This document shows positions 1 to 64,000 of a stretch of 64,000 bases of DNA, piece by piece; the stretch's first letter is position 1, and each line of letters begins with the position of its first letter. Source of the stretch: an uncultured delta proteobacterium (lineage in GTDB: Bacteria; Desulfobacterota; Binatia; UBA9968); contig CAVSHR010000011.1 of NCBI GenBank assembly GCA_963727625.1, positions 320,001-384,000 on the forward strand. The letters run 5' to 3'. The notes beneath the pieces are model-generated. The model ran no database searches, was not told the DNA's origin, and worked only from the letters and a program-made list of their open reading frames with translations. The position numbers were made by a program, and so were the translations under genes.

Positions 1-75
1 ATTTTGGAGCTTTCCATAGGAGATGCAGATTCCTGAGGCATCGGTTACGTCCTCCCAAGGGATGGTTCGGTGGTT

Positions 76-870
76 TTAGAAGCGCTTGAAATTCGAGATC
101 TCCTGAAACATGGATGCCTCGAACTTGTTTTTAAGCAAGCCGTCGTCGATTTCTTTGCCGATGAGGCTGATCAGGTCGTCGAGCTTTTCTTCCGGCAGGC
201 TGTCCGGTGATTCGCCGAGGGCTTCGATCTGATCGCGCAGTACCAGCGGCGCCATCGGACCGATCACTTCGGTCAAAATGTCGCTGACGCGATTGAGCAG
301 CGCGGCGGGCACCAGGTCGGCGGTTGGTCTGGCCACCTGAGCGGCGCATTCAACCAACCCTTCCTTGTGCAGGTTGTAAATGACCTTCGCGGTGTAGGCG
401 AAGGGGATGCGCAACAGCTCGGCGACTTCCTGCACCGTGCGCTTGCCGTCGAGTTTGGTTAAAACCCTCCAGCCGACGTTGGGCACGGTCACCGGGCCGG
501 CGTGCTCTTCGCTCAATTCGGCGATCTTGAACACTGCCTTGCCGCTCGGAATCACTTCGAGAATGGTTTCCCACTCGCGGGTCATGGTCTTTACTTCGGC
601 AAGAATTTCTTCGGCCGGCCTGCTTACCGTGGCGGCGGGCGGAGCGCCGTTGGGCTGAAGATCGAAGCTCCCTTCGCCCCAAGTCACGGGGTAGAGTAAT
701 GCCTTCTCGCCGTCGCCGATCGGGCAGGTGGCATGGACGATCTCGCCGTCGGTGAGATAGACTTCGACGAATTCCTTGCCGCGAGTGAGCTTTAGCACAC
801 CGGATTTCTTTCCGCTTGTGACCAGCAAGAAAAGATCGGTCAGGCTGATATGCGAAAGGTTGCCTTGCAT
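76..870 (-). CDS. DUF4388 (PatA_N-like) domain protein with winged-helix and C-terminal helical domain
   Basis: N-terminus MQGNLSHISLTDLFLLVTSGKKSGVLKL...GEIVHA...W.EGSF matches the DUF4388 pattern. The middle (WRVLTKLDGKRTVQEVAELL...LHKEGLVE) is wHTH-like. Confidence 0.8.
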   Translation of the reverse strand: MQGNLSHISLTDLFLLVTSGKKSGVLKLTRGKEFVEVYLTDGEIVHATCPIGDGEKALLYPVTWGEGSFDLQPNGAPPAATVSRPAEEILAEVKTMTREWETILEVIPSGKAVFKIAELSEEHAGPVTVPNVGWRVLTKLDGKRTVQEVAELLRIPFAYTAKVIYNLHKEGLVECAAQVARPTADLVPAALLNRVSDILTEVIGPMAPLVLRDQIEALGESPDSLPEEKLDDLISLIGKEIDDGLLKNKFEASMFQEISNFKRF

Positions 871-894
871 AGAATCGGCGTGCTGGAAAATGTT

Positions 895-1221
895 TTAACG
901 GTCTTCCGTCGCGCGTCGCGGCTCTTTGCCGGTTTGCGCTTTCCTCGCCAGATCGGCGAGGTCGTCGTGTCCGTTCAAAGTGACTTTGAGGGCCTTGATC
1001 ACCGCCAGGCTTTTGCTGATGCCGACCATCTGTTCCAAGGTCGATTTGATCTGGCTCTGCAACAGATCCACTTCTTCGGTGGAAATCCCCTGCAGTTGGG
1101 CTTGCAGCTCGTCGTAGAGCCGGGTGATGCTGTCGATCTGCCCAAGGGACTCGGTTTTTTGGGTGATGTCCTCGTACAGGCGGGAAATGTCTTCGGTTAA
1201 ATTCTGCAATTCGTTTTTCAT
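895..1221 (-). CDS. hypothetical coiled-coil protein
   Basis: 108-aa ORF with heptad L/I/E/Q pattern, GGAG RBS and tight operonic spacing. Confidence 0.75.
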   Translation of the reverse strand: MKNELQNLTEDISRLYEDITQKTESLGQIDSITRLYDELQAQLQGISTEEVDLLQSQIKSTLEQMVGISKSLAVIKALKVTLNGHDDLADLARKAQTGKEPRRATEDR

Positions 1222-1235
1222 TTTAATCTCCAGTT

Positions 1236-2489
1236 CTATGGATTCTTTTCTTTGATTACCTCTGGCTTAAGATTGGTCGGCGTATCGCTCGTCGCCTGTG
1301 CCGGAGCAAGGCTCTCAGCGGCGACCGGCATGCGCGGCGGCGGGCTTTTGAACAGATAAAATGCGCCCAACACCAAGCCCAAAACAATAAACGCGGCAAT
1401 CGCCGCGATTTTATTGAATTTCGACGGTTTAGTGTGCGAATAGAGATCGTTTTCGCCGTAGTCCTTGATGATGCTTTTCAACTGGCGGTCGAGTTCGCCG
1501 CGATTCTTGATACTCGGAACAAAGGTTTCGACGGCGGTTTGATGATCCTCTGCTATTTCCGGTGGCGGCAGCGCCAGGGGCTTCTCGGCATCGTTGTTCA
1601 CGGCGACCAGAGCGACGCTTGCGATGGCCGGCAATCGTTCGATCGAGTTTGTTTGCGCGGCAATTGCCGTGGCGTCTTTGGGCGTCGGTTCAATGGGCTT
1701 GGACGGCTGATTTGAAACGACGAATTCGCCGTAGGTGTCGATCAGGTCGTTTAACAGCCGCTCGTCGAACTGGTTCTTGTTTGGCGCGGTCTTTTGCTGG
1801 TTTGGGTTGGCGTCGCGGTTGCCGGTAGGTTCTGCTTTCGGTGCAGCGGTTGCCTCGCGTCGCGGCGCCGCGCCTGCCTCGGGGGCGAGCGAAAGATCGG
1901 GAGCAAGCACCACGTCATCGGCCGGCGTCGTGTTGTTGACCCGGATTTGCGGCGCCGGCGCTTCTCCTCCCCGTAGTTCGGCACCCACGCTCGGCTGCGG
2001 GACCGACGCCGTGCAGGATTGCCCAGCGGTATCGCAAACAGGCCCGATCGAAGGGGGGGCTTGCAGGGGTGCACCGAAATCGCTTGAAATGGATTGCGCG
2101 CCGGTGCGAACGGCCTGCAGCAACAGATACATGCGGATCAGCTTGCCGGCCTGGATGATAGCTTGTAACTTGGGATGATTGTCGAGGCGGTTCGGAGCGA
2201 TTAGATCAAAATCTGCTTGGGGAATCTCGCCGACGAATCGATTTATGTCGGCAACCGACGCCCGCAGTTTTTCGACGAGAGTCAATTGTGCTTGAGAGGC
2301 TTTTAGCTGTTGAATCAGCGCGCGGGTTTTCTGTTCGGCCCGGTTTGCGTCTTCCAGGGAACAATCATCGAGGCGCTGTTGCAACCCATGGACCGAGCTG
2401 AGCACCTTGCCAAAGCCGTTGGCCTTTGGCGGACGCGAATTTTCCGTCCCGGGCTGGGCGGGTGTGACTTGTTTTTGGGCCGGCTCCAT
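1236..2489 (-). CDS. hypothetical membrane-anchored protein (N-terminal coiled coil, Pro/Ala linker, C-terminal TM helix)
   Basis: 417-aa ORF with TM segment IAAIAAFIVLGLVLGAFYLF and two similar motifs (FDERLLNDLIDTYGEF, LDRQLKSIIKDYGEND). Confidence 0.75.
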   Translation of the reverse strand: MEPAQKQVTPAQPGTENSRPPKANGFGKVLSSVHGLQQRLDDCSLEDANRAEQKTRALIQQLKASQAQLTLVEKLRASVADINRFVGEIPQADFDLIAPNRLDNHPKLQAIIQAGKLIRMYLLLQAVRTGAQSISSDFGAPLQAPPSIGPVCDTAGQSCTASVPQPSVGAELRGGEAPAPQIRVNNTTPADDVVLAPDLSLAPEAGAAPRREATAAPKAEPTGNRDANPNQQKTAPNKNQFDERLLNDLIDTYGEFVVSNQPSKPIEPTPKDATAIAAQTNSIERLPAIASVALVAVNNDAEKPLALPPPEIAEDHQTAVETFVPSIKNRGELDRQLKSIIKDYGENDLYSHTKPSKFNKIAAIAAFIVLGLVLGAFYLFKSPPPRMPVAAESLAPAQATSDTPTNLKPEVIKEKNP

Positions 2490-2549
2490 CTGCTACGTCG
2501 CCTCTGATCCGAACCTTTCCGATGGGCATGGAAGACGCGATATTAACTA

Positions 2550-2565
2550 AGCAAAATGGTTGCCA
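2550..2565 (-). promoter_or_regulatory. sigma-54 (-24/-12) promoter
   Basis: Minus strand reads TGGCAACCATTTTGCT (GG-N10-GC), about 60 bp upstream of the ORF starting at 2489. Confidence 0.7.
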
Positions 2566-2653
2566 GGAATACCTTTGTGGAAAGCCAAGTAATTTCGGTG
2601 CCCTGAGGGGAAGTTTGTCCTTAAATTGTGAGCTCTTGCCACAAATCCTGTTC

Positions 2654-2677
2654 GCCACGAACAAAAATGTACGTGGC
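2654..2677. promoter_or_regulatory. palindromic candidate enhancer (bEBP-binding site)
   Basis: GCCACGAACA-AAAA-TGTACGTGGC, a 9/10 inverted repeat about 90-110 bp upstream of the sigma-54 promoter. Confidence 0.45.
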
Positions 2678-2729
2678 CAAAAAGCGCTATGTTTCTGGTT
2701 TTTCTAAAGAAATGAACCGCGGACCAGTA

Positions 2730-2873
2730 GATGACCGACGCCGGACGACTGACTACCGACGATGGACGCTGCTCGCAATGTCGGCTGACGGGAGACCGAT
2801 GACCGGGGACCGATGCACTCTGCTCTTTGCGCCATGCCCTATGCTCTTTCCAAACTGCCTGCTGCCCCTTGCG
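2730..2873. repeat. degenerate heptamer tandem repeats
   Basis: GATGACC GACGCCG GACGACT GACTACC GACGATG, followed by TGCACTC TGCTCTT TGCGCCA TGCCCTA TGCTCTT. Confidence 0.6.
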
Positions 2874-2884
2874 TGAAAACTTCC

Positions 2885-3676
2885 TTAACGCGGGGTGAGG
2901 CTCAGCAGCTTTTTTACCGGATCCACCGAGACCTGGAAGCGACCGAGAAAATCCATGCCGAGCAGCCCCTCGAAAGTCGGATTGCCGACGGGGTCGTGTA
3001 TCGAAACGGCCATATCGCCAACCTCGGCGTCGCCGACCTTCACTGAGTCTATGCGGGCGACCCGGGTGCGCACGGTTCCGCCGATACCCCTAAGATACTT
3101 CGATCCGATGTAGGGGATGCGCAGGCTAGCGGCTACTTTCCCAGTGATGATGGTCATTCCCGCGCCGGTATCAAGCACTAGGTTGGCGGTCAGCGAACCA
3201 TTGAAGGTTACCGGCACGATGACAGATCGACCGCTGAAGTTAATCGGTACGATGACCGTGCCGCGGGGCGCGGCGGAAGCAGGGCCGGTCGGAATATCGA
3301 CGGCGATTCCGCTCGGCTCGGCCGGCAGATTACGGAAGAATTTAGCTGCTTTGTTAGCTTGGTCCCCGTTGTCTTGTTTAATCCAGCCGACAATACCGCT
3401 CTGGCTTTTCACAAGATACCATTTGACACCGCCCGCGCCTTGGCTCTCGGCGATCGGCGTAACGTTCTCGCCGGCGGGCAGCATTCCAAGCGAAGGAGCG
3501 GCTTGGTCCGCAGCGGCGTAAATTTTAAGCTCAGAGGAGTGCGACGATTGACGATCTGGCGGTTCGCTCTGTGCGGATGGGAGAGAAGAGAGGAGTAAGA
3601 CAAGCGCAAATAGACTGATCGCAGGCTTGACCGCGGCGCCATGACCGCCGCCGAGCGGCTTAGATTGCCAGGGCAA
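2885..3676 (-). CDS. secreted retropepsin-like aspartic protease with N-terminal SH3-like domain (start uncertain)
   Basis: LVLDTGA catalytic motif, GLLGMDFL C-terminal motif, hydrophobic signal ISLFALVLLLSSL and SH3-like WYLVKSQSGIVGWI. The longer ORF start overlaps the upstream gene. Confidence 0.8.
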   Translation of the reverse strand: MPWQSKPLGGGHGAAVKPAISLFALVLLLSSLPSAQSEPPDRQSSHSSELKIYAAADQAAPSLGMLPAGENVTPIAESQGAGGVKWYLVKSQSGIVGWIKQDNGDQANKAAKFFRNLPAEPSGIAVDIPTGPASAAPRGTVIVPINFSGRSVIVPVTFNGSLTANLVLDTGAGMTIITGKVAASLRIPYIGSKYLRGIGGTVRTRVARIDSVKVGDAEVGDMAVSIHDPVGNPTFEGLLGMDFLGRFQVSVDPVKKLLSLTPR

Positions 3677-4940
3677 ATTTTTCCAGTTTGCGGTAAAGCG
3701 TGCGCGTCGAAATGCCCAGCGCCTCCGCGGCCTTTGCTTTGTTTCCATTGGTCTGTCGAAGCGCCTCCTCGATGACGCTGCGCTCGCCCTCTTCGATATT
3801 GCGGATCGCGTTGCCGCCGATCTCTTCGCGGCGCCCGGTCGCATAATGCTGCAGATTCATCGCCAGATCGCTGATGGCAATATAATCGCTGTCGGAAACC
3901 ATCACGGCGCTTTCGATCACGCTTTTAAGCTCCCGGATGTTGCCCGGCCACGGATAGTCGAGAAACAGTGCTTTGGTCGAGCCGGTGAGTTTTTTAAGCG
4001 GCTTTTGGAATTGATTGCACGCCTGGTAGACGAAATTGGCGATCAACAAGATCATGTCTTCCCGGCGGTCCCGGAGCGGCGGCAGGATGATGCGCGCGCT
4101 GTTCAAGCGAAAATAAAGGTCTTTGCGAAAGCCGGTGCCCTGAATCGCCTCCTCCAACTCCTTGTTGGTCGCGGCGATGATCCGCACATCACAGGTCTTG
4201 GGCGATGATTCACCGACTCGATAATATTGGCGCGTCTCGAGGAAGCGCAGCAGCTTGAGCTGGATCGACGGAGCTAGGTCGCCGATCTCATCCAGGAAGA
4301 GCGTGCCGCCTTCGGCGGCTTCGACGAAGCCTTTTTTGTTGCGGTCGGCGCCGGTAAAAGCGCCCTTCACGTAGCCGAAGAGCTCGCTTTCGACCAACGT
4401 CTCGGGAATCGCCGTCAGGTTGCACCCGACAAAAGGCTTATCGGCGCGCGGACCGCGGGCGTGGACGTATTGCGCCATGATTTCCTTGCCGGTGCCCGTT
4501 TCGCCGGTAATGAGCACGGTAATATCGTGCATGGCGTAACGATTGGCGAGGTTGACGACCTCGTAGAACTGGGGTGTGTCGCCGATCATCACCGGCGCTT
4601 TGACGACATGCGGGTTTTGACTATCCGCCGGGGTATTGTTGGCCTGGCCGAACAGGCCGTAGAGTCCCTGAAGGTCTAGCGGGTCGTAGCAAATCAGTGC
4701 CAGGTGCGCCGACTTCTGTCGCAACCGGTCGGTAAAATTGTTCCAACCGGCGCCGTTGCAGGCCGTAAGGTCGGCAAAGATATACTTTTGTTGCTCGATC
4801 GGAAACGCCGCAAGCACTCGTTCGGCTTCCTCGACCGAGCGGCTCACGTGGACCGAACAATCGCGCGACTCAACGAGTTTGGAGATGCCGTTTAGCGGGG
4901 CATCGGTCGGGTGAATGATCAGCGCTAACGGTTTTACCAT
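3660..4940 (-). CDS. sigma-54-dependent transcriptional activator (bEBP, Fis-type HTH, atypical N-terminal domain)
   Basis: GETGTGKE, ESELFGYVKGAFTGA, GGTLFLDEIG, WPGNIREL, and C-terminal GNKAKAAEALGISTRTLYRKL. Confidence 0.95.
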   Translation of the reverse strand: MVKPLALIIHPTDAPLNGISKLVESRDCSVHVSRSVEEAERVLAAFPIEQQKYIFADLTACNGAGWNNFTDRLRQKSAHLALICYDPLDLQGLYGLFGQANNTPADSQNPHVVKAPVMIGDTPQFYEVVNLANRYAMHDITVLITGETGTGKEIMAQYVHARGPRADKPFVGCNLTAIPETLVESELFGYVKGAFTGADRNKKGFVEAAEGGTLFLDEIGDLAPSIQLKLLRFLETRQYYRVGESSPKTCDVRIIAATNKELEEAIQGTGFRKDLYFRLNSARIILPPLRDRREDMILLIANFVYQACNQFQKPLKKLTGSTKALFLDYPWPGNIRELKSVIESAVMVSDSDYIAISDLAMNLQHYATGRREEIGGNAIRNIEEGERSVIEEALRQTNGNKAKAAEALGISTRTLYRKLEKFALAI

Positions 4941-4944
4941 CCGA

Positions 4945-6396
4945 TTACTCTTGGGCCGGCGTATTGGGGATGATCACCATGTTCTCGAGCGAGTCGGCGA
5001 GAAGCTGGCGACTGATCCGGGGCGCCGTGCCAAGATAATTACATGCCGCGATCACATGTTCAGCGATAAATTTCGGGTGAAAGCCCGCGAAGGGGATTTT
5101 GTGCTTAAGGTAAAACGTGTTGAGCAAGTAAGCCATGATTTCTTCGGAAAATTCAAGCCCGTAGGAATCGCAAATGCGTTGGAAGATCTCCTTGAACTCA
5201 TCCACCGTCGGCGGATTAATTTTCATTTTGTAATGGACGCGTCTTAGCTGAGCGGGGTCCATCAACTCTTCCGGCGGAAAGTTCGTCGCGAATATGACCA
5301 GTTGATCGAACAACACCGAAAACTTTTTACCGGTATGAAGCGTGAGATAATCGAGCTTACGCTCGAGGGGGAAGATCCAGCGATTCAAAAGCTCGTGCGG
5401 CCGCACCCGCTGGCGACCAAAATCGTCGATGACGAAAACCCCGCCGATCGCTTTCATCTGCAATGGCGCCTCATAGTATTTCGAATGCGGGTCGAAATCG
5501 AGATCGAGCATTTCCAAGGTGAGTTCGCCGCCGGTAATCACGTAGGGACGTTTGCAACGCACCCAGCGGGGATCATGTTCCAAATGCGGCAAAAACATCG
5601 GGTTGGAATCGCCGTTGGCGCCGTTCCCAGTGGGGAAATCGGTGTGGACCGAGGGGTCGTAAACCTTTATGACCTGGCCGTCGGCTTCGATGGCGTAGGG
5701 CACGTAAACTGGCTGTTCGAAGGCGCTGACGAGAGCCTCGGCGATGGAGGTTTTTCCGTTGCCGGCGGAACCGTAAATCAGAATGGCGCGGCCGGAATTG
5801 GACGCCGGCCCGAGGCGGCGCACGACTTCCTCTGAAAGAACCAGATGAGTCATGGCCTTCTTGAGCTTTTCAATGCTGATGACTTCATTGGTGATCGTCT
5901 GCTTCTGAACTTGCAATTGGTAATTTTCCAGCGGGACCGGAATCGGGCCGATATACTCGCACCGGCGCAGCGCTTCGCTAGCTCTTTCTTTGCCCGCGTT
6001 GGTCAGCGCATAGCGCATGATATTGTAGTTTTTTTCCGATGGACCGCGAACTTCAACGAGCGCGTCTTTCTTGGCGAAGTTTAACAGGTCCTCGACCACC
6101 GGGCGGGTGAGCTTGATTTGCTCGGACAGCTCCGGAATGGTCTGCAGCTGCGAGATGTACATGGTGCGCAGCAGGCTATTGAGCAAGAAATTGGTGTCGA
6201 GACCGGTTTGTTCCACGGTCTTGGGGACTAGCGGCGGCTCTTGGAGAACCGCCTCGAGGTTGCCGCGGCTGATATAGCCGAGCGCGACGAGGTTATCGCC
6301 GATCCGGCCGCCGGCAATTTTCTGCTGATGGACAACCTTGCCGAGTTGCTCTTCGGTAATGATGCCCTTTGTTAATAGAAGTTCGCCGATCGCCAT
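4945..6396 (-). CDS. AAA+ ATPase with N-terminal MshEN-like (c-di-GMP-binding) domain
   Basis: Tandem motif IGELLLTKGIITEEQLGKVVHQQ-KIAGG-RIGDNLVALGYISRGNLEAVLQE; Walker A GSAGNGKT; Walker B VFVIDDFGRQ; sensor/arginine region IFATN...LRR. Confidence 0.85.
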   Translation of the reverse strand: MAIGELLLTKGIITEEQLGKVVHQQKIAGGRIGDNLVALGYISRGNLEAVLQEPPLVPKTVEQTGLDTNFLLNSLLRTMYISQLQTIPELSEQIKLTRPVVEDLLNFAKKDALVEVRGPSEKNYNIMRYALTNAGKERASEALRRCEYIGPIPVPLENYQLQVQKQTITNEVISIEKLKKAMTHLVLSEEVVRRLGPASNSGRAILIYGSAGNGKTSIAEALVSAFEQPVYVPYAIEADGQVIKVYDPSVHTDFPTGNGANGDSNPMFLPHLEHDPRWVRCKRPYVITGGELTLEMLDLDFDPHSKYYEAPLQMKAIGGVFVIDDFGRQRVRPHELLNRWIFPLERKLDYLTLHTGKKFSVLFDQLVIFATNFPPEELMDPAQLRRVHYKMKINPPTVDEFKEIFQRICDSYGLEFSEEIMAYLLNTFYLKHKIPFAGFHPKFIAEHVIAACNYLGTAPRISRQLLADSLENMVIIPNTPAQE

Positions 6397-6558
6397 AGGG
6401 GTTACCCGCCGCCGAGGGGTAAAAAATTAGTTGTGTTTACCACCGGCAGCATCTATATTCTTGGTATAATCCTCAAAAACCTGTTTCATTATAAGTGATC
6501 GCGGCAACGTGTCAAGAAAACTTCCAGGGCGCGCAATTGTAGCTGGAAGGGGAGACTC

Positions 6559-8724
6559 ATGATCTTCAGGCGATTTTCTAAGTTTGCTTTAATCTTAATA
6601 GCTTGGCTGGGAAGCAGCTGCGCGTTACTCGACGATGGCGCCCAGAAAAAGCCGCCGCCGACCGGACTTGTGACCACGCCGGTCTCCTATTACAGCACTC
6701 CTAAAGCGCGCTATCTCGGAACCAGATATAAAGAAAATCTTGAACGGCTGGCAATGCGCATTGTGCGGGACCCTAAGACCGCCTCGCTGCAATTTGCCAA
6801 CAATATCTCGTCGGTCGGCGGTATCGGTTTTTTCACTCACTCGGCCACCGAGACGCCCGACGAACGCTATCTGGAGGTTGTGCTGGCGACTCCCGAAACT
6901 TTCGAAACCAAAGGCAATTATAGTGAAAAGGTCGCCCGGATTTTTGCTCGCTATGGACCGGAGCTGCTCAGCATGCTCGGCGGTGATAAGGAAATTTATC
7001 AGGACGAGGAGTTGAGCGGTTATGGTCTGAATCTGGCGTGGCGCAATGCCATCGCGCAGGGCACTGCCAGCCGTATCGGCATGGCGCGGGCCGTCATCTA
7101 TTTTCATAAGGAGAGAGTTTTAAAATTCTTACGGCAAGAGATCAATGCCGACGATCTCCTGGCCAACGCGGTGATTTTCGCCGTCGAAGACGACGGGCCG
7201 CTGCAATTGGTTTCCTATCAACCGCACCCGACCAAGCCGGACTATCGCCCGCCGATCCGCGAGGACAATCTGGCAGCCGGAACGTTTGGTTCTAAGCTAC
7301 CGCAGGCTGGAGATTCCGGCGGGCCTGTGACGGCAACGAAGCCCAAAGCGAAACGAAATATCGAGGACGCCAAGCAAGACCCGACCGTGGTGAAAGAGCA
7401 AATACAGAGCGCGAGAACTGACAAGTCGAATGACCCAGAATCCAGAGCGGCAGCAAGGGTCCCGCCGGCCGCTTCAAGCGATCAGAAAATACTCCAGCGC
7501 CCGGCCGAATCCGACGCTAAAACGGCTTCACCGCCGCTTGCGAGTCGAGACGATGCCAATTCCGAAAGGCTCTCGCTTCGCCGGAGCACTGAACCCGTCT
7601 CGCCGCCGCTGCCTTTAGCGACAACTCCGTCAGTGGTTGCATTGACTGCCCCGACTGCGGCGGTCAAGACCGAGAATGAAACTAAGCGGAATGTTCCCGC
7701 CACAACGGCTGCGTCAAAGAATCCGGTGACATCAAAAAATCAGATCTCGCAAAATGACAGAGAAGATAAAACTCGGGCGACGGAGTCCGCAATAGCGGCA
7801 CCGAAGCCGGCGGTCGTGGCAGAATCACAAAAAACCTCGTCAGCGGTTGCGCCGTCGTTGATCGCCAGATCGCCGATTTCACCGGCCGTCGCTGAAAAGG
7901 CGGTCGCCACCCCGGCAGCCGTGGCGAATCTGCAAGGCCATGCGGTTGCTATTGAGCGCCCCGGTGCAGCGAATCTGGAAGCAACTCGTCCTGCCTTGCC
8001 AGTGGAAAAAGCGCCGCCGATGCCGATTCCGAGGTTAAAACCGCGAGCCTCCGCGCCGCTGACGCCGGCGTTAAACCGGATACCGGAGGAAATAGAAAGA
8101 ACCGATAGTCTGGGTCGTACCAAGGCGCCAGTGCCGGCAGCGACGGCAAAAACAACCGTGGAGCGACCAGCGCCAGAAGCGGCAAAATTCTCGCGAGCCG
8201 AAAAGACCGAGATGGGCGCAGCGCTTCGGTCCGCCGCCAAATCGCCCGAACCGGTGTCATTGCGGAAGCCGGCGAAAGCTCCGCCCGCTGCTAGCGTCGC
8301 CAAAATCGAGGCAGCCTCAATCAACCCGGTGGTACCTGGGGCATCGGCACCGGTGCGGGAAAAAATAGTTGAGAAGCCCGCGCCCGAACGGCTGGCCTCA
8401 CTCAAGAAGCCCGATGAAGCCATGGTCGCGAAAAAGCCGTTGGTGCGGTCGGCGCCGAAGCCCTTGGAGGGGTTTATCATTCAAATTGCCTTTAACGACA
8501 AGGAAAAGGCGCAGAGCTGGGCGGAAAAAATGGAGCGGCGCGGCTATGCCGTCTCGGTAACCGAGGCGGGCGCCGAAGGGTCGCTGCGCGTGCGGCTGGG
8601 TAACTTTGCGGTCCGCGATGACGCGGAACGGCAACTAAAGAATCTAAAGCAGGACGGCATGAAAGGCATCATCATCAACTTGCCGCAAGCGTTTCGGCCG
8701 GAGGCACGTTCATCACTGCCGTAG
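6559..8724 (+). CDS. SPOR-domain lipoprotein-like protein
   Basis: Signal with Cys (LIAWLGSSC), a globular N-terminal domain, a long Pro/Ala/Lys linker and a C-terminal SPOR (FIIQIAF...LRVRLGNFAVRDDAERQLKNLK). Confidence 0.8.
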   Translation: MIFRRFSKFALILIAWLGSSCALLDDGAQKKPPPTGLVTTPVSYYSTPKARYLGTRYKENLERLAMRIVRDPKTASLQFANNISSVGGIGFFTHSATETPDERYLEVVLATPETFETKGNYSEKVARIFARYGPELLSMLGGDKEIYQDEELSGYGLNLAWRNAIAQGTASRIGMARAVIYFHKERVLKFLRQEINADDLLANAVIFAVEDDGPLQLVSYQPHPTKPDYRPPIREDNLAAGTFGSKLPQAGDSGGPVTATKPKAKRNIEDAKQDPTVVKEQIQSARTDKSNDPESRAAARVPPAASSDQKILQRPAESDAKTASPPLASRDDANSERLSLRRSTEPVSPPLPLATTPSVVALTAPTAAVKTENETKRNVPATTAASKNPVTSKNQISQNDREDKTRATESAIAAPKPAVVAESQKTSSAVAPSLIARSPISPAVAEKAVATPAAVANLQGHAVAIERPGAANLEATRPALPVEKAPPMPIPRLKPRASAPLTPALNRIPEEIERTDSLGRTKAPVPAATAKTTVERPAPEAAKFSRAEKTEMGAALRSAAKSPEPVSLRKPAKAPPAASVAKIEAASINPVVPGASAPVREKIVEKPAPERLASLKKPDEAMVAKKPLVRSAPKPLEGFIIQIAFNDKEKAQSWAEKMERRGYAVSVTEAGAEGSLRVRLGNFAVRDDAERQLKNLKQDGMKGIIINLPQAFRPEARSSLP

Positions 8725-8827
8725 CAAAGGGGGCAAAGGGCTTGGAGCAAAGCGCATGGAGCATGGAGCAGAGGGCAACCCCGGCCCTTCTCGCTGAGCG
8801 CTTTGCTCTTAGCCCTCTGCGCTTTTG
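8723..8827. repeat. inverted pair of degenerate heptamer arrays
   Basis: GGCAAAG GGCTTGG AGCAAAG CGCATGG AGCATGG AGCAGAG, then complementary-type GCTTTGC TCTTAGC CCTCTGC, between convergent genes. Confidence 0.6.
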
Positions 8828-10263
8828 GTGAGCTTTTCCCGCAGAATTTTGTTCACGCTCTGAGGGTTGGCCTTGCCTTGGGTCGCTTTCATGATTTGAC
8901 CGACGAGGAAACCGAATATTTTTTCGTTGCCGGATCGATACTGCGCGACTTGCTTCCCGTTCGCCGCGATCACTTGGTCGATGGCCGCCTCGATGCTGCC
9001 AGTGTCAGAGACTTGCTCAAGCCCTTTTTCGCTGACGATTTGCTGCGGTGATTTATCCGAGTCCAACATTGCATCGAAAACCGTTTTGGCAATCCGGCCG
9101 CTGATTTTGCCCTGGTCGATCAACTGCACCAATTGAGCTAAATGCGGCGCCGGTACCGGCCAATGATCAATCTGGAGCTGGTCGTCGAGCTTGCGTTCCT
9201 TGAGCACGCGAAACAGATCGCCGACGATCCAATTGCTGAGCGCCTTGGCGCTGCCGTGAAGTTTTACCGCGGCCTCGAAATAGTCCGCGACGTCCTTTCG
9301 GCTGGTGAGCAACTCGGCGTCGTAGACGGGCAAGCCGAAGTCGGCCATGAAGCGCGCCTTGCGCGGCGCCGGCAGCTCCGGCAAAGCCGCGCGGATTTCG
9401 CCTATCCAGTCGTCGTCGATCACCAGCGGCGGCAAATCCGGATCGGGAAAATATCGATAATCATGCGCCGATTCCTTCGAACGCATGGAACGGGTTTCCG
9501 AGCGGTGCTCGTCCCACAGGCGGGTTTCTTGAACCAGCCCGACGTCTTGCGAGAGCGCATCGATCTGCCGCTCGACTTCAAACTCGATGGCGCTTTCGAC
9601 GGCTTTGAACGAGTTTAAGTTTTTAATCTCGATCTTAATGCCCAGGACTTCGCTGCCCTCGGGACGCACCGAGACGTTGGCGTCGCAGCGGAAACTGCCT
9701 TCTTCCATGTTGCCGTCACAGACGCCGAGGTATTGGAGGATGGCCCTGAGTGTTCGTAGATACGCGCCGGCTTCGACGCGCGAGCGCAGGTCCGGTTCGC
9801 TCACGATCTCCAGGAGCGGCACGCCGGCGCGGTTTAAATCGACTAGACTCGAGTCGCCGTGCGCATCGTGGATATTTTTTCCGGCGTCTTCCTCCATGTG
9901 AATGCGCGTCAAGCGCACTCGCTTCACGGCGCCGTCGAGCGCGATGTCGATATAACCGTTGGTGCAAATCGGCAGCTCGAATTGGCTGATCTGGTAGCCC
10001 TTGGGCAGATCGGGGTAAAAATAGTTCTTGCGCGCCAGCACGCTGGAGCGGGCGATCTGGCAGTGGGTTGCCAGTCCCGCCTTGATGGCGAATTCGACGA
10101 CGCGTTTGTTGAGCACCGGCAAGACGCCGGGAAAGCCCGCGCAAACCGGACAGGCGTTGTGATTGGGCGGCTGGCCGAAGCGGGTCGAACAGCCGCAAAA
10201 AATTTTCGACTCGGTGAGCAGCTGGGCGTGAACTTCCAGGCCGATGACGCTTTCGTGCTTCAT
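8809..10263 (-). CDS. gatB: Asp/Glu-tRNA amidotransferase subunit B
   Basis: [43 protein letters not shown]. Confidence 0.98.
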
Positions 10264-10265
10264 GA

Positions 10266-10370
10266 TGGAAGAGTCAAAAGTTCAAAATTCAAAATTAAAA
10301 AACCTCTGAAGTGATGGTGCTTCTTCGACATGGGCGAGTTTTTTCAATTTTAACTTTTAATTTTTAATTC
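10266..10370. repeat. inverted pair of AT-rich heptamer arrays
   Basis: TCAAAAG TTCAAAA TTCAAAA TTAAAAA ... AATTTTA ACTTTTA ATTTTTA between gatA and gatB. Confidence 0.55.
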
Positions 10371-11825
10371 TATCTCCGGTTTTTTCTTGTGCCACTCGGT
10401 GGATTGTTCGTAATGATAGGCCACGCGCAGGATCGTCGCTTCGTCGAAGGGCTTGCCGATAATCTGCAGACCGATCGGCATGCCCTCGCCATCGTAGCCA
10501 CAGGGGAGCGAGAGCGCCGGCAATCCGGCAAGATTGATCGAGATCGTGTAGATGTCGGAAAGATACATCTGCAGCGGATCTTGGGTTTTTTCGCCGAGCT
10601 TAAACGCCGTCGTCGGCGCGGTCGGCGTGATGATCGCGTCGCAGCGCTTGAACGCCGCTTCGAAGTCGCGTTTGATCAGCCTGCGCACGCGCTGGGCTTT
10701 GAGGTAATAAGCGTCGTAGTAGCCTGCCGATAGAGCGTAAGTGCCGAGCATGATGCGCCGTTTGACTTCGGCGCCAAAACCGTCATCGCGGCTGATCATG
10801 TAAGTCTCGATCAAGTCCTTGGCGTCGGCGCGATAACCGAAGCGCATGCCGTCGTAGCGCGCCAGATTGGAGCTCGCCTCGGCGGTGGCGACGATATAGT
10901 ACACCGCCACCGCGTATTCGGTATGGGGCAGGGATATCGTTTCGATCGCCGCGCCGTTTTTTTCCAGATCGGCGATCGCCCGGCGCACTGCTTGATCGAC
11001 TTCCGCCTGCATGCCGGGAACGAAATATTCGTTCGGGATGCCGATGCGCAGTCCTTTGACGTTGCCGCCCAACAGCTCGGAATAATTTGGCGGATCGCGT
11101 TGGGTCGAGGTGGAGTCAGCCGGATCATAGCCGGCGATTGCTTCCAGTAAGAGCGCGTTGTCGCGCACGTCCTTGGTCATCGGTCCGACTTGGTCCATGG
11201 ACGAGGCGAAGGCGATGATGCCGAAGCGGCTCACACGGCCATAGGTCGGTTTGAGGCCGACGATACCGCAACAGGCTGCCGGCTGGCGGATCGAGCCGCC
11301 GGTGTCGGTGCCGAGCGCGGCGATACACTCGTCGGCGGCGACGGCGGCCGCCGAGCCGCCGGAAGAGCCGCCGGGTATGCGCTCCAAGTTCCATGGATTG
11401 CGGGTCGGAAAGAAAGCGGAGTTCTCCGCCGACGATCCCATGGCGAATTCATCGAGGTTGGTTTTGCCGACGATCACAGCGCCGGCGGCGCGAAGCTTTT
11501 GCACCGTTGTCGCATCGTAAGGCGGAATAAACTCGCCGAGAATTTTCGACGCGCAGGTGGTGCGCAATCCTTGAGTGAGAAAATTATCTTTCAGCGCGAG
11601 GGGCAGGCCCAAAAGGGGAGCGTGGACGCCGTCTTGTTTAAGCCGCCGGTCCGCTTCGCGCGCTTGTGCCAAGGCGCCTTCCCGCGCCAGCGTTAGGAAG
11701 GCATGAATTTGTTCGTCCACCGCCGCAATGCGCTCGAACACCGCCTCGGTGAGCTGCACGGACGAGATCTCGCCTTGACGCAATTTTTCGCTGGCATCGG
11801 CGAGCGTGAGTGCGGCGAGGTTCAT
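10350..11825 (-). CDS. gatA: Asp/Glu-tRNA amidotransferase subunit A
   Basis: Amidase signature [41 protein letters not shown] at 11825 overlaps the gatC stop (ATGA). Confidence 0.98.
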
Positions 11826-12109
11826 TCGATGATCTTCGGAACTTTGAAGAAAGCGGCATCGCGATCCGGCGCGTTGGCCAACAAGGCCTCGGCGTTCGGG
11901 CGATTGGTGACCGCGTCCTGGCGCAGTGCATTGACGCTGTCCACGACGTGGCTGAACGGCTCCACTTGGGCGGTATCGAGCTCGGCGAGCTTGTTCATGT
12001 ATGCCAATATGGAGTCGAGTTGCCGGGTCAACAGGGTTTGTTCTACCGGGGTCAACTTCAAGCGCGCCAGCAGCGCCACGCGTTGCACCTCTTCGACGGT
12101 GAGCATCAT
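11822..12109 (-). CDS. gatC: Asp/Glu-tRNA amidotransferase subunit C
   Basis: [10 protein letters not shown]...LANAP...FFKVPKII; first gene of gatCAB. Confidence 0.96.
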
Positions 12110-12225
12110 GGGAAATTGTTAACATACGGGCGCATGAATGCCAATCTTTGAAGCGGGGCAAAAGCGAGCTTTCAAGAGTCCAATTTATTTGCAGTTCCGC
12201 GGCCTTTTGGCTACAACAGAGGGCC

Positions 12226-12918
12226 ATGAACCGCGGCCAACTGTCACTGCCGGTGGGAAACGCAAAGCCGCTGCAGTTTCGTGATTTCGAAAAGCAGAGT
12301 TACGCCCGCGGGTTTAAATTTATCGCCGGCATCGACGAGGCGGGGCGCGGCCCCCTCGCGGGTCCGGTGGTTGCTGCGGCCGTGATCCTGCCGCGCGGAT
12401 TTGTTCATTCGGAGATTAGAGATTCCAAATTACTGTCGGCGCAGAAACGGGAGAAGCTGGCGCCGGTGATCCGGCAAGAATCCGTTTGCTGGGGCGTGGG
12501 CGTCGTTGAGGTCGATGAAATCGATCGGATCAATATCCTGCAAGCCAGCCTGCTCGCCATGGTCAAAGCGCTGGCGGCTTTGACCTCGAAGCCCGATTGC
12601 GTGCTGATCGATGGTAATCAGCCGATCCCGCGATCCCTGTTTCTCAGGGGCGATTTCGCCGGCGGAAATTCGCTCTATCAAAAAACCATTATCAAGGGCG
12701 ATCTGTTGTGCCTCTCGATCGCCGCGGCATCAATCATCGCTAAAGTCGCCCGCGACCGCATGATGATCGAGCTCGACCAACAGTATCCGGAGTACGGTTT
12801 TGCCAGCCATAAAGGTTATAGTTGCACGGCGCATTTCGAAGCGCTGCGCCGCTACGGACCGTCGCCGATTCACCGGCAGAGCTTCAAGCCGGTGCGCGCC
12901 GCTGCGTTGGCACGATGA
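12226..12918 (+). CDS. rnhB: ribonuclease HII
   Basis: [48 protein letters not shown]. Confidence 0.97.
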
Positions 12919-13286
12919 GTGTCAACAAAGCAAAACAGGTTCTCGGCAAAGAAGGCGAGCTTATCGCCGAGCGATTTCTCAAGAAAAAGGGTTACAAACT
13001 GGTCGAGCGCAATTATCGCTGCAAGACCGGGGAAATCGACCTGATCGTGCTCGACCGCCGCGTGATTGTCTTCGTCGAAGTGAAGACCCGCACAGGTCAC
13101 GGCTTCGGCACGCCGTTGGAGGCCGTGGAGTTTAGAAAACAGAAAAAAATGATTCACGCGGCGCAATATTTTTTGTCGGAGAAGGGGCTGCATCAGCGCG
13201 AGGCGCGGTTCGACGTGATCGGCATTTCCTGGCCGCGGCGCGAGCCAGTGGTGGAGCATATCGAAAACGCTTTTGAGCTGTCGTAG
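12915..13286 (+). CDS. yraN: YraN family (UPF0102) endonuclease-like protein
   Basis: GEIDLIV...VFVEVKTR, RFDV, HIENAF; ATGA overlap with rnhB. Confidence 0.95.
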   Translation: MSVNKAKQVLGKEGELIAERFLKKKGYKLVERNYRCKTGEIDLIVLDRRVIVFVEVKTRTGHGFGTPLEAVEFRKQKKMIHAAQYFLSEKGLHQREARFDVIGISWPRREPVVEHIENAFELS

Positions 13287-13406
13287 ACTTCGCGCGAAGG
13301 GCAAGGGCCCGGGGCTAAGTGTTAAGAATCGCGATCCCACGCCATGCCGTAGAGAATTTCCACGCAATGCACTATGCGCCAGGCGCTTTGCTGCCGGAGC
13401 TAATAG

Positions 13407-14687
<1,281 letters not shown>

Positions 14688-14798
14688 CGAGCTTCGAACC
14701 GATCAATAGGGCGTTGATGGGCGGCGGCGCGGGGTCACCTCGCGGCTGACGCCTCGATACGCTCCCGGCACCGAGTTTTTTTGCGGAGACAGGCATTT

Positions 14799-16550
14799 AT
14801 GAGCGTTAAACCAAACCGGTTTTTTCAATTGATCTTGATTAAGCCGTCCCACTACGACGACGACGGTTACGTTATTCAATGGGCTCGTGCGGCGATTCCG
14901 GCGAATTCCCTGGCGACAATTTACGCGTTGGCGCTCGACTGTGCCGAGCGCCAAGTCCTGGGGCAGGACGTGGAAATCGTCATCAGCGCCTTAGATGAGA
15001 CGAACACGCGCGTGCGACCTGAGCGGATCGTCCGCAAGATTAAAGCGGACGGGAGCCGCGGCTTGGTTTGCCTGGTGGGCGTCCAGAGCAATCAATTTCC
15101 TCGTGCCGTGGATATCGCCCGGCCGCTGCGGGCCGCGGGCATCGCGGTATGCATCGGCGGGTTTCACGTGAGCGGCTCTCTCGCGATGCTGCCAGAGCTC
15201 GCCCCGGAGTTGCGTGAAGCGATGGACCTCGGCATTACCCTGTTCGCCGGCGAGGCCGAAGGGCGCTTCGAAGTACTGCTGAAGTCCGCCTATAGGGGGA
15301 CGCTTGAGCCGATCTACAATTACATGAGCGATTTGCCCGCGCTCGAGGGCGCGCCACCGCCCTATCTCCCGGCGGACGTGGTGCGCAAAACCAGGTCGAT
15401 GCGCACGAGCTTCGACGCCGGGCGCGGCTGTCCTTTTCTCTGCAGCTTTTGCACGATCATCAACGTGCAAGGACGAAAGTCCCGTTCGCGCAGCGCCGAC
15501 GACGTTGAACGCATCGTGCGCGCGAATCTCGCGCAGGGGATCAACAATTTCTTCATCACTGACGATAACCTTGCGCGCAATCAGAGCTGGGAGGCGATTT
15601 TCGACCGGCTGATCAAGCTGCGGGAAGAGGAAGGCCGGCAATTCTACCTGATGGCGCAGGTGGATACGATGTGTCACAAAATCCGCGGTTTCATCGACAA
15701 GGGCCGGCGGGCCGGGATCACCCGTGTTTTCATCGGTCTTGAAAATATCAATCCCGACGCGCTCAAAAACGCCCGCAAGGGCCAGAATCAAATCACCGAA
15801 TATCGCGCGATGCTGCAAGCATGGCATCGTGTTGGTGCGCTGACTTACGCCGGCTACATATTGGGTTTTCCCGGCGATACCCCGGCCTCGATCGAGCGCG
15901 ACCTTGGCATCATTCAACGCGAGCTTCCCGTCGACATCTTGGAGTTTTTCATTCTCACGCCGCTGCCGGGTTCAGCGGATCACAAGAAGCTTTACTCGGA
16001 AGGCGTAGAGATGGACGGAGACTTGAACAAGTACGATTTGACTCACGTGACGACTCATCATCCCCTGATGTCGAACGAAGAGCTTAAGGCGGTCTACGAG
16101 AGGGCGTGGGAACTTTATTATTCGCCGGAGCATATAGCGACCATCCTGCGCCGTACCAAGGAGTCGGGGTACAATTTAGGTAATATGACGATGAAGCTTT
16201 TCTCCTTCGAGGCCCCCGCGCGCATCGACAGAGTCCACCCGTTGGAAGCGGGAATTTTCCGGCGCAAGTATAGGCGCGATCGAAGGTATGGATTGCCGCT
16301 GGAAAGCCCTGGGGGTTTTTACGTTCGCTTCGGGTGGGACATCTTATCGCGGGTCTGGCAGTATGCCAGCATGTACTGGCGCTACCGGCGGATTCTCAAG
16401 CGCGTTGAGAGAGATTCCGGGCCCTACAGCGATTTGGCGTTGACACCGGTGCAGGACGTCGAGCTCGCAAACCTGGAGTTGTATAAAAGTACGCGCGGCG
16501 CCGAGGCCGTAGTGGCGAAGGTTCGGCGACATCAAGCGATGCGCGCTTGA
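14799..16550 (+). CDS. B12-binding-domain radical SAM protein
   Basis: CxxxCxxC motif in GRGCPFLCSFCTII, an N-terminal cobalamin-binding-like region (IGGFHVSG...GEAEG), and FFITDDN. Confidence 0.88.
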   Translation: MSVKPNRFFQLILIKPSHYDDDGYVIQWARAAIPANSLATIYALALDCAERQVLGQDVEIVISALDETNTRVRPERIVRKIKADGSRGLVCLVGVQSNQFPRAVDIARPLRAAGIAVCIGGFHVSGSLAMLPELAPELREAMDLGITLFAGEAEGRFEVLLKSAYRGTLEPIYNYMSDLPALEGAPPPYLPADVVRKTRSMRTSFDAGRGCPFLCSFCTIINVQGRKSRSRSADDVERIVRANLAQGINNFFITDDNLARNQSWEAIFDRLIKLREEEGRQFYLMAQVDTMCHKIRGFIDKGRRAGITRVFIGLENINPDALKNARKGQNQITEYRAMLQAWHRVGALTYAGYILGFPGDTPASIERDLGIIQRELPVDILEFFILTPLPGSADHKKLYSEGVEMDGDLNKYDLTHVTTHHPLMSNEELKAVYERAWELYYSPEHIATILRRTKESGYNLGNMTMKLFSFEAPARIDRVHPLEAGIFRRKYRRDRRYGLPLESPGGFYVRFGWDILSRVWQYASMYWRYRRILKRVERDSGPYSDLALTPVQDVELANLELYKSTRGAEAVVAKVRRHQAMRA

Positions 16551-16777
16551 GCCGCAATTTCTTAGAAGCGATCGACTTTCGAAATGCGGCATGGTTCGAA
16601 CGTTCCCAGTGTCGAGCCGTGTTTCATATCCCGACTGAGGCGTTGTTTCGATTAAGGGCCATAAAAAGCAAATCTTACATCGAATCTTGTAACCTCTTTT
16701 CCTAATCGTTATTCTGGTCCTCCGTGATTGGTTGAGTAGCTTCCAGGCCTCCATCGACCTATCAAACTCATCGTCTC

Positions 16778-16866
16778 GGAGGGGTGGGTGAGCGGTTGAA
16801 ACCACCGGTCTTGAAAACCGGCGTCCCCTTGCGGGACCGCGAGTTCGAATCTCGCCCCCTCCGCCA
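16778..16866 (+). tRNA. tRNA-Ser(TGA)
   Basis: GGAGGGG...CCCCTCC-G-CCA acceptor, anticodon arm CCGGT-CT TGA AA-ACCGG, long variable arm, GTTCGAATC. Confidence 0.95.
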
Positions 16867-16935
16867 CACTTAAGCGCTGACTGCCGAGTAAGGAGTGCTG
16901 AAGTTGGTTAGTGCTTCATCGAAAGGTTAGCGTGT

Positions 16936-18339
16936 ATGTCCAACATTATGGTTCCTTCGTTACAATTTCTCGGCGCGGCGGGAGGCGTTACCGGATCGAA
17001 GTATCTATTCTCCTATGGCGACGATCAAGTGCTGATCGATTGCGGCTTGTTTCAGGGACTGAAGGATCTGCGCTTGCGAAACTGGGCGCCGGTGCCGGTC
17101 GATCTAGGGCGTCTGCGCGCGGTCGTTTTGACCCATGCGCATATCGATCACTCCGGTTATCTGCCGCGGCTTGTTGCCAAAGGTTATAAGGGGCCGGTGT
17201 TTGCAACCGCGGGCACCTGCGATCTATTAGGTGTGATGCTTCCGGACGCGGCGCATCTCCAGGAAGAAGAAGCGCGCTATGCGAACCGTAAGGGCTATTC
17301 CAAGCATACGCCGGCGTTGCCACTTTACACGGTGGAGGACGCCGAACATGCGTTGACGCTTTTGCGTCCGACGCGAGTCGGCGAATCCGTCGAGGTGATC
17401 AAAGGAGTCTTTCTCAACTTCGCCCGCGTCGGTCATATTCTTGGCGCCGCCTCGGCGCGTTTATCGTTCGAAGTGAACGGCCAAAGAAAGACCCTGCTGG
17501 ATTCCGGCGATCTTGGCCGTTACGGCCGGCCGATTCTCAAAGATCCTGAGCCGGCCGGGACGGCAGACTGGCTGATGATTGAATCGACCTACGGTGACCG
17601 CATGCATCCCAAGGAGTCGGAAACGGCGCTGCGCGGGATCATCAAAGAAACGGCCCAGCAACGCCGTTGTCTTTTGATTCCGGCGTTTGCCATTGGCAGA
17701 ACGCAGGAATTGGTCTACATGATTCGCAAGATGGAGGAGGCGGGCGAGATCCCGCCGATCCCCGTCTACGTCGACAGCCCGATGGCAATCGAAGCGACGG
17801 AGATTTATTCGCATCACACCGAAGAACATGATTTCGCGATGGCGCGGCTCAGTAATCATGAACGCAATCCGCTGCGGTCGCGCAATATGATAGTGGCCAG
17901 ATCGCCGGAACAATCGAAAGCGATCAATGACAGGAAGGGCCCGCTGATTGTAATCTCCGCGAGCGGGATGGCCACTGGCGGTCGCGTTCTGCATCATCTC
18001 AAGCGTCGTTTACCCATGCCGGATACCACGGTGCTCTTGGTCGGATATCAGGCGGAAGGAACACGCGGACGCCTGCTTCAGGACGGCGCCAAGGAAGTCA
18101 AAATGCTCGGCGAGATAATCCCGGTACGGGCCAGCGTCAAGGTCGTCGACGGTTTTTCCGCGCACGCCGATCAGGGCGAGATCTTGCGCTGGCTCGGGAC
18201 GTTTAAGAAAGCGCCGCATAGGACTTATATCGTGCATGGCGAGCCGCCGGCGGCCAAGGCATTGGCGGAAGTGATTCGCGAGCGGCTCGCGTGGCAGGTG
18301 GAGGTCGCCAAGCATCAGCAGAAGGTGATGCTGGCGTAA
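16936..18339 (+). CDS. MBL-fold beta-CASP metallo-hydrolase (RNA-processing exonuclease family)
   Basis: THAHIDHSG, GHILG, ESTYGDR, SASGMATGGRVLHHL, FSAHADQ, VHGE. Confidence 0.93.
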   Translation: MSNIMVPSLQFLGAAGGVTGSKYLFSYGDDQVLIDCGLFQGLKDLRLRNWAPVPVDLGRLRAVVLTHAHIDHSGYLPRLVAKGYKGPVFATAGTCDLLGVMLPDAAHLQEEEARYANRKGYSKHTPALPLYTVEDAEHALTLLRPTRVGESVEVIKGVFLNFARVGHILGAASARLSFEVNGQRKTLLDSGDLGRYGRPILKDPEPAGTADWLMIESTYGDRMHPKESETALRGIIKETAQQRRCLLIPAFAIGRTQELVYMIRKMEEAGEIPPIPVYVDSPMAIEATEIYSHHTEEHDFAMARLSNHERNPLRSRNMIVARSPEQSKAINDRKGPLIVISASGMATGGRVLHHLKRRLPMPDTTVLLVGYQAEGTRGRLLQDGAKEVKMLGEIIPVRASVKVVDGFSAHADQGEILRWLGTFKKAPHRTYIVHGEPPAAKALAEVIRERLAWQVEVAKHQQKVMLA

Positions 18340-18409
18340 TGGCGACGTATTCGCCAGGAAGCGATTGACTCCCGCGAAGTCGCTAAGCGCGCATGAGACA
18401 GGGACCGAC

Positions 18410-18493
18410 CCGATGATCGCCAGCGCGGCGATGTTCTTCCGCTCCATTTCAGTCATCAGCAACGCGCTGCGCCTCAACCGGCTCGAGCTGTAG
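18410..18493 (+). pseudogene. C-terminal remnant of a P1B heavy-metal (CopA-like) ATPase
   Basis: Translates as PMIASAAMFFRSISVISNALRLNRLEL*, matching the P1B C-terminal PMIAAAAMxxSSVSVIxNALRL motif. The rest of the gene is absent. Confidence 0.7.
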
Positions 18494-18755
18494 TCGTTAT
18501 CTTTGCCTCAACCAAAAATATGATTCGTACGTGCAATCGCCCAATTCGGCGGCAGCCATTGCTTAAGAATTGGACCGACGAGCGGATAAGGATCATCGCT
18601 CGAATTGGTGCTTGAGGCGTGCGACGACCGGCGTGGCGTTTATTCTTGTGTCGCGAAATATTTCCATTTATCGGAGTATTAGAGTAAAGAAAGCTTAGCG
18701 AAGAATGGCCCGTGGCCTGCTTTTTGCGCGGTAAGTTGGGGATTCGGACGAAAAC

Positions 18756-19862
18756 ATGTCGATATTGAAAATCGAAAACGTTTCAAAAAGTTTTAAAGAT
18801 GTAAAAGCGCTGGATAACGTCAGCTTGGAATTCGACAAAGGAATCCTGTCATTTCTCGGCCCTTCCGGCTGCGGTAAGACCACTCTGCTGCGCTCCATTG
18901 CCGGCCTCGAAGTGCCGGATGCCGGTTTGATCTCGATCGCCGATATAGTTCAGACTTCAATCAAAAGGGGCATACTGGTGCCGCCTTACGCGCGCGAGAT
19001 CGGATTCGTGTTTCAGAATTACGCGCTCTGGCCGCACATGACGGTTTTTAAAAACGTCGCTTTCGGGCTCAAGTTGCGAAAAAAACCGAATGATGAAATT
19101 GAACGAAAAGTGATGACGGCCCTGGAACTGGTCGGTCTGAAAGGGCGCGAGCAACGTTATCCGTCGCAACTGAGCGGCGGCCAGCAGCAGCGCGTCGCCT
19201 TGGCGCGCAGTCTAGCGCTCGAGCCGCGCTTAATCCTTCTCGACGAGCCGCTTAGCAATCTCGACGCCAAACTGCGCGAAGAGATGCGTGTCGAGCTTAA
19301 AAAGTTAATCAAAAAAGTCGGCATCAGCGCGCTGTACGTGACCCACGACCAGGAAGAGGCGTTTACGATTTCCGACGCGGTGGTGGTGATGGAGAGCGGT
19401 AAGATTCTCCAATACGGCGCGCCGGACGAGATTTACAATCGCCCGGCGCATGCGTTTGTCGCTTCGTTCATCGGTCACTCGACCTTGGTCGACGGCAAGG
19501 TTCTGAGCATCAACGGAGCCGACTGCCTGGTTAACATTCCCGATTTCAACGGCGCGATCCTAATTTCGCCGGCGCCGAAAGGTGCGGCGGGGGGCGCTGC
19601 ATGTAAAGTGGTGATCCGCACCACTGAAGTCAAACTCAGCCAGGACGGTTTTCCCGAAGGGACCGATAACGTCATTGAGGGCATCATGACCAGCCGGGAG
19701 TTTCGGGGTGGGTTGACCGATCACCGCATTCAAATCGGCTCGAAAGAATTAGTCGTTACTTCGCACAAGCTCTGCCCGATGATTCGTGTGAACGGCAATG
19801 GTGGCATTACCTTCGTGGCCATCGACCGATCCGCAATCAGCCTGATCATGTCCGCTTTATGA
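18756..19862 (+). CDS. ABC transporter ATP-binding protein (Fe3+/polyamine family)
   Basis: [48 protein letters not shown]-like C-terminus. Confidence 0.95.
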   Translation: MSILKIENVSKSFKDVKALDNVSLEFDKGILSFLGPSGCGKTTLLRSIAGLEVPDAGLISIADIVQTSIKRGILVPPYAREIGFVFQNYALWPHMTVFKNVAFGLKLRKKPNDEIERKVMTALELVGLKGREQRYPSQLSGGQQQRVALARSLALEPRLILLDEPLSNLDAKLREEMRVELKKLIKKVGISALYVTHDQEEAFTISDAVVVMESGKILQYGAPDEIYNRPAHAFVASFIGHSTLVDGKVLSINGADCLVNIPDFNGAILISPAPKGAAGGAACKVVIRTTEVKLSQDGFPEGTDNVIEGIMTSREFRGGLTDHRIQIGSKELVVTSHKLCPMIRVNGNGGITFVAIDRSAISLIMSAL

Positions 19863-19903
19863 TCGTGCGTCCTCGATAAATTAGCAGGATTTAGGGAAAG
19901 GAT

Positions 19904-21610
19904 TTGGTCACGGCCAACGGGAATTCACTTCGAATTGCGATGCGGCAAGGCACGCTGGTACCGCTGATCGGCAGCGCGATCGTGGGGGCGGCGATCATCA
20001 CGCCCGTGCTGGTGGTGCTGTGGCGCAGCCTGACCACCGGCAGGTTGGGATTTGCCGTCGGTCTCAACCTGACCAATTACGCGCGCGTCTTCGGCGACAA
20101 AGATATCTTGCCTATGCTTGGCAACTCGGTGGTTTATGCCGCCGGCGCGGCGTTATTAGGAACCTGCCTCGGGGCCTTGCTCGCGTGGATCGTCGCCCGC
20201 ACCAACACACCGGGAAAGGCGTTGGTCGAGCTGATGCCGCTCTATCCAATTCTGATGCCGCCGATCATGAAGAATATCGCCTGGATTTTACTTCTGGCGC
20301 CCCGGTCGGGCATTTTGAACGGTATGTTGCAGCAATTTTTCGGTATCGATACGCCGGTTTTTAACGCTTTTTGCATGGCGGGCATGATCTGGGTGTTCGG
20401 TCTGGCCTGCGTGCCGTTAGGATACCTGTTCCTGCTGCCTATTTTCCTTTCCTTTGATCCGTCGCTGGAAGAAAGCGCCTATATCGCGGGCAGCAGGCCG
20501 CTGCACACCATGTTCAAAATCACTTTTCCGCTGGCGATGCCGGCTTTCCTCTCGGCATTCGTGTTGAATTTTTTGCGCGGACTGCGTTCATTTGAAACCC
20601 CGGTGCTGCAAGGCACGCCGGGCAATATCAAAGTCTTCGTCAGCCGCGTCTACGATTCTATGGCGCTGGAGTTCAACACCGGACTGGCGACCGCGTATAG
20701 CGTCATCCTGGTAGTGCTCTCGGTGATCACGCTGTATTTTTACGTGCGCGCGACGCGCTTTTCCGAGCGCTATGCGACGATCACCGGCAAAGGCTATCGC
20801 GTCAAGGTGATCGATATCGGGCCGTGGAAGTATGTCACGTTTTTGACCGTCTTCGTCTATTTTTTGGTGGGAATCCTGATTCCCTTCATAGTCTTGATCG
20901 TGGTGTCGATGATTCCCTATTTCGACTACGATACCTTTATGAGTTTCCCGTCCAACGCGGTCTTGACCAATTACCATACGGTCATGCACCATCCAAGCTT
21001 TGTCACAGGACTCTACAATTCGCTGGTTCTGTCGGTGACGATCGCTGTGATAACCGTTCTGGCCGGCATCGTCATGGCCTTTACAATTTATCGGACCAGG
21101 GCAACAGGAACGAAGTTATTCGAATTCATCGGCACGCTGCCGCTGGCATTTCCACCGTTGGTGCTCTCGGTTGGCTTGGTGATCATCTTCATCGGCACGC
21201 CGCTCTATAATAGTCTCTTGGCCTTGGGCGCGGGATTGTTTGTCGCCTATTTCCCTTACGCCTTTCGCAACGCTTCCGGCGCCATCGTTAATATCCATAA
21301 GGAGCTGGACGAAGCGGCCTGGGTGCACGGCGCGCGTTGGCGCCATGTGTTTTTCAAAATCACCCTGCCAATTCTCAAGCCGTCGGTAGGCGGCGCGCTT
21401 TTTTATATTTTCATCGAGGCGATGCGCAACGTCGACGTGGCCGTGTTGCTGACCTCGCCCGGTAGGGAGTATGGTCCAGTAACGCTGTTCGAATACTTCC
21501 GGGTCGGCCAGTGGGCGGAAGCCGCGGCCGGCGGAGTGATCTATCTTATTATCTTGATTGTCGCGGTCTCCGTGGCTAAATTTGCGTTCAAAATGAAGTT
21601 CAGTCTGTGA
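19904..21610 (+). CDS. ABC transporter permease (FbpB-like, two TM modules)
   Basis: Two EAA-type loops (LEESAYIAG, LDEAAWVHGA) and many TM helices. Confidence 0.92.
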   Translation: MVTANGNSLRIAMRQGTLVPLIGSAIVGAAIITPVLVVLWRSLTTGRLGFAVGLNLTNYARVFGDKDILPMLGNSVVYAAGAALLGTCLGALLAWIVARTNTPGKALVELMPLYPILMPPIMKNIAWILLLAPRSGILNGMLQQFFGIDTPVFNAFCMAGMIWVFGLACVPLGYLFLLPIFLSFDPSLEESAYIAGSRPLHTMFKITFPLAMPAFLSAFVLNFLRGLRSFETPVLQGTPGNIKVFVSRVYDSMALEFNTGLATAYSVILVVLSVITLYFYVRATRFSERYATITGKGYRVKVIDIGPWKYVTFLTVFVYFLVGILIPFIVLIVVSMIPYFDYDTFMSFPSNAVLTNYHTVMHHPSFVTGLYNSLVLSVTIAVITVLAGIVMAFTIYRTRATGTKLFEFIGTLPLAFPPLVLSVGLVIIFIGTPLYNSLLALGAGLFVAYFPYAFRNASGAIVNIHKELDEAAWVHGARWRHVFFKITLPILKPSVGGALFYIFIEAMRNVDVAVLLTSPGREYGPVTLFEYFRVGQWAEAAAGGVIYLIILIVAVSVAKFAFKMKFSL

Positions 21611-21650
21611 AGTCGCGTCTAAATAGGGATTCAAAAAAATGGAGGGATGC

Positions 21651-22796
21651 ATGAAAAGCAAAGCGACGAGAGTGATCGCGGTGGGATTGACCGCGGGGAT
21701 TGTTTTTGCCGGTGCGGGGGGTGCGGCGGAAAAGGCGATGAAGGACACCAAGACAGCGGCGCAAAAGGTCGTTCCCAGCCAAGTGAAAAAGCAGGCCGCC
21801 AGCGCCGGTGCGACGGCAGCCGCGGCGAAAGCGTTCGCCAAAGTCAGCGCGGTGCTCTACCCCAAGGCCAAGCAGGAAGGAAATTTGATCATTTATTCCG
21901 TGTGGGACGTGGAGCATCTCAAAGTCATTACCGAAGCCTTCATGAAGCGATATCCGGGTATCAAAGCAACCTATTGGCAGGGCAGGAACCCCGAGATCAT
22001 CACGCGCGCATTGACGGAGTTTCAAGGCGGTCAAGCGAGCTTCGACATCGTGCTTTCGGACAATGCCCCGCCGGTGATCCGCGCCGCGGGCGGCATCATG
22101 AGCTACGACACCGTACAGGGCGATGTCCTGTACCTGCATGATCCGACTATGGCGACGGTGAGTTTGCAAATTCAGGCGTTGGCCTACAATACCAAGAAAA
22201 TGAAACCGGCGGATTTGCCGAAAAGTTGGGAAGAGGTCGCCAATCCGAAGTACAAAGGCATGATCGCGCTCGACGATCCGATGCGCGCCGGACCGCTCAG
22301 CTCCATGCTCTCGGGATTGAAAACCCAGTGGAACGACGATGCTCGCTTTGCCAGGTTTCTGAAGGGACTCAAGGCCCTGAAGGTGCCCGTGCACAAGAGC
22401 ACGAGCGCCATGTTTCGCCTGGTTATTGCCGGCGAGTATGCGATCTGCATGCCGGCGCTTCTCCATGATGTCATCGAAGAAATGCATAAGGGCACACCGG
22501 TTAGCTACGTTAAGTCCGTGGCGCCGGTAGTCTTCCCGCGCCAGGCGGCAATCTACGCCAAGGCGCCGGACCCCAATGCGGCAAAGCTGTTTGCCGAATG
22601 GATGATTTCAGAGGAGGGCCAGAAAACCATTGATTCGATTGGCCGCGAGTCCTCGCGCACCGACTTCAAGTCGCGCACTTCGATCGAATCGGCCTTCGGC
22701 AAGGACACCAAGCCGTTACCGGTTACGGATAAACTCTTTCTCGAAAATCCGAAGAAATGGCTCGATATAAACGTCAAACCGATTTGGGAAGGGTAG
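21651..22796 (+). CDS. ABC transporter substrate-binding protein (Fe3+/thiamine/polyamine cluster)
   Basis: Signal peptide, AKQEGNLIIYS, PKSWEEVANPKYKG, APDPNAAKLFAEWMISEEGQ. Confidence 0.9.
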   Translation: MKSKATRVIAVGLTAGIVFAGAGGAAEKAMKDTKTAAQKVVPSQVKKQAASAGATAAAAKAFAKVSAVLYPKAKQEGNLIIYSVWDVEHLKVITEAFMKRYPGIKATYWQGRNPEIITRALTEFQGGQASFDIVLSDNAPPVIRAAGGIMSYDTVQGDVLYLHDPTMATVSLQIQALAYNTKKMKPADLPKSWEEVANPKYKGMIALDDPMRAGPLSSMLSGLKTQWNDDARFARFLKGLKALKVPVHKSTSAMFRLVIAGEYAICMPALLHDVIEEMHKGTPVSYVKSVAPVVFPRQAAIYAKAPDPNAAKLFAEWMISEEGQKTIDSIGRESSRTDFKSRTSIESAFGKDTKPLPVTDKLFLENPKKWLDINVKPIWEG

Positions 22797-22828
22797 CGAT
22801 AGGCCAGCCATTTAAATTTCAAAGGGCC

Positions 22829-22871
22829 GGGGGAATAGAGTTTGTCAGAACTCTGTTCCCCCTTGTTTTTC
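22829..22871 (+). terminator. rho-independent terminator
   Basis: GGGGGAATAGAGTT-loop-AACTCTGTTCCCCC followed by TTGTTTTTT after the ABC operon. Confidence 0.7.
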
Positions 22872-23059
22872 GGGGAGTAAATCGGTGACTAGCGATTGCC
22901 TAAACGCTTATATTTAGCGCCGCGGATTGTAGAAAAGCCTAACTTCCTGTGCTAGTTTTAGCCAACCTTAGGCGCAGCACGCATCCGGGAACGATTACGC
23001 GATGTTCGCTGCATGCCTCTCCGGTTAGCGAGCCGGATGCAAACAGGACGGACCCCTAC

Positions 23060-23150
23060 GGAGAGATGGCCGAGTGGTCTAAGGCGCACGCCTGCTAAGC
23101 GTGTGTACCCCAAAAGGGTACCGAGGGTTCAAATCCCTCTCTCTCCGCCA
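23060..23150 (+). tRNA. tRNA-Ser(GCT)
   Basis: GGAGAGA...TCTCTCC-G-CCA, anticodon arm CACGC-CT GCT AA-GCGTG, long variable arm. Confidence 0.95.
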
Positions 23151-23232
23151 TTTGTTAATTCGCATGGCATATCGATCACCTCAGGTTACAGACTCCCGGT
23201 TAGCGCTATTCTGTAATCTTGGAGGTTGGCAA

Positions 23233-23309
23233 GCGCCCGTAGCTCAATTGGACAGAGCACCAGACTACGAATCTGGGGGTTGGGGGTTCGAATCCCTCCG
23301 GGCGCGCCA
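23233..23309 (+). tRNA. tRNA-Arg(ACG)
   Basis: GCGCCCG...CGGGCGC-G-CCA, anticodon arm CCAGA-CT ACG AA-TCTGG, 77 nt. Confidence 0.96.
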
Positions 23310-23379
23310 GCGCTTCGGGCCGACCGTGAATACTAAAATCTCACAATATTTTAGGTTAGTCGGCAACGCCGATTTGGCT

Positions 23380-23634
23380 ATGCGTGCAGCGGTTCTATTC
23401 TGCGGTGCAATTCTTTGGGCCTGCCTTTCCGCCTGCGCCTCTAGCACCCCGGCCAATCCCAACCTGCGCAAGGAAACGCCGCGAGGCTTCTTTGAAAGAT
23501 TGACCGACCAACTCACCGAACGGGAATGTAACGTTTTCCGTTTTACCTGTCCTTACGGCCTTGGGCCGGCCGGAGAGCCCTGCGAATGCACGGATCCGCG
23601 GGGGATTGTTTTAGAAGGCCGGACAGTTAAATAA
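23380..23634 (+). CDS. small Cys-containing putative lipoprotein
   Basis: Signal with lipobox-like LSAC and four mature Cys (C-x6-C...C-x-C). Confidence 0.6.
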   Translation: MRAAVLFCGAILWACLSACASSTPANPNLRKETPRGFFERLTDQLTERECNVFRFTCPYGLGPAGEPCECTDPRGIVLEGRTVK

Positions 23635-23845
23635 TCCGATTTTTGCGGGTAGCCATTAAATTATTGTTCGGCCTGTACAGCCTTGGCGATTAGCCAAATT
23701 TGAACATTGCTCGCGGTAGTCGATTTTGAGTATTTGCCACCCCTTAGAAGTAACCGTTTAACCGGGCCGGGCGCTGTCGAAGCGAGCCGCCGAAACATTT
23801 CGGGTGGGCATGGGAGTTGCTCATGGCGATGGTAGTATCAAGGCG

Positions 23846-24241
23846 ATGACCCGGGAAGATTCTAAAACCGTACTGATCATTGAAAAGGAGCCAAACAATA
23901 CGCAGCTATTGGTCAAGCAGGTTTTGTTTGCAGGTCTCAATCCGGTGGTTGCGGTTACCGGCGAGGGTGGGGTTCGTAAGGCGATCGAGCATGCGCCGGA
24001 TTTAATCCTCCTCGAATTGGGCCTCGCGGATATGGATGGATTGCGCTGTGTGTCGCTGTTAAAGGAACAGCCGAAGCTAAAAAAAATTCCCATCGTGGCG
24101 ATGAGTATTTTTCCGTATTTGAAAGCTAATGCACTTCATGGCGGTTGCGACGATTTTATGAAAAAGCCGGTCAAAATGATTGAATTGATGGCTTATATTC
24201 GAACCTACCTGCGCCAGGCGGCGCCTGTGCAGAAATCATAA
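23846..24241 (+). CDS. stand-alone receiver domain protein (atypical, Asp to Glu)
   Basis: CheY fold: VLIIEKE, PDLILLELGLADMDG, IPIVAMS, DDFMKKP. Confidence 0.85.
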   Translation: MTREDSKTVLIIEKEPNNTQLLVKQVLFAGLNPVVAVTGEGGVRKAIEHAPDLILLELGLADMDGLRCVSLLKEQPKLKKIPIVAMSIFPYLKANALHGGCDDFMKKPVKMIELMAYIRTYLRQAAPVQKS

Positions 24242-24564
24242 GCGGCGCAGCGCCGCGACCTGCCGATCCCGAATCGAATTTTTTGCGCTGCGCCTGCTCA
24301 AGGCCCTCGCTCCGGGCCGAATTTTGTTCGTCGATCGCACCGGTGCGGTTTCCCCTGCTCTCCTGCCATTACCCTGCGAAACTGTTGAGGCTGATAAACC
24401 GCCTGCCGCGATTTCATCCTCGCTTTTACTTAAGGCTCGGAGGACTTGTCGGAAAACCGCGAAAGTTGTAGTAGGGTTCGTGGAGCGATCTAGCTCTCTT
24501 TTGTCGGTGTTGAGGTTGGAGTTCGGCGAAAAGGCGGGCGAAAAGAGAAAGGAGATCCACGGTC

Positions 24565-25383
24565 ATGTCGGTCGTAACGATTTCTCATGCAGCCTACAGT
24601 GGCGGGGCCACAATCGCGGAAAAAGTCGCATCGATGCTCAATTATCGTTCGGTCGACCGTGAAGTGTTGATCGAAGCGAGCAAGCGTTACGGGATTCCTG
24701 AGGCGAAGTACACCGAGATGCTTGAAACCGAAGGTCACTGGTGGGAGCGCTGGCGCGAAAGCCTGCGGCTTTATCGAATCACCCTGCAAGCAGCCATGTG
24801 TGAAGTGGCCTCGGAAGACCGGCTGGTTTATTATGGCCGGGCTGGCCGGCAGCTTCTTCCTGGGATCAAGCATGTCCTGAGGGTGCTCATCGTTGCGCCG
24901 ATGGAATTCCGGATTGAACTGGTGCGCGCACAGAAGGGCATGGACGACGAAACTGCCCGTCAGTATCTGCGCGAGCTCGATCGTGTGCGCAGCCGGCGCT
25001 TTCGCGCGCTGTTCAATGACGACTGGCAGGACCCGGTCGGCCAAGATTTGGTTTTGAACGGCGCAAGGTTTTCGGCGGAGAGCGGTGCTTCGCTGATCGC
25101 CGACACGGTGCGGCGGCCGGAGTTTCAGCCAAGTCCCGAGTCAAAAAAGGCCTTCGAGGATCTAGCCACTACGGCGCACGTCCAGGCGGCATTGATCACT
25201 TCGCCGAAGACCCGCAACGTCGTGCTCAACGTCAAGAGCGACGATGGTCGCGTAAGCATCTCCGGCATCCTGGCGGACCCCGATTTGGAAAAAGAAATTA
25301 CGCGTATCGCCAAAGAAGTCAAAGGTGTCACGGAAGTTGCGACCGATATCGAACCTCCGCCGATTGAATACATGCATCCATAA
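24565..25383 (+). CDS. cytidylate kinase-like family protein with C-terminal BON domain
   Basis: VVTISHAAYSGGATIAEKVA, VYYGRAG, VLIVAPMEFRI, then BON-like GRVSISG...AKEVKGVTEV. Confidence 0.85.
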   Translation: MSVVTISHAAYSGGATIAEKVASMLNYRSVDREVLIEASKRYGIPEAKYTEMLETEGHWWERWRESLRLYRITLQAAMCEVASEDRLVYYGRAGRQLLPGIKHVLRVLIVAPMEFRIELVRAQKGMDDETARQYLRELDRVRSRRFRALFNDDWQDPVGQDLVLNGARFSAESGASLIADTVRRPEFQPSPESKKAFEDLATTAHVQAALITSPKTRNVVLNVKSDDGRVSISGILADPDLEKEITRIAKEVKGVTEVATDIEPPPIEYMHP

Positions 25384-25497
25384 TTCACGCGTTCATTAAC
25401 GCGAACCGACGCGAATCAAACATTCAGCAAATTGAGTTCGGGGAATTTATTCGCTGGGCACGCCGTGATAATATCCGAACGTCGAGGGGAAACGCCC

Positions 25498-26007
25498 ATG
25501 GAAATGTACGATGTCGAGTATATGCGCCTGGCGCTGGCGGCGGCACGTGACGCAGCCGGTAGAGGCGAGGTTCCGGTTGGAGCAGTGATCGTTTCGGCGG
25601 GGGAAGTTCTCGGCACCGGTTGCAACCGCCGGGAGGAACGCCAGACGCCATTAGGACACGCGGAGATTTCGGCGATCGAGGAAGCGGCTGGCCGTCTGCG
25701 AAGCTGGCGCCTGGATCAGTGCGATATCTACGTGACGCTAGAGCCATGCCTGATGTGCATGGGGGCGATTTTGCAAGCCAGGATGCGCCGGCTAGTGTTT
25801 GCATCCCTCGATCCGAAAGCTGGCGCAGTTGAATCTCTTTATCATTTGTGTGAGGATCAGCGCCTCAACCATCAACTGCCCGCGACCGGCGGTGTCCTGG
25901 CTGAACAGTCGGCGGCTCTGCTCGCCGAATTTTTTATCCGCCTCAGGTCGCGAAATCGCCAAACTCAGAAAGCGGAGAGGTGGCCGAGCCCGGTTGAAGG
26001 CGCTTGA
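25498..26007 (+). CDS. tadA: tRNA-specific adenosine deaminase
   Basis: GEVPVGAVIV, HAEI, TLEPCLMCMGAI, LDPKAGA, LNH. The 3' end runs into tRNA-Ser(CGA). Confidence 0.95.
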   Translation: MEMYDVEYMRLALAAARDAAGRGEVPVGAVIVSAGEVLGTGCNRREERQTPLGHAEISAIEEAAGRLRSWRLDQCDIYVTLEPCLMCMGAILQARMRRLVFASLDPKAGAVESLYHLCEDQRLNHQLPATGGVLAEQSAALLAEFFIRLRSRNRQTQKAERWPSPVEGA

Positions 26008-26065
26008 CTCGAAATCAAGTGTACGGGGAACCGTACCGGGGGTTCGAATCCCTCCCTCTCCGCCA
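25974..26065 (+). tRNA. tRNA-Ser(CGA)
   Basis: GGAGAGG...CCTCTCC-G-CCA, anticodon arm CTTGA-CT CGA AA-TCAAG, long variable arm. Confidence 0.95.
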
Positions 26066-26582
26066 AAATTTTCACTTTCATATTCAGCGGTTTACCCCTT
26101 CTCATTGGTTTCCAGTCAAAAGGCAGTTTCAGGACAATTTAGCGGGTGCCTATAGAAAACGGCGAGAATCGGATTGTCGACGGATAAATTCGGCTGTGCG
26201 TGATATTTTGCCCCGATGCCTGGTCAGAAATCCTATCGTGCCGCACTATCCTAAGGTACATGACGTCTTCCCCGATTCTGGTCTCACAGCTAACTCAATT
26301 AAGCGCTTGTTGATGATTGCGGATGGACGCATTTTCCAATTGCGACTGTGAAGCGCTCGATCGCCTGGTCAACGCGGCGGCCTTGGGTCCCATGCTGACG
26401 CGTTGACCGACGGCGGAAGCTGCGATTTTACCGATGCAGGGCCTGTTTTCTCGCCCCATGCCTTGCGAGCTTTGCGTCGAAATCCGCCTGTGGGATGGCC
26501 AGCGGGAAGCTCAGTGCCAGCGGAAGGATGCGCCGGTATGTCGGGAGATTGAGAAAATCAAACGTCGGTATTAGAAATCTGC

Positions 26583-26867
26583 TCAACGGCTGGTAGTGCT
26601 CTTGCGATCGAGCGACCAGGCGCCGTCGTCGTCAAAGATCGCCTCTCGGAAAAGCGTATCGTAGAAAACATCGATCATATCACCATTGCCGCGGATTCTA
26701 GCGACTCGCAGCGATGTCCAGATATCTTCCCACGGGATAAGCTTCATTGGGGCGTGGCCTGGCGAACCTGGCTCGATTGAGCCAAGGCCCGTCGGTTGAG
26801 TTTTACCCTCCTTGGCCGCGCGCGGATCAGCCATCTTGTCTTTTGAAATCAAATCCCGAAATCGCAT
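26583..26867 (-). CDS. small hypothetical protein (alternative start 26834)
   Basis: 94-aa ORF located just downstream of a consensus sigma-54 promoter. Confidence 0.5.
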   Translation of the reverse strand: MRFRDLISKDKMADPRAAKEGKTQPTGLGSIEPGSPGHAPMKLIPWEDIWTSLRVARIRGNGDMIDVFYDTLFREAIFDDDGAWSLDRKSTTSR

Positions 26868-26951
26868 CGAATAAATTCTTGCTGAGTTTGGTATTGGTTG
26901 GCGCAGTTCACGGCTGAACGAGTAAACCGAGAAGCGCTGACAACCGTTCTG

Positions 26952-26967
26952 AGCAATTGCAGTGCCA
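26952..26967 (-). promoter_or_regulatory. sigma-54 (-24/-12) promoter
   Basis: Minus strand TGGCACTGCAATTGCT is an exact TGGCAC-N5-TTGCT match. An IHF-like AATCAAGTAGTTT (26987-26999) and AT-rich DNA lie upstream. Confidence 0.75.
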
Positions 26968-27317
26968 TTTTTGTAAATCTATGAAAAATCAAGTAGTTTC
27001 GTCGCTGGGGTACGTCGATGGAAAAGCGAGATACGTAAACATTTCTAACAATAACTTTAATGATTGCGTTTCATTTTTCGAATTTAATTACAATATATGT
27101 TTATTAATCGGACTTTAGCGTCGGTTTAAAATTTAGCTCCGAAGGCCGCAAAAAACGTTAAGAGATTTAACATGAAAGGCAGTAAATCCATTCTTTGAGT
27201 GAGCCGCTTGTGGAAAAAGTTATTCAGTTCGCTGATAAGCGTTTTGTAGAAAATCACTTGACTCTATGTTAGCTTCACATCACGCGCCGACGATCGGTGG
27301 ACGGTTTACTCAAGCTG

Positions 27318-27410
<93 letters not shown>

Positions 27411-27493
27411 GGAATGAATGGGTTTGATTGAGGGTCGGTTATATTCCGAATTCTTTCGTCCCAAAGCGCTCGTTAAGCCGAACTGAATTCGAT

Positions 27494-27625
<132 letters not shown>

Positions 27626-27698
27626 GGAAAATAAATTATAAATCATGGCGGGCCGGCGTGTTCGTCGGCTTCGGAACCGATCATCCCGCGTCGATTTT

Positions 27699-29390
27699 AT
27701 GTCTTACCTGGTCATTGCCCGGAAGTGGCGCCCGCAAATTTTTTCGGATATTGCAGGGCAGGAGCATATTACTCGGACTTTGCAAAATGCCATCCGCGCT
27801 AATCGCATCGCGCATGCGTTTCTATTTACCGGGGTCCGCGGGGTCGGCAAGACGACCGCTGCGCGGGTGCTCGCCAAAGCGTTGAACTGTGCCAAAGGGC
27901 CTACGCCGAATCCCTGTAATGAATGTAATCAATGCCGAGAGATTTCTCAGGGCAACTCCATCGACGTGTTCGAAATCGACGGCGCGTCGAACCGAGGCAT
28001 TGATGAAATAAGACAGATCATCGAAAACGTTCGTTATCAGCCGGCCAATTCCAGATTTAAAATTTACATCATCGACGAAGTGCATCAGGTGACCAAGGAC
28101 GCCTTCAATGCTTTGCTTAAAACGTTGGAGGAGCCGCCGCCGTCGGTAAAGTTTATTCTGGCCACCACCGAACCACAGCGGTTACCGGCGACTATCCTGT
28201 CGCGCTGCCAACGCTATGATTTCCGCCGTATCAATCTCCGTGAAATCGTCGAACGCCTCGGCGCCATCGCCCAGAGCGAGGGGCTCGCCATTACCGAGGG
28301 TGCCCTGGTACTGTTGGCGCGGGAAGCCGACGGCAGTATGCGCGATGCCCAGTCGTTGCTTGAGCAGGTTCTCGCCGTTGGCGCGAATATCGACGGCGAG
28401 ACCAAACGCGGCGCGGTGGATGAAACGTTGCTCCAAGACGTATTGGGCCTGGCGGAGCGGCGGGTTCTTTACGAGATTTCCGCCTCGGTGCTTGCGGGGG
28501 ATTCTCGCCGCTGCGTCGAACTGGTGGCTGCAGTCGTCAATCAAGGCCGTGACATCAATCGACTTTCGCGCGATCTGGTCGAGCACTTCAGAAATCTGCT
28601 GGTGGCGCGCCTGGCGGGCAAGAGCCAGGATGGAGCGTCGGGCAGTACGGCTAGAGCGAGCTTGAGCGCGCCCCTGTTGGATTTACCCGATCAAGAAATT
28701 GCCGATCTCAGCGAGCAGTCCCGGCCATTGTCGGTCGAAACGCTACTCGATTACTTCGATTTCATGAGCGCGGGCGATGAAGACGTGAGTCGTTCGGTAA
28801 CACCGCGCTTCGCCCTCGAAAGCGTTTTAGTGCGCCTGGCAGGTTTGCCGAAGACGCTACCGGTAAGCGAGCTCATCGGGCGTCTGGAGCGGCTCGAAAG
28901 CAAGGCGCCGCAGCCGCTCCTCGGCGGCAGCGTTGCGCCACGGGTTAATCCGTTGAAGGAAACAACGTTTGCTCCGGCGCCCGCGGTCCTGCCGAGAGAA
29001 GCGGCGGCGCCGGTCAGCCCAACCGATCGCTGGCGCGAGTTTGTCACGCACGTGGGCCGAGAGAAAAAATTCTTGGCCTCCCACCTCGATGCCAGCAAGG
29101 CGTTGGAGCTGCCACCGCAGCGATTGCGCATCGGTGTTTCGGAGCGGCATCACTTGGCGTTCCTGCTTGACGGAGATAATCTAATCGCGCTCAAGGAGCT
29201 AGCCAATAGTTTTTTCGCTCAGGATGTCAACGTGCAGATCGTCAACATGACGTCGGAACGTACGAGCGGCGGCACCGAAGCGGCTTCCGCTGCGAGGCCT
29301 AACGCCGCCGACGAGCGAACCCCAATGGTCAAAGAGGCACTGCGCATATTCGGTGGATCGGTGCGGAATGTGCGCAAGGACAAGGGTTAG
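27699..29390 (+). CDS. dnaX: DNA polymerase III subunit gamma/tau
   Basis: MSYLVIARKWRPQ, GVRGVGKT, Zn motif, IIDEVH, FNALLKTLEEPP, SRCQ. Confidence 0.97.
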   Translation: MSYLVIARKWRPQIFSDIAGQEHITRTLQNAIRANRIAHAFLFTGVRGVGKTTAARVLAKALNCAKGPTPNPCNECNQCREISQGNSIDVFEIDGASNRGIDEIRQIIENVRYQPANSRFKIYIIDEVHQVTKDAFNALLKTLEEPPPSVKFILATTEPQRLPATILSRCQRYDFRRINLREIVERLGAIAQSEGLAITEGALVLLAREADGSMRDAQSLLEQVLAVGANIDGETKRGAVDETLLQDVLGLAERRVLYEISASVLAGDSRRCVELVAAVVNQGRDINRLSRDLVEHFRNLLVARLAGKSQDGASGSTARASLSAPLLDLPDQEIADLSEQSRPLSVETLLDYFDFMSAGDEDVSRSVTPRFALESVLVRLAGLPKTLPVSELIGRLERLESKAPQPLLGGSVAPRVNPLKETTFAPAPAVLPREAAAPVSPTDRWREFVTHVGREKKFLASHLDASKALELPPQRLRIGVSERHHLAFLLDGDNLIALKELANSFFAQDVNVQIVNMTSERTSGGTEAASAARPNAADERTPMVKEALRIFGGSVRNVRKDKG

Positions 29391-29448
29391 CGGCAAACGA
29401 GCTGCTACACCCGGAGCGGCCAACTTTAAATTCCAAGGAGGAGGGTCG

Positions 29449-29772
29449 ATGGCAAGCATAGGCGCAATGGGCGATCTCTTGAAGCAAGCCCAGGAAATGC
29501 AGGCGCGAATGGCCAAGATTCAAGAAGCGCTGGCCTCTAAAACGGTGCAGGGCTCCGCCGGCGGAGGCATGGTTCAAGTGACGGTCAACGGGCAGTTCAA
29601 CATTACTCAAGTGCAAATCGAACCGTCGGTGATCAATGCGGCGGAAAAGGACATGTTGGAAGATCTGATCCTCGCGGCGGTAAATGACGGCATGCGCAAG
29701 GCCCGCGAGCTGGCGTCGGCGGAAATGAGCAAGCTCACCGGAGGAATGAAGATCCCAGGATTGATGCCATGA
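29449..29772 (+). CDS. ybaB: YbaB/EbfC nucleoid-associated protein
   Basis: LLKQAQEMQ...GSAGGGMVQVTVNG...MLEDLILAAVN; lies between dnaX and recR. Confidence 0.95.
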   Translation: MASIGAMGDLLKQAQEMQARMAKIQEALASKTVQGSAGGGMVQVTVNGQFNITQVQIEPSVINAAEKDMLEDLILAAVNDGMRKARELASAEMSKLTGGMKIPGLMP

Positions 29773-30389
29773 TCCTCTATCCCGCTCCTCTTGATCGTCT
29801 CGTTCAAGAACTGTCAAGGCTCCCAGGCATTGGTGAAAAGAGCGCGGCGCGTTTGGCCTTCCACATGCTCAAAGGCAACAAGGATGACGTGATGCGGCTG
29901 GCCGACAGCATTGCCAAATTGCGCCAAGAAATGGGTTTGTGCCGGCTTTGTTTCGGTTTCAGTGAAGTCACGCCGCACGACGACGACGGTGCGCTCTGCG
30001 GCATCTGCCGTAGCGCCGGAAGGGAAGCCGATAAGATCTGCGTCGTCGAGGAACCGGCTGATTTGATCGCTGTCGAGAAATCACAGGAATACCGCGGCCT
30101 GTATCACGTGATCCACGGCACCATTTCGCCGCTCGACGGCGTTGGGCCGGACGCATTGCGCATCAAGGAATTGATCGAACGGCTGCGCGACGGGGCGGTC
30201 AAAGAAGTCATCGTCGCGACCAACCCGACCATGGACGGCGAAGCGACGGCGCTCTATCTTTCCAAGGTGATCAAACCGATGGGGGTTTCGGTGACCCGCA
30301 TTGCCCGCGGCCTGCCGATGGGTGGCGACCTGGAATACACCGACGCGGTGACCTTGGGCAAAGCCCTCGAGGGCCGGCGTGAAATCTAG
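29769..30389 (+). CDS. recR: recombination mediator RecR
   Basis: LPGIGEKSAARLAF, C4 zinc finger, TOPRIM (ATNPTMDGEATA), RIARGLPMGGDLEY. Confidence 0.97.
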   Translation: MILYPAPLDRLVQELSRLPGIGEKSAARLAFHMLKGNKDDVMRLADSIAKLRQEMGLCRLCFGFSEVTPHDDDGALCGICRSAGREADKICVVEEPADLIAVEKSQEYRGLYHVIHGTISPLDGVGPDALRIKELIERLRDGAVKEVIVATNPTMDGEATALYLSKVIKPMGVSVTRIARGLPMGGDLEYTDAVTLGKALEGRREI

Positions 30390-30401
30390 TGGCGGAGCAA
30401 A

Positions 30402-31433
30402 CTAAAAAATTTTTCTACCGACATCGATCGCCAGCCAGAATAACATTGCGATCAACGCCGAGGCGGGGATCGTCAATATCCAAGCCCAGACGATTCGTCC
30501 CGCTACATTCCAGCGCACCGATTTTAGCCGTCTAAGCGAGCCCACACCGATGATCGCTCCGGTAATCGTATGAGTGGTGGACACCGGGATGCCGAAATGG
30601 GCAGCGCTGAAGAGGGTAACGGCTCCGGCCGCCTCGGCAGCGAAGCCGCCCATGGGTTGCAAGCGGGTGATGCGCGAGCCCATCGTGTGCACGATACGCC
30701 AGCCGCCCGATAACGTTCCCAAGCCGATGGCCGCGTGGGCGAGCAAGACAATCCAAAATGGAATCATCAGTTTTCCCGCAGGATCACTGACCAGATGACG
30801 ATAATCGGCAACGGTAAAAAGGGCGCCGGCAATGATGCCCATGGTTTTTTGCGCATCGTTGGTGCCATGCCCGAGGCTGTAAGCCGCGGCCGACAACAGC
30901 TGCCCGCGGCGGAAAAAGTGATCCACGTTGGATGGAATCGCGCGCTTGAAGATATGCAGGATGGCCATCAGATTGAGCATGCCCAATCCCATGCCCATCA
31001 CGGGGGCTAAGACGATGAAGATCAAAGTACTCACCCAGCCTCCGGGAATGATGACACCGAGCCCCGCCTTGGCGACACCGGCCCCGGCGTAGGCGCCGAT
31101 CAGGGCGTGCGACGAACTGGTCGGTAGACCGATGTACCAGGTGATCAGGTCCCAGGTGATCGCGCCGAGCAGTCCGGCAAGAATCACATAGGAATCCACC
31201 TGCTGGACATCGAGCAGGCCGCTGCCGATGGTCTTGGCGACCGCGGTGCCGAAGGTAAAGGCGGCGACGAAATTCCAAACCGCCGCCCAGGCAACGCCTT
31301 GAAGCGGGGTGAGGACACGGGTGGAAACCACCGTGGCGATCGAGTTTGCCGCGTCGTGAAAACCATTGACATAATCGAAAACCAGGGCGATGGCGATAAT
31401 CAGTGCCGTTAGAATAAATACCGGATCAGCCAT
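30402..31433 (-). CDS. pit: inorganic phosphate transporter (PiT family)
   Basis: NGFHDAANSIATVV, GLPTSSSHAL, HGTNDAQK, PVSTTH. Confidence 0.96.
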   Translation of the reverse strand: MADPVFILTALIIAIALVFDYVNGFHDAANSIATVVSTRVLTPLQGVAWAAVWNFVAAFTFGTAVAKTIGSGLLDVQQVDSYVILAGLLGAITWDLITWYIGLPTSSSHALIGAYAGAGVAKAGLGVIIPGGWVSTLIFIVLAPVMGMGLGMLNLMAILHIFKRAIPSNVDHFFRRGQLLSAAAYSLGHGTNDAQKTMGIIAGALFTVADYRHLVSDPAGKLMIPFWIVLLAHAAIGLGTLSGGWRIVHTMGSRITRLQPMGGFAAEAAGAVTLFSAAHFGIPVSTTHTITGAIIGVGSLRRLKSVRWNVAGRIVWAWILTIPASALIAMLFWLAIDVGRKIF

Positions 31434-32055
31434 TTTTGATGATAACCCGTTGCAGTACGTCGGCGACGTCTTCCATGGTATCGGTGGTCTCTTCGAGCAT
31501 CTCGTAGATTTCTTTCCAGCGAATCAGGTTAAACATATCGTCCTTGTGGTTGACGATCTCGACTAGCGCCTCGCGCAAGATCCGATCGCCGTTATTCTCG
31601 ATCGTATTGATTTCCTTGATATGCTCGTTCACCAGGCGAAAATTTTTTTTCTCCCGAAGATTGGGCATGGCCATGTGCAGCTCCTTCGCGCCGCTGCGAA
31701 TCAGGTGGGCCAATTGGCGGGCTTTCTCGGTGGGCGCTTCGATGCGAAAGATCTGCATTCGGACGGCCGTTGCTTCAATCTTATCGATGGAATCGTCCAG
31801 GGCCGAGATCAGCCGTTCGATATCTTCGCTGTCGAGCGGGATAATCAGCGTGTGCATCAGCAGATGCATGACTTCATGGACGATAAAGTCGCCGCGATGC
31901 TCCAATTCGGTGATGCGCGCGACTTTGCTCTCCACCTGCTCATAATTGTCGAACAAGTCTTGGAGGATTTCCGCCGCTTCGAGCAGGTTGCCGGTGGCTT
32001 TTTCGAACCACTCATAGAATTTTGTTTCCGCTGGCAAAAACTGAAATTTAGCCAT
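31426..32055 (-). CDS. DUF47 / PhoU-like Pit accessory protein
   Basis: LEHRGD...PLDSEDI...ENNGD...WKEIYEMLEETTD; overlaps the pit start. Confidence 0.92.
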   Translation of the reverse strand: MAKFQFLPAETKFYEWFEKATGNLLEAAEILQDLFDNYEQVESKVARITELEHRGDFIVHEVMHLLMHTLIIPLDSEDIERLISALDDSIDKIEATAVRMQIFRIEAPTEKARQLAHLIRSGAKELHMAMPNLREKKNFRLVNEHIKEINTIENNGDRILREALVEIVNHKDDMFNLIRWKEIYEMLEETTDTMEDVADVLQRVIIKNG

Positions 32056-32165
32056 GATCTCCCCGCGCGCTCGGCGTTCAGATGGCAAATAAAATTGAAG
32101 AATTTGAGACGCGATGGAATTTAACATGCGCCTCGGGGCGCTTCAACCGAAAAGAAACTTTTTAG

Positions 32166-34379
32166 TTACGCCAAAAGCTGTTGCACGCGTTCGCGGATGT
32201 CGTCGCGGACTTTACGGAAAATCGCCAGGACCTGTTCGTCGTCGCCGGCCGCCTGTGCCGGATCAATGATTGGCCAGTGGCTGCGTTGAGCGCTGAGCGG
32301 CACGACCGGGCATTGTTCCCGGGCGTCGTCACAGAGGGTGACCAGATGATCGATCTTATCGAGCGGGACCGCGTCGAGGCCCTTGGAGCGTTGATCGGAA
32401 ATGTCGATGCCCGCTTCCATCATCACTCGAACGGCAAGCGGATGAATGGGCTTCGGTTGGGTTCCGGCGCTGAAAAATTCAGTAGCGCCATTGGCGTAAT
32501 GATGCGCGAAAGCTTCGGCCATTTGACTGCGGCAGGAGTTGCCGGTGCACAAAAAGAGGATGCCTTTCCGCGGGTTATTGTTGGAAGACGCTACGGGCAA
32601 GCGGACACGTACCGTGGTGCCTTTGTTGATGGTGCTTTCGATTTTGAGTTCGCCCTGATGCGCTTGCACAATATGTTTGACGATGGCCAGGCCTAGACCA
32701 GTACCGCCGAGATCGCGCGAGCGCGCCTTGTCGACTCGATAGAAGCGTTCGGTCAGGCGCGGTAAGTCTGTGTCCGGGATGCCCGGGCCGGTGTCCGCAA
32801 TCGAGATTTCGACCAACGGCTGGGCGCCGTTTTCTTGCGCAACTCGCGTCGCCGCCAGCGTCACCTTGCCGTCGGGCGGCGTGTATTTGATCGCGTTGTC
32901 GACCAGATTGATAAACAGCTGTTGCAGACGGTCGGTGTCGCCCAGCAGCCTCGGCAGCTCCGGGGCGGCGTGTTGGCTGAGCTTGATGTTCTTTTTCGCG
33001 GCGTGGTCCCAGAATACTTCCAACACCCGCTGAATCAGTTGGTTGGCATCGAGGGGCTGGAGGTTCAGTTGAATGGCGCCGGATTCCAAGTCGGACAGGG
33101 TCAAAAGGTCTTCGGTGAGCCGGCTCAGCCGTTCGGAATGGCGTTCGATAATCATCAAAAACTGCCGGCTGTCTTCCGGCTCGGCCGGCGGCGTATCGAG
33201 CAAAGTCTCGACGTAACCGCGGATGGCGGTTAATGGCGTGCGCAGTTCGTGCGATACGTTGGCGACGAAATCAGAGCGCATGGATTCGAAACGTTTGATA
33301 TCGGTGACGTCGTGGAACACCAAGATCGATCCGAGCACGTCGCCTTGTGGGTTGCGCAGCCGGCCCGCGTTCACACGAAACCAGCGGTCTTCGTCGAGCT
33401 CGACTTCTTTCGAATAGCGTTGAGCCGAAAAATCGAAGGCCAAAACTTCTTCCAAGATCTTGTGAACTTCTGGGTGGCGCGAAATTTCCAGCATTGAGAC
33501 GCCGTAGATATCGCGCCCCTCGGTTACGTGGAACATGTTCCGAGCTTGGTCGTTGATGAGCAACACCTGTCCCTTGGGATCGAGCACGAGCACTCCCTCG
33601 ATCATGCAGCGTAAGATTGAATCGACCTTTTCCTTTTCGCTGATGATTTGCTGTAAATTACCGCGGATATTGTCGCTCATTTCTTTGAGACGCTGCTCGA
33701 GCAGTGAGATTTCATCGCGGCTGCGCTGCGGGAAAAAATTCTCCGGGAAAGAGCCCTGGGCAACCTGCGCGGCAAATTGTTCGAGGTGCTGAAAACGGCG
33801 GGTGAGGTGACGGGAAAACAGCCATGCGAGAAGCAACCCGCAAGCCGATGCGAGAAGCAAGCCGCTTAGGACCGAGGCGCGATTCGTTCGAATCGCGCTT
33901 TCCACTTCCGTGAGCGGTTTGGCGATGCGAATGACTCGTCTCGACCCCAAGCCGGTTTCGCTCAACGCGTGGTAGAGCATTTCGAATCCCACGGTCGTGC
34001 TGTAGCGCATGGCGTTGCCCGAGCCGCTTTGCAGAGCCTCCGCCACTTCAGGACGATTGGCGTGGTTCTCCATCACCGCAGAAGATTGGGATGAGTCGCA
34101 CAGGACCTTTCCGTCGCCGGCGATCACCGTAATGCGCAGGGCAAGATCATCGCCCAACTGGCGGCAAAGCGCGTCGAAACTGGAGCCTTGTTCACCGAGG
34201 GGCAACAAGCGGCTCAATAAATGGGCGTCCCGCTCCATGCGCTCGCTGAGGTTGGCGATATAAAAATTGCGCAGCTTAGCGCTGGAGTAGAAATAGAAAC
34301 TTGCAGAAAGCAGGAGAACTAGAACTAGATAGGAGAGGAAAAATTTGATGATGAGCTTACTGTTCCAGAGCCTTTTCAT
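32166..34379 (-). CDS. phoR: phosphate-regulon sensor kinase PhoR (sensor-HAMP-PAS-HisKA-HATPase) fused to a C-terminal ArsC/LMW-PTP domain
   Basis: DFVANVSHELRTPLTAIRGYVETL, NLVDNAIKY, DTGPGIP, ERFYRVDKARSRDLGGTGLGLAIVKH, then in frame ILFLCTGNSCRSQMAE...VTLCDDAREQCP...HWPIIDP. Confidence 0.93.
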   Translation of the reverse strand: MKRLWNSKLIIKFFLSYLVLVLLLSASFYFYSSAKLRNFYIANLSERMERDAHLLSRLLPLGEQGSSFDALCRQLGDDLALRITVIAGDGKVLCDSSQSSAVMENHANRPEVAEALQSGSGNAMRYSTTVGFEMLYHALSETGLGSRRVIRIAKPLTEVESAIRTNRASVLSGLLLASACGLLLAWLFSRHLTRRFQHLEQFAAQVAQGSFPENFFPQRSRDEISLLEQRLKEMSDNIRGNLQQIISEKEKVDSILRCMIEGVLVLDPKGQVLLINDQARNMFHVTEGRDIYGVSMLEISRHPEVHKILEEVLAFDFSAQRYSKEVELDEDRWFRVNAGRLRNPQGDVLGSILVFHDVTDIKRFESMRSDFVANVSHELRTPLTAIRGYVETLLDTPPAEPEDSRQFLMIIERHSERLSRLTEDLLTLSDLESGAIQLNLQPLDANQLIQRVLEVFWDHAAKKNIKLSQHAAPELPRLLGDTDRLQQLFINLVDNAIKYTPPDGKVTLAATRVAQENGAQPLVEISIADTGPGIPDTDLPRLTERFYRVDKARSRDLGGTGLGLAIVKHIVQAHQGELKIESTINKGTTVRVRLPVASSNNNPRKGILFLCTGNSCRSQMAEAFAHHYANGATEFFSAGTQPKPIHPLAVRVMMEAGIDISDQRSKGLDAVPLDKIDHLVTLCDDAREQCPVVPLSAQRSHWPIIDPAQAAGDDEQVLAIFRKVRDDIRERVQQLLA

Positions 34380-35076
34380 CGAATTTATAGCCGACACCCC
34401 GCAAAGTTAAGATCCATCTCGGTTTGCCGTCGTCCTTTTCAATCGCCTTGCGCAACCGGCGAATGTGCACGTCGACGGTGCGCGGGGTGACGAAGGTCTC
34501 GCCGCCCCAGACGCGGTCGAGCAGCTGGTCGCGGCTGAGCACGCGGTTGGGATTTTGAACCAAGAATCGCAAAAGCTCAAACTCTTTGAGCGTCAGCTTC
34601 ACGGCTTTGCCGCGAGCGAAAACCTCGTAGGTGGTAAAATCGATTTTCAGTCCGCCTTTTTCGTAAGCAGGGGGTGAATCGGCATTGGCGTTGGCATTGG
34701 CGCGCCGCAGTATGGCGCGCACGCGCGCGACCATTTCTCGGGGGCTGAACGGCTTTGCCAAGTAGTCGTCGGCGCCCATTTCCAAACCGACGACTCGGTC
34801 CGCTTCGCCGGCCTTGGCGGTGAGCATGAGGATAGGCAGTTTCGCGGTGTCCGGTTGGCCGCGCAGGATTTTGCAGACTTCGATGCCGGACAACCCCGGC
34901 AGCATGAGGTCCAATACCACCAGGTTGGGTTTCTCGCGCTGAATCACCTTCAACGCCTGTTCGCCATCTTCCACGGTGATCACCTTGAAACGTTCCTGGA
35001 TCAAGTTGTAGCCGACCAGCTTGGCAATATCCGGTTCGTCTTCGACGACTAAGATTTTCTGTGCGCCGGCAGCCAT
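34357..35076 (-). CDS. phoB: OmpR-family response regulator PhoB/PhoP
   Basis: ILVVEDE, VLDLMLP, GADDYLAKPFSPRE, RTVDVHIRRLR, TLRGVGY; lies between phoU and phoR. Confidence 0.93.
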   Translation of the reverse strand: MAAGAQKILVVEDEPDIAKLVGYNLIQERFKVITVEDGEQALKVIQREKPNLVVLDLMLPGLSGIEVCKILRGQPDTAKLPILMLTAKAGEADRVVGLEMGADDYLAKPFSPREMVARVRAILRRANANANADSPPAYEKGGLKIDFTTYEVFARGKAVKLTLKEFELLRFLVQNPNRVLSRDQLLDRVWGGETFVTPRTVDVHIRRLRKAIEKDDGKPRWILTLRGVGYKFDEKALEQ

Positions 35077-35078
35077 AA

Positions 35079-35780
35079 TCAAACCGTGGGCGGAAGCTGC
35101 TTCATATGGCGTATGCTCTTGCCTTTGACCATGAAGATCACCATCTCGGCGATGTTGGTGGCGTGGTCGGCGATACGCTCGAGGTATTTCGAGATCGAGC
35201 TGATCTTGGTGGCGCGGGTGATGGTCTGGACGTTTTCGATCATAAAAGTCAGGGTCTCGCGGAAAATTTGCGCGTTGAGCTCGTCGACCTCGGTGTCGTC
35301 CTTGCAGACCTTGAGGGCGAGCTCGGTGTCTTCGCGGACAAACGCGTCGAGGCTTTCGTGGATCATTCGTTGTGAGATGCGGGCCATGCGCGGAATATCG
35401 ATATAGGGCTTGAGCTGCGGCTCGAGGTTGAGCTCCAGCGCCCGCTCGCAGACGTTAACGGCCATATCGCCGATGCGTTCCAAATCCGTCGTAATTTTCA
35501 AACCGGTGGTGATAAAGCGGAGATCCCGTCCCGCTGGTTGATGCAACGCCAGGAGCTTGATGCAGAGCTCGTCGATTTCGACGTCCAGCCGGTTCACCTC
35601 ATGGTCGCGCTCGATGATCACCCGCGCCAGCTCGGAATCGCGATCGACCAGCGACTTGACCGCCTTATGGATCTGGTCTTCGACCAGACCGCCCATATAG
35701 AGGATTTCCTCGCGGAGTCTTTTCAGCTCTTCTTCGTATTTTTTATCGGTGTGTTCGGCTTGCATATCTTCCTCGATCAT
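35079..35780 (-). CDS. phoU: phosphate signalling protein PhoU
   Basis: [33 protein letters not shown]. Confidence 0.96.
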
Positions 35781-36622
35781 CCGAAGCGGCCGGTAATATA
35801 ATCCTCGGTTTGGCGTTTTTCCGGAGCGGTGAAGAGTTTTTGCGTATTCCCGAATTCGACCAATTCACCGACGTAGAAGAAAGCTGTATAGTCCGATGCG
35901 CGCGCGGCTTGCTGCATGTTGTGGGTGACGATGACGATGGTGACGGTATCCTTGAGCTCGTGAATCAGCTCTTCTATTTTCGCGGTGGCGATGGGGTCGA
36001 GCGCGGAACAAGGCTCGTCCATGAGCAACACTTCCGGGTCGACGGCGAGCGCGCGCGCAATGCACAGCCGTTGCTGTTGCCCGCCCGAAAGGCTGGTACC
36101 CGGCTTCTGCAAGTTGTCTCTGACTTCGTCCCACAGCGCCGCGCTTTTCAAGCTTTTCTCGACTTTTTCCGCGATCAGCTTGCGGTCGCGGATGCCGTTT
36201 AACTTATAGCCCGAGGCGACGTTATCGTAGATGGTCATACTCGGAAAGACGTTTGGTTTCTGAAAAACCATGCCCACTCGCCGCCGTACGTCGACCGGGT
36301 CGACGCCGGGACCGTACAGGTCTTGGCCATCGAGCAGGACTTTACCTTCCACTCGGCCGCCGGGAGTGACTTCGTGCATCCGGTTGAGGCAGCGGATAAA
36401 GGTGGATTTGCCACATCCCGACGGCCCGATGATCGCGGTCACTTTGTTGTTCTTGATGTAAAGGTTGACGTCTTTGACCGCGCGAAAGTCTCCGTAGTAA
36501 ACATTTAAGTGCTCTACTTGGAGCCGCTGATCTTCCGGAGCGATGAGCGAATCGGTTTTTTTCGGCGGCTGCGAGTCTTTTGGTTTAGGGCTGTCCTCGC
36601 TGTCGTACCGCTCATCGCTCAT
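35777..36622 (-). CDS. pstB: phosphate ABC transporter ATPase
   Basis: [42 protein letters not shown]. Confidence 0.97.
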
Positions 36623-36635
36623 TTGCGCTCCCCCG

Positions 36636-37517
36636 TTATTCACGCGTTTTCCCCCGCAAAAAGGCCCGAGTCATGACGCTGATTACCAAGACAACCATCA
36701 TCAACACGAACGACGCAGCCCATGCTTTTCTGTGCCAGTCGTCATAAGGACCGGTGGCATAAGTATATATCAGCATTGGCACGGTCGCGATGGGCTTGCC
36801 AAGGTTCAAATTCCAAAAGGGATTGCCGAAGGCGGTGAACAACATCGGCGCTGCCTCGCCGAGGGCTCGGGAAATTGCCAGTACCGCTCCGGTGATCAAA
36901 GCCTTCGACGAGACCGGCAAAACTACGCCAATTATCGTTCGCCACTTCGGAATGCCTAGCGCCAGCGAGGCCTCGCGCAACGATGGCGGGACCAAGCGGA
37001 AGGCCTCGTGCGAGGCGATGAGAATGATTGGCACCATGATGAAGGCATAAGCGACCGAACCCGACAGACCTGAAAATGAGCCCATGGGTCGGACGATCAG
37101 CGCGTAAGCGAACAGTCCGACGACGATGGACGGTACTCCGGTCAAGACTTCGGCCATGAACCGAACGGCGCGGCCCATGCGCGAGCTGGGAAACTCGTTG
37201 ATAAAAATCGCCGCGCCGAGGCCGATCGGCATCGCGAACAAGGTAGCGCAGGCGACGACCATCACGCTACCGACCAGAGCATTGGCGATGCCGCCGCCCA
37301 CCTCGCCGGGCGGCAAAGGCAACGCGGTGAGAAATTCCCAGTCGATGGCCGTAGCTCCCTGGTAGACGACGTACCCGAGAATTGCAAGCAGGATAAAAAT
37401 CGACACGGCGGCGCACAAAACCATGCCGGTAATCGCCAGCTGTTCGACTAACTTGCGCAGGCGAAATCGGCGGCGATCGGTTTCAACGGTCATTACTTTC
37501 ATGGAATCCGCTGTCAC
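36636..37517 (-). CDS. pstA: phosphate ABC transporter permease
   Basis: [35 protein letters not shown]. Confidence 0.95.
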
Positions 37518-38512
37518 TCAAAAACGGCAACTTCTCCTTTGGACAAGCGCCGGATTAAAAATTGCGCGCCTAAGCTGATCAGGATCGTTATCCCGAACAA
37601 GACCAGCCCGACGTAGATGAGGGAAGACACATAAAGGTCGTAGGTTGCCTCGGTGAACTCGCTGGCGATTTGACTCGCCATGCTGTGCACCGGATCGAAG
37701 AGCGAATGGATGAGATCGAAAGAGTTGCCGCCGACCATGGTGACCGCCATGGTTTCGCCGATAGCACGGCCGAGCCCGAGTATCACCGCGCCGAAGAGTC
37801 CAACCCGTGCGTAGGGCAGGGCGACTTGCCAGATGGCTTCCCATTTGGTCGCGCCGAGGGCCAACATGCCCTCGATCTGCGGGCGCGGCACGGTCAATAA
37901 TATATCCCGCGAGATTGCCGTAATGATCGGCGTGATCATGATGGAGAGTATCAAACTGCCGGACAAAACGCCGACGCCGTAAACCGCAGGGCCGTCAAAA
38001 AGAAAAAACCAGCCAAAATTCGCCTTGAGCCAAATTTGCAGCGCCCGTACGATCGGCACCATTACGAATAAGCCCCACAGGCCGAAAACGATGCTGGGAA
38101 TACCGGCCAGCAATTCGATCGGGTAGGAAATCATCGGCCGGAGCCATTTGGGGATGTAAAAACTGATGAAAATCGCGGAACCGATGCTTATGGGCACGGC
38201 AAGCAACAGGGCGATGAAGGCTTTCACCAAAGTGCCGATGATGGTCGGGAGCGTGCCGAACTCACGGGTTACCGGATCCCATGTCGTGCCCACTAAAAAT
38301 TTGAGACCAAAAGTCTGGATCGCCTGCCAGGAGCCGCGAAACAGATCGAACACCAGCAAAAAAGCGAGCAGGAGAACTGAAAGGGCAAATCCCTGGGTAA
38401 TGCGATAACACAAACGGTCGCCATAATTGATCACCTTTGCATCGTGATAGATGCCTCGGCCGCTAGTCAGCGCCGAGAGCTCGCCGTCGATCGTTGCATT
38501 TTGATCTTTCAT
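37514..38512 (-). CDS. pstC: phosphate ABC transporter permease
   Basis: WDPVTREFG, IELLAGIPSIVFGLWG, LGRAIGETMAV. Confidence 0.95.
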   Translation of the reverse strand: MKDQNATIDGELSALTSGRGIYHDAKVINYGDRLCYRITQGFALSVLLLAFLLVFDLFRGSWQAIQTFGLKFLVGTTWDPVTREFGTLPTIIGTLVKAFIALLLAVPISIGSAIFISFYIPKWLRPMISYPIELLAGIPSIVFGLWGLFVMVPIVRALQIWLKANFGWFFLFDGPAVYGVGVLSGSLILSIMITPIITAISRDILLTVPRPQIEGMLALGATKWEAIWQVALPYARVGLFGAVILGLGRAIGETMAVTMVGGNSFDLIHSLFDPVHSMASQIASEFTEATYDLYVSSLIYVGLVLFGITILISLGAQFLIRRLSKGEVAVFE

Positions 38513-38536
38513 GAATCACCTCCGAACAAAACCAAA

Positions 38537-38564
38537 GCGGCCGGCACCGCTAGATGCCGGCCGC
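38537..38564 (-). terminator. stem-loop between pstS and pstC (partial terminator or mRNA stabiliser)
   Basis: GCGGCCGGCA-loop-TGCCGGCCGC 10-bp stem, followed on the minus strand by TTTGGTTTTGTT. Confidence 0.6.
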
Positions 38565-38593
38565 GCAATAGTGGGGATCTAGGATTGTGATTC

Positions 38594-39655
38594 CTATTTA
38601 AGCACGACTTGGTTGTTGACCTTGATCTTTTTTAGCAATGCTTCGGCCTTCTTTACCGCCGCGCCTTTCAGCGGAGCGTACTCGAGCGGTGCGGCGAATT
38701 TCTGGCCGTCGTGGATCATCCACCAGGCCAGCTGTGCAACCGCATCCGCCTTGGCAGCGTCGCGCTGGTTCTCGTAAATCAACAACCAGGTAAAGCCGCT
38801 GATCGGATAGGCGTTGGGGTTGGGGCTGTTCGTGATGACAACTTCCATATTGTCGGGGAGGTCCTTTTGGTCAGCAGCGGCCGCGGCGCCTTCAAGGCTC
38901 GGGCCCACCCACTTGCCGGCTTTATTACGAAGTTGCGCCCACGGCATTTTATTCTGATGGGCATAGGCCAACTCTACGTAACCGATCGCGCCCGGGATCT
39001 GTTTAACCGAGTTGGCGACCCCTTCATTGCCCTTGCCGCCGACGTCGCCGGGCCAATTGACCGAAGTGGCCGAACCAACCTTCTCTTTCCACTCCGAGCT
39101 GACCTTGGAAAGGTAGTTCGTAAAGATGAAAGTGGTTCCCGACCCGTCCGAGCGATGCACTACGGCAATCGCCGAGTCCGGCAGCTTGACACCGGGATTG
39201 ATCGTCTTGATGCGGTTGTCGTTCCAGTTCTTAATTTTCTTCAAATAGATGTCGGCCAGTACTTCCGGCGTTAGCCGGAGCTTGCCGGATTGGACGCCGG
39301 GGAGATTGACGACGATCGCCTCAGCGCCCGCGACGGTGGGCACGTGAAGAACGTTGCCGCCTTTGGACTCGGACTTTTGATTGTCGCTCATGATGCCATC
39401 GGAGCCGCCAAAATCGACGGTTTGCGCCGCCAGTTGGCGGATGCCGCCGCCGGAACCGATCGATTGGTAATTGACTCTTACGCCGCAGGCCTTGTTGTAT
39501 TCACTGAACATCTTGGCGTAGAGCGGGTAAGGAAACGTAGCGCCCGCGCCTGTAAGCTCTTTGACTCCCTTGGTTGGGCAGCTCGCCAATGCCGGTCCAG
39601 CGGTAGCGGAGACCGCCGCAATGACGACCGCCACGGCAAAATTCTTAGCTTTCAT
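38594..39655 (-). CDS. pstS: phosphate ABC transporter substrate-binding protein
   Basis: GAGATFPYPLY, YQSIGSGGG, HRSDGSGTT, GNEGVA, YPISGFTW. Confidence 0.97.
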   Translation of the reverse strand: MKAKNFAVAVVIAAVSATAGPALASCPTKGVKELTGAGATFPYPLYAKMFSEYNKACGVRVNYQSIGSGGGIRQLAAQTVDFGGSDGIMSDNQKSESKGGNVLHVPTVAGAEAIVVNLPGVQSGKLRLTPEVLADIYLKKIKNWNDNRIKTINPGVKLPDSAIAVVHRSDGSGTTFIFTNYLSKVSSEWKEKVGSATSVNWPGDVGGKGNEGVANSVKQIPGAIGYVELAYAHQNKMPWAQLRNKAGKWVGPSLEGAAAAADQKDLPDNMEVVITNSPNPNAYPISGFTWLLIYENQRDAAKADAVAQLAWWMIHDGQKFAAPLEYAPLKGAAVKKAEALLKKIKVNNQVVLK

Positions 39656-39694
39656 TTAAATATCCTCCTGTTTTTAATTTGTTAAGCCTCGATT

Positions 39695-39721
39695 GTTACA
39701 GATTGGTTACGAAACCGTTAA
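39695..39721 (-). promoter_or_regulatory. Pho-box-like direct repeats (pstS proximal)
   Basis: Minus strand TTAAC-N6-GTAAC-N6-GTAAC with 11-bp period. Confidence 0.7.
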
Positions 39722-39829
39722 GCTTAGGAAAACACTACACAAGGGCTCCGACAACGCGATCCGGCTTTACTTACTCCGCGTGGAGATCTATGCATTTGTG
39801 TCTTTCGACGACATTGATACGAGGCCGCG

Positions 39830-39868
39830 GTGAAGCTGTTGTTAACACAGCGTAAAGATTAAGGTTAA
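39830..39868 (-). promoter_or_regulatory. Pho-box-like direct repeats (pstS distal)
   Basis: Minus strand TTAAC-N7-TTTAC-N6-TTAAC-N6-TTCAC. Confidence 0.6.
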
Positions 39869-39907
39869 GAGGGAAGAGGCGAGCCTGTGTGGGTCTATGT
39901 AGGATCC

Positions 39908-39923
39908 TTAACCTAAATTTAAT
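39908..39923 (+). promoter_or_regulatory. Pho-box-like repeat facing the TMK-like pair
   Basis: TTAAC-N6-TTAAT with 11-bp period (only two units). Confidence 0.4.
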
Positions 39924-40010
39924 GATCGCGGACGGCTTCCGTGCTGGCCAATTGTAGGCGGTTTTTGCTATGTTTATTTCTCGACTTCATCCCATTGGGA
40001 ACAAGCATTT

Positions 40011-40745
40011 ATGGCAGGCGGAATGAAAACGTACGGCAAGCATCGATTTCCTGGGCGGCTCTTTATCGTCGAGGGGATCGACGGTTCCGGTAAGAGCACT
40101 CAGCTATCGTTGCTTAAGAAATGGCTCGAGGCGGAGGGCTACGTCGTCTATTTCAGCGAGTGGAACTCTTCGCCGTTGGTGCGCGACGTCACCAAACGCG
40201 GCAAAAAGAAAAAGATGCTCACGCCGATAACCTTCAGTTTGATTCATGCCACCGATTTCGCCGATCGCACCGAACACGACATCATCCCGCCGATGAAAGC
40301 CGGCGCGGTGGTGCTGGCCGACCGGTATGTTTATACCGCCTTTGCGCGCGACGTGGTGCGCGGCGTGAGCCCCCAATGGGTGCGCGACCTTTATGCCTTT
40401 GCGGTAAAACCGACGGTCGCTTTTTATTTTCGCACGCCCCTCGAGGTTGCGATGAAGCGGATCCTTGGCGGCCGAGATGCGATCAAATATTATGAAGCGG
40501 GAATGGATCTCGGTCTGAGCGACGACATCGAAGAAAGCTTCAGACTGTTTCAAGCCCGCATCATTGATGAATACGAGAAAATGGTCGGCGAGTTCGGCCT
40601 GGTGCCGATCGACGCGACCCGTTCGATCGAGGATCAACAGGCCGAGGTGCGGCGCATCGTGACCGACGCATTGACCGGGACCAAGAGAACCAGAGTTAGA
40701 AGATGGCTCGATTTAGCTTCTTTGGCGAAGGGCTCCCAGATATAG
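40011..40745 (+). CDS. thymidylate-kinase-fold protein, subunit 1 (probable polyphosphate kinase subunit)
   Basis: P-loop EGIDGSGKST, EWNSS, ATDFADR, LADRYVYTAFARD, YYEAGMDLGL. Confidence 0.85.
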   Translation: MAGGMKTYGKHRFPGRLFIVEGIDGSGKSTQLSLLKKWLEAEGYVVYFSEWNSSPLVRDVTKRGKKKKMLTPITFSLIHATDFADRTEHDIIPPMKAGAVVLADRYVYTAFARDVVRGVSPQWVRDLYAFAVKPTVAFYFRTPLEVAMKRILGGRDAIKYYEAGMDLGLSDDIEESFRLFQARIIDEYEKMVGEFGLVPIDATRSIEDQQAEVRRIVTDALTGTKRTRVRRWLDLASLAKGSQI

Positions 40746-41398
40746 ATCTGGCCGAGCTCAAGGGCAAGCTCATCGTTTTAGAGGGGACCGACGGCGTCGG
40801 CCGGTCGACCCATATAGGCCTGCTCAAACAGTGGCTGGAAAACCACGGCCACGCCGTGCTCGATACCGGTATGACCCGCTCGGCCCTCGCCGGCAAGCGA
40901 CTCAAGCAAGCGAAGGAAGGCCACACGCTTGGCGGCATCACGATGAGCTTGTTCTATGCCACCGATTTTGCTGACCGTTTGGAAAATGAAATCATTCCGG
41001 CTCTGCGCGCCGGTTTCGTTGTCTTGACCGATCGTTACATTTATTCGCTAATGGCGCGGGCTATCGTGCGTGGCGCCGATCCGGAATGGTTGCGCGAGGT
41101 TTACGGCTTTGCTTTGCGTCCGGATGCGGTTTTTTATCTGCGCGTGAATATCGACGATTTGGTTACGCGAGTGCTGCAAAGCACCGGCTTCGATTACTGG
41201 GAGTCGGGCATGGATCTGCACATGGGCGATGACATGTACGAGAGCTTCGTGCGTTATCAGACATGTCTGCTGGCGGAATTTGACAAGATGGTCGAAACCC
41301 ACGGTTTTGAGATCGTCGACGCCTCGGGCAGCATCGAAGAGGTGTTTGAAGACCTGCGCGAGCGCGTTGACCGGGTGGTGGCGAGAAATGGCTACTGA
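40703..41398 (+). CDS. thymidylate-kinase-fold protein, subunit 2 (P-loop Lys to Arg)
   Basis: EGTDGVGRST, ATDFADRLE, LTDRYIYSLMAR, DYWESGMD; overlaps subunit 1 by 43 bp. Confidence 0.85.
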   Translation: MARFSFFGEGLPDIDLAELKGKLIVLEGTDGVGRSTHIGLLKQWLENHGHAVLDTGMTRSALAGKRLKQAKEGHTLGGITMSLFYATDFADRLENEIIPALRAGFVVLTDRYIYSLMARAIVRGADPEWLREVYGFALRPDAVFYLRVNIDDLVTRVLQSTGFDYWESGMDLHMGDDMYESFVRYQTCLLAEFDKMVETHGFEIVDASGSIEEVFEDLRERVDRVVARNGY

Positions 41399-42282
41399 TC
41401 CGTCTTTGCTTCAGCCTCTGATGCCGCCGCTTTGATCTCGTTCCACCGCTGGGCGAGTTTTTCCGCCCTATCCAATGCCTCGATCACCAGGGCTTGGTCG
41501 CGTTGCTTGTCCCGTTCCATTTCGAGCAGTAACGAGCGGCACATGCCGGGCTCTCGTGCCAAAAAACCCGGACGCCCGATGAATTTGGCGACTTGCTGTT
41601 GCAATATTCTTCGGTCATGCCAATCGCCGAGCTCGTTTTGAAGCAGCTTTAGACCCTGCAACAACGGCTTCGTCGATGAGTCGGCGAGCTCGGCGAGGGA
41701 CTCGACCCGATAGCGCAGCCGTTTGCCGGCAATGCGAAAGCAGTGAATATTTTCGATTTGCGGATCAGCCTTGGCCGCGGCGAGCGCTTCGTTCCAGGCG
41801 CCAAGAGCGTCGCCGGCGCGCTGCCAAAGCAGTGCCACGTCTTCGGGCTGTTCGCCGATAGCGTCGATACAGGTCTGGGCGCGCGAAATGAAATCTATCA
41901 ACTCGTAATGTTTTAGTTCTGTGCGCGCATCGGCAATTGCTTTGGCCCGATCTTCATCAAGCCATCGCTTCACGGCTTCCCAGGCTCGGCGCAGCGCCGC
42001 GGCATTGACCGCGTCGCGCCGTTTTTCAATCAGCGCGATGCTTACATCGAGATTGCGGCAGGGGCCGAGGGCGCGCCGCGTTTGTTTCAAGATCCGGTTC
42101 AGCTTTCGCGCCTTCGACAGCTTTGACTTCGGCAGAAAGGCGCGCACGGTTTGTTGCAGCCGGCGGCTGGCGACGCGCACATCATGGATCGTATCCGGGG
42201 CGTCGTTCAGCAGAGCTTTGGCAAAGAGCGTTACGAACCGCTCCAGCCGCTTACGAGCCAATTTAGGCAACTTGTTTTTCAT
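41392..42282 (-). CDS. CHAD domain protein (polyphosphate-binding)
   Basis: IHDVRVASRRL, LGPCRNLDV, IHCFRIAGKRLRY, LQNELGDWHD. Confidence 0.93.
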   Translation of the reverse strand: MKNKLPKLARKRLERFVTLFAKALLNDAPDTIHDVRVASRRLQQTVRAFLPKSKLSKARKLNRILKQTRRALGPCRNLDVSIALIEKRRDAVNAAALRRAWEAVKRWLDEDRAKAIADARTELKHYELIDFISRAQTCIDAIGEQPEDVALLWQRAGDALGAWNEALAAAKADPQIENIHCFRIAGKRLRYRVESLAELADSSTKPLLQGLKLLQNELGDWHDRRILQQQVAKFIGRPGFLAREPGMCRSLLLEMERDKQRDQALVIEALDRAEKLAQRWNEIKAAASEAEAKTDQ

Positions 42283-42344
42283 ATCGACAGCGTCAGTCGA
42301 TTCTGCGACCCGGCGCGCAGGAGAATTTTCCCCTTGTTACTCCA

Positions 42345-42851
42345 TCATGCGAGCGCTCTCAGTTGTTTGGGGGTGAGCAAAAAGTGCAGCGCCCCGGGCG
42401 CCCCGCTTTCCAGAGATTCTATCTCTACATGGCACAACGAACCTTTCTTAAATATCAGTGTCAGGTGTTCGGGTTGCTTTGACCCGAGCAAAAATGCCGC
42501 GGCGCCGCTCAAGAGCGGTTCGTGGCCCACGAGCAGAAGGTTTTGGCGATTCTGGTAGCGCGTCAGGCCGAACATTAAACGTTCCACTGTGCTCTCGGGA
42601 GCGAGTCCGGAAATCGCTTCGAGCAATGCTTCAATACCGAGGGTATTGGCGACGATCTCTGCAGTCTGGCGCGCGCGCAATAACGGACTGGTCAATACGG
42701 TGTCGAACGGGACGGCGAGCCGCAACAGACCTTTCGCGGCTTTGCGCATGCGTTTGACTCCCTTGTTGGTGAGCGGGCGCTCGGAATCGTGGCTGACCGA
42801 CGGATCGTCTTGCGCCAGAGCGATGCCATGTCTCATCAGGTAAAGGTTCAT
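42345..42851 (-). CDS. sixA: phosphohistidine phosphatase SixA
   Basis: LYLMRHGIA, DSERPLT, SPLLRARQTA, LVGHEP, FKKG. Confidence 0.93.
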   Translation of the reverse strand: MNLYLMRHGIALAQDDPSVSHDSERPLTNKGVKRMRKAAKGLLRLAVPFDTVLTSPLLRARQTAEIVANTLGIEALLEAISGLAPESTVERLMFGLTRYQNRQNLLLVGHEPLLSGAAAFLLGSKQPEHLTLIFKKGSLCHVEIESLESGAPGALHFLLTPKQLRALA

Positions 42852-42884
42852 TGTTCTACCGTCGACACCTTTTGCGGCTCCGGA

Positions 42885-43131
42885 TCACGCCACATTGCGC
42901 CAGTAATCCAAAAACAGCGCGAACACCCGGGTGTCGATTTCGTCTCGCTCGTTGCGCAGCGACGCAAAGTCCGGCGCGCCGGGTTTTGCTGTCTTGAATG
43001 GCTCGCCGATGGGCCAATTCTCGTTCCTGGCGCGGCGCCAGATGCTTGGCCGTCGCTTCCGTGATCTGGCTCAGGCAGGCATTGTCGTCACAAAGAAATA
43101 AGATGTTTCTGTCGCGAATTTCGCGGCGCAT
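42885..43131 (-). pseudogene. internally deleted and frameshifted LMW-PTP/ArsC-like gene
   Basis: N-terminus ILFLCDDNACLSQITEA is joined out of frame to C-terminus ENWPIGEPF...RNERDEIDTRVFALFLDYWRNVA*. The middle of the domain is missing. Confidence 0.7.
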
Positions 43132-43146
43132 AAATCCTCCTAAAGT

Positions 43147-44694
43147 TTAGCGAGATCGCACTGTTTTGGCTTTCTTAAACTCAAGCTCCCGATTAAAGAC
43201 CTCTCGAATGAGCTTGCCCTTTTTACTCGCCCAGCTGATTTCATCGTTTACGTTTGCCGGAGATGCGATGGCGAGCGTCAGGCCTTTTGATTTATAAAGG
43301 GTGCAGCTTACGGACTCGACGCGCTGTTCGCGGCGGAAATCGAGAGCGTCGGCGACGCGCAGCAGCGAACTGAGCTTGCGCACGACATCCTGGTTGGCGG
43401 GGGAGAGCTGGCTGAATCCCAAATGTTTTTGGCTGGGATGGGCTTTGCGGTGATAACGCGCGATATTGGCGACCAGTTCGAGGTCGAGCTTGCTAAAGGA
43501 TTTCATGCCCGAGCTCTTGATCAGATAGTACGAGTGCTTGTGGTGCTTGGCATCGGCGATGAACAGGCCGATATCGTGCAACATCGCGCTCGCGTGCAAG
43601 ATGCCGGCGTATCTTTCCGGCAACTTGTGCAGCCCTTGGAGTTGATAAAACAAATTGACGGCAAGTTGGCTGACATGCCGGCAGTGAGCCGCGTCGTAAA
43701 AATATTTCTGGCAAACCTGATCGAGTGATTCGGCCCGGTCGGCATCCGGGTGCCACGCGCCGGATCCCGCGTAGGAGCGCTGGAGCAAATCGATCATCAA
43801 GCCGTCGCGCAGGCCGCGCCGCGACACGAAAAGGTATTCGAGCTCGATGGCCGCCATCACCTCGTGCAAAACGATGCCGCCCGCGACGATGATATCGGCG
43901 CGCTTCGGATCACCGCTGATCATTTCCGCGCGCTCCCGGGTCGACCGGGTCATCAGCAGATCGAGGAGTGCTTTCAAGCGCTGTCGCCGCAGGACGATCA
44001 ATGACCCTGATTTGTTTTCGCCGCCGGCTCTGGTGTCGGTTTCGGCGAGGGCTGTGATTGTACCGCCGCTGCCGAACGCCATGGTGAATTTTTCTTTTTG
44101 AATGCGTCGGGTCACGGATTGAAGCTGATCTCTAACATGCTGTCGTAAGCTTTTGATATCTTTAGAATGCGCTGGGTCAGCCGTAAAGAATCCTTCGGTC
44201 AAGCGAACCGCGCCCAAAGGCAGGCTGAACAGACAGAAAGTATTGGTGGCATCGGCGACCGTCAATTCGACGCTGCCGCCGCCGATATCGAGAAACAAAC
44301 CGAGCGGTAAATGAAAGCGTAATCCGCTCATGATGCCGAGGCTGATCAGCCGAGCTTCATTCTCCTCGGACAAAACCTCCAGCGAAACGCCCGCGGCCTT
44401 GGCGCGGTTGATAAATTTGCGGCTATCGGAGGCCTCGCGCAGCGCGCTGGTGCCCGCCGCCCGAATCGCTTTAACGCGGAAGCGGTCGGCGGCGCTCTTG
44501 AAATCTTTCAGCACCTGAAGTGCCGCGTCGACCGACCGGGGATCGAGCTTGCCGGTCTGAAAAACCTCCCGCCCGAGCCGAACCGGCCGGCGGTCCTGCT
44601 CGACGATGCGATAGTGTTTTGGGTGATCGACGGCGGCGATCTGCCAGCGTATGGCATTGCTGCCGACGTCAATGACTGCGAAATGTTCCGACAT
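43147..44694 (-). CDS. ppx: exopolyphosphatase / Ppx-GppA family with HD domain
   Basis: AVIDVGSNAIR, GTSALREA, DIGGGSVE, RADIIVAG, GLRDG, LHDIG...HHKHSYYLI. Confidence 0.95.
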   Translation of the reverse strand: MSEHFAVIDVGSNAIRWQIAAVDHPKHYRIVEQDRRPVRLGREVFQTGKLDPRSVDAALQVLKDFKSAADRFRVKAIRAAGTSALREASDSRKFINRAKAAGVSLEVLSEENEARLISLGIMSGLRFHLPLGLFLDIGGGSVELTVADATNTFCLFSLPLGAVRLTEGFFTADPAHSKDIKSLRQHVRDQLQSVTRRIQKEKFTMAFGSGGTITALAETDTRAGGENKSGSLIVLRRQRLKALLDLLMTRSTRERAEMISGDPKRADIIVAGGIVLHEVMAAIELEYLFVSRRGLRDGLMIDLLQRSYAGSGAWHPDADRAESLDQVCQKYFYDAAHCRHVSQLAVNLFYQLQGLHKLPERYAGILHASAMLHDIGLFIADAKHHKHSYYLIKSSGMKSFSKLDLELVANIARYHRKAHPSQKHLGFSQLSPANQDVVRKLSSLLRVADALDFRREQRVESVSCTLYKSKGLTLAIASPANVNDEISWASKKGKLIREVFNRELEFKKAKTVRSR

Positions 44695-44741
44695 CAGTGG
44701 GTTCTCATATCATAAACGCCTAGGAGCTTGGCGTGTTGATC

Positions 44742-44779
44742 GTTACGATTCAATTAAATATCGGTGAAGTTTTTGTTAA
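44742..44779 (-). promoter_or_regulatory. Pho-box-like direct repeats upstream of ppx
   Basis: Minus strand TTAAC-N6-TTCAC-N6-TTAAT-N6-GTAAC: four units with exact 11-bp period. Confidence 0.72.
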
Positions 44780-45034
44780 TGCCTCTCATCGATCCAAAAT
44801 GCCAAATCAGATTCCATTATAGTTTTGGGTATTTTTGATCACTCACTAAAGCGTCTTAATCATTTTAGTAAATCACTTCTTGCCATCGCAGAAAAGCCGT
44901 AAGAGCCACTTCCTGCCCATTCCGCTCGACCGCTTATAGCCGCCGCTTTGCTTTGGGTAGCCTGCGATAAAGTTTCATTCCACTTCAGCCAGCAAGGTTA
45001 GAAGCTTAAGTCCTGTTTCAAAAGAGTGAGACTC

Positions 45035-45072
45035 TTTACGCATAATTTATCGATTCGTCACTAAAGCGTAAT
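45035..45072 (+). promoter_or_regulatory. Pho-box-like direct repeats upstream of the porin remnant
   Basis: TTTAC-N6-TTTAT-N6-GTCAC-N6-GTAAT with exact 11-bp period. Confidence 0.6.
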
Positions 45073-45136
45073 CCCGCAGGTTTATTCATACTGGGTGCGG
45101 TTAAACTATGAGAAAAAATGTATTTGTATTGGCAAC

Positions 45137-45373
45137 ATGGTCCGACTATTGACGCTCGTTTTGTTTGCCTGGAGCGCGGCTCGGGCATTCGCAAGCGACG
45201 TCGATCAGCGCATCCAAGATCTTGAGGAGCGGGTCGGGCAATTGAAGCCACTAGAAATCGAGATCGAGCAACTAAAGGCCGAGCAAATCGAAATAAAAAA
45301 AGAAGCGACCGCCGCGGCGACCGGATTCTGCTGCGCGAGTAGGATCTATTTTATTTCATCGCGCCGCGCATGA
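45137..45373 (+). pseudogene. truncated N-terminus of a secreted coiled-coil or porin-like protein
   Basis: Signal peptide (…AARAFA) and coiled coil DVDQRIQDLEERV...LKAEQIEIKKEATAAA, typical of the N-termini of some phosphate-type porins. The sequence then degenerates. Confidence 0.45.
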
Positions 45374-45566
45374 GCGTGGGCATACATGTGTTATGGTGCG
45401 ACGCATCCAACCTGCGCAACGACCGCAACCAAGCTGCCCATAACTGAGGGATTTGTAAATCGAGCGAAATCGGCACAAGTAACTGCCCGTCGGGCATCGG
45501 TGGGGATTGGATAGACGTGATCTTGAACTTCAGATATCAATTCTGAGCTACTTCCGGGCCGCATGT

Positions 45567-45599
45567 AAAAAAAGGGAGCCATCGCTGGCTCCCTTTTTT
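45567..45599. terminator. bidirectional rho-independent terminator
   Basis: AAAAAAAGGGAGCCA-TCGC-TGGCTCCCTTTTTT. Confidence 0.8.
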
Positions 45600-45945
45600 G
45601 CCCGGCAGTCGCGCACAGAGAAAACGGCAAGAACCGCAGCTACACGCAATTATGATTGCTTGTGCTCGCGCCTTCTCCCGTCGGTGTCGAGTCGATCACA
45701 CGAGATGGAACTCTAGCGGATCGGTTGGTTCGGTTTAAACATGCGATAGAGCTTGCCCCCGGGAGCGGGGGCGGATTCCGGGCTTGTCGAATCCGAATCG
45801 TCTTCCACGGGCAGCTTGGCGAGCAGTTCGACGACTTCCGCGACTGCTTTCTCTATGCGTGCGAGCTCGGCGAATAAGGTAGTGTAATCTTTCCCTGTTA
45901 GGCCGGAGTGACGGTTCGGTGATGTCTCTGTGAAGCTCGGTGATT

Positions 45946-46482
45946 TTATGCCGCGCTTTCAACCACACAAGGAACCGGACGGTGGTCGGGTATGGGGAGC
46001 AGCAGATCGCATTTCAAGCGTAGGCGCGTCGATTCCATACAGAAGACCATCTTGAGCTTGGGCGCGTCGATGGCGCGGAAGATTCCCAAGCGAGCATTCG
46101 AAGCGGTCACGCCGACCCATTCTTCGCCGCGGTAGCCCACCTCAGTGAAGAGATCTTCGATCAGCGGCTCGGTTACTTTCAAGCCTCTTCCCGATATTCT
46201 CAGCTGAATCCAGTACGACGGCTAAATGCCGACAAAGGCGGTCAGATCTTTGAGCAACGAGCGGCGCGGCAGCGAGATTTCTACGGCCGCGCAGGCGTCG
46301 CTCGTCAGCAACGATTCATAGAAAAAAAATTGTAGAAACTGTTTTAATGCCGAGCCCTTCCACGGTACCTGCGTGAGCACCGGCGAGAGCGTGACAAGCA
46401 CCGGGGGCTTTTCGCCGATGCGGTTGCGGCTGGCTTTCGTGATCGCTTGCTCGATGACCGAGCCGAGATTGATCTGCTCCAT
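45946..46482 (-). pseudogene. hypothetical protein with degenerate HATPase-like fold, interrupted by an in-frame TAG at 46222-46224
   Basis: ORFs 46222-46482 and 45946-46182 are in the same frame (FVGI*PSYWIQLRISGRGLKV). The gene has an AGGAGG RBS. Confidence 0.6.
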
Positions 46483-46526
46483 CGATTCCTCCTATTAATT
46501 GTTTGACTGGATTCTGGCGGGACAAG

Positions 46527-46564
46527 GTTAAACGGGAATAAACGGCGTGTTAACTTTGTGTGAC
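46527..46564 (-). promoter_or_regulatory. Pho-box-like direct repeats
   Basis: Minus strand GTCAC-N6-TTAAC-N6-TTTAT-N6-TTAAC with exact 11-bp period. Confidence 0.65.
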
Positions 46565-46740
46565 CCCGCGGAAAACTCGATTTCTCTGGTGAAATAGAAG
46601 CTTGGGTCATGCTCAAGCTGTTCGCCGGCGCCTTTCTTGGTCACGAGATTTTTGGGTCGACGCAAGGAGCGAGCAGAACCGAACTCGGGGATTACCGCCG
46701 GGGTTCGGTTCTGCCGCGGCGTAACCACATCGAGACTTAC

Positions 46741-47545
46741 TTAGTCGTCATCTTCAACGTTGCGGGACGCTTCGATAGTCGGGTCGACATACCTCGCAAG
46801 CAACTGACCGCGCTCGACAAAACATTTTCGAAGGCGCCCTTGCCCCAATAGGCCAATTGCCAGGATTCGCCCTTATGGGGACCGCTAGCGACATGCGCAA
46901 ACGCCCGGCCTGCATCGTTCTCTTCCCGTTCAAAAAAATTCGATCCGACGTTCCCACGACGGTTTTCCCCTTGCGATAGCCAAGGGCGCTGACCGCCGGT
47001 AGATCGGCCGAACAGAAACGTTGCCAGGCTGTTGTGCCGGGGACGTAAGAAGAGGTTGCAACGTTCCAGTTGTAAACTTTGACCGGCGAATCGGTGAGAT
47101 CTTGTCCGTTGATGACTTCGAGGGTGCGCCGGTCGATCGTCCATTGTGAAACAAACGCACCTTTGGAGCCATGCTCTCGGACGGTGCCGACTATGGAGCC
47201 CAATTCATGGTTCATGAGCAGGGTGAACTGATGGGCGGCGTCGGATTTTCCTTTGTTTCCTTCCGACCCATCTTTACGTCCCTTTTCCAGCTCGATGTTT
47301 CTAAAGGCGCCCAACCCGTCCGGAATGCCGACCATTTTGTAGCCGTTTCCCGATGCCAGGTCTTTGACCGTCAGGATCGATACCGTTTTGACGTCGACCA
47401 TCGACGGCAAAAGATACGGCTCCACCGTAGTGTTCGTACCGATATTCTGTGCCGGCACCGGATTGGCGGTCAAACCCAAAGCGGCGGCACTCAAAATCGA
47501 GCGCGCGATAATCCGCCGGCTCCGATCATAAATTTTATTGTACAT
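46741..47545 (-). pseudogene. frameshifted and truncated secreted PhoX-like alkaline phosphatase
   Basis: Signal peptide, MVGIPDGLGAF, LLMNHEL, HGSKGAFVS, RFCSADL, RIFLNG, then a frameshift to EENDAGRAFAH...FEN and a premature end. Confidence 0.6.
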
Positions 47546-47599
47546 AGAAAACCCCCCGGTAAATTTTTGTCTTTCGACACGGTCAAACTAGAACGCGAA

Positions 47600-47638
47600 G
47601 TTAACGGCCCCGTGACGGTTGGGCGAAGAATTCGTTAA
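47600..47638 (-). promoter_or_regulatory. Pho-box-like direct repeats upstream of the PhoX-like gene
   Basis: Minus strand TTAAC-N6-TTCGC-N6-GTCAC-N7-TTAAC. Confidence 0.5.
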
Positions 47639-47730
47639 GTAAGGACCGGAAAGCGACGGGAAAACTCAAATCCGATCAGCGGGTGGCCGAAGGGTAATGA
47701 ACACGAGCAACGATCGAAGGCACCGGGGAC

Positions 47731-47765
47731 TTGACTACGCTATTATTTCGATGATACTGGAAATA
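47731..47765 (+). promoter_or_regulatory. ars promoter and ArsR operator
   Basis: TTGACT -35 element and inverted repeat TATTTC-N10-GAAATA abutting the arsR ATG (probably a leaderless mRNA). Confidence 0.6.
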
Positions 47766-48148
47766 TGGAAATAAAGACGGCGGTGATGGCTCTGGCCGCT
47801 CTGGCCCAGGAAACGCGACTGTCGATTTTTCGTCTGCTTGTCGAGGCGGGGCGAGACGGCGAATCGGTCGGGCGCATCGGTGAGCGTTTGAAGGTCCCGG
47901 GCGCAACTCTGTCATTCCACTTAAAGGAACTCGCTCGCGCCGGCTTGGTGTCCGCACGACAAGAGAGGCAATTTATCTATTACGCGGTAGACTTCGGACG
48001 CATGGCAGAGCTCATGACTTATCTCACGCAGAATTGCTGCCAGGGGATGCCGAAGGAATGTCTCACAGTTGTCGAGACGGCACTGGGACGCTGCTGTCCG
48101 CGTCCAATTATTACCGTTAAGCGCAAAGTAAAAGGGGCTCGCTCGTGA
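47765..48148 (+). CDS. arsR: ArsR/SmtB transcriptional repressor
   Basis: ALAQETRLSIFRLLV, ATLSFHLKEL, C-terminal NCCQG and further Cys residues. Confidence 0.93.
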   Translation: MEIKTAVMALAALAQETRLSIFRLLVEAGRDGESVGRIGERLKVPGATLSFHLKELARAGLVSARQERQFIYYAVDFGRMAELMTYLTQNCCQGMPKECLTVVETALGRCCPRPIITVKRKVKGARS

Positions 48149-48207
48149 AGGGCGTTGACGGACGTCATTTCCTTATCGGCACCGGTGGGGCCTCGAAGGA
48201 GCGTTGA

Positions 48208-48705
48208 ATGGAACTTGAATCTTTCAATGTTCTATTTCTCTGCACCGGCAATTCCGCGCGCAGCATCATGGCCGAGGCAATCCTCACCGCGCTTGGAAAA
48301 AATAAGTTCAACGCTTTCAGCGCCGGAAGCCGTCCGACCGGGCGCGTGAATCCTCTTGCGCTGGAGCTCCTTGAAAAGAATCGGTTTCCCACCGGAAGGC
48401 TGCGCGGCAAAGACTGGAAGGAATTCTCCGGGCCCGGCGCGCCGTTCATGCATTTTGTCTTTACGGTATGTGACCAGGCAGCGGCTGAACCTTGCCCGGT
48501 ATGGCCGGGACAACCGATGACCGCACATTGGGGTGTTGCCGATCCGGCGGCGGCCCAGGGCGCCGAAGAGATCAAACGAAAGGCTTTTCTAAAGGCCTAC
48601 ACGGATCTTCATCGGCGCATATCGTTGTTTGTCAGCCTGCCGTTCGACAAACTTACCGCTCTCGCCCTCAAAGAAAAACTTGACGAAATCGGGCGCGCGC
48701 AATGA
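48208..48705 (+). CDS. arsC: arsenate reductase (LMW-PTP fold)
   Basis: LFLCTGNSARSIMAE, FTVCDQAAAEPCPVWPG, HWGVADP; lies between arsR and acr3. Confidence 0.92.
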   Translation: MELESFNVLFLCTGNSARSIMAEAILTALGKNKFNAFSAGSRPTGRVNPLALELLEKNRFPTGRLRGKDWKEFSGPGAPFMHFVFTVCDQAAAEPCPVWPGQPMTAHWGVADPAAAQGAEEIKRKAFLKAYTDLHRRISLFVSLPFDKLTALALKEKLDEIGRAQ

Positions 48706-48807
48706 TTTTGGATAGAGTGTTCGCAGCGCCAGTTTTGCCGACCCTGGTTCGGGCCTTCGCGAAGGAAAACCGTGAAGTGGACGCAAGATTATCTTAAGTA
48801 GGATTTC

Positions 48808-49860
48808 ATGGTTCAAGAAGACAGCTTTGTCCTACGACTCTCGTGCCTAGACCGCTATCTCACGCTGTGGATTTTTCTGGCGATGGCGGCGGGGGTCATC
48901 AACGGCTTTTTGTTTCCGACCGCGGTCCATGGCCTGAGCGCGATGGTATCGGTTGGGACGACCAACGTACCGATCGCGATCGGCCTGATTTTGATGATGT
49001 ATCCGCCCTTGGCAAAGGTGCGTTATGAGGAAATGGGCGACGTGTTTCGCAACTGGAAAGTGCTCGGTGTGTCGCTGTTTCAGAACTGGGTGATCGGTCC
49101 CGTGCTCATGTTCGCGCTGGCGATCATATTTTTGCGCGATTACCCGGAATATATGACCGGTCTCATTCTCATTGGCCTGGCGCGTTGCATTGCGATGGTT
49201 ATCGTATGGAACGAACTCGCCAGGGGGGACAATGAATACGCCGCGGGCTTGGTGGCGTTCAACAGCGTGTTCCAGGTGCTGTTTTACAGCCTCTATGCCT
49301 GGGTGTTTATCACCGTACTGCCGACTTGGTTCGGTGTAAGCGCTTCGATCGTGAATATCACCATCGGGGCGATCGCCCAAAGCGTGTTCATCTACCTGGG
49401 AATCCCGTTCATTGCGGGTTTTCTGACCCGCTTCTTTCTCGTTCGCCTGAAAGGTAAGGATTGGTACCAATCGGCTTTTGTTCCGAAAATCAGCCCGCTG
49501 ACGCTGGTTGCATTACTTTTTACCATCATCGTCATGTTCAGCCTCAAAGGCGAGCTGATAGTGCAACTGCCGATGGACGTCTTGCGGATTGCGATACCGC
49601 TTCTGGTGTATTTTATCCTGATGTTCCTGATTTCTTTCTTCATGGGGCACAGCATTGGCGCGGATTACAGTAAAACCGCCACCCTGGCCTTCACGGCTGC
49701 GAGCAATAACTTCGAGCTGGCGATTGCCGTGGCCGTGGCGGTATTCGGCATCAACAGCGGCGCGGCATTCGCCGCCGTGATCGGGCCGCTCATCGAGGTA
49801 CCCGTCATGATCGGACTGGTGAACGTGGCGTTCTTCTTACAGAAACGATTTTTCGTTTGA
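48808..49860 (+). CDS. acr3: arsenite efflux transporter Acr3
   Basis: [47 protein letters not shown]. Confidence 0.96.
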
Positions 49861-50032
49861 GCGGCTTTTTATGATCTTTCCGTGGTACATCGCGGCGATT
49901 CATTTCATAAACCTGGTTGTTTGAGCCTTCCCGATTGAAGAATCGGCCTTGATGCGCGCACTAGCGCGCGCCGCCGAAACGGAACTGGTGCGCGCTGGCA
50001 ACTTTCCCGATATGTCTTTATAACGAATCGGT

Positions 50033-51286
50033 ATGTCCGAGTGGTTGTGGAATCTCGTGGGAGTGCGCGACGGCTCGCCGGAGTCTCGAAGGAAGTTGCG
50101 CGTGGTCGCGCTGCTCTATTTTATCCAGGGCGCGCCGGCGGCTATCTTGTGGGAAGTTTTGCCGGTTTACTTCCGCATCAACGGCGTGTCCTTGCGCGCC
50201 ATCGGCGGGCTGCGCCTGCTGGAGCTGCCGTATTCGTTGAAAGTCTTTTGGTCGCCGCTGGTCCATCGCTACGGCGACCGGCGCTTTTGGGTGCTGGCCT
50301 GCATGCTCGGCATCGCCGCGGTGCTCTTCGCGTTGCCGTTTGTCAACGTCGCGGCAGTCGGCGTGATCGTGTTGTTGCTGATCCTGGCGTTGACGACCTT
50401 GTCGGCGACGCAGGACATCGCCATCGATTCATACTCCGTGGGGTTGATCAGTCGCGCCGAAGAGGGCGCGGCCAACGGCGTGCGTGCGTCGGCCTATCGC
50501 GTCGCGCTGGTGTGCGCGGGCGGCGGCTTGGTTTTTCTCGCCGCCGTGCTCGAGTGGAATGCGCTATTCGTTTTGGCCGGTGCAGCCTTTACGCTTTTGG
50601 GCTTCGCCGTTTTGATGATCCCGCATCTGAGCCTGCCCGAAGAAGCCCGCGAGCATTGGCTGAAAGGTTTCGTCGGTTGGGCCGGCACGTGGCGCGTCGT
50701 GCCCTTGGTACTCTTCGTTCTAACTTATAAGCTCGGCGAGTTTGCCATTGGTCCGATGGTCAAACCGTTTTGGGTCGATTACGGCAAGTCGATCTGGCCG
50801 ATTCAAGATGATCTGATGTTTCAGATCGGTCTGTTTCCGACAACCGTCGGTATCGTGCTGAGCGTGGTTGGCGCCCTGGCCGGCGGCGCGTTCGTCTCGC
50901 GTTTCGGAATCTTTCACGGCGTGTGGTTTTTGGGTTTGCTGCAGGCGGTTTCGAATCTCGGATATTCGGTCGTCGAATGGTTCGATCTCGGTCGCTTCGG
51001 CCTCTACGGCGCGTCCATGTTCGAGTCGCTGAGCGGCGGCCTCGGCACGGCGGCGTTTCTCGCTTTCCTCATGAACGTTTGCGAGAAGGAAAATGCCACG
51101 GTGCAATATGCGTTTCTCTCTTCGGTGTTTTCGCTGACCGGTCGGTTGGTGGGAGGGATCAGCGGGTTGGGGGCGGAAAAATTCGGCTACGGCAATTATT
51201 TCGCAATCACCTTTCTATTGTCGATGCCGGCCTATGTTCTTTTGCCCTGGATCAAGCGCTGGATTCACGAGGACGAAAAGAAATAG
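50033..51286 (+). CDS. AmpG-like MFS transporter
   Basis: LYFIQGAP, LPYSLKVFWSPLV, SATQDIAID, ATVQYAFLSS. Confidence 0.85.
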   Translation: MSEWLWNLVGVRDGSPESRRKLRVVALLYFIQGAPAAILWEVLPVYFRINGVSLRAIGGLRLLELPYSLKVFWSPLVHRYGDRRFWVLACMLGIAAVLFALPFVNVAAVGVIVLLLILALTTLSATQDIAIDSYSVGLISRAEEGAANGVRASAYRVALVCAGGGLVFLAAVLEWNALFVLAGAAFTLLGFAVLMIPHLSLPEEAREHWLKGFVGWAGTWRVVPLVLFVLTYKLGEFAIGPMVKPFWVDYGKSIWPIQDDLMFQIGLFPTTVGIVLSVVGALAGGAFVSRFGIFHGVWFLGLLQAVSNLGYSVVEWFDLGRFGLYGASMFESLSGGLGTAAFLAFLMNVCEKENATVQYAFLSSVFSLTGRLVGGISGLGAEKFGYGNYFAITFLLSMPAYVLLPWIKRWIHEDEKK

Positions 51287-51287
51287 A

Positions 51288-52262
51288 TTATTCGGCTCTT
51301 TTATTCTTAGGCTTTTGCGCACATTCGGCGAGCAAACGGCGCCATGCGCCGACCTCGCTCTTCGGTTGAACTAATTTCGCTAACCGACGGCAATCGCGAT
51401 GCAAGCGCCGATAGAAGCGATCATCGATTTCAGCTTTGAGAAGCAAAGTTTGCAGCTTCGCGGTATTGCCCAGCGGAAAATAACCTGGGTAACGATCGCC
51501 GAGCGTACCGATCAACCCCGGAATTTTCGATGCGATGACCGGCACCCCGGAAGCCAGCGCCTCGGAAAGCACGTTGGAGCTTCCCTCCATCTTCGACGTG
51601 ATGCAGACGATGCGGCTCGATGCCAAGGTCCGGCGGGTTAGAGCGTGGGATAGTTGGCCGAGCCAGCGATAGCGGCGATTGCGCTTGGCTTCGAGGCGAG
51701 CTCTTTTGCCGAGAGCTTGATCCAGCGCGAGACCGATATGGGTTACCCGAATGGCTGATGTTACGGGAAGTTTCCTAACGGCAATCGCCGCTCGCAACGG
51801 ATCTTTTTCCTCGCGCAAATGGGCGATTACGCAGACGTCGAAAAACTTCTCGTTCTTGCGCTGTGGTTTTAAGGGTTCGGCCGACTGATAGATTACGCGA
51901 GTCTTGCCGAGCAAGCGCCTCGGGAGCTCGCGCAGGGCCATGGATTGTAGCACGACCAACCTTGTCGCCAGATCGAGGGATCGTTTTGCCTCCCGGTCAC
52001 GGTGAATGTCGCGGTAAAGATCGGTGCCGGTCAAGACGACGATCAAGGGCAATTCCGGATGGCTGACGTGAAATCGCCGGATCGAATCGTAGCTGCGCCG
52101 GGCATGCAAGGCGATCAGCATGTCGCAGGCGCGGCCGTCGTAGCTTTGCCTGACCCGGACGCTGTGGCCGAGTTTTTTCAGGATCGCTGCCCAACGCAGG
52201 GCGGTAATCCGGTTGCCGTTGTTGATGCGCAGCGGCGCGGGAGTGACGAGTTGTATCTTCAC
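51288..52262 (-). CDS. senB: selenosugar synthase (glycosyltransferase) SenB
   Basis: VTPAP..NNGNRITALRW, IALHARRS, VLTGTDLYRD, HLREEKDP, SKMEG; directly downstream of the senA-like gene. Confidence 0.88.
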   Translation of the reverse strand: MKIQLVTPAPLRINNGNRITALRWAAILKKLGHSVRVRQSYDGRACDMLIALHARRSYDSIRRFHVSHPELPLIVVLTGTDLYRDIHRDREAKRSLDLATRLVVLQSMALRELPRRLLGKTRVIYQSAEPLKPQRKNEKFFDVCVIAHLREEKDPLRAAIAVRKLPVTSAIRVTHIGLALDQALGKRARLEAKRNRRYRWLGQLSHALTRRTLASSRIVCITSKMEGSSNVLSEALASGVPVIASKIPGLIGTLGDRYPGYFPLGNTAKLQTLLLKAEIDDRFYRRLHRDCRRLAKLVQPKSEVGAWRRLLAECAQKPKNKRAE

Positions 52263-52272
52263 TATAAATTGA

Positions 52273-53697
52273 TTATTGAGCGCAGGTGCGAAAACCGGCC
52301 CAGACGTCGTAGCGGTCCGGCGTGTAAAAATTTCTCCAGGTGTTGCGAATCAGTAAAGACGAGGTCGCCCAGCAACCGCCGCGTAAAACCCGATGCGTGC
52401 CGAACCAAGGTTTCGAGTATTCCTTGTAGGGGTCGATGGTAAATCCCGGATAGGCCTGAAAACTATCCACGGTCCACTCCCAGACGTTGCCGATCATCTG
52501 GCGGCAACCGAGGGCGCTGTCGCCGCTACTATAGGCGCCCACTGGGACGACGCCGCCGGCGCGCCAATCCAGATTCGCCTGCGCCGCATTCGGCGCGATA
52601 TCCCCCCAAGGAAAATAGCGCCGTTGCGAATGGCCCTCGGAACTCGGCTCCAGCGCTGCCGCGGCTTCCCATTCCGCCTCGCTGGGCAAGCGGCGCTCGG
52701 CCCAGCGGCAATAGGCTTCGGCTTCGTGCCAGCTCACATGCACGACGGGCAAATTTTCATTTAACGGTAGCTCTTGGTTATAAATTCGTTGCAGCCAACG
52801 GCCATCGACCTGGCGCCGCCAATAAACCGGGTGTTCAAGCGCCTTTTTAATCAGCTCTGCCGGAGCCGTTTCATCGATCGGCCTGTTGAAAAAATTTGCA
52901 AATGATTTTTCCAGTTGCGGGGCGCCGCCGGTTTGGCGCCAATGCCAGCCTTCGGCGCTCCAATATTCCGGTTTGCGGTAGCCGCCCGCTTCGACGAAGC
53001 CGAGGAACTCGCCGTTGGTGACCGGCGCGCGGGCGATTTTGAAAGTCGTCACCTCGACCGGATGAGCCCACTTCTCGTTGTCGAAAACAAAGGGAAAAGC
53101 CGGTGTGGCGCCGATTTGATAAGCTCCGCCGGGAATTTCCACGTCGCCCGAGCAAAGATCGGCATCGCTCGGTGTCGCGGAACTCGCGTTGATAAAATTG
53201 GGTGGCGCGTAGGCGAGCGTCTGGCGCGTGTAGGCGAGCGCTTCGGCATGCATGCCTTCATGGAACAGGGCGAGCAAGTAAAAGTAAAATTCATCGGCCG
53301 ATAGTTCTACCGCGCCGTCAATATATTCCGCGGTGCGCTCGAAGACATCGTTCATATAAGCCAGTGTGCGCGCGCGCTCGGGCAGGAGCAGCTCCCAGCG
53401 GGTATCGTGGGCGACATCGGTCGAGTTATAGAGCTCGTCGCCATTTTTGAGCAGTGGTTTTTGCTTTTTTAGATGGCGCAGGATCCAGAACTCGGCGAAC
53501 CAGGCGACGTGGCCGATTTCCCAGAGTGGTGGGTTGACCGTCGGCAAGCGCGGGCCGATCATTTGATGATCATCGAGATCGGCGACCAGAGCGAGCGTGC
53601 GGCCGCGAAACTCGCGCATTTGCGCGAGCACTGCGGCTGAATTGAAATTAGCCAAAGCGCCGCCAGGAACAGCGGCGCTGATCTGAGCCGTAGTCAT
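52273..53697 (-). CDS. senA: selenoneine synthase SenA (EgtB-like: DinB + FGE-sulfatase domains)
   Basis: NPPLWEIGHVAWF.E.W.LR, FHEGMHAEALAYTRQTL, FDNEKWAH, GNVWEW, YKEYS.PWFG, RNFYTPDR; adjacent to senB. Confidence 0.88.
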   Translation of the reverse strand: MTTAQISAAVPGGALANFNSAAVLAQMREFRGRTLALVADLDDHQMIGPRLPTVNPPLWEIGHVAWFAEFWILRHLKKQKPLLKNGDELYNSTDVAHDTRWELLLPERARTLAYMNDVFERTAEYIDGAVELSADEFYFYLLALFHEGMHAEALAYTRQTLAYAPPNFINASSATPSDADLCSGDVEIPGGAYQIGATPAFPFVFDNEKWAHPVEVTTFKIARAPVTNGEFLGFVEAGGYRKPEYWSAEGWHWRQTGGAPQLEKSFANFFNRPIDETAPAELIKKALEHPVYWRRQVDGRWLQRIYNQELPLNENLPVVHVSWHEAEAYCRWAERRLPSEAEWEAAAALEPSSEGHSQRRYFPWGDIAPNAAQANLDWRAGGVVPVGAYSSGDSALGCRQMIGNVWEWTVDSFQAYPGFTIDPYKEYSKPWFGTHRVLRGGCWATSSLLIRNTWRNFYTPDRYDVWAGFRTCAQ

Positions 53698-53741
53698 AAT
53701 CGATAGGGTCGCCGAATTGAAGGAAGTGAAGCACTCCACTG

Positions 53742-53996
53742 CTAGCCGGGCAGAAAGGACGAAGCCAACCTGTGAAACTCAACCACGGCATCCCACTGGG
53801 CCAGGTGCTTGCAGTTGTCGACGATGTGAATGTCAAGCCAGGGATACTTCTCTTTCATGATCTTTGCCCGCTTGAACACATCGGCCGAAGAGCCGAGCGA
53901 TGCGCCATGCAGGCACATCGCGACCGGTCTGGAGCGGTCTTCGAGGAAGCGGGTCCTGAGAGCGTCGACCCGGACGAATTTATCTTGATAGGCCAT
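53742..53996 (-). pseudogene. internally deleted alpha/beta hydrolase (paralog of 55513-56373)
   Basis: LHGASLGSSADVF is fused in frame to HIVDNCKHLAQWDA, with roughly 190 central residues missing relative to the paralog. Confidence 0.8.
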
Positions 53997-54058
53997 GGCA
54001 ACTCTCCTAATTCACTGTACGGCATTATGCCTATTGATTTAACTCATATCTCTCCGCA

Positions 54059-55213
54059 TCACAAACCCGAAGTCCTTGGTTTGAGGGTCTTTTCGATAGC
54101 CGTGATCCAAGGTGCCAATTCTCTCGCCCATTTTTCGCGGCGATGCTTGCCGATGTAGGCGAGCGCAGCCTTCAAGTGGCGAACTTCGGTTGATGTCAGT
54201 CGCAATGGCTGTTTACGCTTCTTAGCCGCCATGCTGGCTTCGGAGTAGTCCCGGAACGCGCGCCAGTGAGATAATGCCTGGGCGGTAAAGCGCTGGCGGA
54301 CGATCTTTGTCCAGGCCGACTCCGCTCGGTATTTGGCTGGCGCCCGGGCGTAATCGAAGCAAGTCGCTAATGGTAAGAAGCTCAACTCTTCCTGGAGCAA
54401 CGGATTGTTAAGATAGCCATAGACACACTCCGGCAAGCGCGGGTCGCGTCCCGTCAGTGGCGCGAGATGCAACTCGTCGCTCATGGACAGATCGTTTACC
54501 GGATAATTGTCCCATAGCAGCAGGGGGCGCTCGATCTTTTTGACGATGCGCTTCACATGAGAGAGGGCGATGGTCTTTGAAACCACCGATGGCCCGGTCC
54601 AGAAGCAGGGGACGTCGGCCGGCAGGTAGCGCGCCAAAGTTTCGAGAAAGTTCAGCTCGAATTTGCCGAAGACCCGTTCGAGCAGCGCATCTTCGCTGTA
54701 ATACGAAGGACAAATCCACCACTCGACAGCGCTCCAGCTCGTCGGCTGGGCGGCAATGATCTTTGCCAGCCAAGTCCCTTCGGCGCGGGCCAGACTATTC
54801 TTGAAGGCGCGCCGGTCGCGCGCGTCGCTCAAGCGCGAAGGAATATCGTCGAACAGCACGGCGAAGGTGCGCACGCCGGCATCGTAGAAGCGCTGCGCTT
54901 TGCGGAGAAGGATGCGAACGGCGCGATCGTCGCCAAAGTACAAACCCTCGCCGGGATGAAAACCGTAGACGAAATCGATTTGCTGCTTTTGTGCAGCTCT
55001 AATCAATCGCAGTAGCTCACGCCATTGCGCGGCGGGGTAAGGTCGTCGCCAAAGTTTACGGTGATAGGGATCGTCCTTGGGCGCATAGAGATAGGTGTTC
55101 ATCCCGCGCGCCGCGCCGAATGCAAACAGCCGCCGCCGGTGCGCCATCGACCACGGCGCACCGAAGAAGCCTTCGACGATGCCGCGGCGCTTAAAAGTCC
55201 TGGCAGGATTCAT
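54059..55213 (-). CDS. GH84 beta-N-acetylglucosaminidase (O-GlcNAcase/hyaluronidase catalytic domain)
   Basis: RGIVEGFFGAPWS, YLYAPKDDPYHR, FAVLFDDI (catalytic DD), FWTG..V, WDNYPVND; no signal peptide seen. Confidence 0.9.
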   Translation of the reverse strand: MNPARTFKRRGIVEGFFGAPWSMAHRRRLFAFGAARGMNTYLYAPKDDPYHRKLWRRPYPAAQWRELLRLIRAAQKQQIDFVYGFHPGEGLYFGDDRAVRILLRKAQRFYDAGVRTFAVLFDDIPSRLSDARDRRAFKNSLARAEGTWLAKIIAAQPTSWSAVEWWICPSYYSEDALLERVFGKFELNFLETLARYLPADVPCFWTGPSVVSKTIALSHVKRIVKKIERPLLLWDNYPVNDLSMSDELHLAPLTGRDPRLPECVYGYLNNPLLQEELSFLPLATCFDYARAPAKYRAESAWTKIVRQRFTAQALSHWRAFRDYSEASMAAKKRKQPLRLTSTEVRHLKAALAYIGKHRREKWARELAPWITAIEKTLKPRTSGL

Positions 55214-55359
55214 GCCGGGCTAATTTCGCACAGCAGCGCTGGAGGAACAAGGTTTAGGTCATTAATCGTCGTGAGGTACGGAATAATTTAGCGAATTGGT
55301 AAGGGAGTATTAAGACCCGCTGTCCAAGAGTCATGTGAATAGAAACGAGGATTGCTTAC

Positions 55360-55494
55360 GCGAGATTGAAAGCGAATACGCTGTACCGCACGCTTTTGTC
55401 GAAAGAGAGTCCAGAGTTGAAGAATTTGCGGGCGGTACTCTGGGCGATGGGCATGCAGGTCACGGTCCATCCACTGGCGAAACATGGAGACTGA
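55360..55494 (+). pseudogene. C-terminal remnant of an HTH addiction-module antidote protein
   Basis: Translates as ARLKANTLYRTLLSKESPELKNLRAVLWAMGMQVTVHPLAKHGD*, resembling the LYRTLSxxGNPxL..L..LG motif. Confidence 0.45.
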
Positions 55495-55512
55495 GTTAGG
55501 ATGGGCAGCTCG

Positions 55513-56373
55513 CTAGCTCTTCAAAAACGGCACGCCCAGATGCATCAGGTCGTCGAAGGCATCCCAATGCACCATATGCTTGCAGCCGTTGACAATGTGG
55601 AGGTTGAGCTGCGGTTGCTGTTTTTTCAGCAATTCGGCGCGTTCACCGGCGTGGGCGCGGTCTTCGCGGCCAAAGATCATCATGAGCGGCATCTTGAGCT
55701 CGGGGAGCCTCTCGCATAGCGGCTTGGCCGGCTTGCCAGCGCCAGCGGGGGCGTCGTGATTCTGCCGTTCCTGGTGCGCGATGAAATTGCGGCCAACCAT
55801 GCGGCTGTGGCGCATGGCCACGTCTTCGTCCGAGATCAAGTCATGGTTGAAGGTGTCCGCCTGCAGGAGTTTGCGGGCATCCTCCAGCGTCGGTTCCTTT
55901 TGCGCCATCTCCTTGTCGACGCGCGCTTGGACCGCTTCGTACCTGCCGACCTGCGCTTCGGTCTGCAGCGGCAGCAGCGAGCCGGTGCCGAGAATGATCA
56001 CGTGCGAATAGTGGCTGGGGTCTTCCAAAGCCAGCTGGACCGCAAAGCCGCCCGAGCGTGAATGGGCGATCAGCGCGGTCTTGCCCAGGCCCGCGGCATC
56101 GATGAATTTCGGGATGGAGTTACGCTGCTGCGCGACACTTTGCTTGGCGGGTATATCGGAGAGGCCAAAACCGGGAAGGTCAAAGGAAACCGCGCGAAAT
56201 CCGGCCTTGGCAAAAGGGCCGAGATTGCGCAGAAACACGTCCGCCGAGCTGCCCAGCGACGCACCGTGCAGAAACAACACCGACGATCCCGAGCCTTCTT
56301 CGATATAGCGAAGCTTCAGCCCATCGACGCTGACGAACTTGTCTTCCGGTTTGATTCTTTGCACGTCATTCAT
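55513..56373 (-). CDS. alpha/beta hydrolase
   Basis: LHG oxyanion motif, DLPGFG, nucleophile elbow AHSRSG, GRED, KHMVHWD. Confidence 0.9.
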   Translation of the reverse strand: MNDVQRIKPEDKFVSVDGLKLRYIEEGSGSSVLFLHGASLGSSADVFLRNLGPFAKAGFRAVSFDLPGFGLSDIPAKQSVAQQRNSIPKFIDAAGLGKTALIAHSRSGGFAVQLALEDPSHYSHVIILGTGSLLPLQTEAQVGRYEAVQARVDKEMAQKEPTLEDARKLLQADTFNHDLISDEDVAMRHSRMVGRNFIAHQERQNHDAPAGAGKPAKPLCERLPELKMPLMMIFGREDRAHAGERAELLKKQQPQLNLHIVNGCKHMVHWDAFDDLMHLGVPFLKS

Positions 56374-56569
56374 GACCTAGTCTCCTTCTGAGGCAGAATA
56401 ATATTCAATCCGCTCACACGTTGCCTGCGGCGGGCGTTGGCCGCGCGATTCGAGTATATGGAAATCTGTACAGGAAATTTAAACAACCTTTGATTATGAC
56501 GAGAGCTATAACGCCGAACCAGTGACCTGTCAATGTGGTTAGAGCGCTCGGCGGGACGCCTTTCTTCTT

Positions 56570-56683
56570 CCTCCCCCGCCGACGCGGTGGAGAAAACCGG
56601 TAGGGGCTTGAACCCTGCGATTAACTCAGGGCAGGCTATCGGAACGTTTTGAACATAGCGCAGCGATGGAACGGCTTGAACGC
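56570..56683. repeat. stacked REP-like elements plus 9-bp-period TTGAAC repeat
   Basis: CCTCCCCCGC..GCGGTGGAG..AGGGG, then CCCTG..CAGGGCAGG, then GGAACGTT TTGAACATA GCGCAGCGA TGGAACGGC TTGAACG. Confidence 0.55.
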
Positions 56684-56708
56684 TTTGATCTTACTGTTGC
56701 CTATAAAA

Positions 56709-57053
56709 TCATTTGCCGTCGTCGATGCTGACGACGATGATAGCGTTGGCGATCAGCCAACCGTCGTCGCTTTTTTCATTGAGCACCTGCAATCCGCCGT
56801 GAACGACGTTGACATGGCCGCCGCCGTGGGGCAGCGATTCCAATACCGCCTTCTTATCCACCGCTTCGGGCTTGGGCACGCCGATGGTGACCTCGACGTG
56901 CATGTCATCCGCGGTTTTGCCCACCAGCCGAGGAAATCCCAAACTGCTGTGATGAATGGCATCGAACACCGCCCGCTTGGCGGCATCGGTGTAATTCAAT
57001 CCGTGCACGTCCACTCCCATACCCATTTCTGTAACACACCGTACCAAAGCCAT
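56709..57053 (-). CDS. Lin0512 family protein
   Basis: EMGMGVDVHG.NYT.AAKRAV.DAIHHSSL, VTIGVP.PE.VD, LPHG, GGL. Confidence 0.88.
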   Translation of the reverse strand: MALVRCVTEMGMGVDVHGLNYTDAAKRAVFDAIHHSSLGFPRLVGKTADDMHVEVTIGVPKPEAVDKKAVLESLPHGGGHVNVVHGGLQVLNEKSDDGWLIANAIIVVSIDDGK

Positions 57054-57205
57054 ACCTGTTCACCTCCATCTCCGAGTTCCAGTCGAATCGATTGCGGGTA
57101 GTCATTAGACAAGGGGAGAACTCCTCTGATCGAGAGCCCGAAGTTAGTTAATATCCCATAGCGCGAGCGATCGGCCATGCAACGGATCTCGCGGATATCC
57201 AGTTA

Positions 57206-58345
57206 CTATTTCAGAACTCCATTGAGAAATTTCAGCACCGGTTTCGAATCTCTGAAACCAATCACGCGGTAGTTCCGTCCGGCGATCCGCTTCGCCTCGG
57301 GAAGCACGTCGTCTTTGGGGATGTCGATCCGCATCGACTCGGAACCTTCTACAACGACTTTGTTCATGACTCTTTGCCAGACGATCTGCCCTTGGCGCGA
57401 CAGGAACCAGTTGACGAAAACTTTCGCGGCGTTGGGATGCGGCGCCTTGTTCAAGAAGGCGATCACGCTGCTGCTCCCGCCGCCGATCTCGCTGACGCCC
57501 TCTTTCAAGCTTGCGGGATCGAGTTCATTGACGGGCAATCCCTGTTTGGCCGCGCGCTCGGTGTCGCGACAAGCAAAGCAGATTGGATATTTACCGGAAG
57601 AGAGCCAGTCGGTTCCTTGCCGCCGGTTGGCCGAAATCATAACATCCGCTTCGGTGAACAGGCGCTTTAAGAATGCCGGCCCGATCTGCGGGTCATTGAA
57701 AAGCGACGTCGTGGCGTTCAGTCCTAGGCTACTCGACTTGGGATTCATGAACAGGATTTTGCCCTTCCATTTGGGCTGCAGGAGGTCCCAGTAGGATTTG
57801 ATCTCACCGGGCTTGACCAGCTTCGTGTTGACGTAGATCGTGGGACCGCTCGAGACGGTGCCTTCGAACATAAAGAGATAGCGCCCTTCGGGATCGGCAT
57901 AGACATGTTTGTCCGTGTACCATGTCGAGATGTCTGTAACCTCCGGCAGCACGAGCAGCGGCGTGATCGGATCCAGGGCCTTGCCGAGATAAAGCACACG
58001 GTAAGGTGTGGTTGGGCCTCCGGCATAAAGATCGACGAGATATTTGTCCGCCCGCCGCTCAGCGACGATGCGAGCGCCCAACTCGCTGCCATGGCCGCCG
58101 GCCGTGGTTACTTTGATTTCCGGATACTCGGCGTTGAACGCCTTGATGATGTCAGGGTGAATAATTTCCTCTCCCCCGTAATTCACAAGCTGCCCTTCCT
58201 CTTTCGCTGCCTTAACGGTCTTGTCCCATTGGGCCTGCCAGGAAGAGTTGCCATCCGCCGCGTGAACCCACAGCGGAAAGAGAATCGTCAGGAGCAAAAC
58301 CAACAAACTGCTCTTCATCGCCTTCTTGAGCGCAAAGCACCTCAT
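57206..58345 (-). CDS. extracellular solute-binding protein (Fe3+/polyamine-type ABC SBP), orphan
   Basis: Signal peptide, WDKTVKAAKEEG, SYWDLLQPKWKGK, APHPNAAKVFVNWFLSRQGQ. Confidence 0.88.
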   Translation of the reverse strand: MRCFALKKAMKSSLLVLLLTILFPLWVHAADGNSSWQAQWDKTVKAAKEEGQLVNYGGEEIIHPDIIKAFNAEYPEIKVTTAGGHGSELGARIVAERRADKYLVDLYAGGPTTPYRVLYLGKALDPITPLLVLPEVTDISTWYTDKHVYADPEGRYLFMFEGTVSSGPTIYVNTKLVKPGEIKSYWDLLQPKWKGKILFMNPKSSSLGLNATTSLFNDPQIGPAFLKRLFTEADVMISANRRQGTDWLSSGKYPICFACRDTERAAKQGLPVNELDPASLKEGVSEIGGGSSSVIAFLNKAPHPNAAKVFVNWFLSRQGQIVWQRVMNKVVVEGSESMRIDIPKDDVLPEAKRIAGRNYRVIGFRDSKPVLKFLNGVLK

Positions 58346-58455
58346 AAGAGAATTACCTCCCTTAAGCCCGCCATACTGCATACTTTTCCCGCCGTCAAGC
58401 AGGTTTTCGCTTTAGAGCAAAGGTGGAATTTTGCGCGCGTTCTCGCGCGTTTCTG

Positions 58456-59595
58456 TCACGAGTAACTCATCCTGGACGTCACGCCGCGCTTTCGGCACTC
58501 CTCCTCGAACAAAACCCGGATTTCCGGCTGCTCATCCTTGTACTCGATCTGCGGCCTGCGCCATCGCTCCGGATTCTTGCCCGCCGGCATTTGTCCTTCG
58601 CGCAGACCGAAGCGATCATTGCCATAGCGCAGCACGAGATATCGCGCGGCTTCATTGCTGGGATTGAAATGCTGATGACCCGCCTGCCCGTTGGTCATCA
58701 GCGCGCCCCGTTTGAAATTGAACCGCTCGAACGGCACTCCCGGCCCGGGCATGACTCCGGGTTTCCACTGCAGGTCGTAGCCTTCGCCGCTGAGAAAGAG
58801 ATAACTGTTCTCGTTGGTGAGACCGGTTCTGTTGCGACCGCCGGTCGCCTGCCCGTCCACAAAGCCGTGCCCCTTCTTGTAAGACGCCGGCGGAAACTCC
58901 GACACGTGGCAAACGAAACGGCCGCCGGCCATCAGCACATGCATATTGGTCCCCGGCCCGCGGTATGCCCAGTTGTCGAGAGCCAACTTGGTCACGCTGG
59001 GGATGAAGTTCGATTGCAAAAGCCGATCCTCGAGCTTGGTCGCCTTGCGGTTGAAAAACGTCTCGTCGTTGGGATCGAACCGGTCGTTGAACATGTTGGC
59101 GCAGTTGAAGATGAACTCCGGACTGCCGTAGAGATTGAAGGGCGTCGGCATATTGCTCGCCGCATAGAGCCTGACGGGCTCGGATCCGCTGCCATTGTGG
59201 ATCTCGTGCCACGCATTCAACGGTATGGCGAAGACGGCGTCCTCTTCCCATTCGAAGGTGAGTTTTGGGGTTCCTTCATTCCAGACAACGGTGGCGCCGC
59301 GCCCCTTCACGACGTAAAAGATCTCTTCGTACATATGCTTTTCGGGCTTGAACGTGCCGCCCGGCGGGATCTCGACAATGTAGCGAGTGGTTCCCTGGTT
59401 GTTGACCATGACCTTGTCCGAAGGGTCGTGGGTCATATCGAGCAGCGCGCCCAAGCAACCGGTCCGCTTCCAGGGTTCGAGCTCCACGGTCAAAACGTCG
59501 GGCACAGTGTGGGTGGTAATGATTTTCAGTCCTTCGGCCTGGACCCAAGTCTCAAAGGGCGTCGGTCTCACGTGAGCAAAACTTGTGTAGTCCAT
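58456..59595 (-). CDS. bicupin protein (gentisate-dioxygenase-like superfamily)
   Basis: EIPPGG...EKHMYEEIFYVVKGRG, IPLNAWHEIHN, and a second cupin YKKGH...HQHFN. Confidence 0.8.
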   Translation of the reverse strand: MDYTSFAHVRPTPFETWVQAEGLKIITTHTVPDVLTVELEPWKRTGCLGALLDMTHDPSDKVMVNNQGTTRYIVEIPPGGTFKPEKHMYEEIFYVVKGRGATVVWNEGTPKLTFEWEEDAVFAIPLNAWHEIHNGSGSEPVRLYAASNMPTPFNLYGSPEFIFNCANMFNDRFDPNDETFFNRKATKLEDRLLQSNFIPSVTKLALDNWAYRGPGTNMHVLMAGGRFVCHVSEFPPASYKKGHGFVDGQATGGRNRTGLTNENSYLFLSGEGYDLQWKPGVMPGPGVPFERFNFKRGALMTNGQAGHQHFNPSNEAARYLVLRYGNDRFGLREGQMPAGKNPERWRRPQIEYKDEQPEIRVLFEEECRKRGVTSRMSYS

Positions 59596-59675
59596 GATTC
59601 CTCCATGCTAAGGATTAGCGCGATGCGAATGCCAGTCTGAGGATGGGCTTCAACGAAAATGTTTTCAGAAGAATA

Positions 59676-59797
59676 CCGCCGGTTTGGCGGCACCGGTATA
59701 ATCCAATCCGTGAACATCCACTCCCATACCCATTTCTGTAACACACGGTACCAAAGCCATAGCTAGTTACCTCCAACCTATGAGTTCCAGTCGAACC
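59676..59797 (-). repeat. diverged direct-repeat copy of the Lin0512 5' end and leader (other copy about 56969-57090)
   Basis: Shares TCCACTCCCATACCCATTTCTGTAACACAC.GTACCAAAGCCATA and GAGTTCCAGTCGAA; encodes truncated MALVPCVTEMGMGVDVHGLDYTGAAKPAVFF*. Confidence 0.85.
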
Positions 59798-59860
59798 AGT
59801 TCTTGCTGATACCAAATACTCCTTAGATTACACAACCGTCAAGATTGATAACGAAGCCTG

Positions 59861-60057
59861 CTCCAACCGTTACAGATGTTCCAAAAGTTCCAATCGGTAT
59901 TTGATAAGTACCGACAAGCCACAGTACGGCTTGCCTCGAAAACGGCTGGAACGAGTAGAACCTTTGGAGCTGCTGGAACGGTCTTTGTTATTAAGTTTGA
60001 ACGTTCGACGTTTTGAGCATTTTGAACGGAGCGCAGCGATTTAACGGTTTGAACGGG
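59861..60057. repeat. 9-bp-period (T/G)GAAC repeat cluster in both orientations
   Basis: CTGGAACGA GTAGAACCT TTGGAGCTG CTGGAACGG ... TTGAACGGA GCGCAGCGA TTTAACGGT TTGAACGG, with an inverted copy at about 59861-59896. Confidence 0.6.
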
Positions 60058-60065
60058 CTCCAGTA

Positions 60066-61172
60066 TTAATCCCTGATGTCCTGCAGAAACCATTCGGTTG
60101 GAATCTCGCGCCCGAGGCCGGCTCGCTTGGCGAGCTCGTAGACCTTGCCCGCCACCGCGTGGAACTGGGCGCCCTGCAGATTGCCGCGCTCGGAATAGGT
60201 GATCTGATCCGACGAGCTGCGCCCCTTCACCTTGCCGGAAACGAGATCGGCGAGCGTGACGCGCCGGTCGGGCAACGTATTGCCGTGCTTGCGGCGGTCG
60301 CGGCGGCCGTCGCCATGTTTTTCTTGCTGAGGGCGCGCCTCGTAGCCGATATGTTCGGCGTCAGTGGCGAGCTCGGGGTGGCCGGTGGGCGCCGGCGTGT
60401 CGCCGAAGCGCAGGTAGACGTCGACTTTTTTCAGGCTCTCGGCGTCCGGTTTGCCGGTGCCGCCGACGACGACGATGTGGGTGCCTTTTTCGAGCCATGC
60501 GCCGTCGGTCACCTCGACTGCGGAATCGGTGAGAGCCGCCAAGATGTGGGCGCCCTTGTAGACCTCTTCGGGGCGGCTGCAGATTTTTACCTCAATATTG
60601 TATTTCGCCGCCATCTCCTGCGCGAAGCGCTGGCGGCTTTCGCGCGTCGGGCTGAACACCTGCAGCTTCTCGATCTTGCGCACGCGCGTGAATGCCTCCA
60701 TATGCGTGCGCGCCATGCCCCCGGCGCCGAGCATGCCGACCACCTCCGCGTCCTTGTTCGCGAGGTACTTGACACCGATGCCGCCGTCGGCGCCCACCCG
60801 CATGTGCTGCAGGTAGCCGTCGTTGATAAAAGCCAGCGGCTCGGCGTTCTCCACCGAGGTCAACAGGATCAGGCCGCAGTAAAGACCGGGCCGCATACAG
60901 TACTTTTCCTGCGTACGGACCCCGTTGTATTCCTTTTCATAGATGACGTCTGACTTCATGCGGATCGCGAAGTAGCCTGCGGTCGATCCTCCCTCCATGG
61001 TGCCCCACTGGTAGTTCCGGGCCGGATCGCTGGTCGGGATACGGATATCGATGCGCGGTCGGCAGACCGCCTCCTGGGCAGCGAGCTGCAAATACGATTG
61101 TTCCAGCGCCGCAAGCGTGTCCTCCATGGTGAGAACCTGTTGGACTTCCTGGTTATTGATGATGAGTGTCAT
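60066..61172 (-). CDS. ornithine cyclodeaminase / mu-crystallin family protein
   Basis: LQHMRVGADGGIG, Rossmann GAGGMARTH, GTHI, GAQFHAVAGKVYELA. Confidence 0.9.
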   Translation of the reverse strand: MTLIINNQEVQQVLTMEDTLAALEQSYLQLAAQEAVCRPRIDIRIPTSDPARNYQWGTMEGGSTAGYFAIRMKSDVIYEKEYNGVRTQEKYCMRPGLYCGLILLTSVENAEPLAFINDGYLQHMRVGADGGIGVKYLANKDAEVVGMLGAGGMARTHMEAFTRVRKIEKLQVFSPTRESRQRFAQEMAAKYNIEVKICSRPEEVYKGAHILAALTDSAVEVTDGAWLEKGTHIVVVGGTGKPDAESLKKVDVYLRFGDTPAPTGHPELATDAEHIGYEARPQQEKHGDGRRDRRKHGNTLPDRRVTLADLVSGKVKGRSSSDQITYSERGNLQGAQFHAVAGKVYELAKRAGLGREIPTEWFLQDIRD

Positions 61173-61393
61173 AACGTATTTACCTTTCCGGCCGCGGCAG
61201 AAATTTGTCAGCGCGAAGCGCTTCGCTTTCAAAACTGGGAAGCGGCTCTTTTTGCCTCCGTTGAGGCATCGCACATTTATTCGACGATTGCACGCATAGT
61301 TTGCTATGATCAAGACACCGGATTAGGAAAACGGGCTCACCGTCTCCAGCGAATCACGGCGAACGTCTCGGCGACAAATTCGAGGAGGAGCTT

Positions 61394-62455
61394 ATGGGAC
61401 AGATACTCGGACTCGGAATCACCCATTACCCTGGCCTGGCGTTTCAAGGAGATATCAGCCGGCGCATCAAGATGTGCCTGGCCGATCCGGCATTGCCGGA
61501 AAAATTTCGCTCCCTAAACAACTGGCCCGAGCCGATGCGCGCGCAGTGGGGCGCGGCAGAAGGACAAGCGCATGCGCAAGCGCATCGCCAGGCGATGATC
61601 GAGGGCTTTCGGCGGGCGCGCCGGGCGCTGGAGGAGTTCAACCCGGATTTCTGTCTGATCTGAGGCGACGATCAGTTCGAGAACTACCGCGATGACTGCG
61701 TGCCGCCGTTTTCGATCCTCGCTTATGAAAGCGTCGAGATCCAACCTAGGCTCAGCGATCGACGCGGGGCAAATTCCTGGAACGAGCCCAAAGATAAGAG
61801 CTTCCTGGGCTCCGGCCACCGCGAGGGCGCCAAATACCTGGCGTCACGCTTATTGAACAAGGGAATCGATATTGCCTATGCGTACAAGCCGCGCCACGCT
61901 GCTCTCGGGCACGCGTTTACCAATTCGATTCTGTTCCTCGACTGGGACCGGCGCGGGTTTTCTTACCCGGTAGTGCCGTTTACGACCAACGCCTACGGGC
62001 GCTACTTGACGGCAAGTGAAGGTGTGCCGCCGACGCCGTCCAAAGCCAAAACCTTTGCGGGCAACGAAGATCCTCCGGGACCGCAGCCGTGGCGCTGTTT
62101 CCAAATCGGCGTCGCCACCGCCCGGGCTCTGGTTGGAAGCCCGTGGAAAGTCGCGTTGATCGCATCGTCGAGTTGGTCGCACTCGTTTTTGACCGAAAAG
62201 CATGGCCGCATGTATCCGGACGTGGAGTCGGACCGGCGCTTTTTTGAAGCGCTCCGCACAGGCGATTGAGAGACGTGGCGTAATACCGATTTGGCTCAGG
62301 CCGAAGACCGCGGCCATCATGAAATGTTGAACTGGTTTTGTCTCGCGGGCGCGATGGCCGAGCTCAAGCGCAAACCCGACGAGGTAGAATTTTTAGAGTC
62401 GTGGATTACCAACTCGGATAAGGTTTTCGCCGTGTTCCGTCCGCCGCTCGATTGA
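61394..62455 (+). pseudogene. LigB-like (class III extradiol) dioxygenase-family gene with two in-frame TGA codons
   Basis: One continuous frame: GITHYP...LI*GDDQFEN...GHAF...SSSWSH...GD*ETWRN...EMLNW. Stops are at 61661-61663 and 62267-62269. Confidence 0.8.
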
Positions 62456-62536
62456 GAAGTGTTTAATCCTAGCGCCGCACTTTAATGCTTGAATGTCTGA
62501 GGGTTCATTCCACTCAGCATGCTGTGTCCGAAGGTC

Positions 62537-62612
62537 GTCATTCCCGCATGCTTTAAGCGGGAATCCAGGTGGGTCCGAACCTGGACCCCCCATAACTACA
62601 TTCGGGGGTGAC
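62537..62612. repeat. REP-like double-hairpin element
   Basis: GTCATTCCCGC-ATGCTTTAA-GCGGGAATCCAG...CTGGACCCCC...GGGGGTGAC. Confidence 0.65.
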
Positions 62613-62643
62613 GGAATTGGGATCGCTCGCATGATGGGCCTTC

Positions 62644-62677
62644 GATACCCCGCAGCTTGCCGCCGGGGTAGTTTCAT
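62644..62677. repeat. palindromic element resembling an IS200/IS605-type end
   Basis: GATACCCCGCAGCTTGCCGCCGGGGTAGTTTCAT imperfect hairpin; no transposase nearby. Confidence 0.4.
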
Positions 62678-62712
62678 TTTACCGCTAATCCGAAGTTCCG
62701 CATTTTGCTCCG

Positions 62713-62764
62713 CTGAACGATTTGAACGGAGCAAGGCGGTTGAACTGCTTGAACGATTTGAACT
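62713..62764 (+). repeat. 9-bp-period TTGAAC repeat
   Basis: CTGAACGAT TTGAACGGA GCAAGGCGG TTGAACTGC TTGAACGAT TTGAAC. Confidence 0.65.
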
Positions 62765-62765
62765 C

Positions 62766-63185
62766 CTATCCCCCAATGGGTGGCATTTTGGGAAATTTAG
62801 CCAGCGCCGGATTCATGTGATCCCAAGGCTGGGCGCTGGATGTGAAGATGTCCAAGGTCGGCTTGTAGAGGTTCGGGTCATCGAGGCTCCCCGCCGTGAT
62901 CATCGCGAGGTCAGGCATGGCACCCGACTTTCCGAACAAACTCGCGCCGCACTCCGGACAAAAACCACGGCTCAACGTATTACCGCTGTCTGATTTACAG
63001 TCGTAATACTTAACCGCCCCGGTGATCTTTAGCGCCGCAGCCGGCAGTCCGATGTCGGGCTCATACGCACCACCGCTGGTTTTTTGGCAGTCGCGGCAGT
63101 GACAATTACCCATAAAAAACGGCTCGGCGAGACATTCGTAGCGCACTGCACCGCAAAGACAGCCTCCGGTAAAAGTTGTAGCCAT
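62766..63185 (-). CDS. GFA (glutathione-dependent formaldehyde-activating) family protein
   Basis: GGCLCGAVRY, CHCRDCQK, FCPECGA, GSLDDP. Confidence 0.93.
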   Translation of the reverse strand: MATTFTGGCLCGAVRYECLAEPFFMGNCHCRDCQKTSGGAYEPDIGLPAAALKITGAVKYYDCKSDSGNTLSRGFCPECGASLFGKSGAMPDLAMITAGSLDDPNLYKPTLDIFTSSAQPWDHMNPALAKFPKMPPIGG

Positions 63186-63461
63186 AGTTTTTTACTCCTT
63201 ATTTGTCCGTCAATCTTTAATAAAGCTACTATTACCGCCAACAGATCGAGAAATCGATGGGAGCCGCGCACGACCCGACGATTGGCTCGGCATTCAGCGA
63301 TTCAAACGGAGATTGGAGGAACGAGCTGAGCTTTCACGAGAAGCCGAGCGGACAGAGTGATTTGTTCAGTTATCCCGGCCCGACTCCTCGCTCTCATATC
63401 CGAGCACCAACGCTAGTAGTTGGCTATCAGAGCAGGGCGGTTTCTAACGGGCGTTATTGTC

Positions 63462-63998
63462 CTACTTTGCTGGAAGTACGCGCGCCATTTGCTCGATGCT
63501 GTCGGCCAAAGTCCCTGCAAACCCTGCTGACATACCCATCCCACTCGGCATCATCCCTATAATGCTAACTGCGGCTTTGTCACTTGCGGAAAAGACTGAG
63601 GGGGGCACACCTACAATTGATGCGACAGCTTGTGGGCCAAGGCGCCGGCGCAATTCGTTATCAACGAGGTTGCTGTCCGCCTTCAACTTGCGGTCAAACT
63701 CATCGCTCATTTCTTTCAGAATACGAAAGGATCGCTCAGCTTTGTCTTTGTCATCTTTCGCCCCAGCAACCGCCGAATCCGTTTGATTCCGAAGCGATAC
63801 AGCAAACTCTCGTAATGCGGCAGCAGTGCTCATAGCTTTCGCGCGCATTTCGTCATTTGTTAATTCAATAAGGCTGCCTTGACTGGGTTTATCGATTCCC
63901 AGTGCCACGCGATAACGAGCGAGCAGCTCATCCTTCTCAGCAATGTGGCCTTGGTAGTAGAACGAGGCGAGAGACCAGCCTGCGGTAATTCCTAGTAT
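63462..63998 (-). CDS. hypothetical membrane-associated protein, 5' end outside the window
   Basis: The frame stays open to the window edge (ILGITAGWSLASFYYQG...) and has lower GC than flanking genes. Confidence 0.55.
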   Translation of the reverse strand: MLGITAGWSLASFYYQGHIAEKDELLARYRVALGIDKPSQGSLIELTNDEMRAKAMSTAAALREFAVSLRNQTDSAVAGAKDDKDKAERSFRILKEMSDEFDRKLKADSNLVDNELRRRLGPQAVASIVGVPPSVFSASDKAAVSIIGMMPSGMGMSAGFAGTLADSIEQMARVLPAK

Positions 63999-64000
63999 GA

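Follow-up and report, generated by a model that had tools for sequence, protein, structure and literature searches.

The window analysed here, a stretch of 64,000 nucleotides from an uncultured delta proteobacterium, raises the question of whether a phoR-like gene in its pst-pho operon truly encodes a sensor kinase fused to an arsenate reductase (ArsC) domain and, if so, what the attached domain does. In the ORF listing the gene is a single 743-aa frame on the reverse strand (32166..34397), starting with GTG and ending in a stop codon at 32166-32168. An alternative ATG at 34379, six codons downstream of the GTG, gives a 737-aa product corresponding to entry P0002 of the protein collection, and it is this ATG-started product that matches the span 32166-34379 assigned to the gene in an earlier, sequence-only reading. 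Pfam analysis of the 743-aa protein revealed the domain order sCache-HAMP-PAS-HisKA-HATPase_c, followed by a 9-residue linker and an LMWPc domain. The kinase part (residues 1-603; 32589..34397, reverse strand as for all features of this gene) comprises sCache_like (residues 44-145; 34268-33963) flanked by two transmembrane helices, HAMP (193-245; 33821-33663), PAS (257-366; 33629-33300), HisKA (373-440, E 4.7e-23; 33281-33078) and HATPase_c (486-603, E 5.1e-31; 32942-32589). The linker VASSNNNPR (residues 604-612; 32562..32588) leads into the ArsC domain (residues 613-743; 32169..32561), which matches the whole LMWPc profile (1-144 of 144) at residues 613-742 with E 5.2e-21 and carries the P-loop (C617-R623), C689, C696 and D712. 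Translation proceeds without a stop between kinase and tail, bearing out the in-frame fusion that had been claimed, and the linker DNA, VRLPVASSNNNPRKG, has no stop, ATG or GGAGG-like site, again as proposed; the motifs CTGNSCRS, VTLCDDAREQCP and HWPIIDP that had been quoted are all present in the translation.

As judged from sequence, residues 1-603 form a sensor kinase of the usual PhoR type, the putative partner of the adjoining PhoB. The protein resembles PhoR/PnpS-type kinases in its PAS-HisKA-HATPase_c core, with a SHELRTPL His box that is invariant or nearly so in 80 aligned sequences, and its gene adjoins phoB and phoU and is linked to, and lies downstream of, pstSCAB. Scores against the NCBIfam models PnpS (NF046044; 388.1 bits, cut-off 400) and phoR_proteo (TIGR02966; 318.7 bits, cut-off 334.2) narrowly missed both thresholds. 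The extracytoplasmic sCache-like domain and the HAMP domain are features that E. coli PhoR is without. Whereas canonical PhoR ends right behind HATPase_c, as do the kinases of close relatives in the same genus, the window protein continues into the extra ArsC domain.

Such a fusion might be an assembly artefact, a chimera or a lost stop peculiar to this genome, and public contigs do not bridge the junction: those from four sequencing runs were short and none spans 32576-32643, whilst none of the runs contained at least half of the words sampled and none of those matching was an RNA run. Against this, the same in-frame junction was observed in independent assemblies of 15 genomes of the genus (the ArsC domain is present on the kinase in 18 of 31 genus genomes, 15 of them with the junction intact) and in another 119 of the protein clusters listed, which come from several data sources. 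All 120 proteins listed, out of 239 matches, have the HisKA+HATPase_c+LMWPc architecture, and identity among family sequences is 55-80% overall. Uniqueness to this assembly, named in the sequence-only reading as grounds for giving up the fusion, is ruled out by this survey of the architecture, with conservation across genus genomes and listed proteins alike. The artefact explanation is refuted by cross-genome conservation and retains practically no credence. A cluster search with residues 480-743 returned generic HATPase_c fragment clusters only, and a profile scan of genome contigs gave, among the matches listed, mostly unrelated kinases and stand-alone ArsCs and no fused genes. The nearest unfused kinases among the matches listed came from Candidatus Binataceae MAGs, with 62-66% identity over the ATPase part. 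One apparent kinase-ArsC span (L033) was rejected, as its arsC-like part is a gene of its own behind the kinase gene.

The tail had been credited with the complete signature of a thioredoxin-coupled ArsC, and this was corroborated by B. subtilis ArsC (1jl3), which aligns gaplessly over 130 residues (E 4.1e-35) with every catalytic position matched. In this alignment C617, R623, C689, C696 and D712 correspond to 1jl3 positions 10, 16, 82, 89 and 105, which we take from the ArsC literature to have catalytic roles; CTGNSCRS occupies residues 617-624 and forms a C-X5-R-S P-loop containing the Cys10 and Arg16 equivalents. Across the 80 aligned sequences C617, N620, S621, R623, S624, C689, C696, H707 and W708 are invariant and D712 is conserved in at least 90%, and among family sequences the motifs CxxNSxRS and HWxxx[D/N]P were found in 120 and 121 of 121, respectively. 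The best-scoring family by far was arsC_pI258_fam (TIGR02691), although the scores of the domain alone (156.4 bits) and of the whole protein (151.6 bits) lie below its equivalog cut-off of 174.3. Mean AF2 pLDDT values for blocks of the domain were 83-94, except for one block at 65, and median dN/dS was 0.17, compared with 0.11 for DHp-CA and 0.18 for the sensor domain (13 genes, 78 pairs). Fold, length, an identical P-loop CTGNSCRS and equivalents of Cys82, Cys89 and Asp105 are all common to the window domain and the S. aureus pI258/B. subtilis enzymes (1jl3, 1jf8; TIGR02691). Those enzymes, however, are free cytoplasmic proteins of ars operons, whereas the window domain, with its score under the equivalog cut-off, forms the C-terminus of a membrane histidine kinase whose gene belongs to a pst/pho operon. 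We predict that residues 613-743 are catalytically competent as an arsenate reductase of the thioredoxin-coupled pI258/B. subtilis type.

Low-molecular-weight phosphatases (Pfam LMWPc) have this fold and the CX5R(S/T) P-loop as well, and a domain acting on PhoB~P, on the His~P of PhoR or on a phospho-Tyr or phospho-Arg substrate would have that substrate tethered nearby and would provide a built-in signal sink. We consider this very unlikely. Cys689 and Cys696, which are presumably needed solely for the reductase disulfide cascade, do not vary in the 80 aligned sequences and are present as C-x6-C in 119 of 121 family sequences; the NCBIfam models matching the domain at E<=1e-5 are arsenate-reductase models only, with no phosphatase model among them; and the solved structures that come closest, as far as E 1e-11, are without exception arsenate reductases. 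The domain falls outside the LMW tyrosine/arginine phosphatase class, which is characterized by a CX5R P-loop and a DP acid in the absence of the Cys82/Cys89 pair and by a phosphatase-model match.

The history of the domain was reconstructed from trees of both parts of the protein. A kinase-core tree rooted on unfused outgroups needs seven changes, namely one gain and six losses, and decayed ArsC remnants were detected behind a stop codon in two genomes (G017 and G014) at both protein and DNA level. In a further copy (G045) all three cysteines are replaced. Unfused sister lineages and outgroups have the same operon without the ArsC domain. These data show that a genus-level lineage gained the domain once and dropped it on six or more occasions without damage to the kinase, and that the domain is a conditionally useful add-on and not an integral part. 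In an ArsC tree, for which stand-alone sequences were drawn from the matches listed in the contig profile scan, all 15 fused domains group together (SH-aLRT 87) inside a clade with stand-alone enzymes of Bacillota and Nitrospirota, whilst the genome's own stand-alone copies fall in a distant clade; by this placement the fused domain is of a single origin and was not copied from the ars genes of the same genome. A stand-alone LMWPc protein of a basal relative (G008; 46% identical) was considered as donor and rejected, since its P-loop, CTGNSARS, and its position beside ppk1-ppx show that it is not of the fused type. A link between domain loss and a swap of the downstream DUF47-pit cassette was likewise rejected, as each of the two cassette types is found downstream of fused as well as unfused genes.

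This pattern might suggest a drifting passenger, created by accidental loss of the stop between phoR and an adjoining arsC, nearly neutral and now being lost. The restricted distribution is consistent with such an origin, the fusion being confined to one genus-level lineage (present in one of 401 genomes sampled across the phylum, the window's own) and having one full-length representative in a 50% identity library, as are the many losses, the decayed remnants and the copy lacking its three cysteines. Selection on the domain argues otherwise: its dN/dS is similar to that of the sensor domain, and its catalytic motifs are retained in 119-121 of 121 sequences that are themselves only 55-80% identical overall. 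In none of the relatives was a stand-alone arsC observed between phoR and DUF47. Taken with these observations, a neutral passenger is improbable.

The genomic setting agrees with the Pst/Pit context described previously, PstS, PstC, PstA, PstB and PhoU all scoring above their NCBIfam cut-offs and genes for DUF47-like and Pit proteins lying downstream. All genes of the operon are on the reverse strand: pstS (38594..39655; TIGR00975, 379.9 bits, cut-off 205), pstC (37514..38512; TIGR02138, 295.4 bits, cut-off 196.45), pstA (36636..37517; TIGR00974, 269.5 bits, cut-off 193.45), pstB (35777..36643; TIGR00972, 396.4 bits, cut-off 343.2) and a phoU of ordinary length (233 aa; 35079..35780; TIGR02135, 237.6 bits, cut-off 130.25). 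The phoB-type response regulator gene (34357..35082) narrowly missed the TIGR02154 cut-off (269.5 bits against 296.2), and the PhoB assignment is supported by its position adjoining phoU and phoR. Downstream of the kinase gene are a DUF47/TIGR00153-like gene, the usual partner of Pit (31426..32127; 57 bits, cut-off 104.3), and a Pit-family phosphate transporter gene (30402..31433), assigned at family level only given a PitA score of 120.4 bits against a cut-off of 800. In all related loci reaching far enough, phoU-phoB is upstream and DUF47-pit downstream of phoR. A candidate PhoB site resembling a Pho box (39695..39721, reverse strand) consists of three KTAAC repeats phased at 11 bp and located 40-66 bp before the start of pstS, a call for which we assume the Pho-box consensus and the 11-bp rule; KTAAC-N6-KTAAC occurs at this location alone in the 64 kb, with two overlapping matches against 0.17 expected and with one of 100 shuffles reaching two. 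This sole repeat upstream of pstS and the conservation of operon neighbours in relatives support co-expression of the operon genes. A terminator-like hairpin with a 12-bp stem lies between pstS and pstC (38537..38564, reverse strand), from a promoter and terminator consensus scan in which the total number of sites was no more than in shuffled sequence.

The separate arsR-arsC-acr3 operon said to lie 13 kb away was located at 47765..49860 on the forward strand, 13.4 kb from the kinase start, and consists of arsR (47765-48148), a divergent LMWPc arsC-like gene (48208-48705) with the P-loop CTGNSARS, and acr3 (48808-49860; 460.9 bits, cut-off 282.8). The argument built upon it, that bulk detoxification is already covered and a regulatory role for the fused domain is thereby favoured, is weakened. 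The ArsC-like protein of this operon is of a divergent type, scoring 62.4 bits with the pI258 model where the fused domain reaches 156.4, and copies of the operon type occur in fused and unfused genomes. All genomes examined, whether fused or unfused, have further ArsC-like genes of the LMWPc family, one of them within an arsR-acr3 operon.

The attachment itself bears on function. The ArsC domain hangs on a flexible tether of roughly 10 residues whose sequence is unconstrained: residues 603-611 were predicted as coil, pLDDT dropped under 50 for 606-608, pTM was 0.38 despite a mean pLDDT of 80.7, and the median dN/dS of the linker was approximately 0.96, which is about 1 and nearly neutral, albeit over few sites. 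Its length is conserved: among the 80 homologues measurable, 57 have a linker of 10 aa and 19 one of 11 aa (76/80), and this could reflect a geometric requirement. A complex predicted for the ArsC domain and a pair of DHp-CA copies scored 0.00 and was counted neither for nor against docking.

The reading we favour, although as an evenly balanced proposition, is that the domain is an active arsenate reductase of the thioredoxin type which is tethered to the Pst/PhoU/PhoR complex, expressed together with it and dispensable. The gene product would then be a bifunctional membrane protein, both PhoR-type kinase and arsenate reductase. Because it is part of PhoR, the reductase would be co-induced with the pst operon and so made on induction of the Pho regulon's own operon, coinciding with high-affinity phosphate uptake that would also admit arsenate. 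Arsenate is a classic toxic phosphate mimic and enters cells via phosphate transporters. Held at the membrane in the Pst/PhoU/PhoR complex, at the point of arsenate arrival, the enzyme would convert arsenate to arsenite, which would then be exported via the Acr3 pump encoded 13 kb away. The state of the Cys689-Cys696 disulfide may also feed back on kinase output. Observations that count against a tethered enzyme are the score below the equivalog cut-off, the other ArsC-like genes in every genome examined, the conserved linker length and the existence of PhoU fusions that are mostly Cys-less (see below). Sensor kinases are, moreover, usually low-copy proteins and poor vehicles for bulk detoxification.

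That low copy number suits signalling more than bulk catalysis, and in a different reading the domain would be a cytoplasmic sensor of arsenate, or of an oxyanion or thiol-redox state, belonging to PhoR. Turnover would drive a Cys617->Cys689->Cys696 disulfide cascade, and the change so produced beside the ATP-binding domain would shift PhoR between kinase and phosphatase modes, with the result that Pst/Pit expression answers to arsenate as well as phosphate. Direct attachment to the ATP-binding domain through a linker of near-constant length is in keeping with such a switch, as are the availability of other ArsC-like genes for detoxification and the presence of the same fold on PhoU elsewhere, where it mostly lacks the nucleophilic cysteine and can serve the complex without catalysis. 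The linker, however, is predicted to be disordered and is near-neutral in sequence, and there appears to be none of the helical or coiled-coil coupling usual at signal-transmitting junctions; at least six independent losses have left an apparently complete kinase and an unchanged operon; and the operon is the same in sister lineages and outgroups whose kinase lacks the domain. A regulatory switch is possible but rather unlikely, and the preference for a regulatory role expressed in the sequence-only reading is not supported as it stood: the near-neutral coil linker, the losses with the kinase intact and the strictly kept catalytic set are accounted for no less well by a tethered, dispensable enzyme than by a sensor. 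In favour of a sensor of this kind, the PhoR signal is described as cytoplasmic and its identity as not known (PMC11389368).

The same fold was also found fused to PhoU. PhoU+LMWPc fusions encoded in pst operons (P0152, P0225 and P0348; loci L119-L142) are like the window protein in carrying the fold at the C-terminus of a member of the Pst/PhoU/PhoR complex, but differ in their independent origin, their partner protein and the frequent absence of the nucleophilic Cys. Among full-length PhoU fusions, all metagenome copies, the position of this residue is occupied by Asp in 21 of 23, Ser in one and Cys in one, so that most of them cannot be reductases, and the prevalence of Asp indicates that the fold can be selected at the Pst/PhoU/PhoR complex for a non-catalytic role. 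The independent fusion to PhoU constitutes a link specific to this complex, in which PhoU bridges PhoR and PstSCAB within one membrane assembly according to PMC13577022 and PMC11389368. A broader and still more doubtful interpretation is that this complex has recurrently taken up the ArsC-type fold as a cytoplasmic oxyanion module, which serves on PhoR as a catalytic, arsenate-driven disulfide switch that tells arsenate from phosphate and retunes uptake, and on PhoU as a Cys-less ligand-binding or docking module. If true, this would for the first time give direct molecular access to the cytoplasmic input of PhoR, which has long been sought; phosphate sensing by PhoR is still unsettled, and here a conserved natural PhoR has a complete arsenate-handling domain.

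No published description of PhoU+LMWPc fusions, or of a PhoR-ArsC (HisKA+HATPase_c+LMWPc) fusion, was found in the literature searched, in line with the statement that no characterized example was known. On the conservative reading of a tethered reductase, the locus is predicted to be a clear case of a detoxifying enzyme held at the entry site of its substrate, and it is also a case of domain gain followed by repeated loss. Fused alleles, natural truncated alleles in sister species and PhoU fusions together form a ready comparative system in which to ask whether arsenic defence is physically coupled to phosphate uptake and whether an oxyanion-binding domain modulates Pho signalling, although practical reach is modest for an uncultured soil and sediment lineage. 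Other LMWPc fusions found were ArsR-ArsC, MerR-ArsC, rhodanese-ArsC and tandem ArsC, and an Acr3-ArsC fusion exists in mycobacteria. In each the reductase is joined to a regulator or protein of the same pathway with obligatory co-expression, as here, but their partners belong to arsenic resistance or are a DNA-binding repressor or pump, whereas the partner in the window is a phosphate-signalling membrane kinase. A functional link between Pho and arsenic is also reported in PMC4563254, where PhoBR controls arsenic genes such as arsenite oxidase in Halomonas sp. HAL1; there the link is transcriptional, whilst here it takes the form of a covalent enzyme-kinase fusion.

The fused gene is a single open reading frame, 32166..34397 on the minus strand, encoding 743 aa from a GTG start (ORF listing of the window). 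An alternative ATG lies six codons in, at 34379, giving the 737-aa product recorded as P0002, the window's entry in the protein collection, and it is to this usual gene call that the coordinates from the earlier sequence-only reading belong. The fusion was described there as in frame, and indeed no stop codon, in the linker or elsewhere, interrupts translation between kinase and tail; the linker DNA is also free of ATG and of any Shine-Dalgarno-like sequence. Pfam models placed sCache_like at residues 44–145, HAMP at 193–245, PAS at 257–366, HisKA at 373–440, HATPase_c at 486–603 and LMWPc at 613–742, the last with its entire 144-position profile matched. The kinase part scored slightly below the NCBIfam cut-offs for PnpS (388.1 versus 400) and proteobacterial PhoR (318.7 versus 334.2), and the tail scored below that for the thioredoxin-type arsenate reductase family (156.4 versus 174.3); no NCBIfam phosphatase model matched the tail at E<=1e-5. 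The closest solved structure to the tail is B. subtilis ArsC (1jl3, E 4.1e-35) and, because this alignment is gapless over 130 residues, C617, R623, C689, C696 and D712 align to positions 10, 16, 82, 89 and 105, which in ArsC serve as nucleophile (10), P-loop arginine (16), resolving cysteines (82 and 89) and general acid (105). These matched positions bear out the full ArsC signature previously ascribed to the tail.

Homologues were sought using residues 590–743 only, among target proteins of 408–1301 aa, and 239 of 504 candidates matched this region. The combination of HisKA, HATPase_c and LMWPc was present in all 120 of the matches listed (of 239, and including the window's own protein), most of them 730–760 aa in length, with source labels, where given, of 'Candidatus Binatia' MAGs (four), 'Deltaproteobacteria bacterium' MAGs (three) and others once each; these labels suggest, with moderate confidence, a Binatia-like lineage. 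Of 31 genomes of the same genus, 18 have a domain that shares at least 52% identity with the window's ArsC domain, and 14 of these have kinase and ArsC domain in one open frame. In G016 the junction is intact and the gene divided over two contigs, and in three low-contig-count assemblies (G018, G003 and G045) the fused gene is spread over several frames, which may reflect sequencing errors. Within a phylum-wide sample of 401 genomes a two-part match was observed in the window's own genome only, the ATPase part alone being present in five others. A search of 50%-identity representatives with the ArsC domain returned 13,955 proteins (E<=1e-3), and the best 150 of these included one full-length kinase (P0112) together with C-terminal fragments of the same architecture. 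The fusion is therefore genuine, conserved and restricted to one lineage; its distribution, a check set beforehand, extends beyond the window's assembly, and the explanation that it is an artefact can be dismissed. In the relative G007 (locus L020, contig G007:C131) the fused gene contains one in-frame TAG near kinase residue 195, which may be a true nonsense mutation or erroneous sequence, with the ArsC domain within a 546-aa open frame.

Among 121 sequences, two of them the window's own, CxxNSxRS is kept in 120 (exactly CTGNSCRS in 97), C-x6-C in 119 and HWxxx[D/N]P in all. Across 80 aligned full-length members, 53–80% identical to the window's protein, there is no variation at C617, N620, S621, R623, S624, C689, C696, H707 and W708. 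Median dN/dS values, which are rough as dS is about 1.5 and near saturation (Nei-Gojobori, 13 intact genes, 78 pairs), were 0.17 for the ArsC domain, 0.18 for the sensor, 0.15 for PAS, 0.11 for DHp-CA and about 0.96 for the nine-residue linker. Of the 80 sequences in which the linker could be measured, 76 have one of 10 or 11 residues. An AlphaFold2 model of the fused protein from the 80-row alignment (mean pLDDT 80.7, pTM 0.38) has residues 603–611 as coil, with pLDDT <50 at 606–608, and a confident ArsC domain. Motif conservation, dN/dS and this model together show the ArsC domain to be a module under constraint, complete in its catalytic residues and carried on a short tether whose sequence is unconstrained. 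A nearly neutral passenger domain fits poorly with both the dN/dS values and the conserved motifs and is improbable. Less probable again is a protein phosphatase, an option raised by the earlier reading: neither the conservation of Cys689 together with Cys696 nor the families matched fit it well.

Close relatives within the genus, with kinases 72% identical, end a few residues past HATPase_c and are followed directly by DUF47-pit, with no arsC gene between the two in these unfused genomes. In a maximum likelihood kinase-core tree of 32 rows (without G045, which is too fragmented, G042, G046 and G019) fused and unfused genes were interleaved with at least seven changes of state; this and the ArsC tree came from 'quick' searches with SH-aLRT as the sole support. 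With unfused outgroups (the basal relative G008, a second genus in the family and two other families), these changes are read as a single gain, basal to a clade of 27 rows (SH-aLRT 99), and six later losses, one of which rests on the unpublished genome G005. Two genomes demonstrate directly that the domain was lost and not gained repeatedly, as remnants of it lie behind the stop codon: G017 has two ArsC-domain pieces brought together by an internal deletion (tblastn E 8e-8; 75% DNA identity over 56 nt), and G014 a decayed ArsC copy with co-linear DNA matches and a stop at the position of the nucleophilic Cys codon. The tails of G011, G015 and G020 are only suggestive of the domain's first strand cut by a stop. 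In G045 (locus L027, contig G045:C21; ArsC part about 2770–3477) the three catalytic cysteines are replaced by Ser, Gly and Ala and the kinase lies in four frames, this copy being either a decaying pseudogene or the product of a long-read assembly with errors. In the ArsC-domain tree (69 rows) the 15 fused domains formed one group, with one change (SH-aLRT 87), nested in a clade of Bacillota- and Nitrospirota-type enzymes and distant from the genome's stand-alone copies; a canonical reductase was therefore acquired once, and the resident ars gene was not duplicated. The domain was then discarded repeatedly with kinase and operon unchanged. Two DUF47-pit cassettes occur 3' of phoR in the genus (loci L004–L029), 84–92% versus 32–43% identical to that of the window; each lies behind fused and unfused kinases alike, and there has therefore been repeated exchange immediately 3' of phoR.

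The minus-strand run containing the fused gene comprises pstS, pstC, pstA and pstB, all exceeding equivalog cut-offs, phoU, exceeding its cut-off, a PhoB-type regulator (269.5 versus a cut-off of 296.2), the fused kinase (32166..34397) and then, by NCBIfam models, a DUF47/TIGR00153-like gene and a Pit-family transporter. Both Pst and Pit genes thus share this run, as first read, and the separate arsR/LMWPc/acr3 operon that had been named was located by ORFs and family models at 47765–49860. Upstream of pstS are three KTAAC repeats with 11-bp phasing; the two-repeat pattern gave two overlapping matches, with 0.17 expected, and this is its sole occurrence in the 64-kb window. By the Pho-box rule for repeat spacing these form a candidate PhoB site. 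Three ORFs (27645–30389, plus strand), dnaX-, ybaB- and recR-like by translation, directly adjoin the pit end. The LMWPc protein of the ars operon (P-loop CTGNSARS) scored 62.4 bits on the thioredoxin-type (pI258) model and a third copy, on a different contig of the window's genome, 89.5 bits, compared with 156.4 for the fused domain, and the latter is therefore the most canonical thioredoxin-type ArsC of this genome. In many genus genomes, fused and unfused, the contig with the pho operon also has, some 10 kb away, a stand-alone ArsC-like gene sharing 40–44% identity with the fused domain (for example G004:C3, 85277 versus 75565; G012:C162, 16514 versus 5812; G044:C7, 55777 versus 44048), and this neighbourhood therefore predates the fusion. 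In G008 (locus L118) a stand-alone LMWPc gene of the CTGNSARS type (3334–3813, minus strand) is head-to-head with a polyphosphate-kinase-like ORF (4040–6139, plus strand), followed by an exopolyphosphatase-like ORF (6182–7000, plus strand); if these neighbours, named by eye from translations, are correct, this is another arsenate-reductase-like gene among phosphate genes.

The same fold was also found on PhoU, in two proteins of about 370 aa among the 50%-identity representatives (P0152 and P0225) and a third from a further search (P0348). Scanning metagenomes with an alignment of these proteins gave 24 loci (L119–L142) with PhoU and an LMWPc-like domain in one stop-free frame, one of which ends at a contig edge. 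In the 23 full-length copies the nucleophilic-cysteine position is Asp in 21, Ser in one and Cys in one, the second resolving Cys is mostly Phe and the DP motif is retained. Where loci extend far enough the gene is the first of a pst operon that also has pstC, pstA and pstB, the last in two copies. PhoU is described in two papers as bridging PhoR and PstSCAB within a single membrane complex (PMC13577022, PMC11389368), and two different members of this complex have therefore captured the same fold independently. By its active-site residues the domain of the fused PhoR is of a catalytic form, and that of PhoU is mostly of a form that cannot be a reductase; as a pseudo-enzyme, the PhoU-borne domain may serve the Pho signalling complex in ligand binding or docking.

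The complete and constrained active site, the flexible tether, operon membership, the single gain with many losses and the parallel PhoU fusion are consistent with the fused domain being an active thioredoxin-dependent arsenate reductase. As part of PhoR it would be made together with the Pst and Pit transporters and located where arsenate enters, at the uptake complex, and Acr3 would presumably receive its product. We give such an enzyme, co-produced with and sited at the phosphate-uptake complex, an even chance of being correct. The main rival, that a disulfide cycle or ligand binding of the ArsC domain tunes the kinase, draws on the presence in every genome of further ArsC-like genes, the conservation of linker length, the PhoU fusions with cysteine-less domains and the low copy number expected of kinases. 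However, the linker is predicted to be disordered and evolves freely, and the domain is easily lost, and the regulatory role preferred at first reading is less likely than a tethered reductase.

ArsC is commonly fused to other partners, among them ArsR, MerR and rhodanese, and both halves of the fused gene are of well-known kinds; what is new is a phosphate-signalling kinase as the partner of ArsC and, similarly, PhoU as a partner of this fold. Full-text searches of a literature without most subscription journals found no description of a PhoR-ArsC or PhoU+LMWPc fusion, for the former in agreement with the earlier statement that no characterized example was known. Where Pho signalling is known to be linked to arsenic, the link is transcriptional (for example PMC4563254). 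On a MAG contig labelled Bordetella parapertussis (locus L033, 3009–4001) an arsC-like gene comes directly after a histidine-kinase gene, separate from it and in a different frame, an unfused adjacency that resembles the presumed precursor of a fusion.
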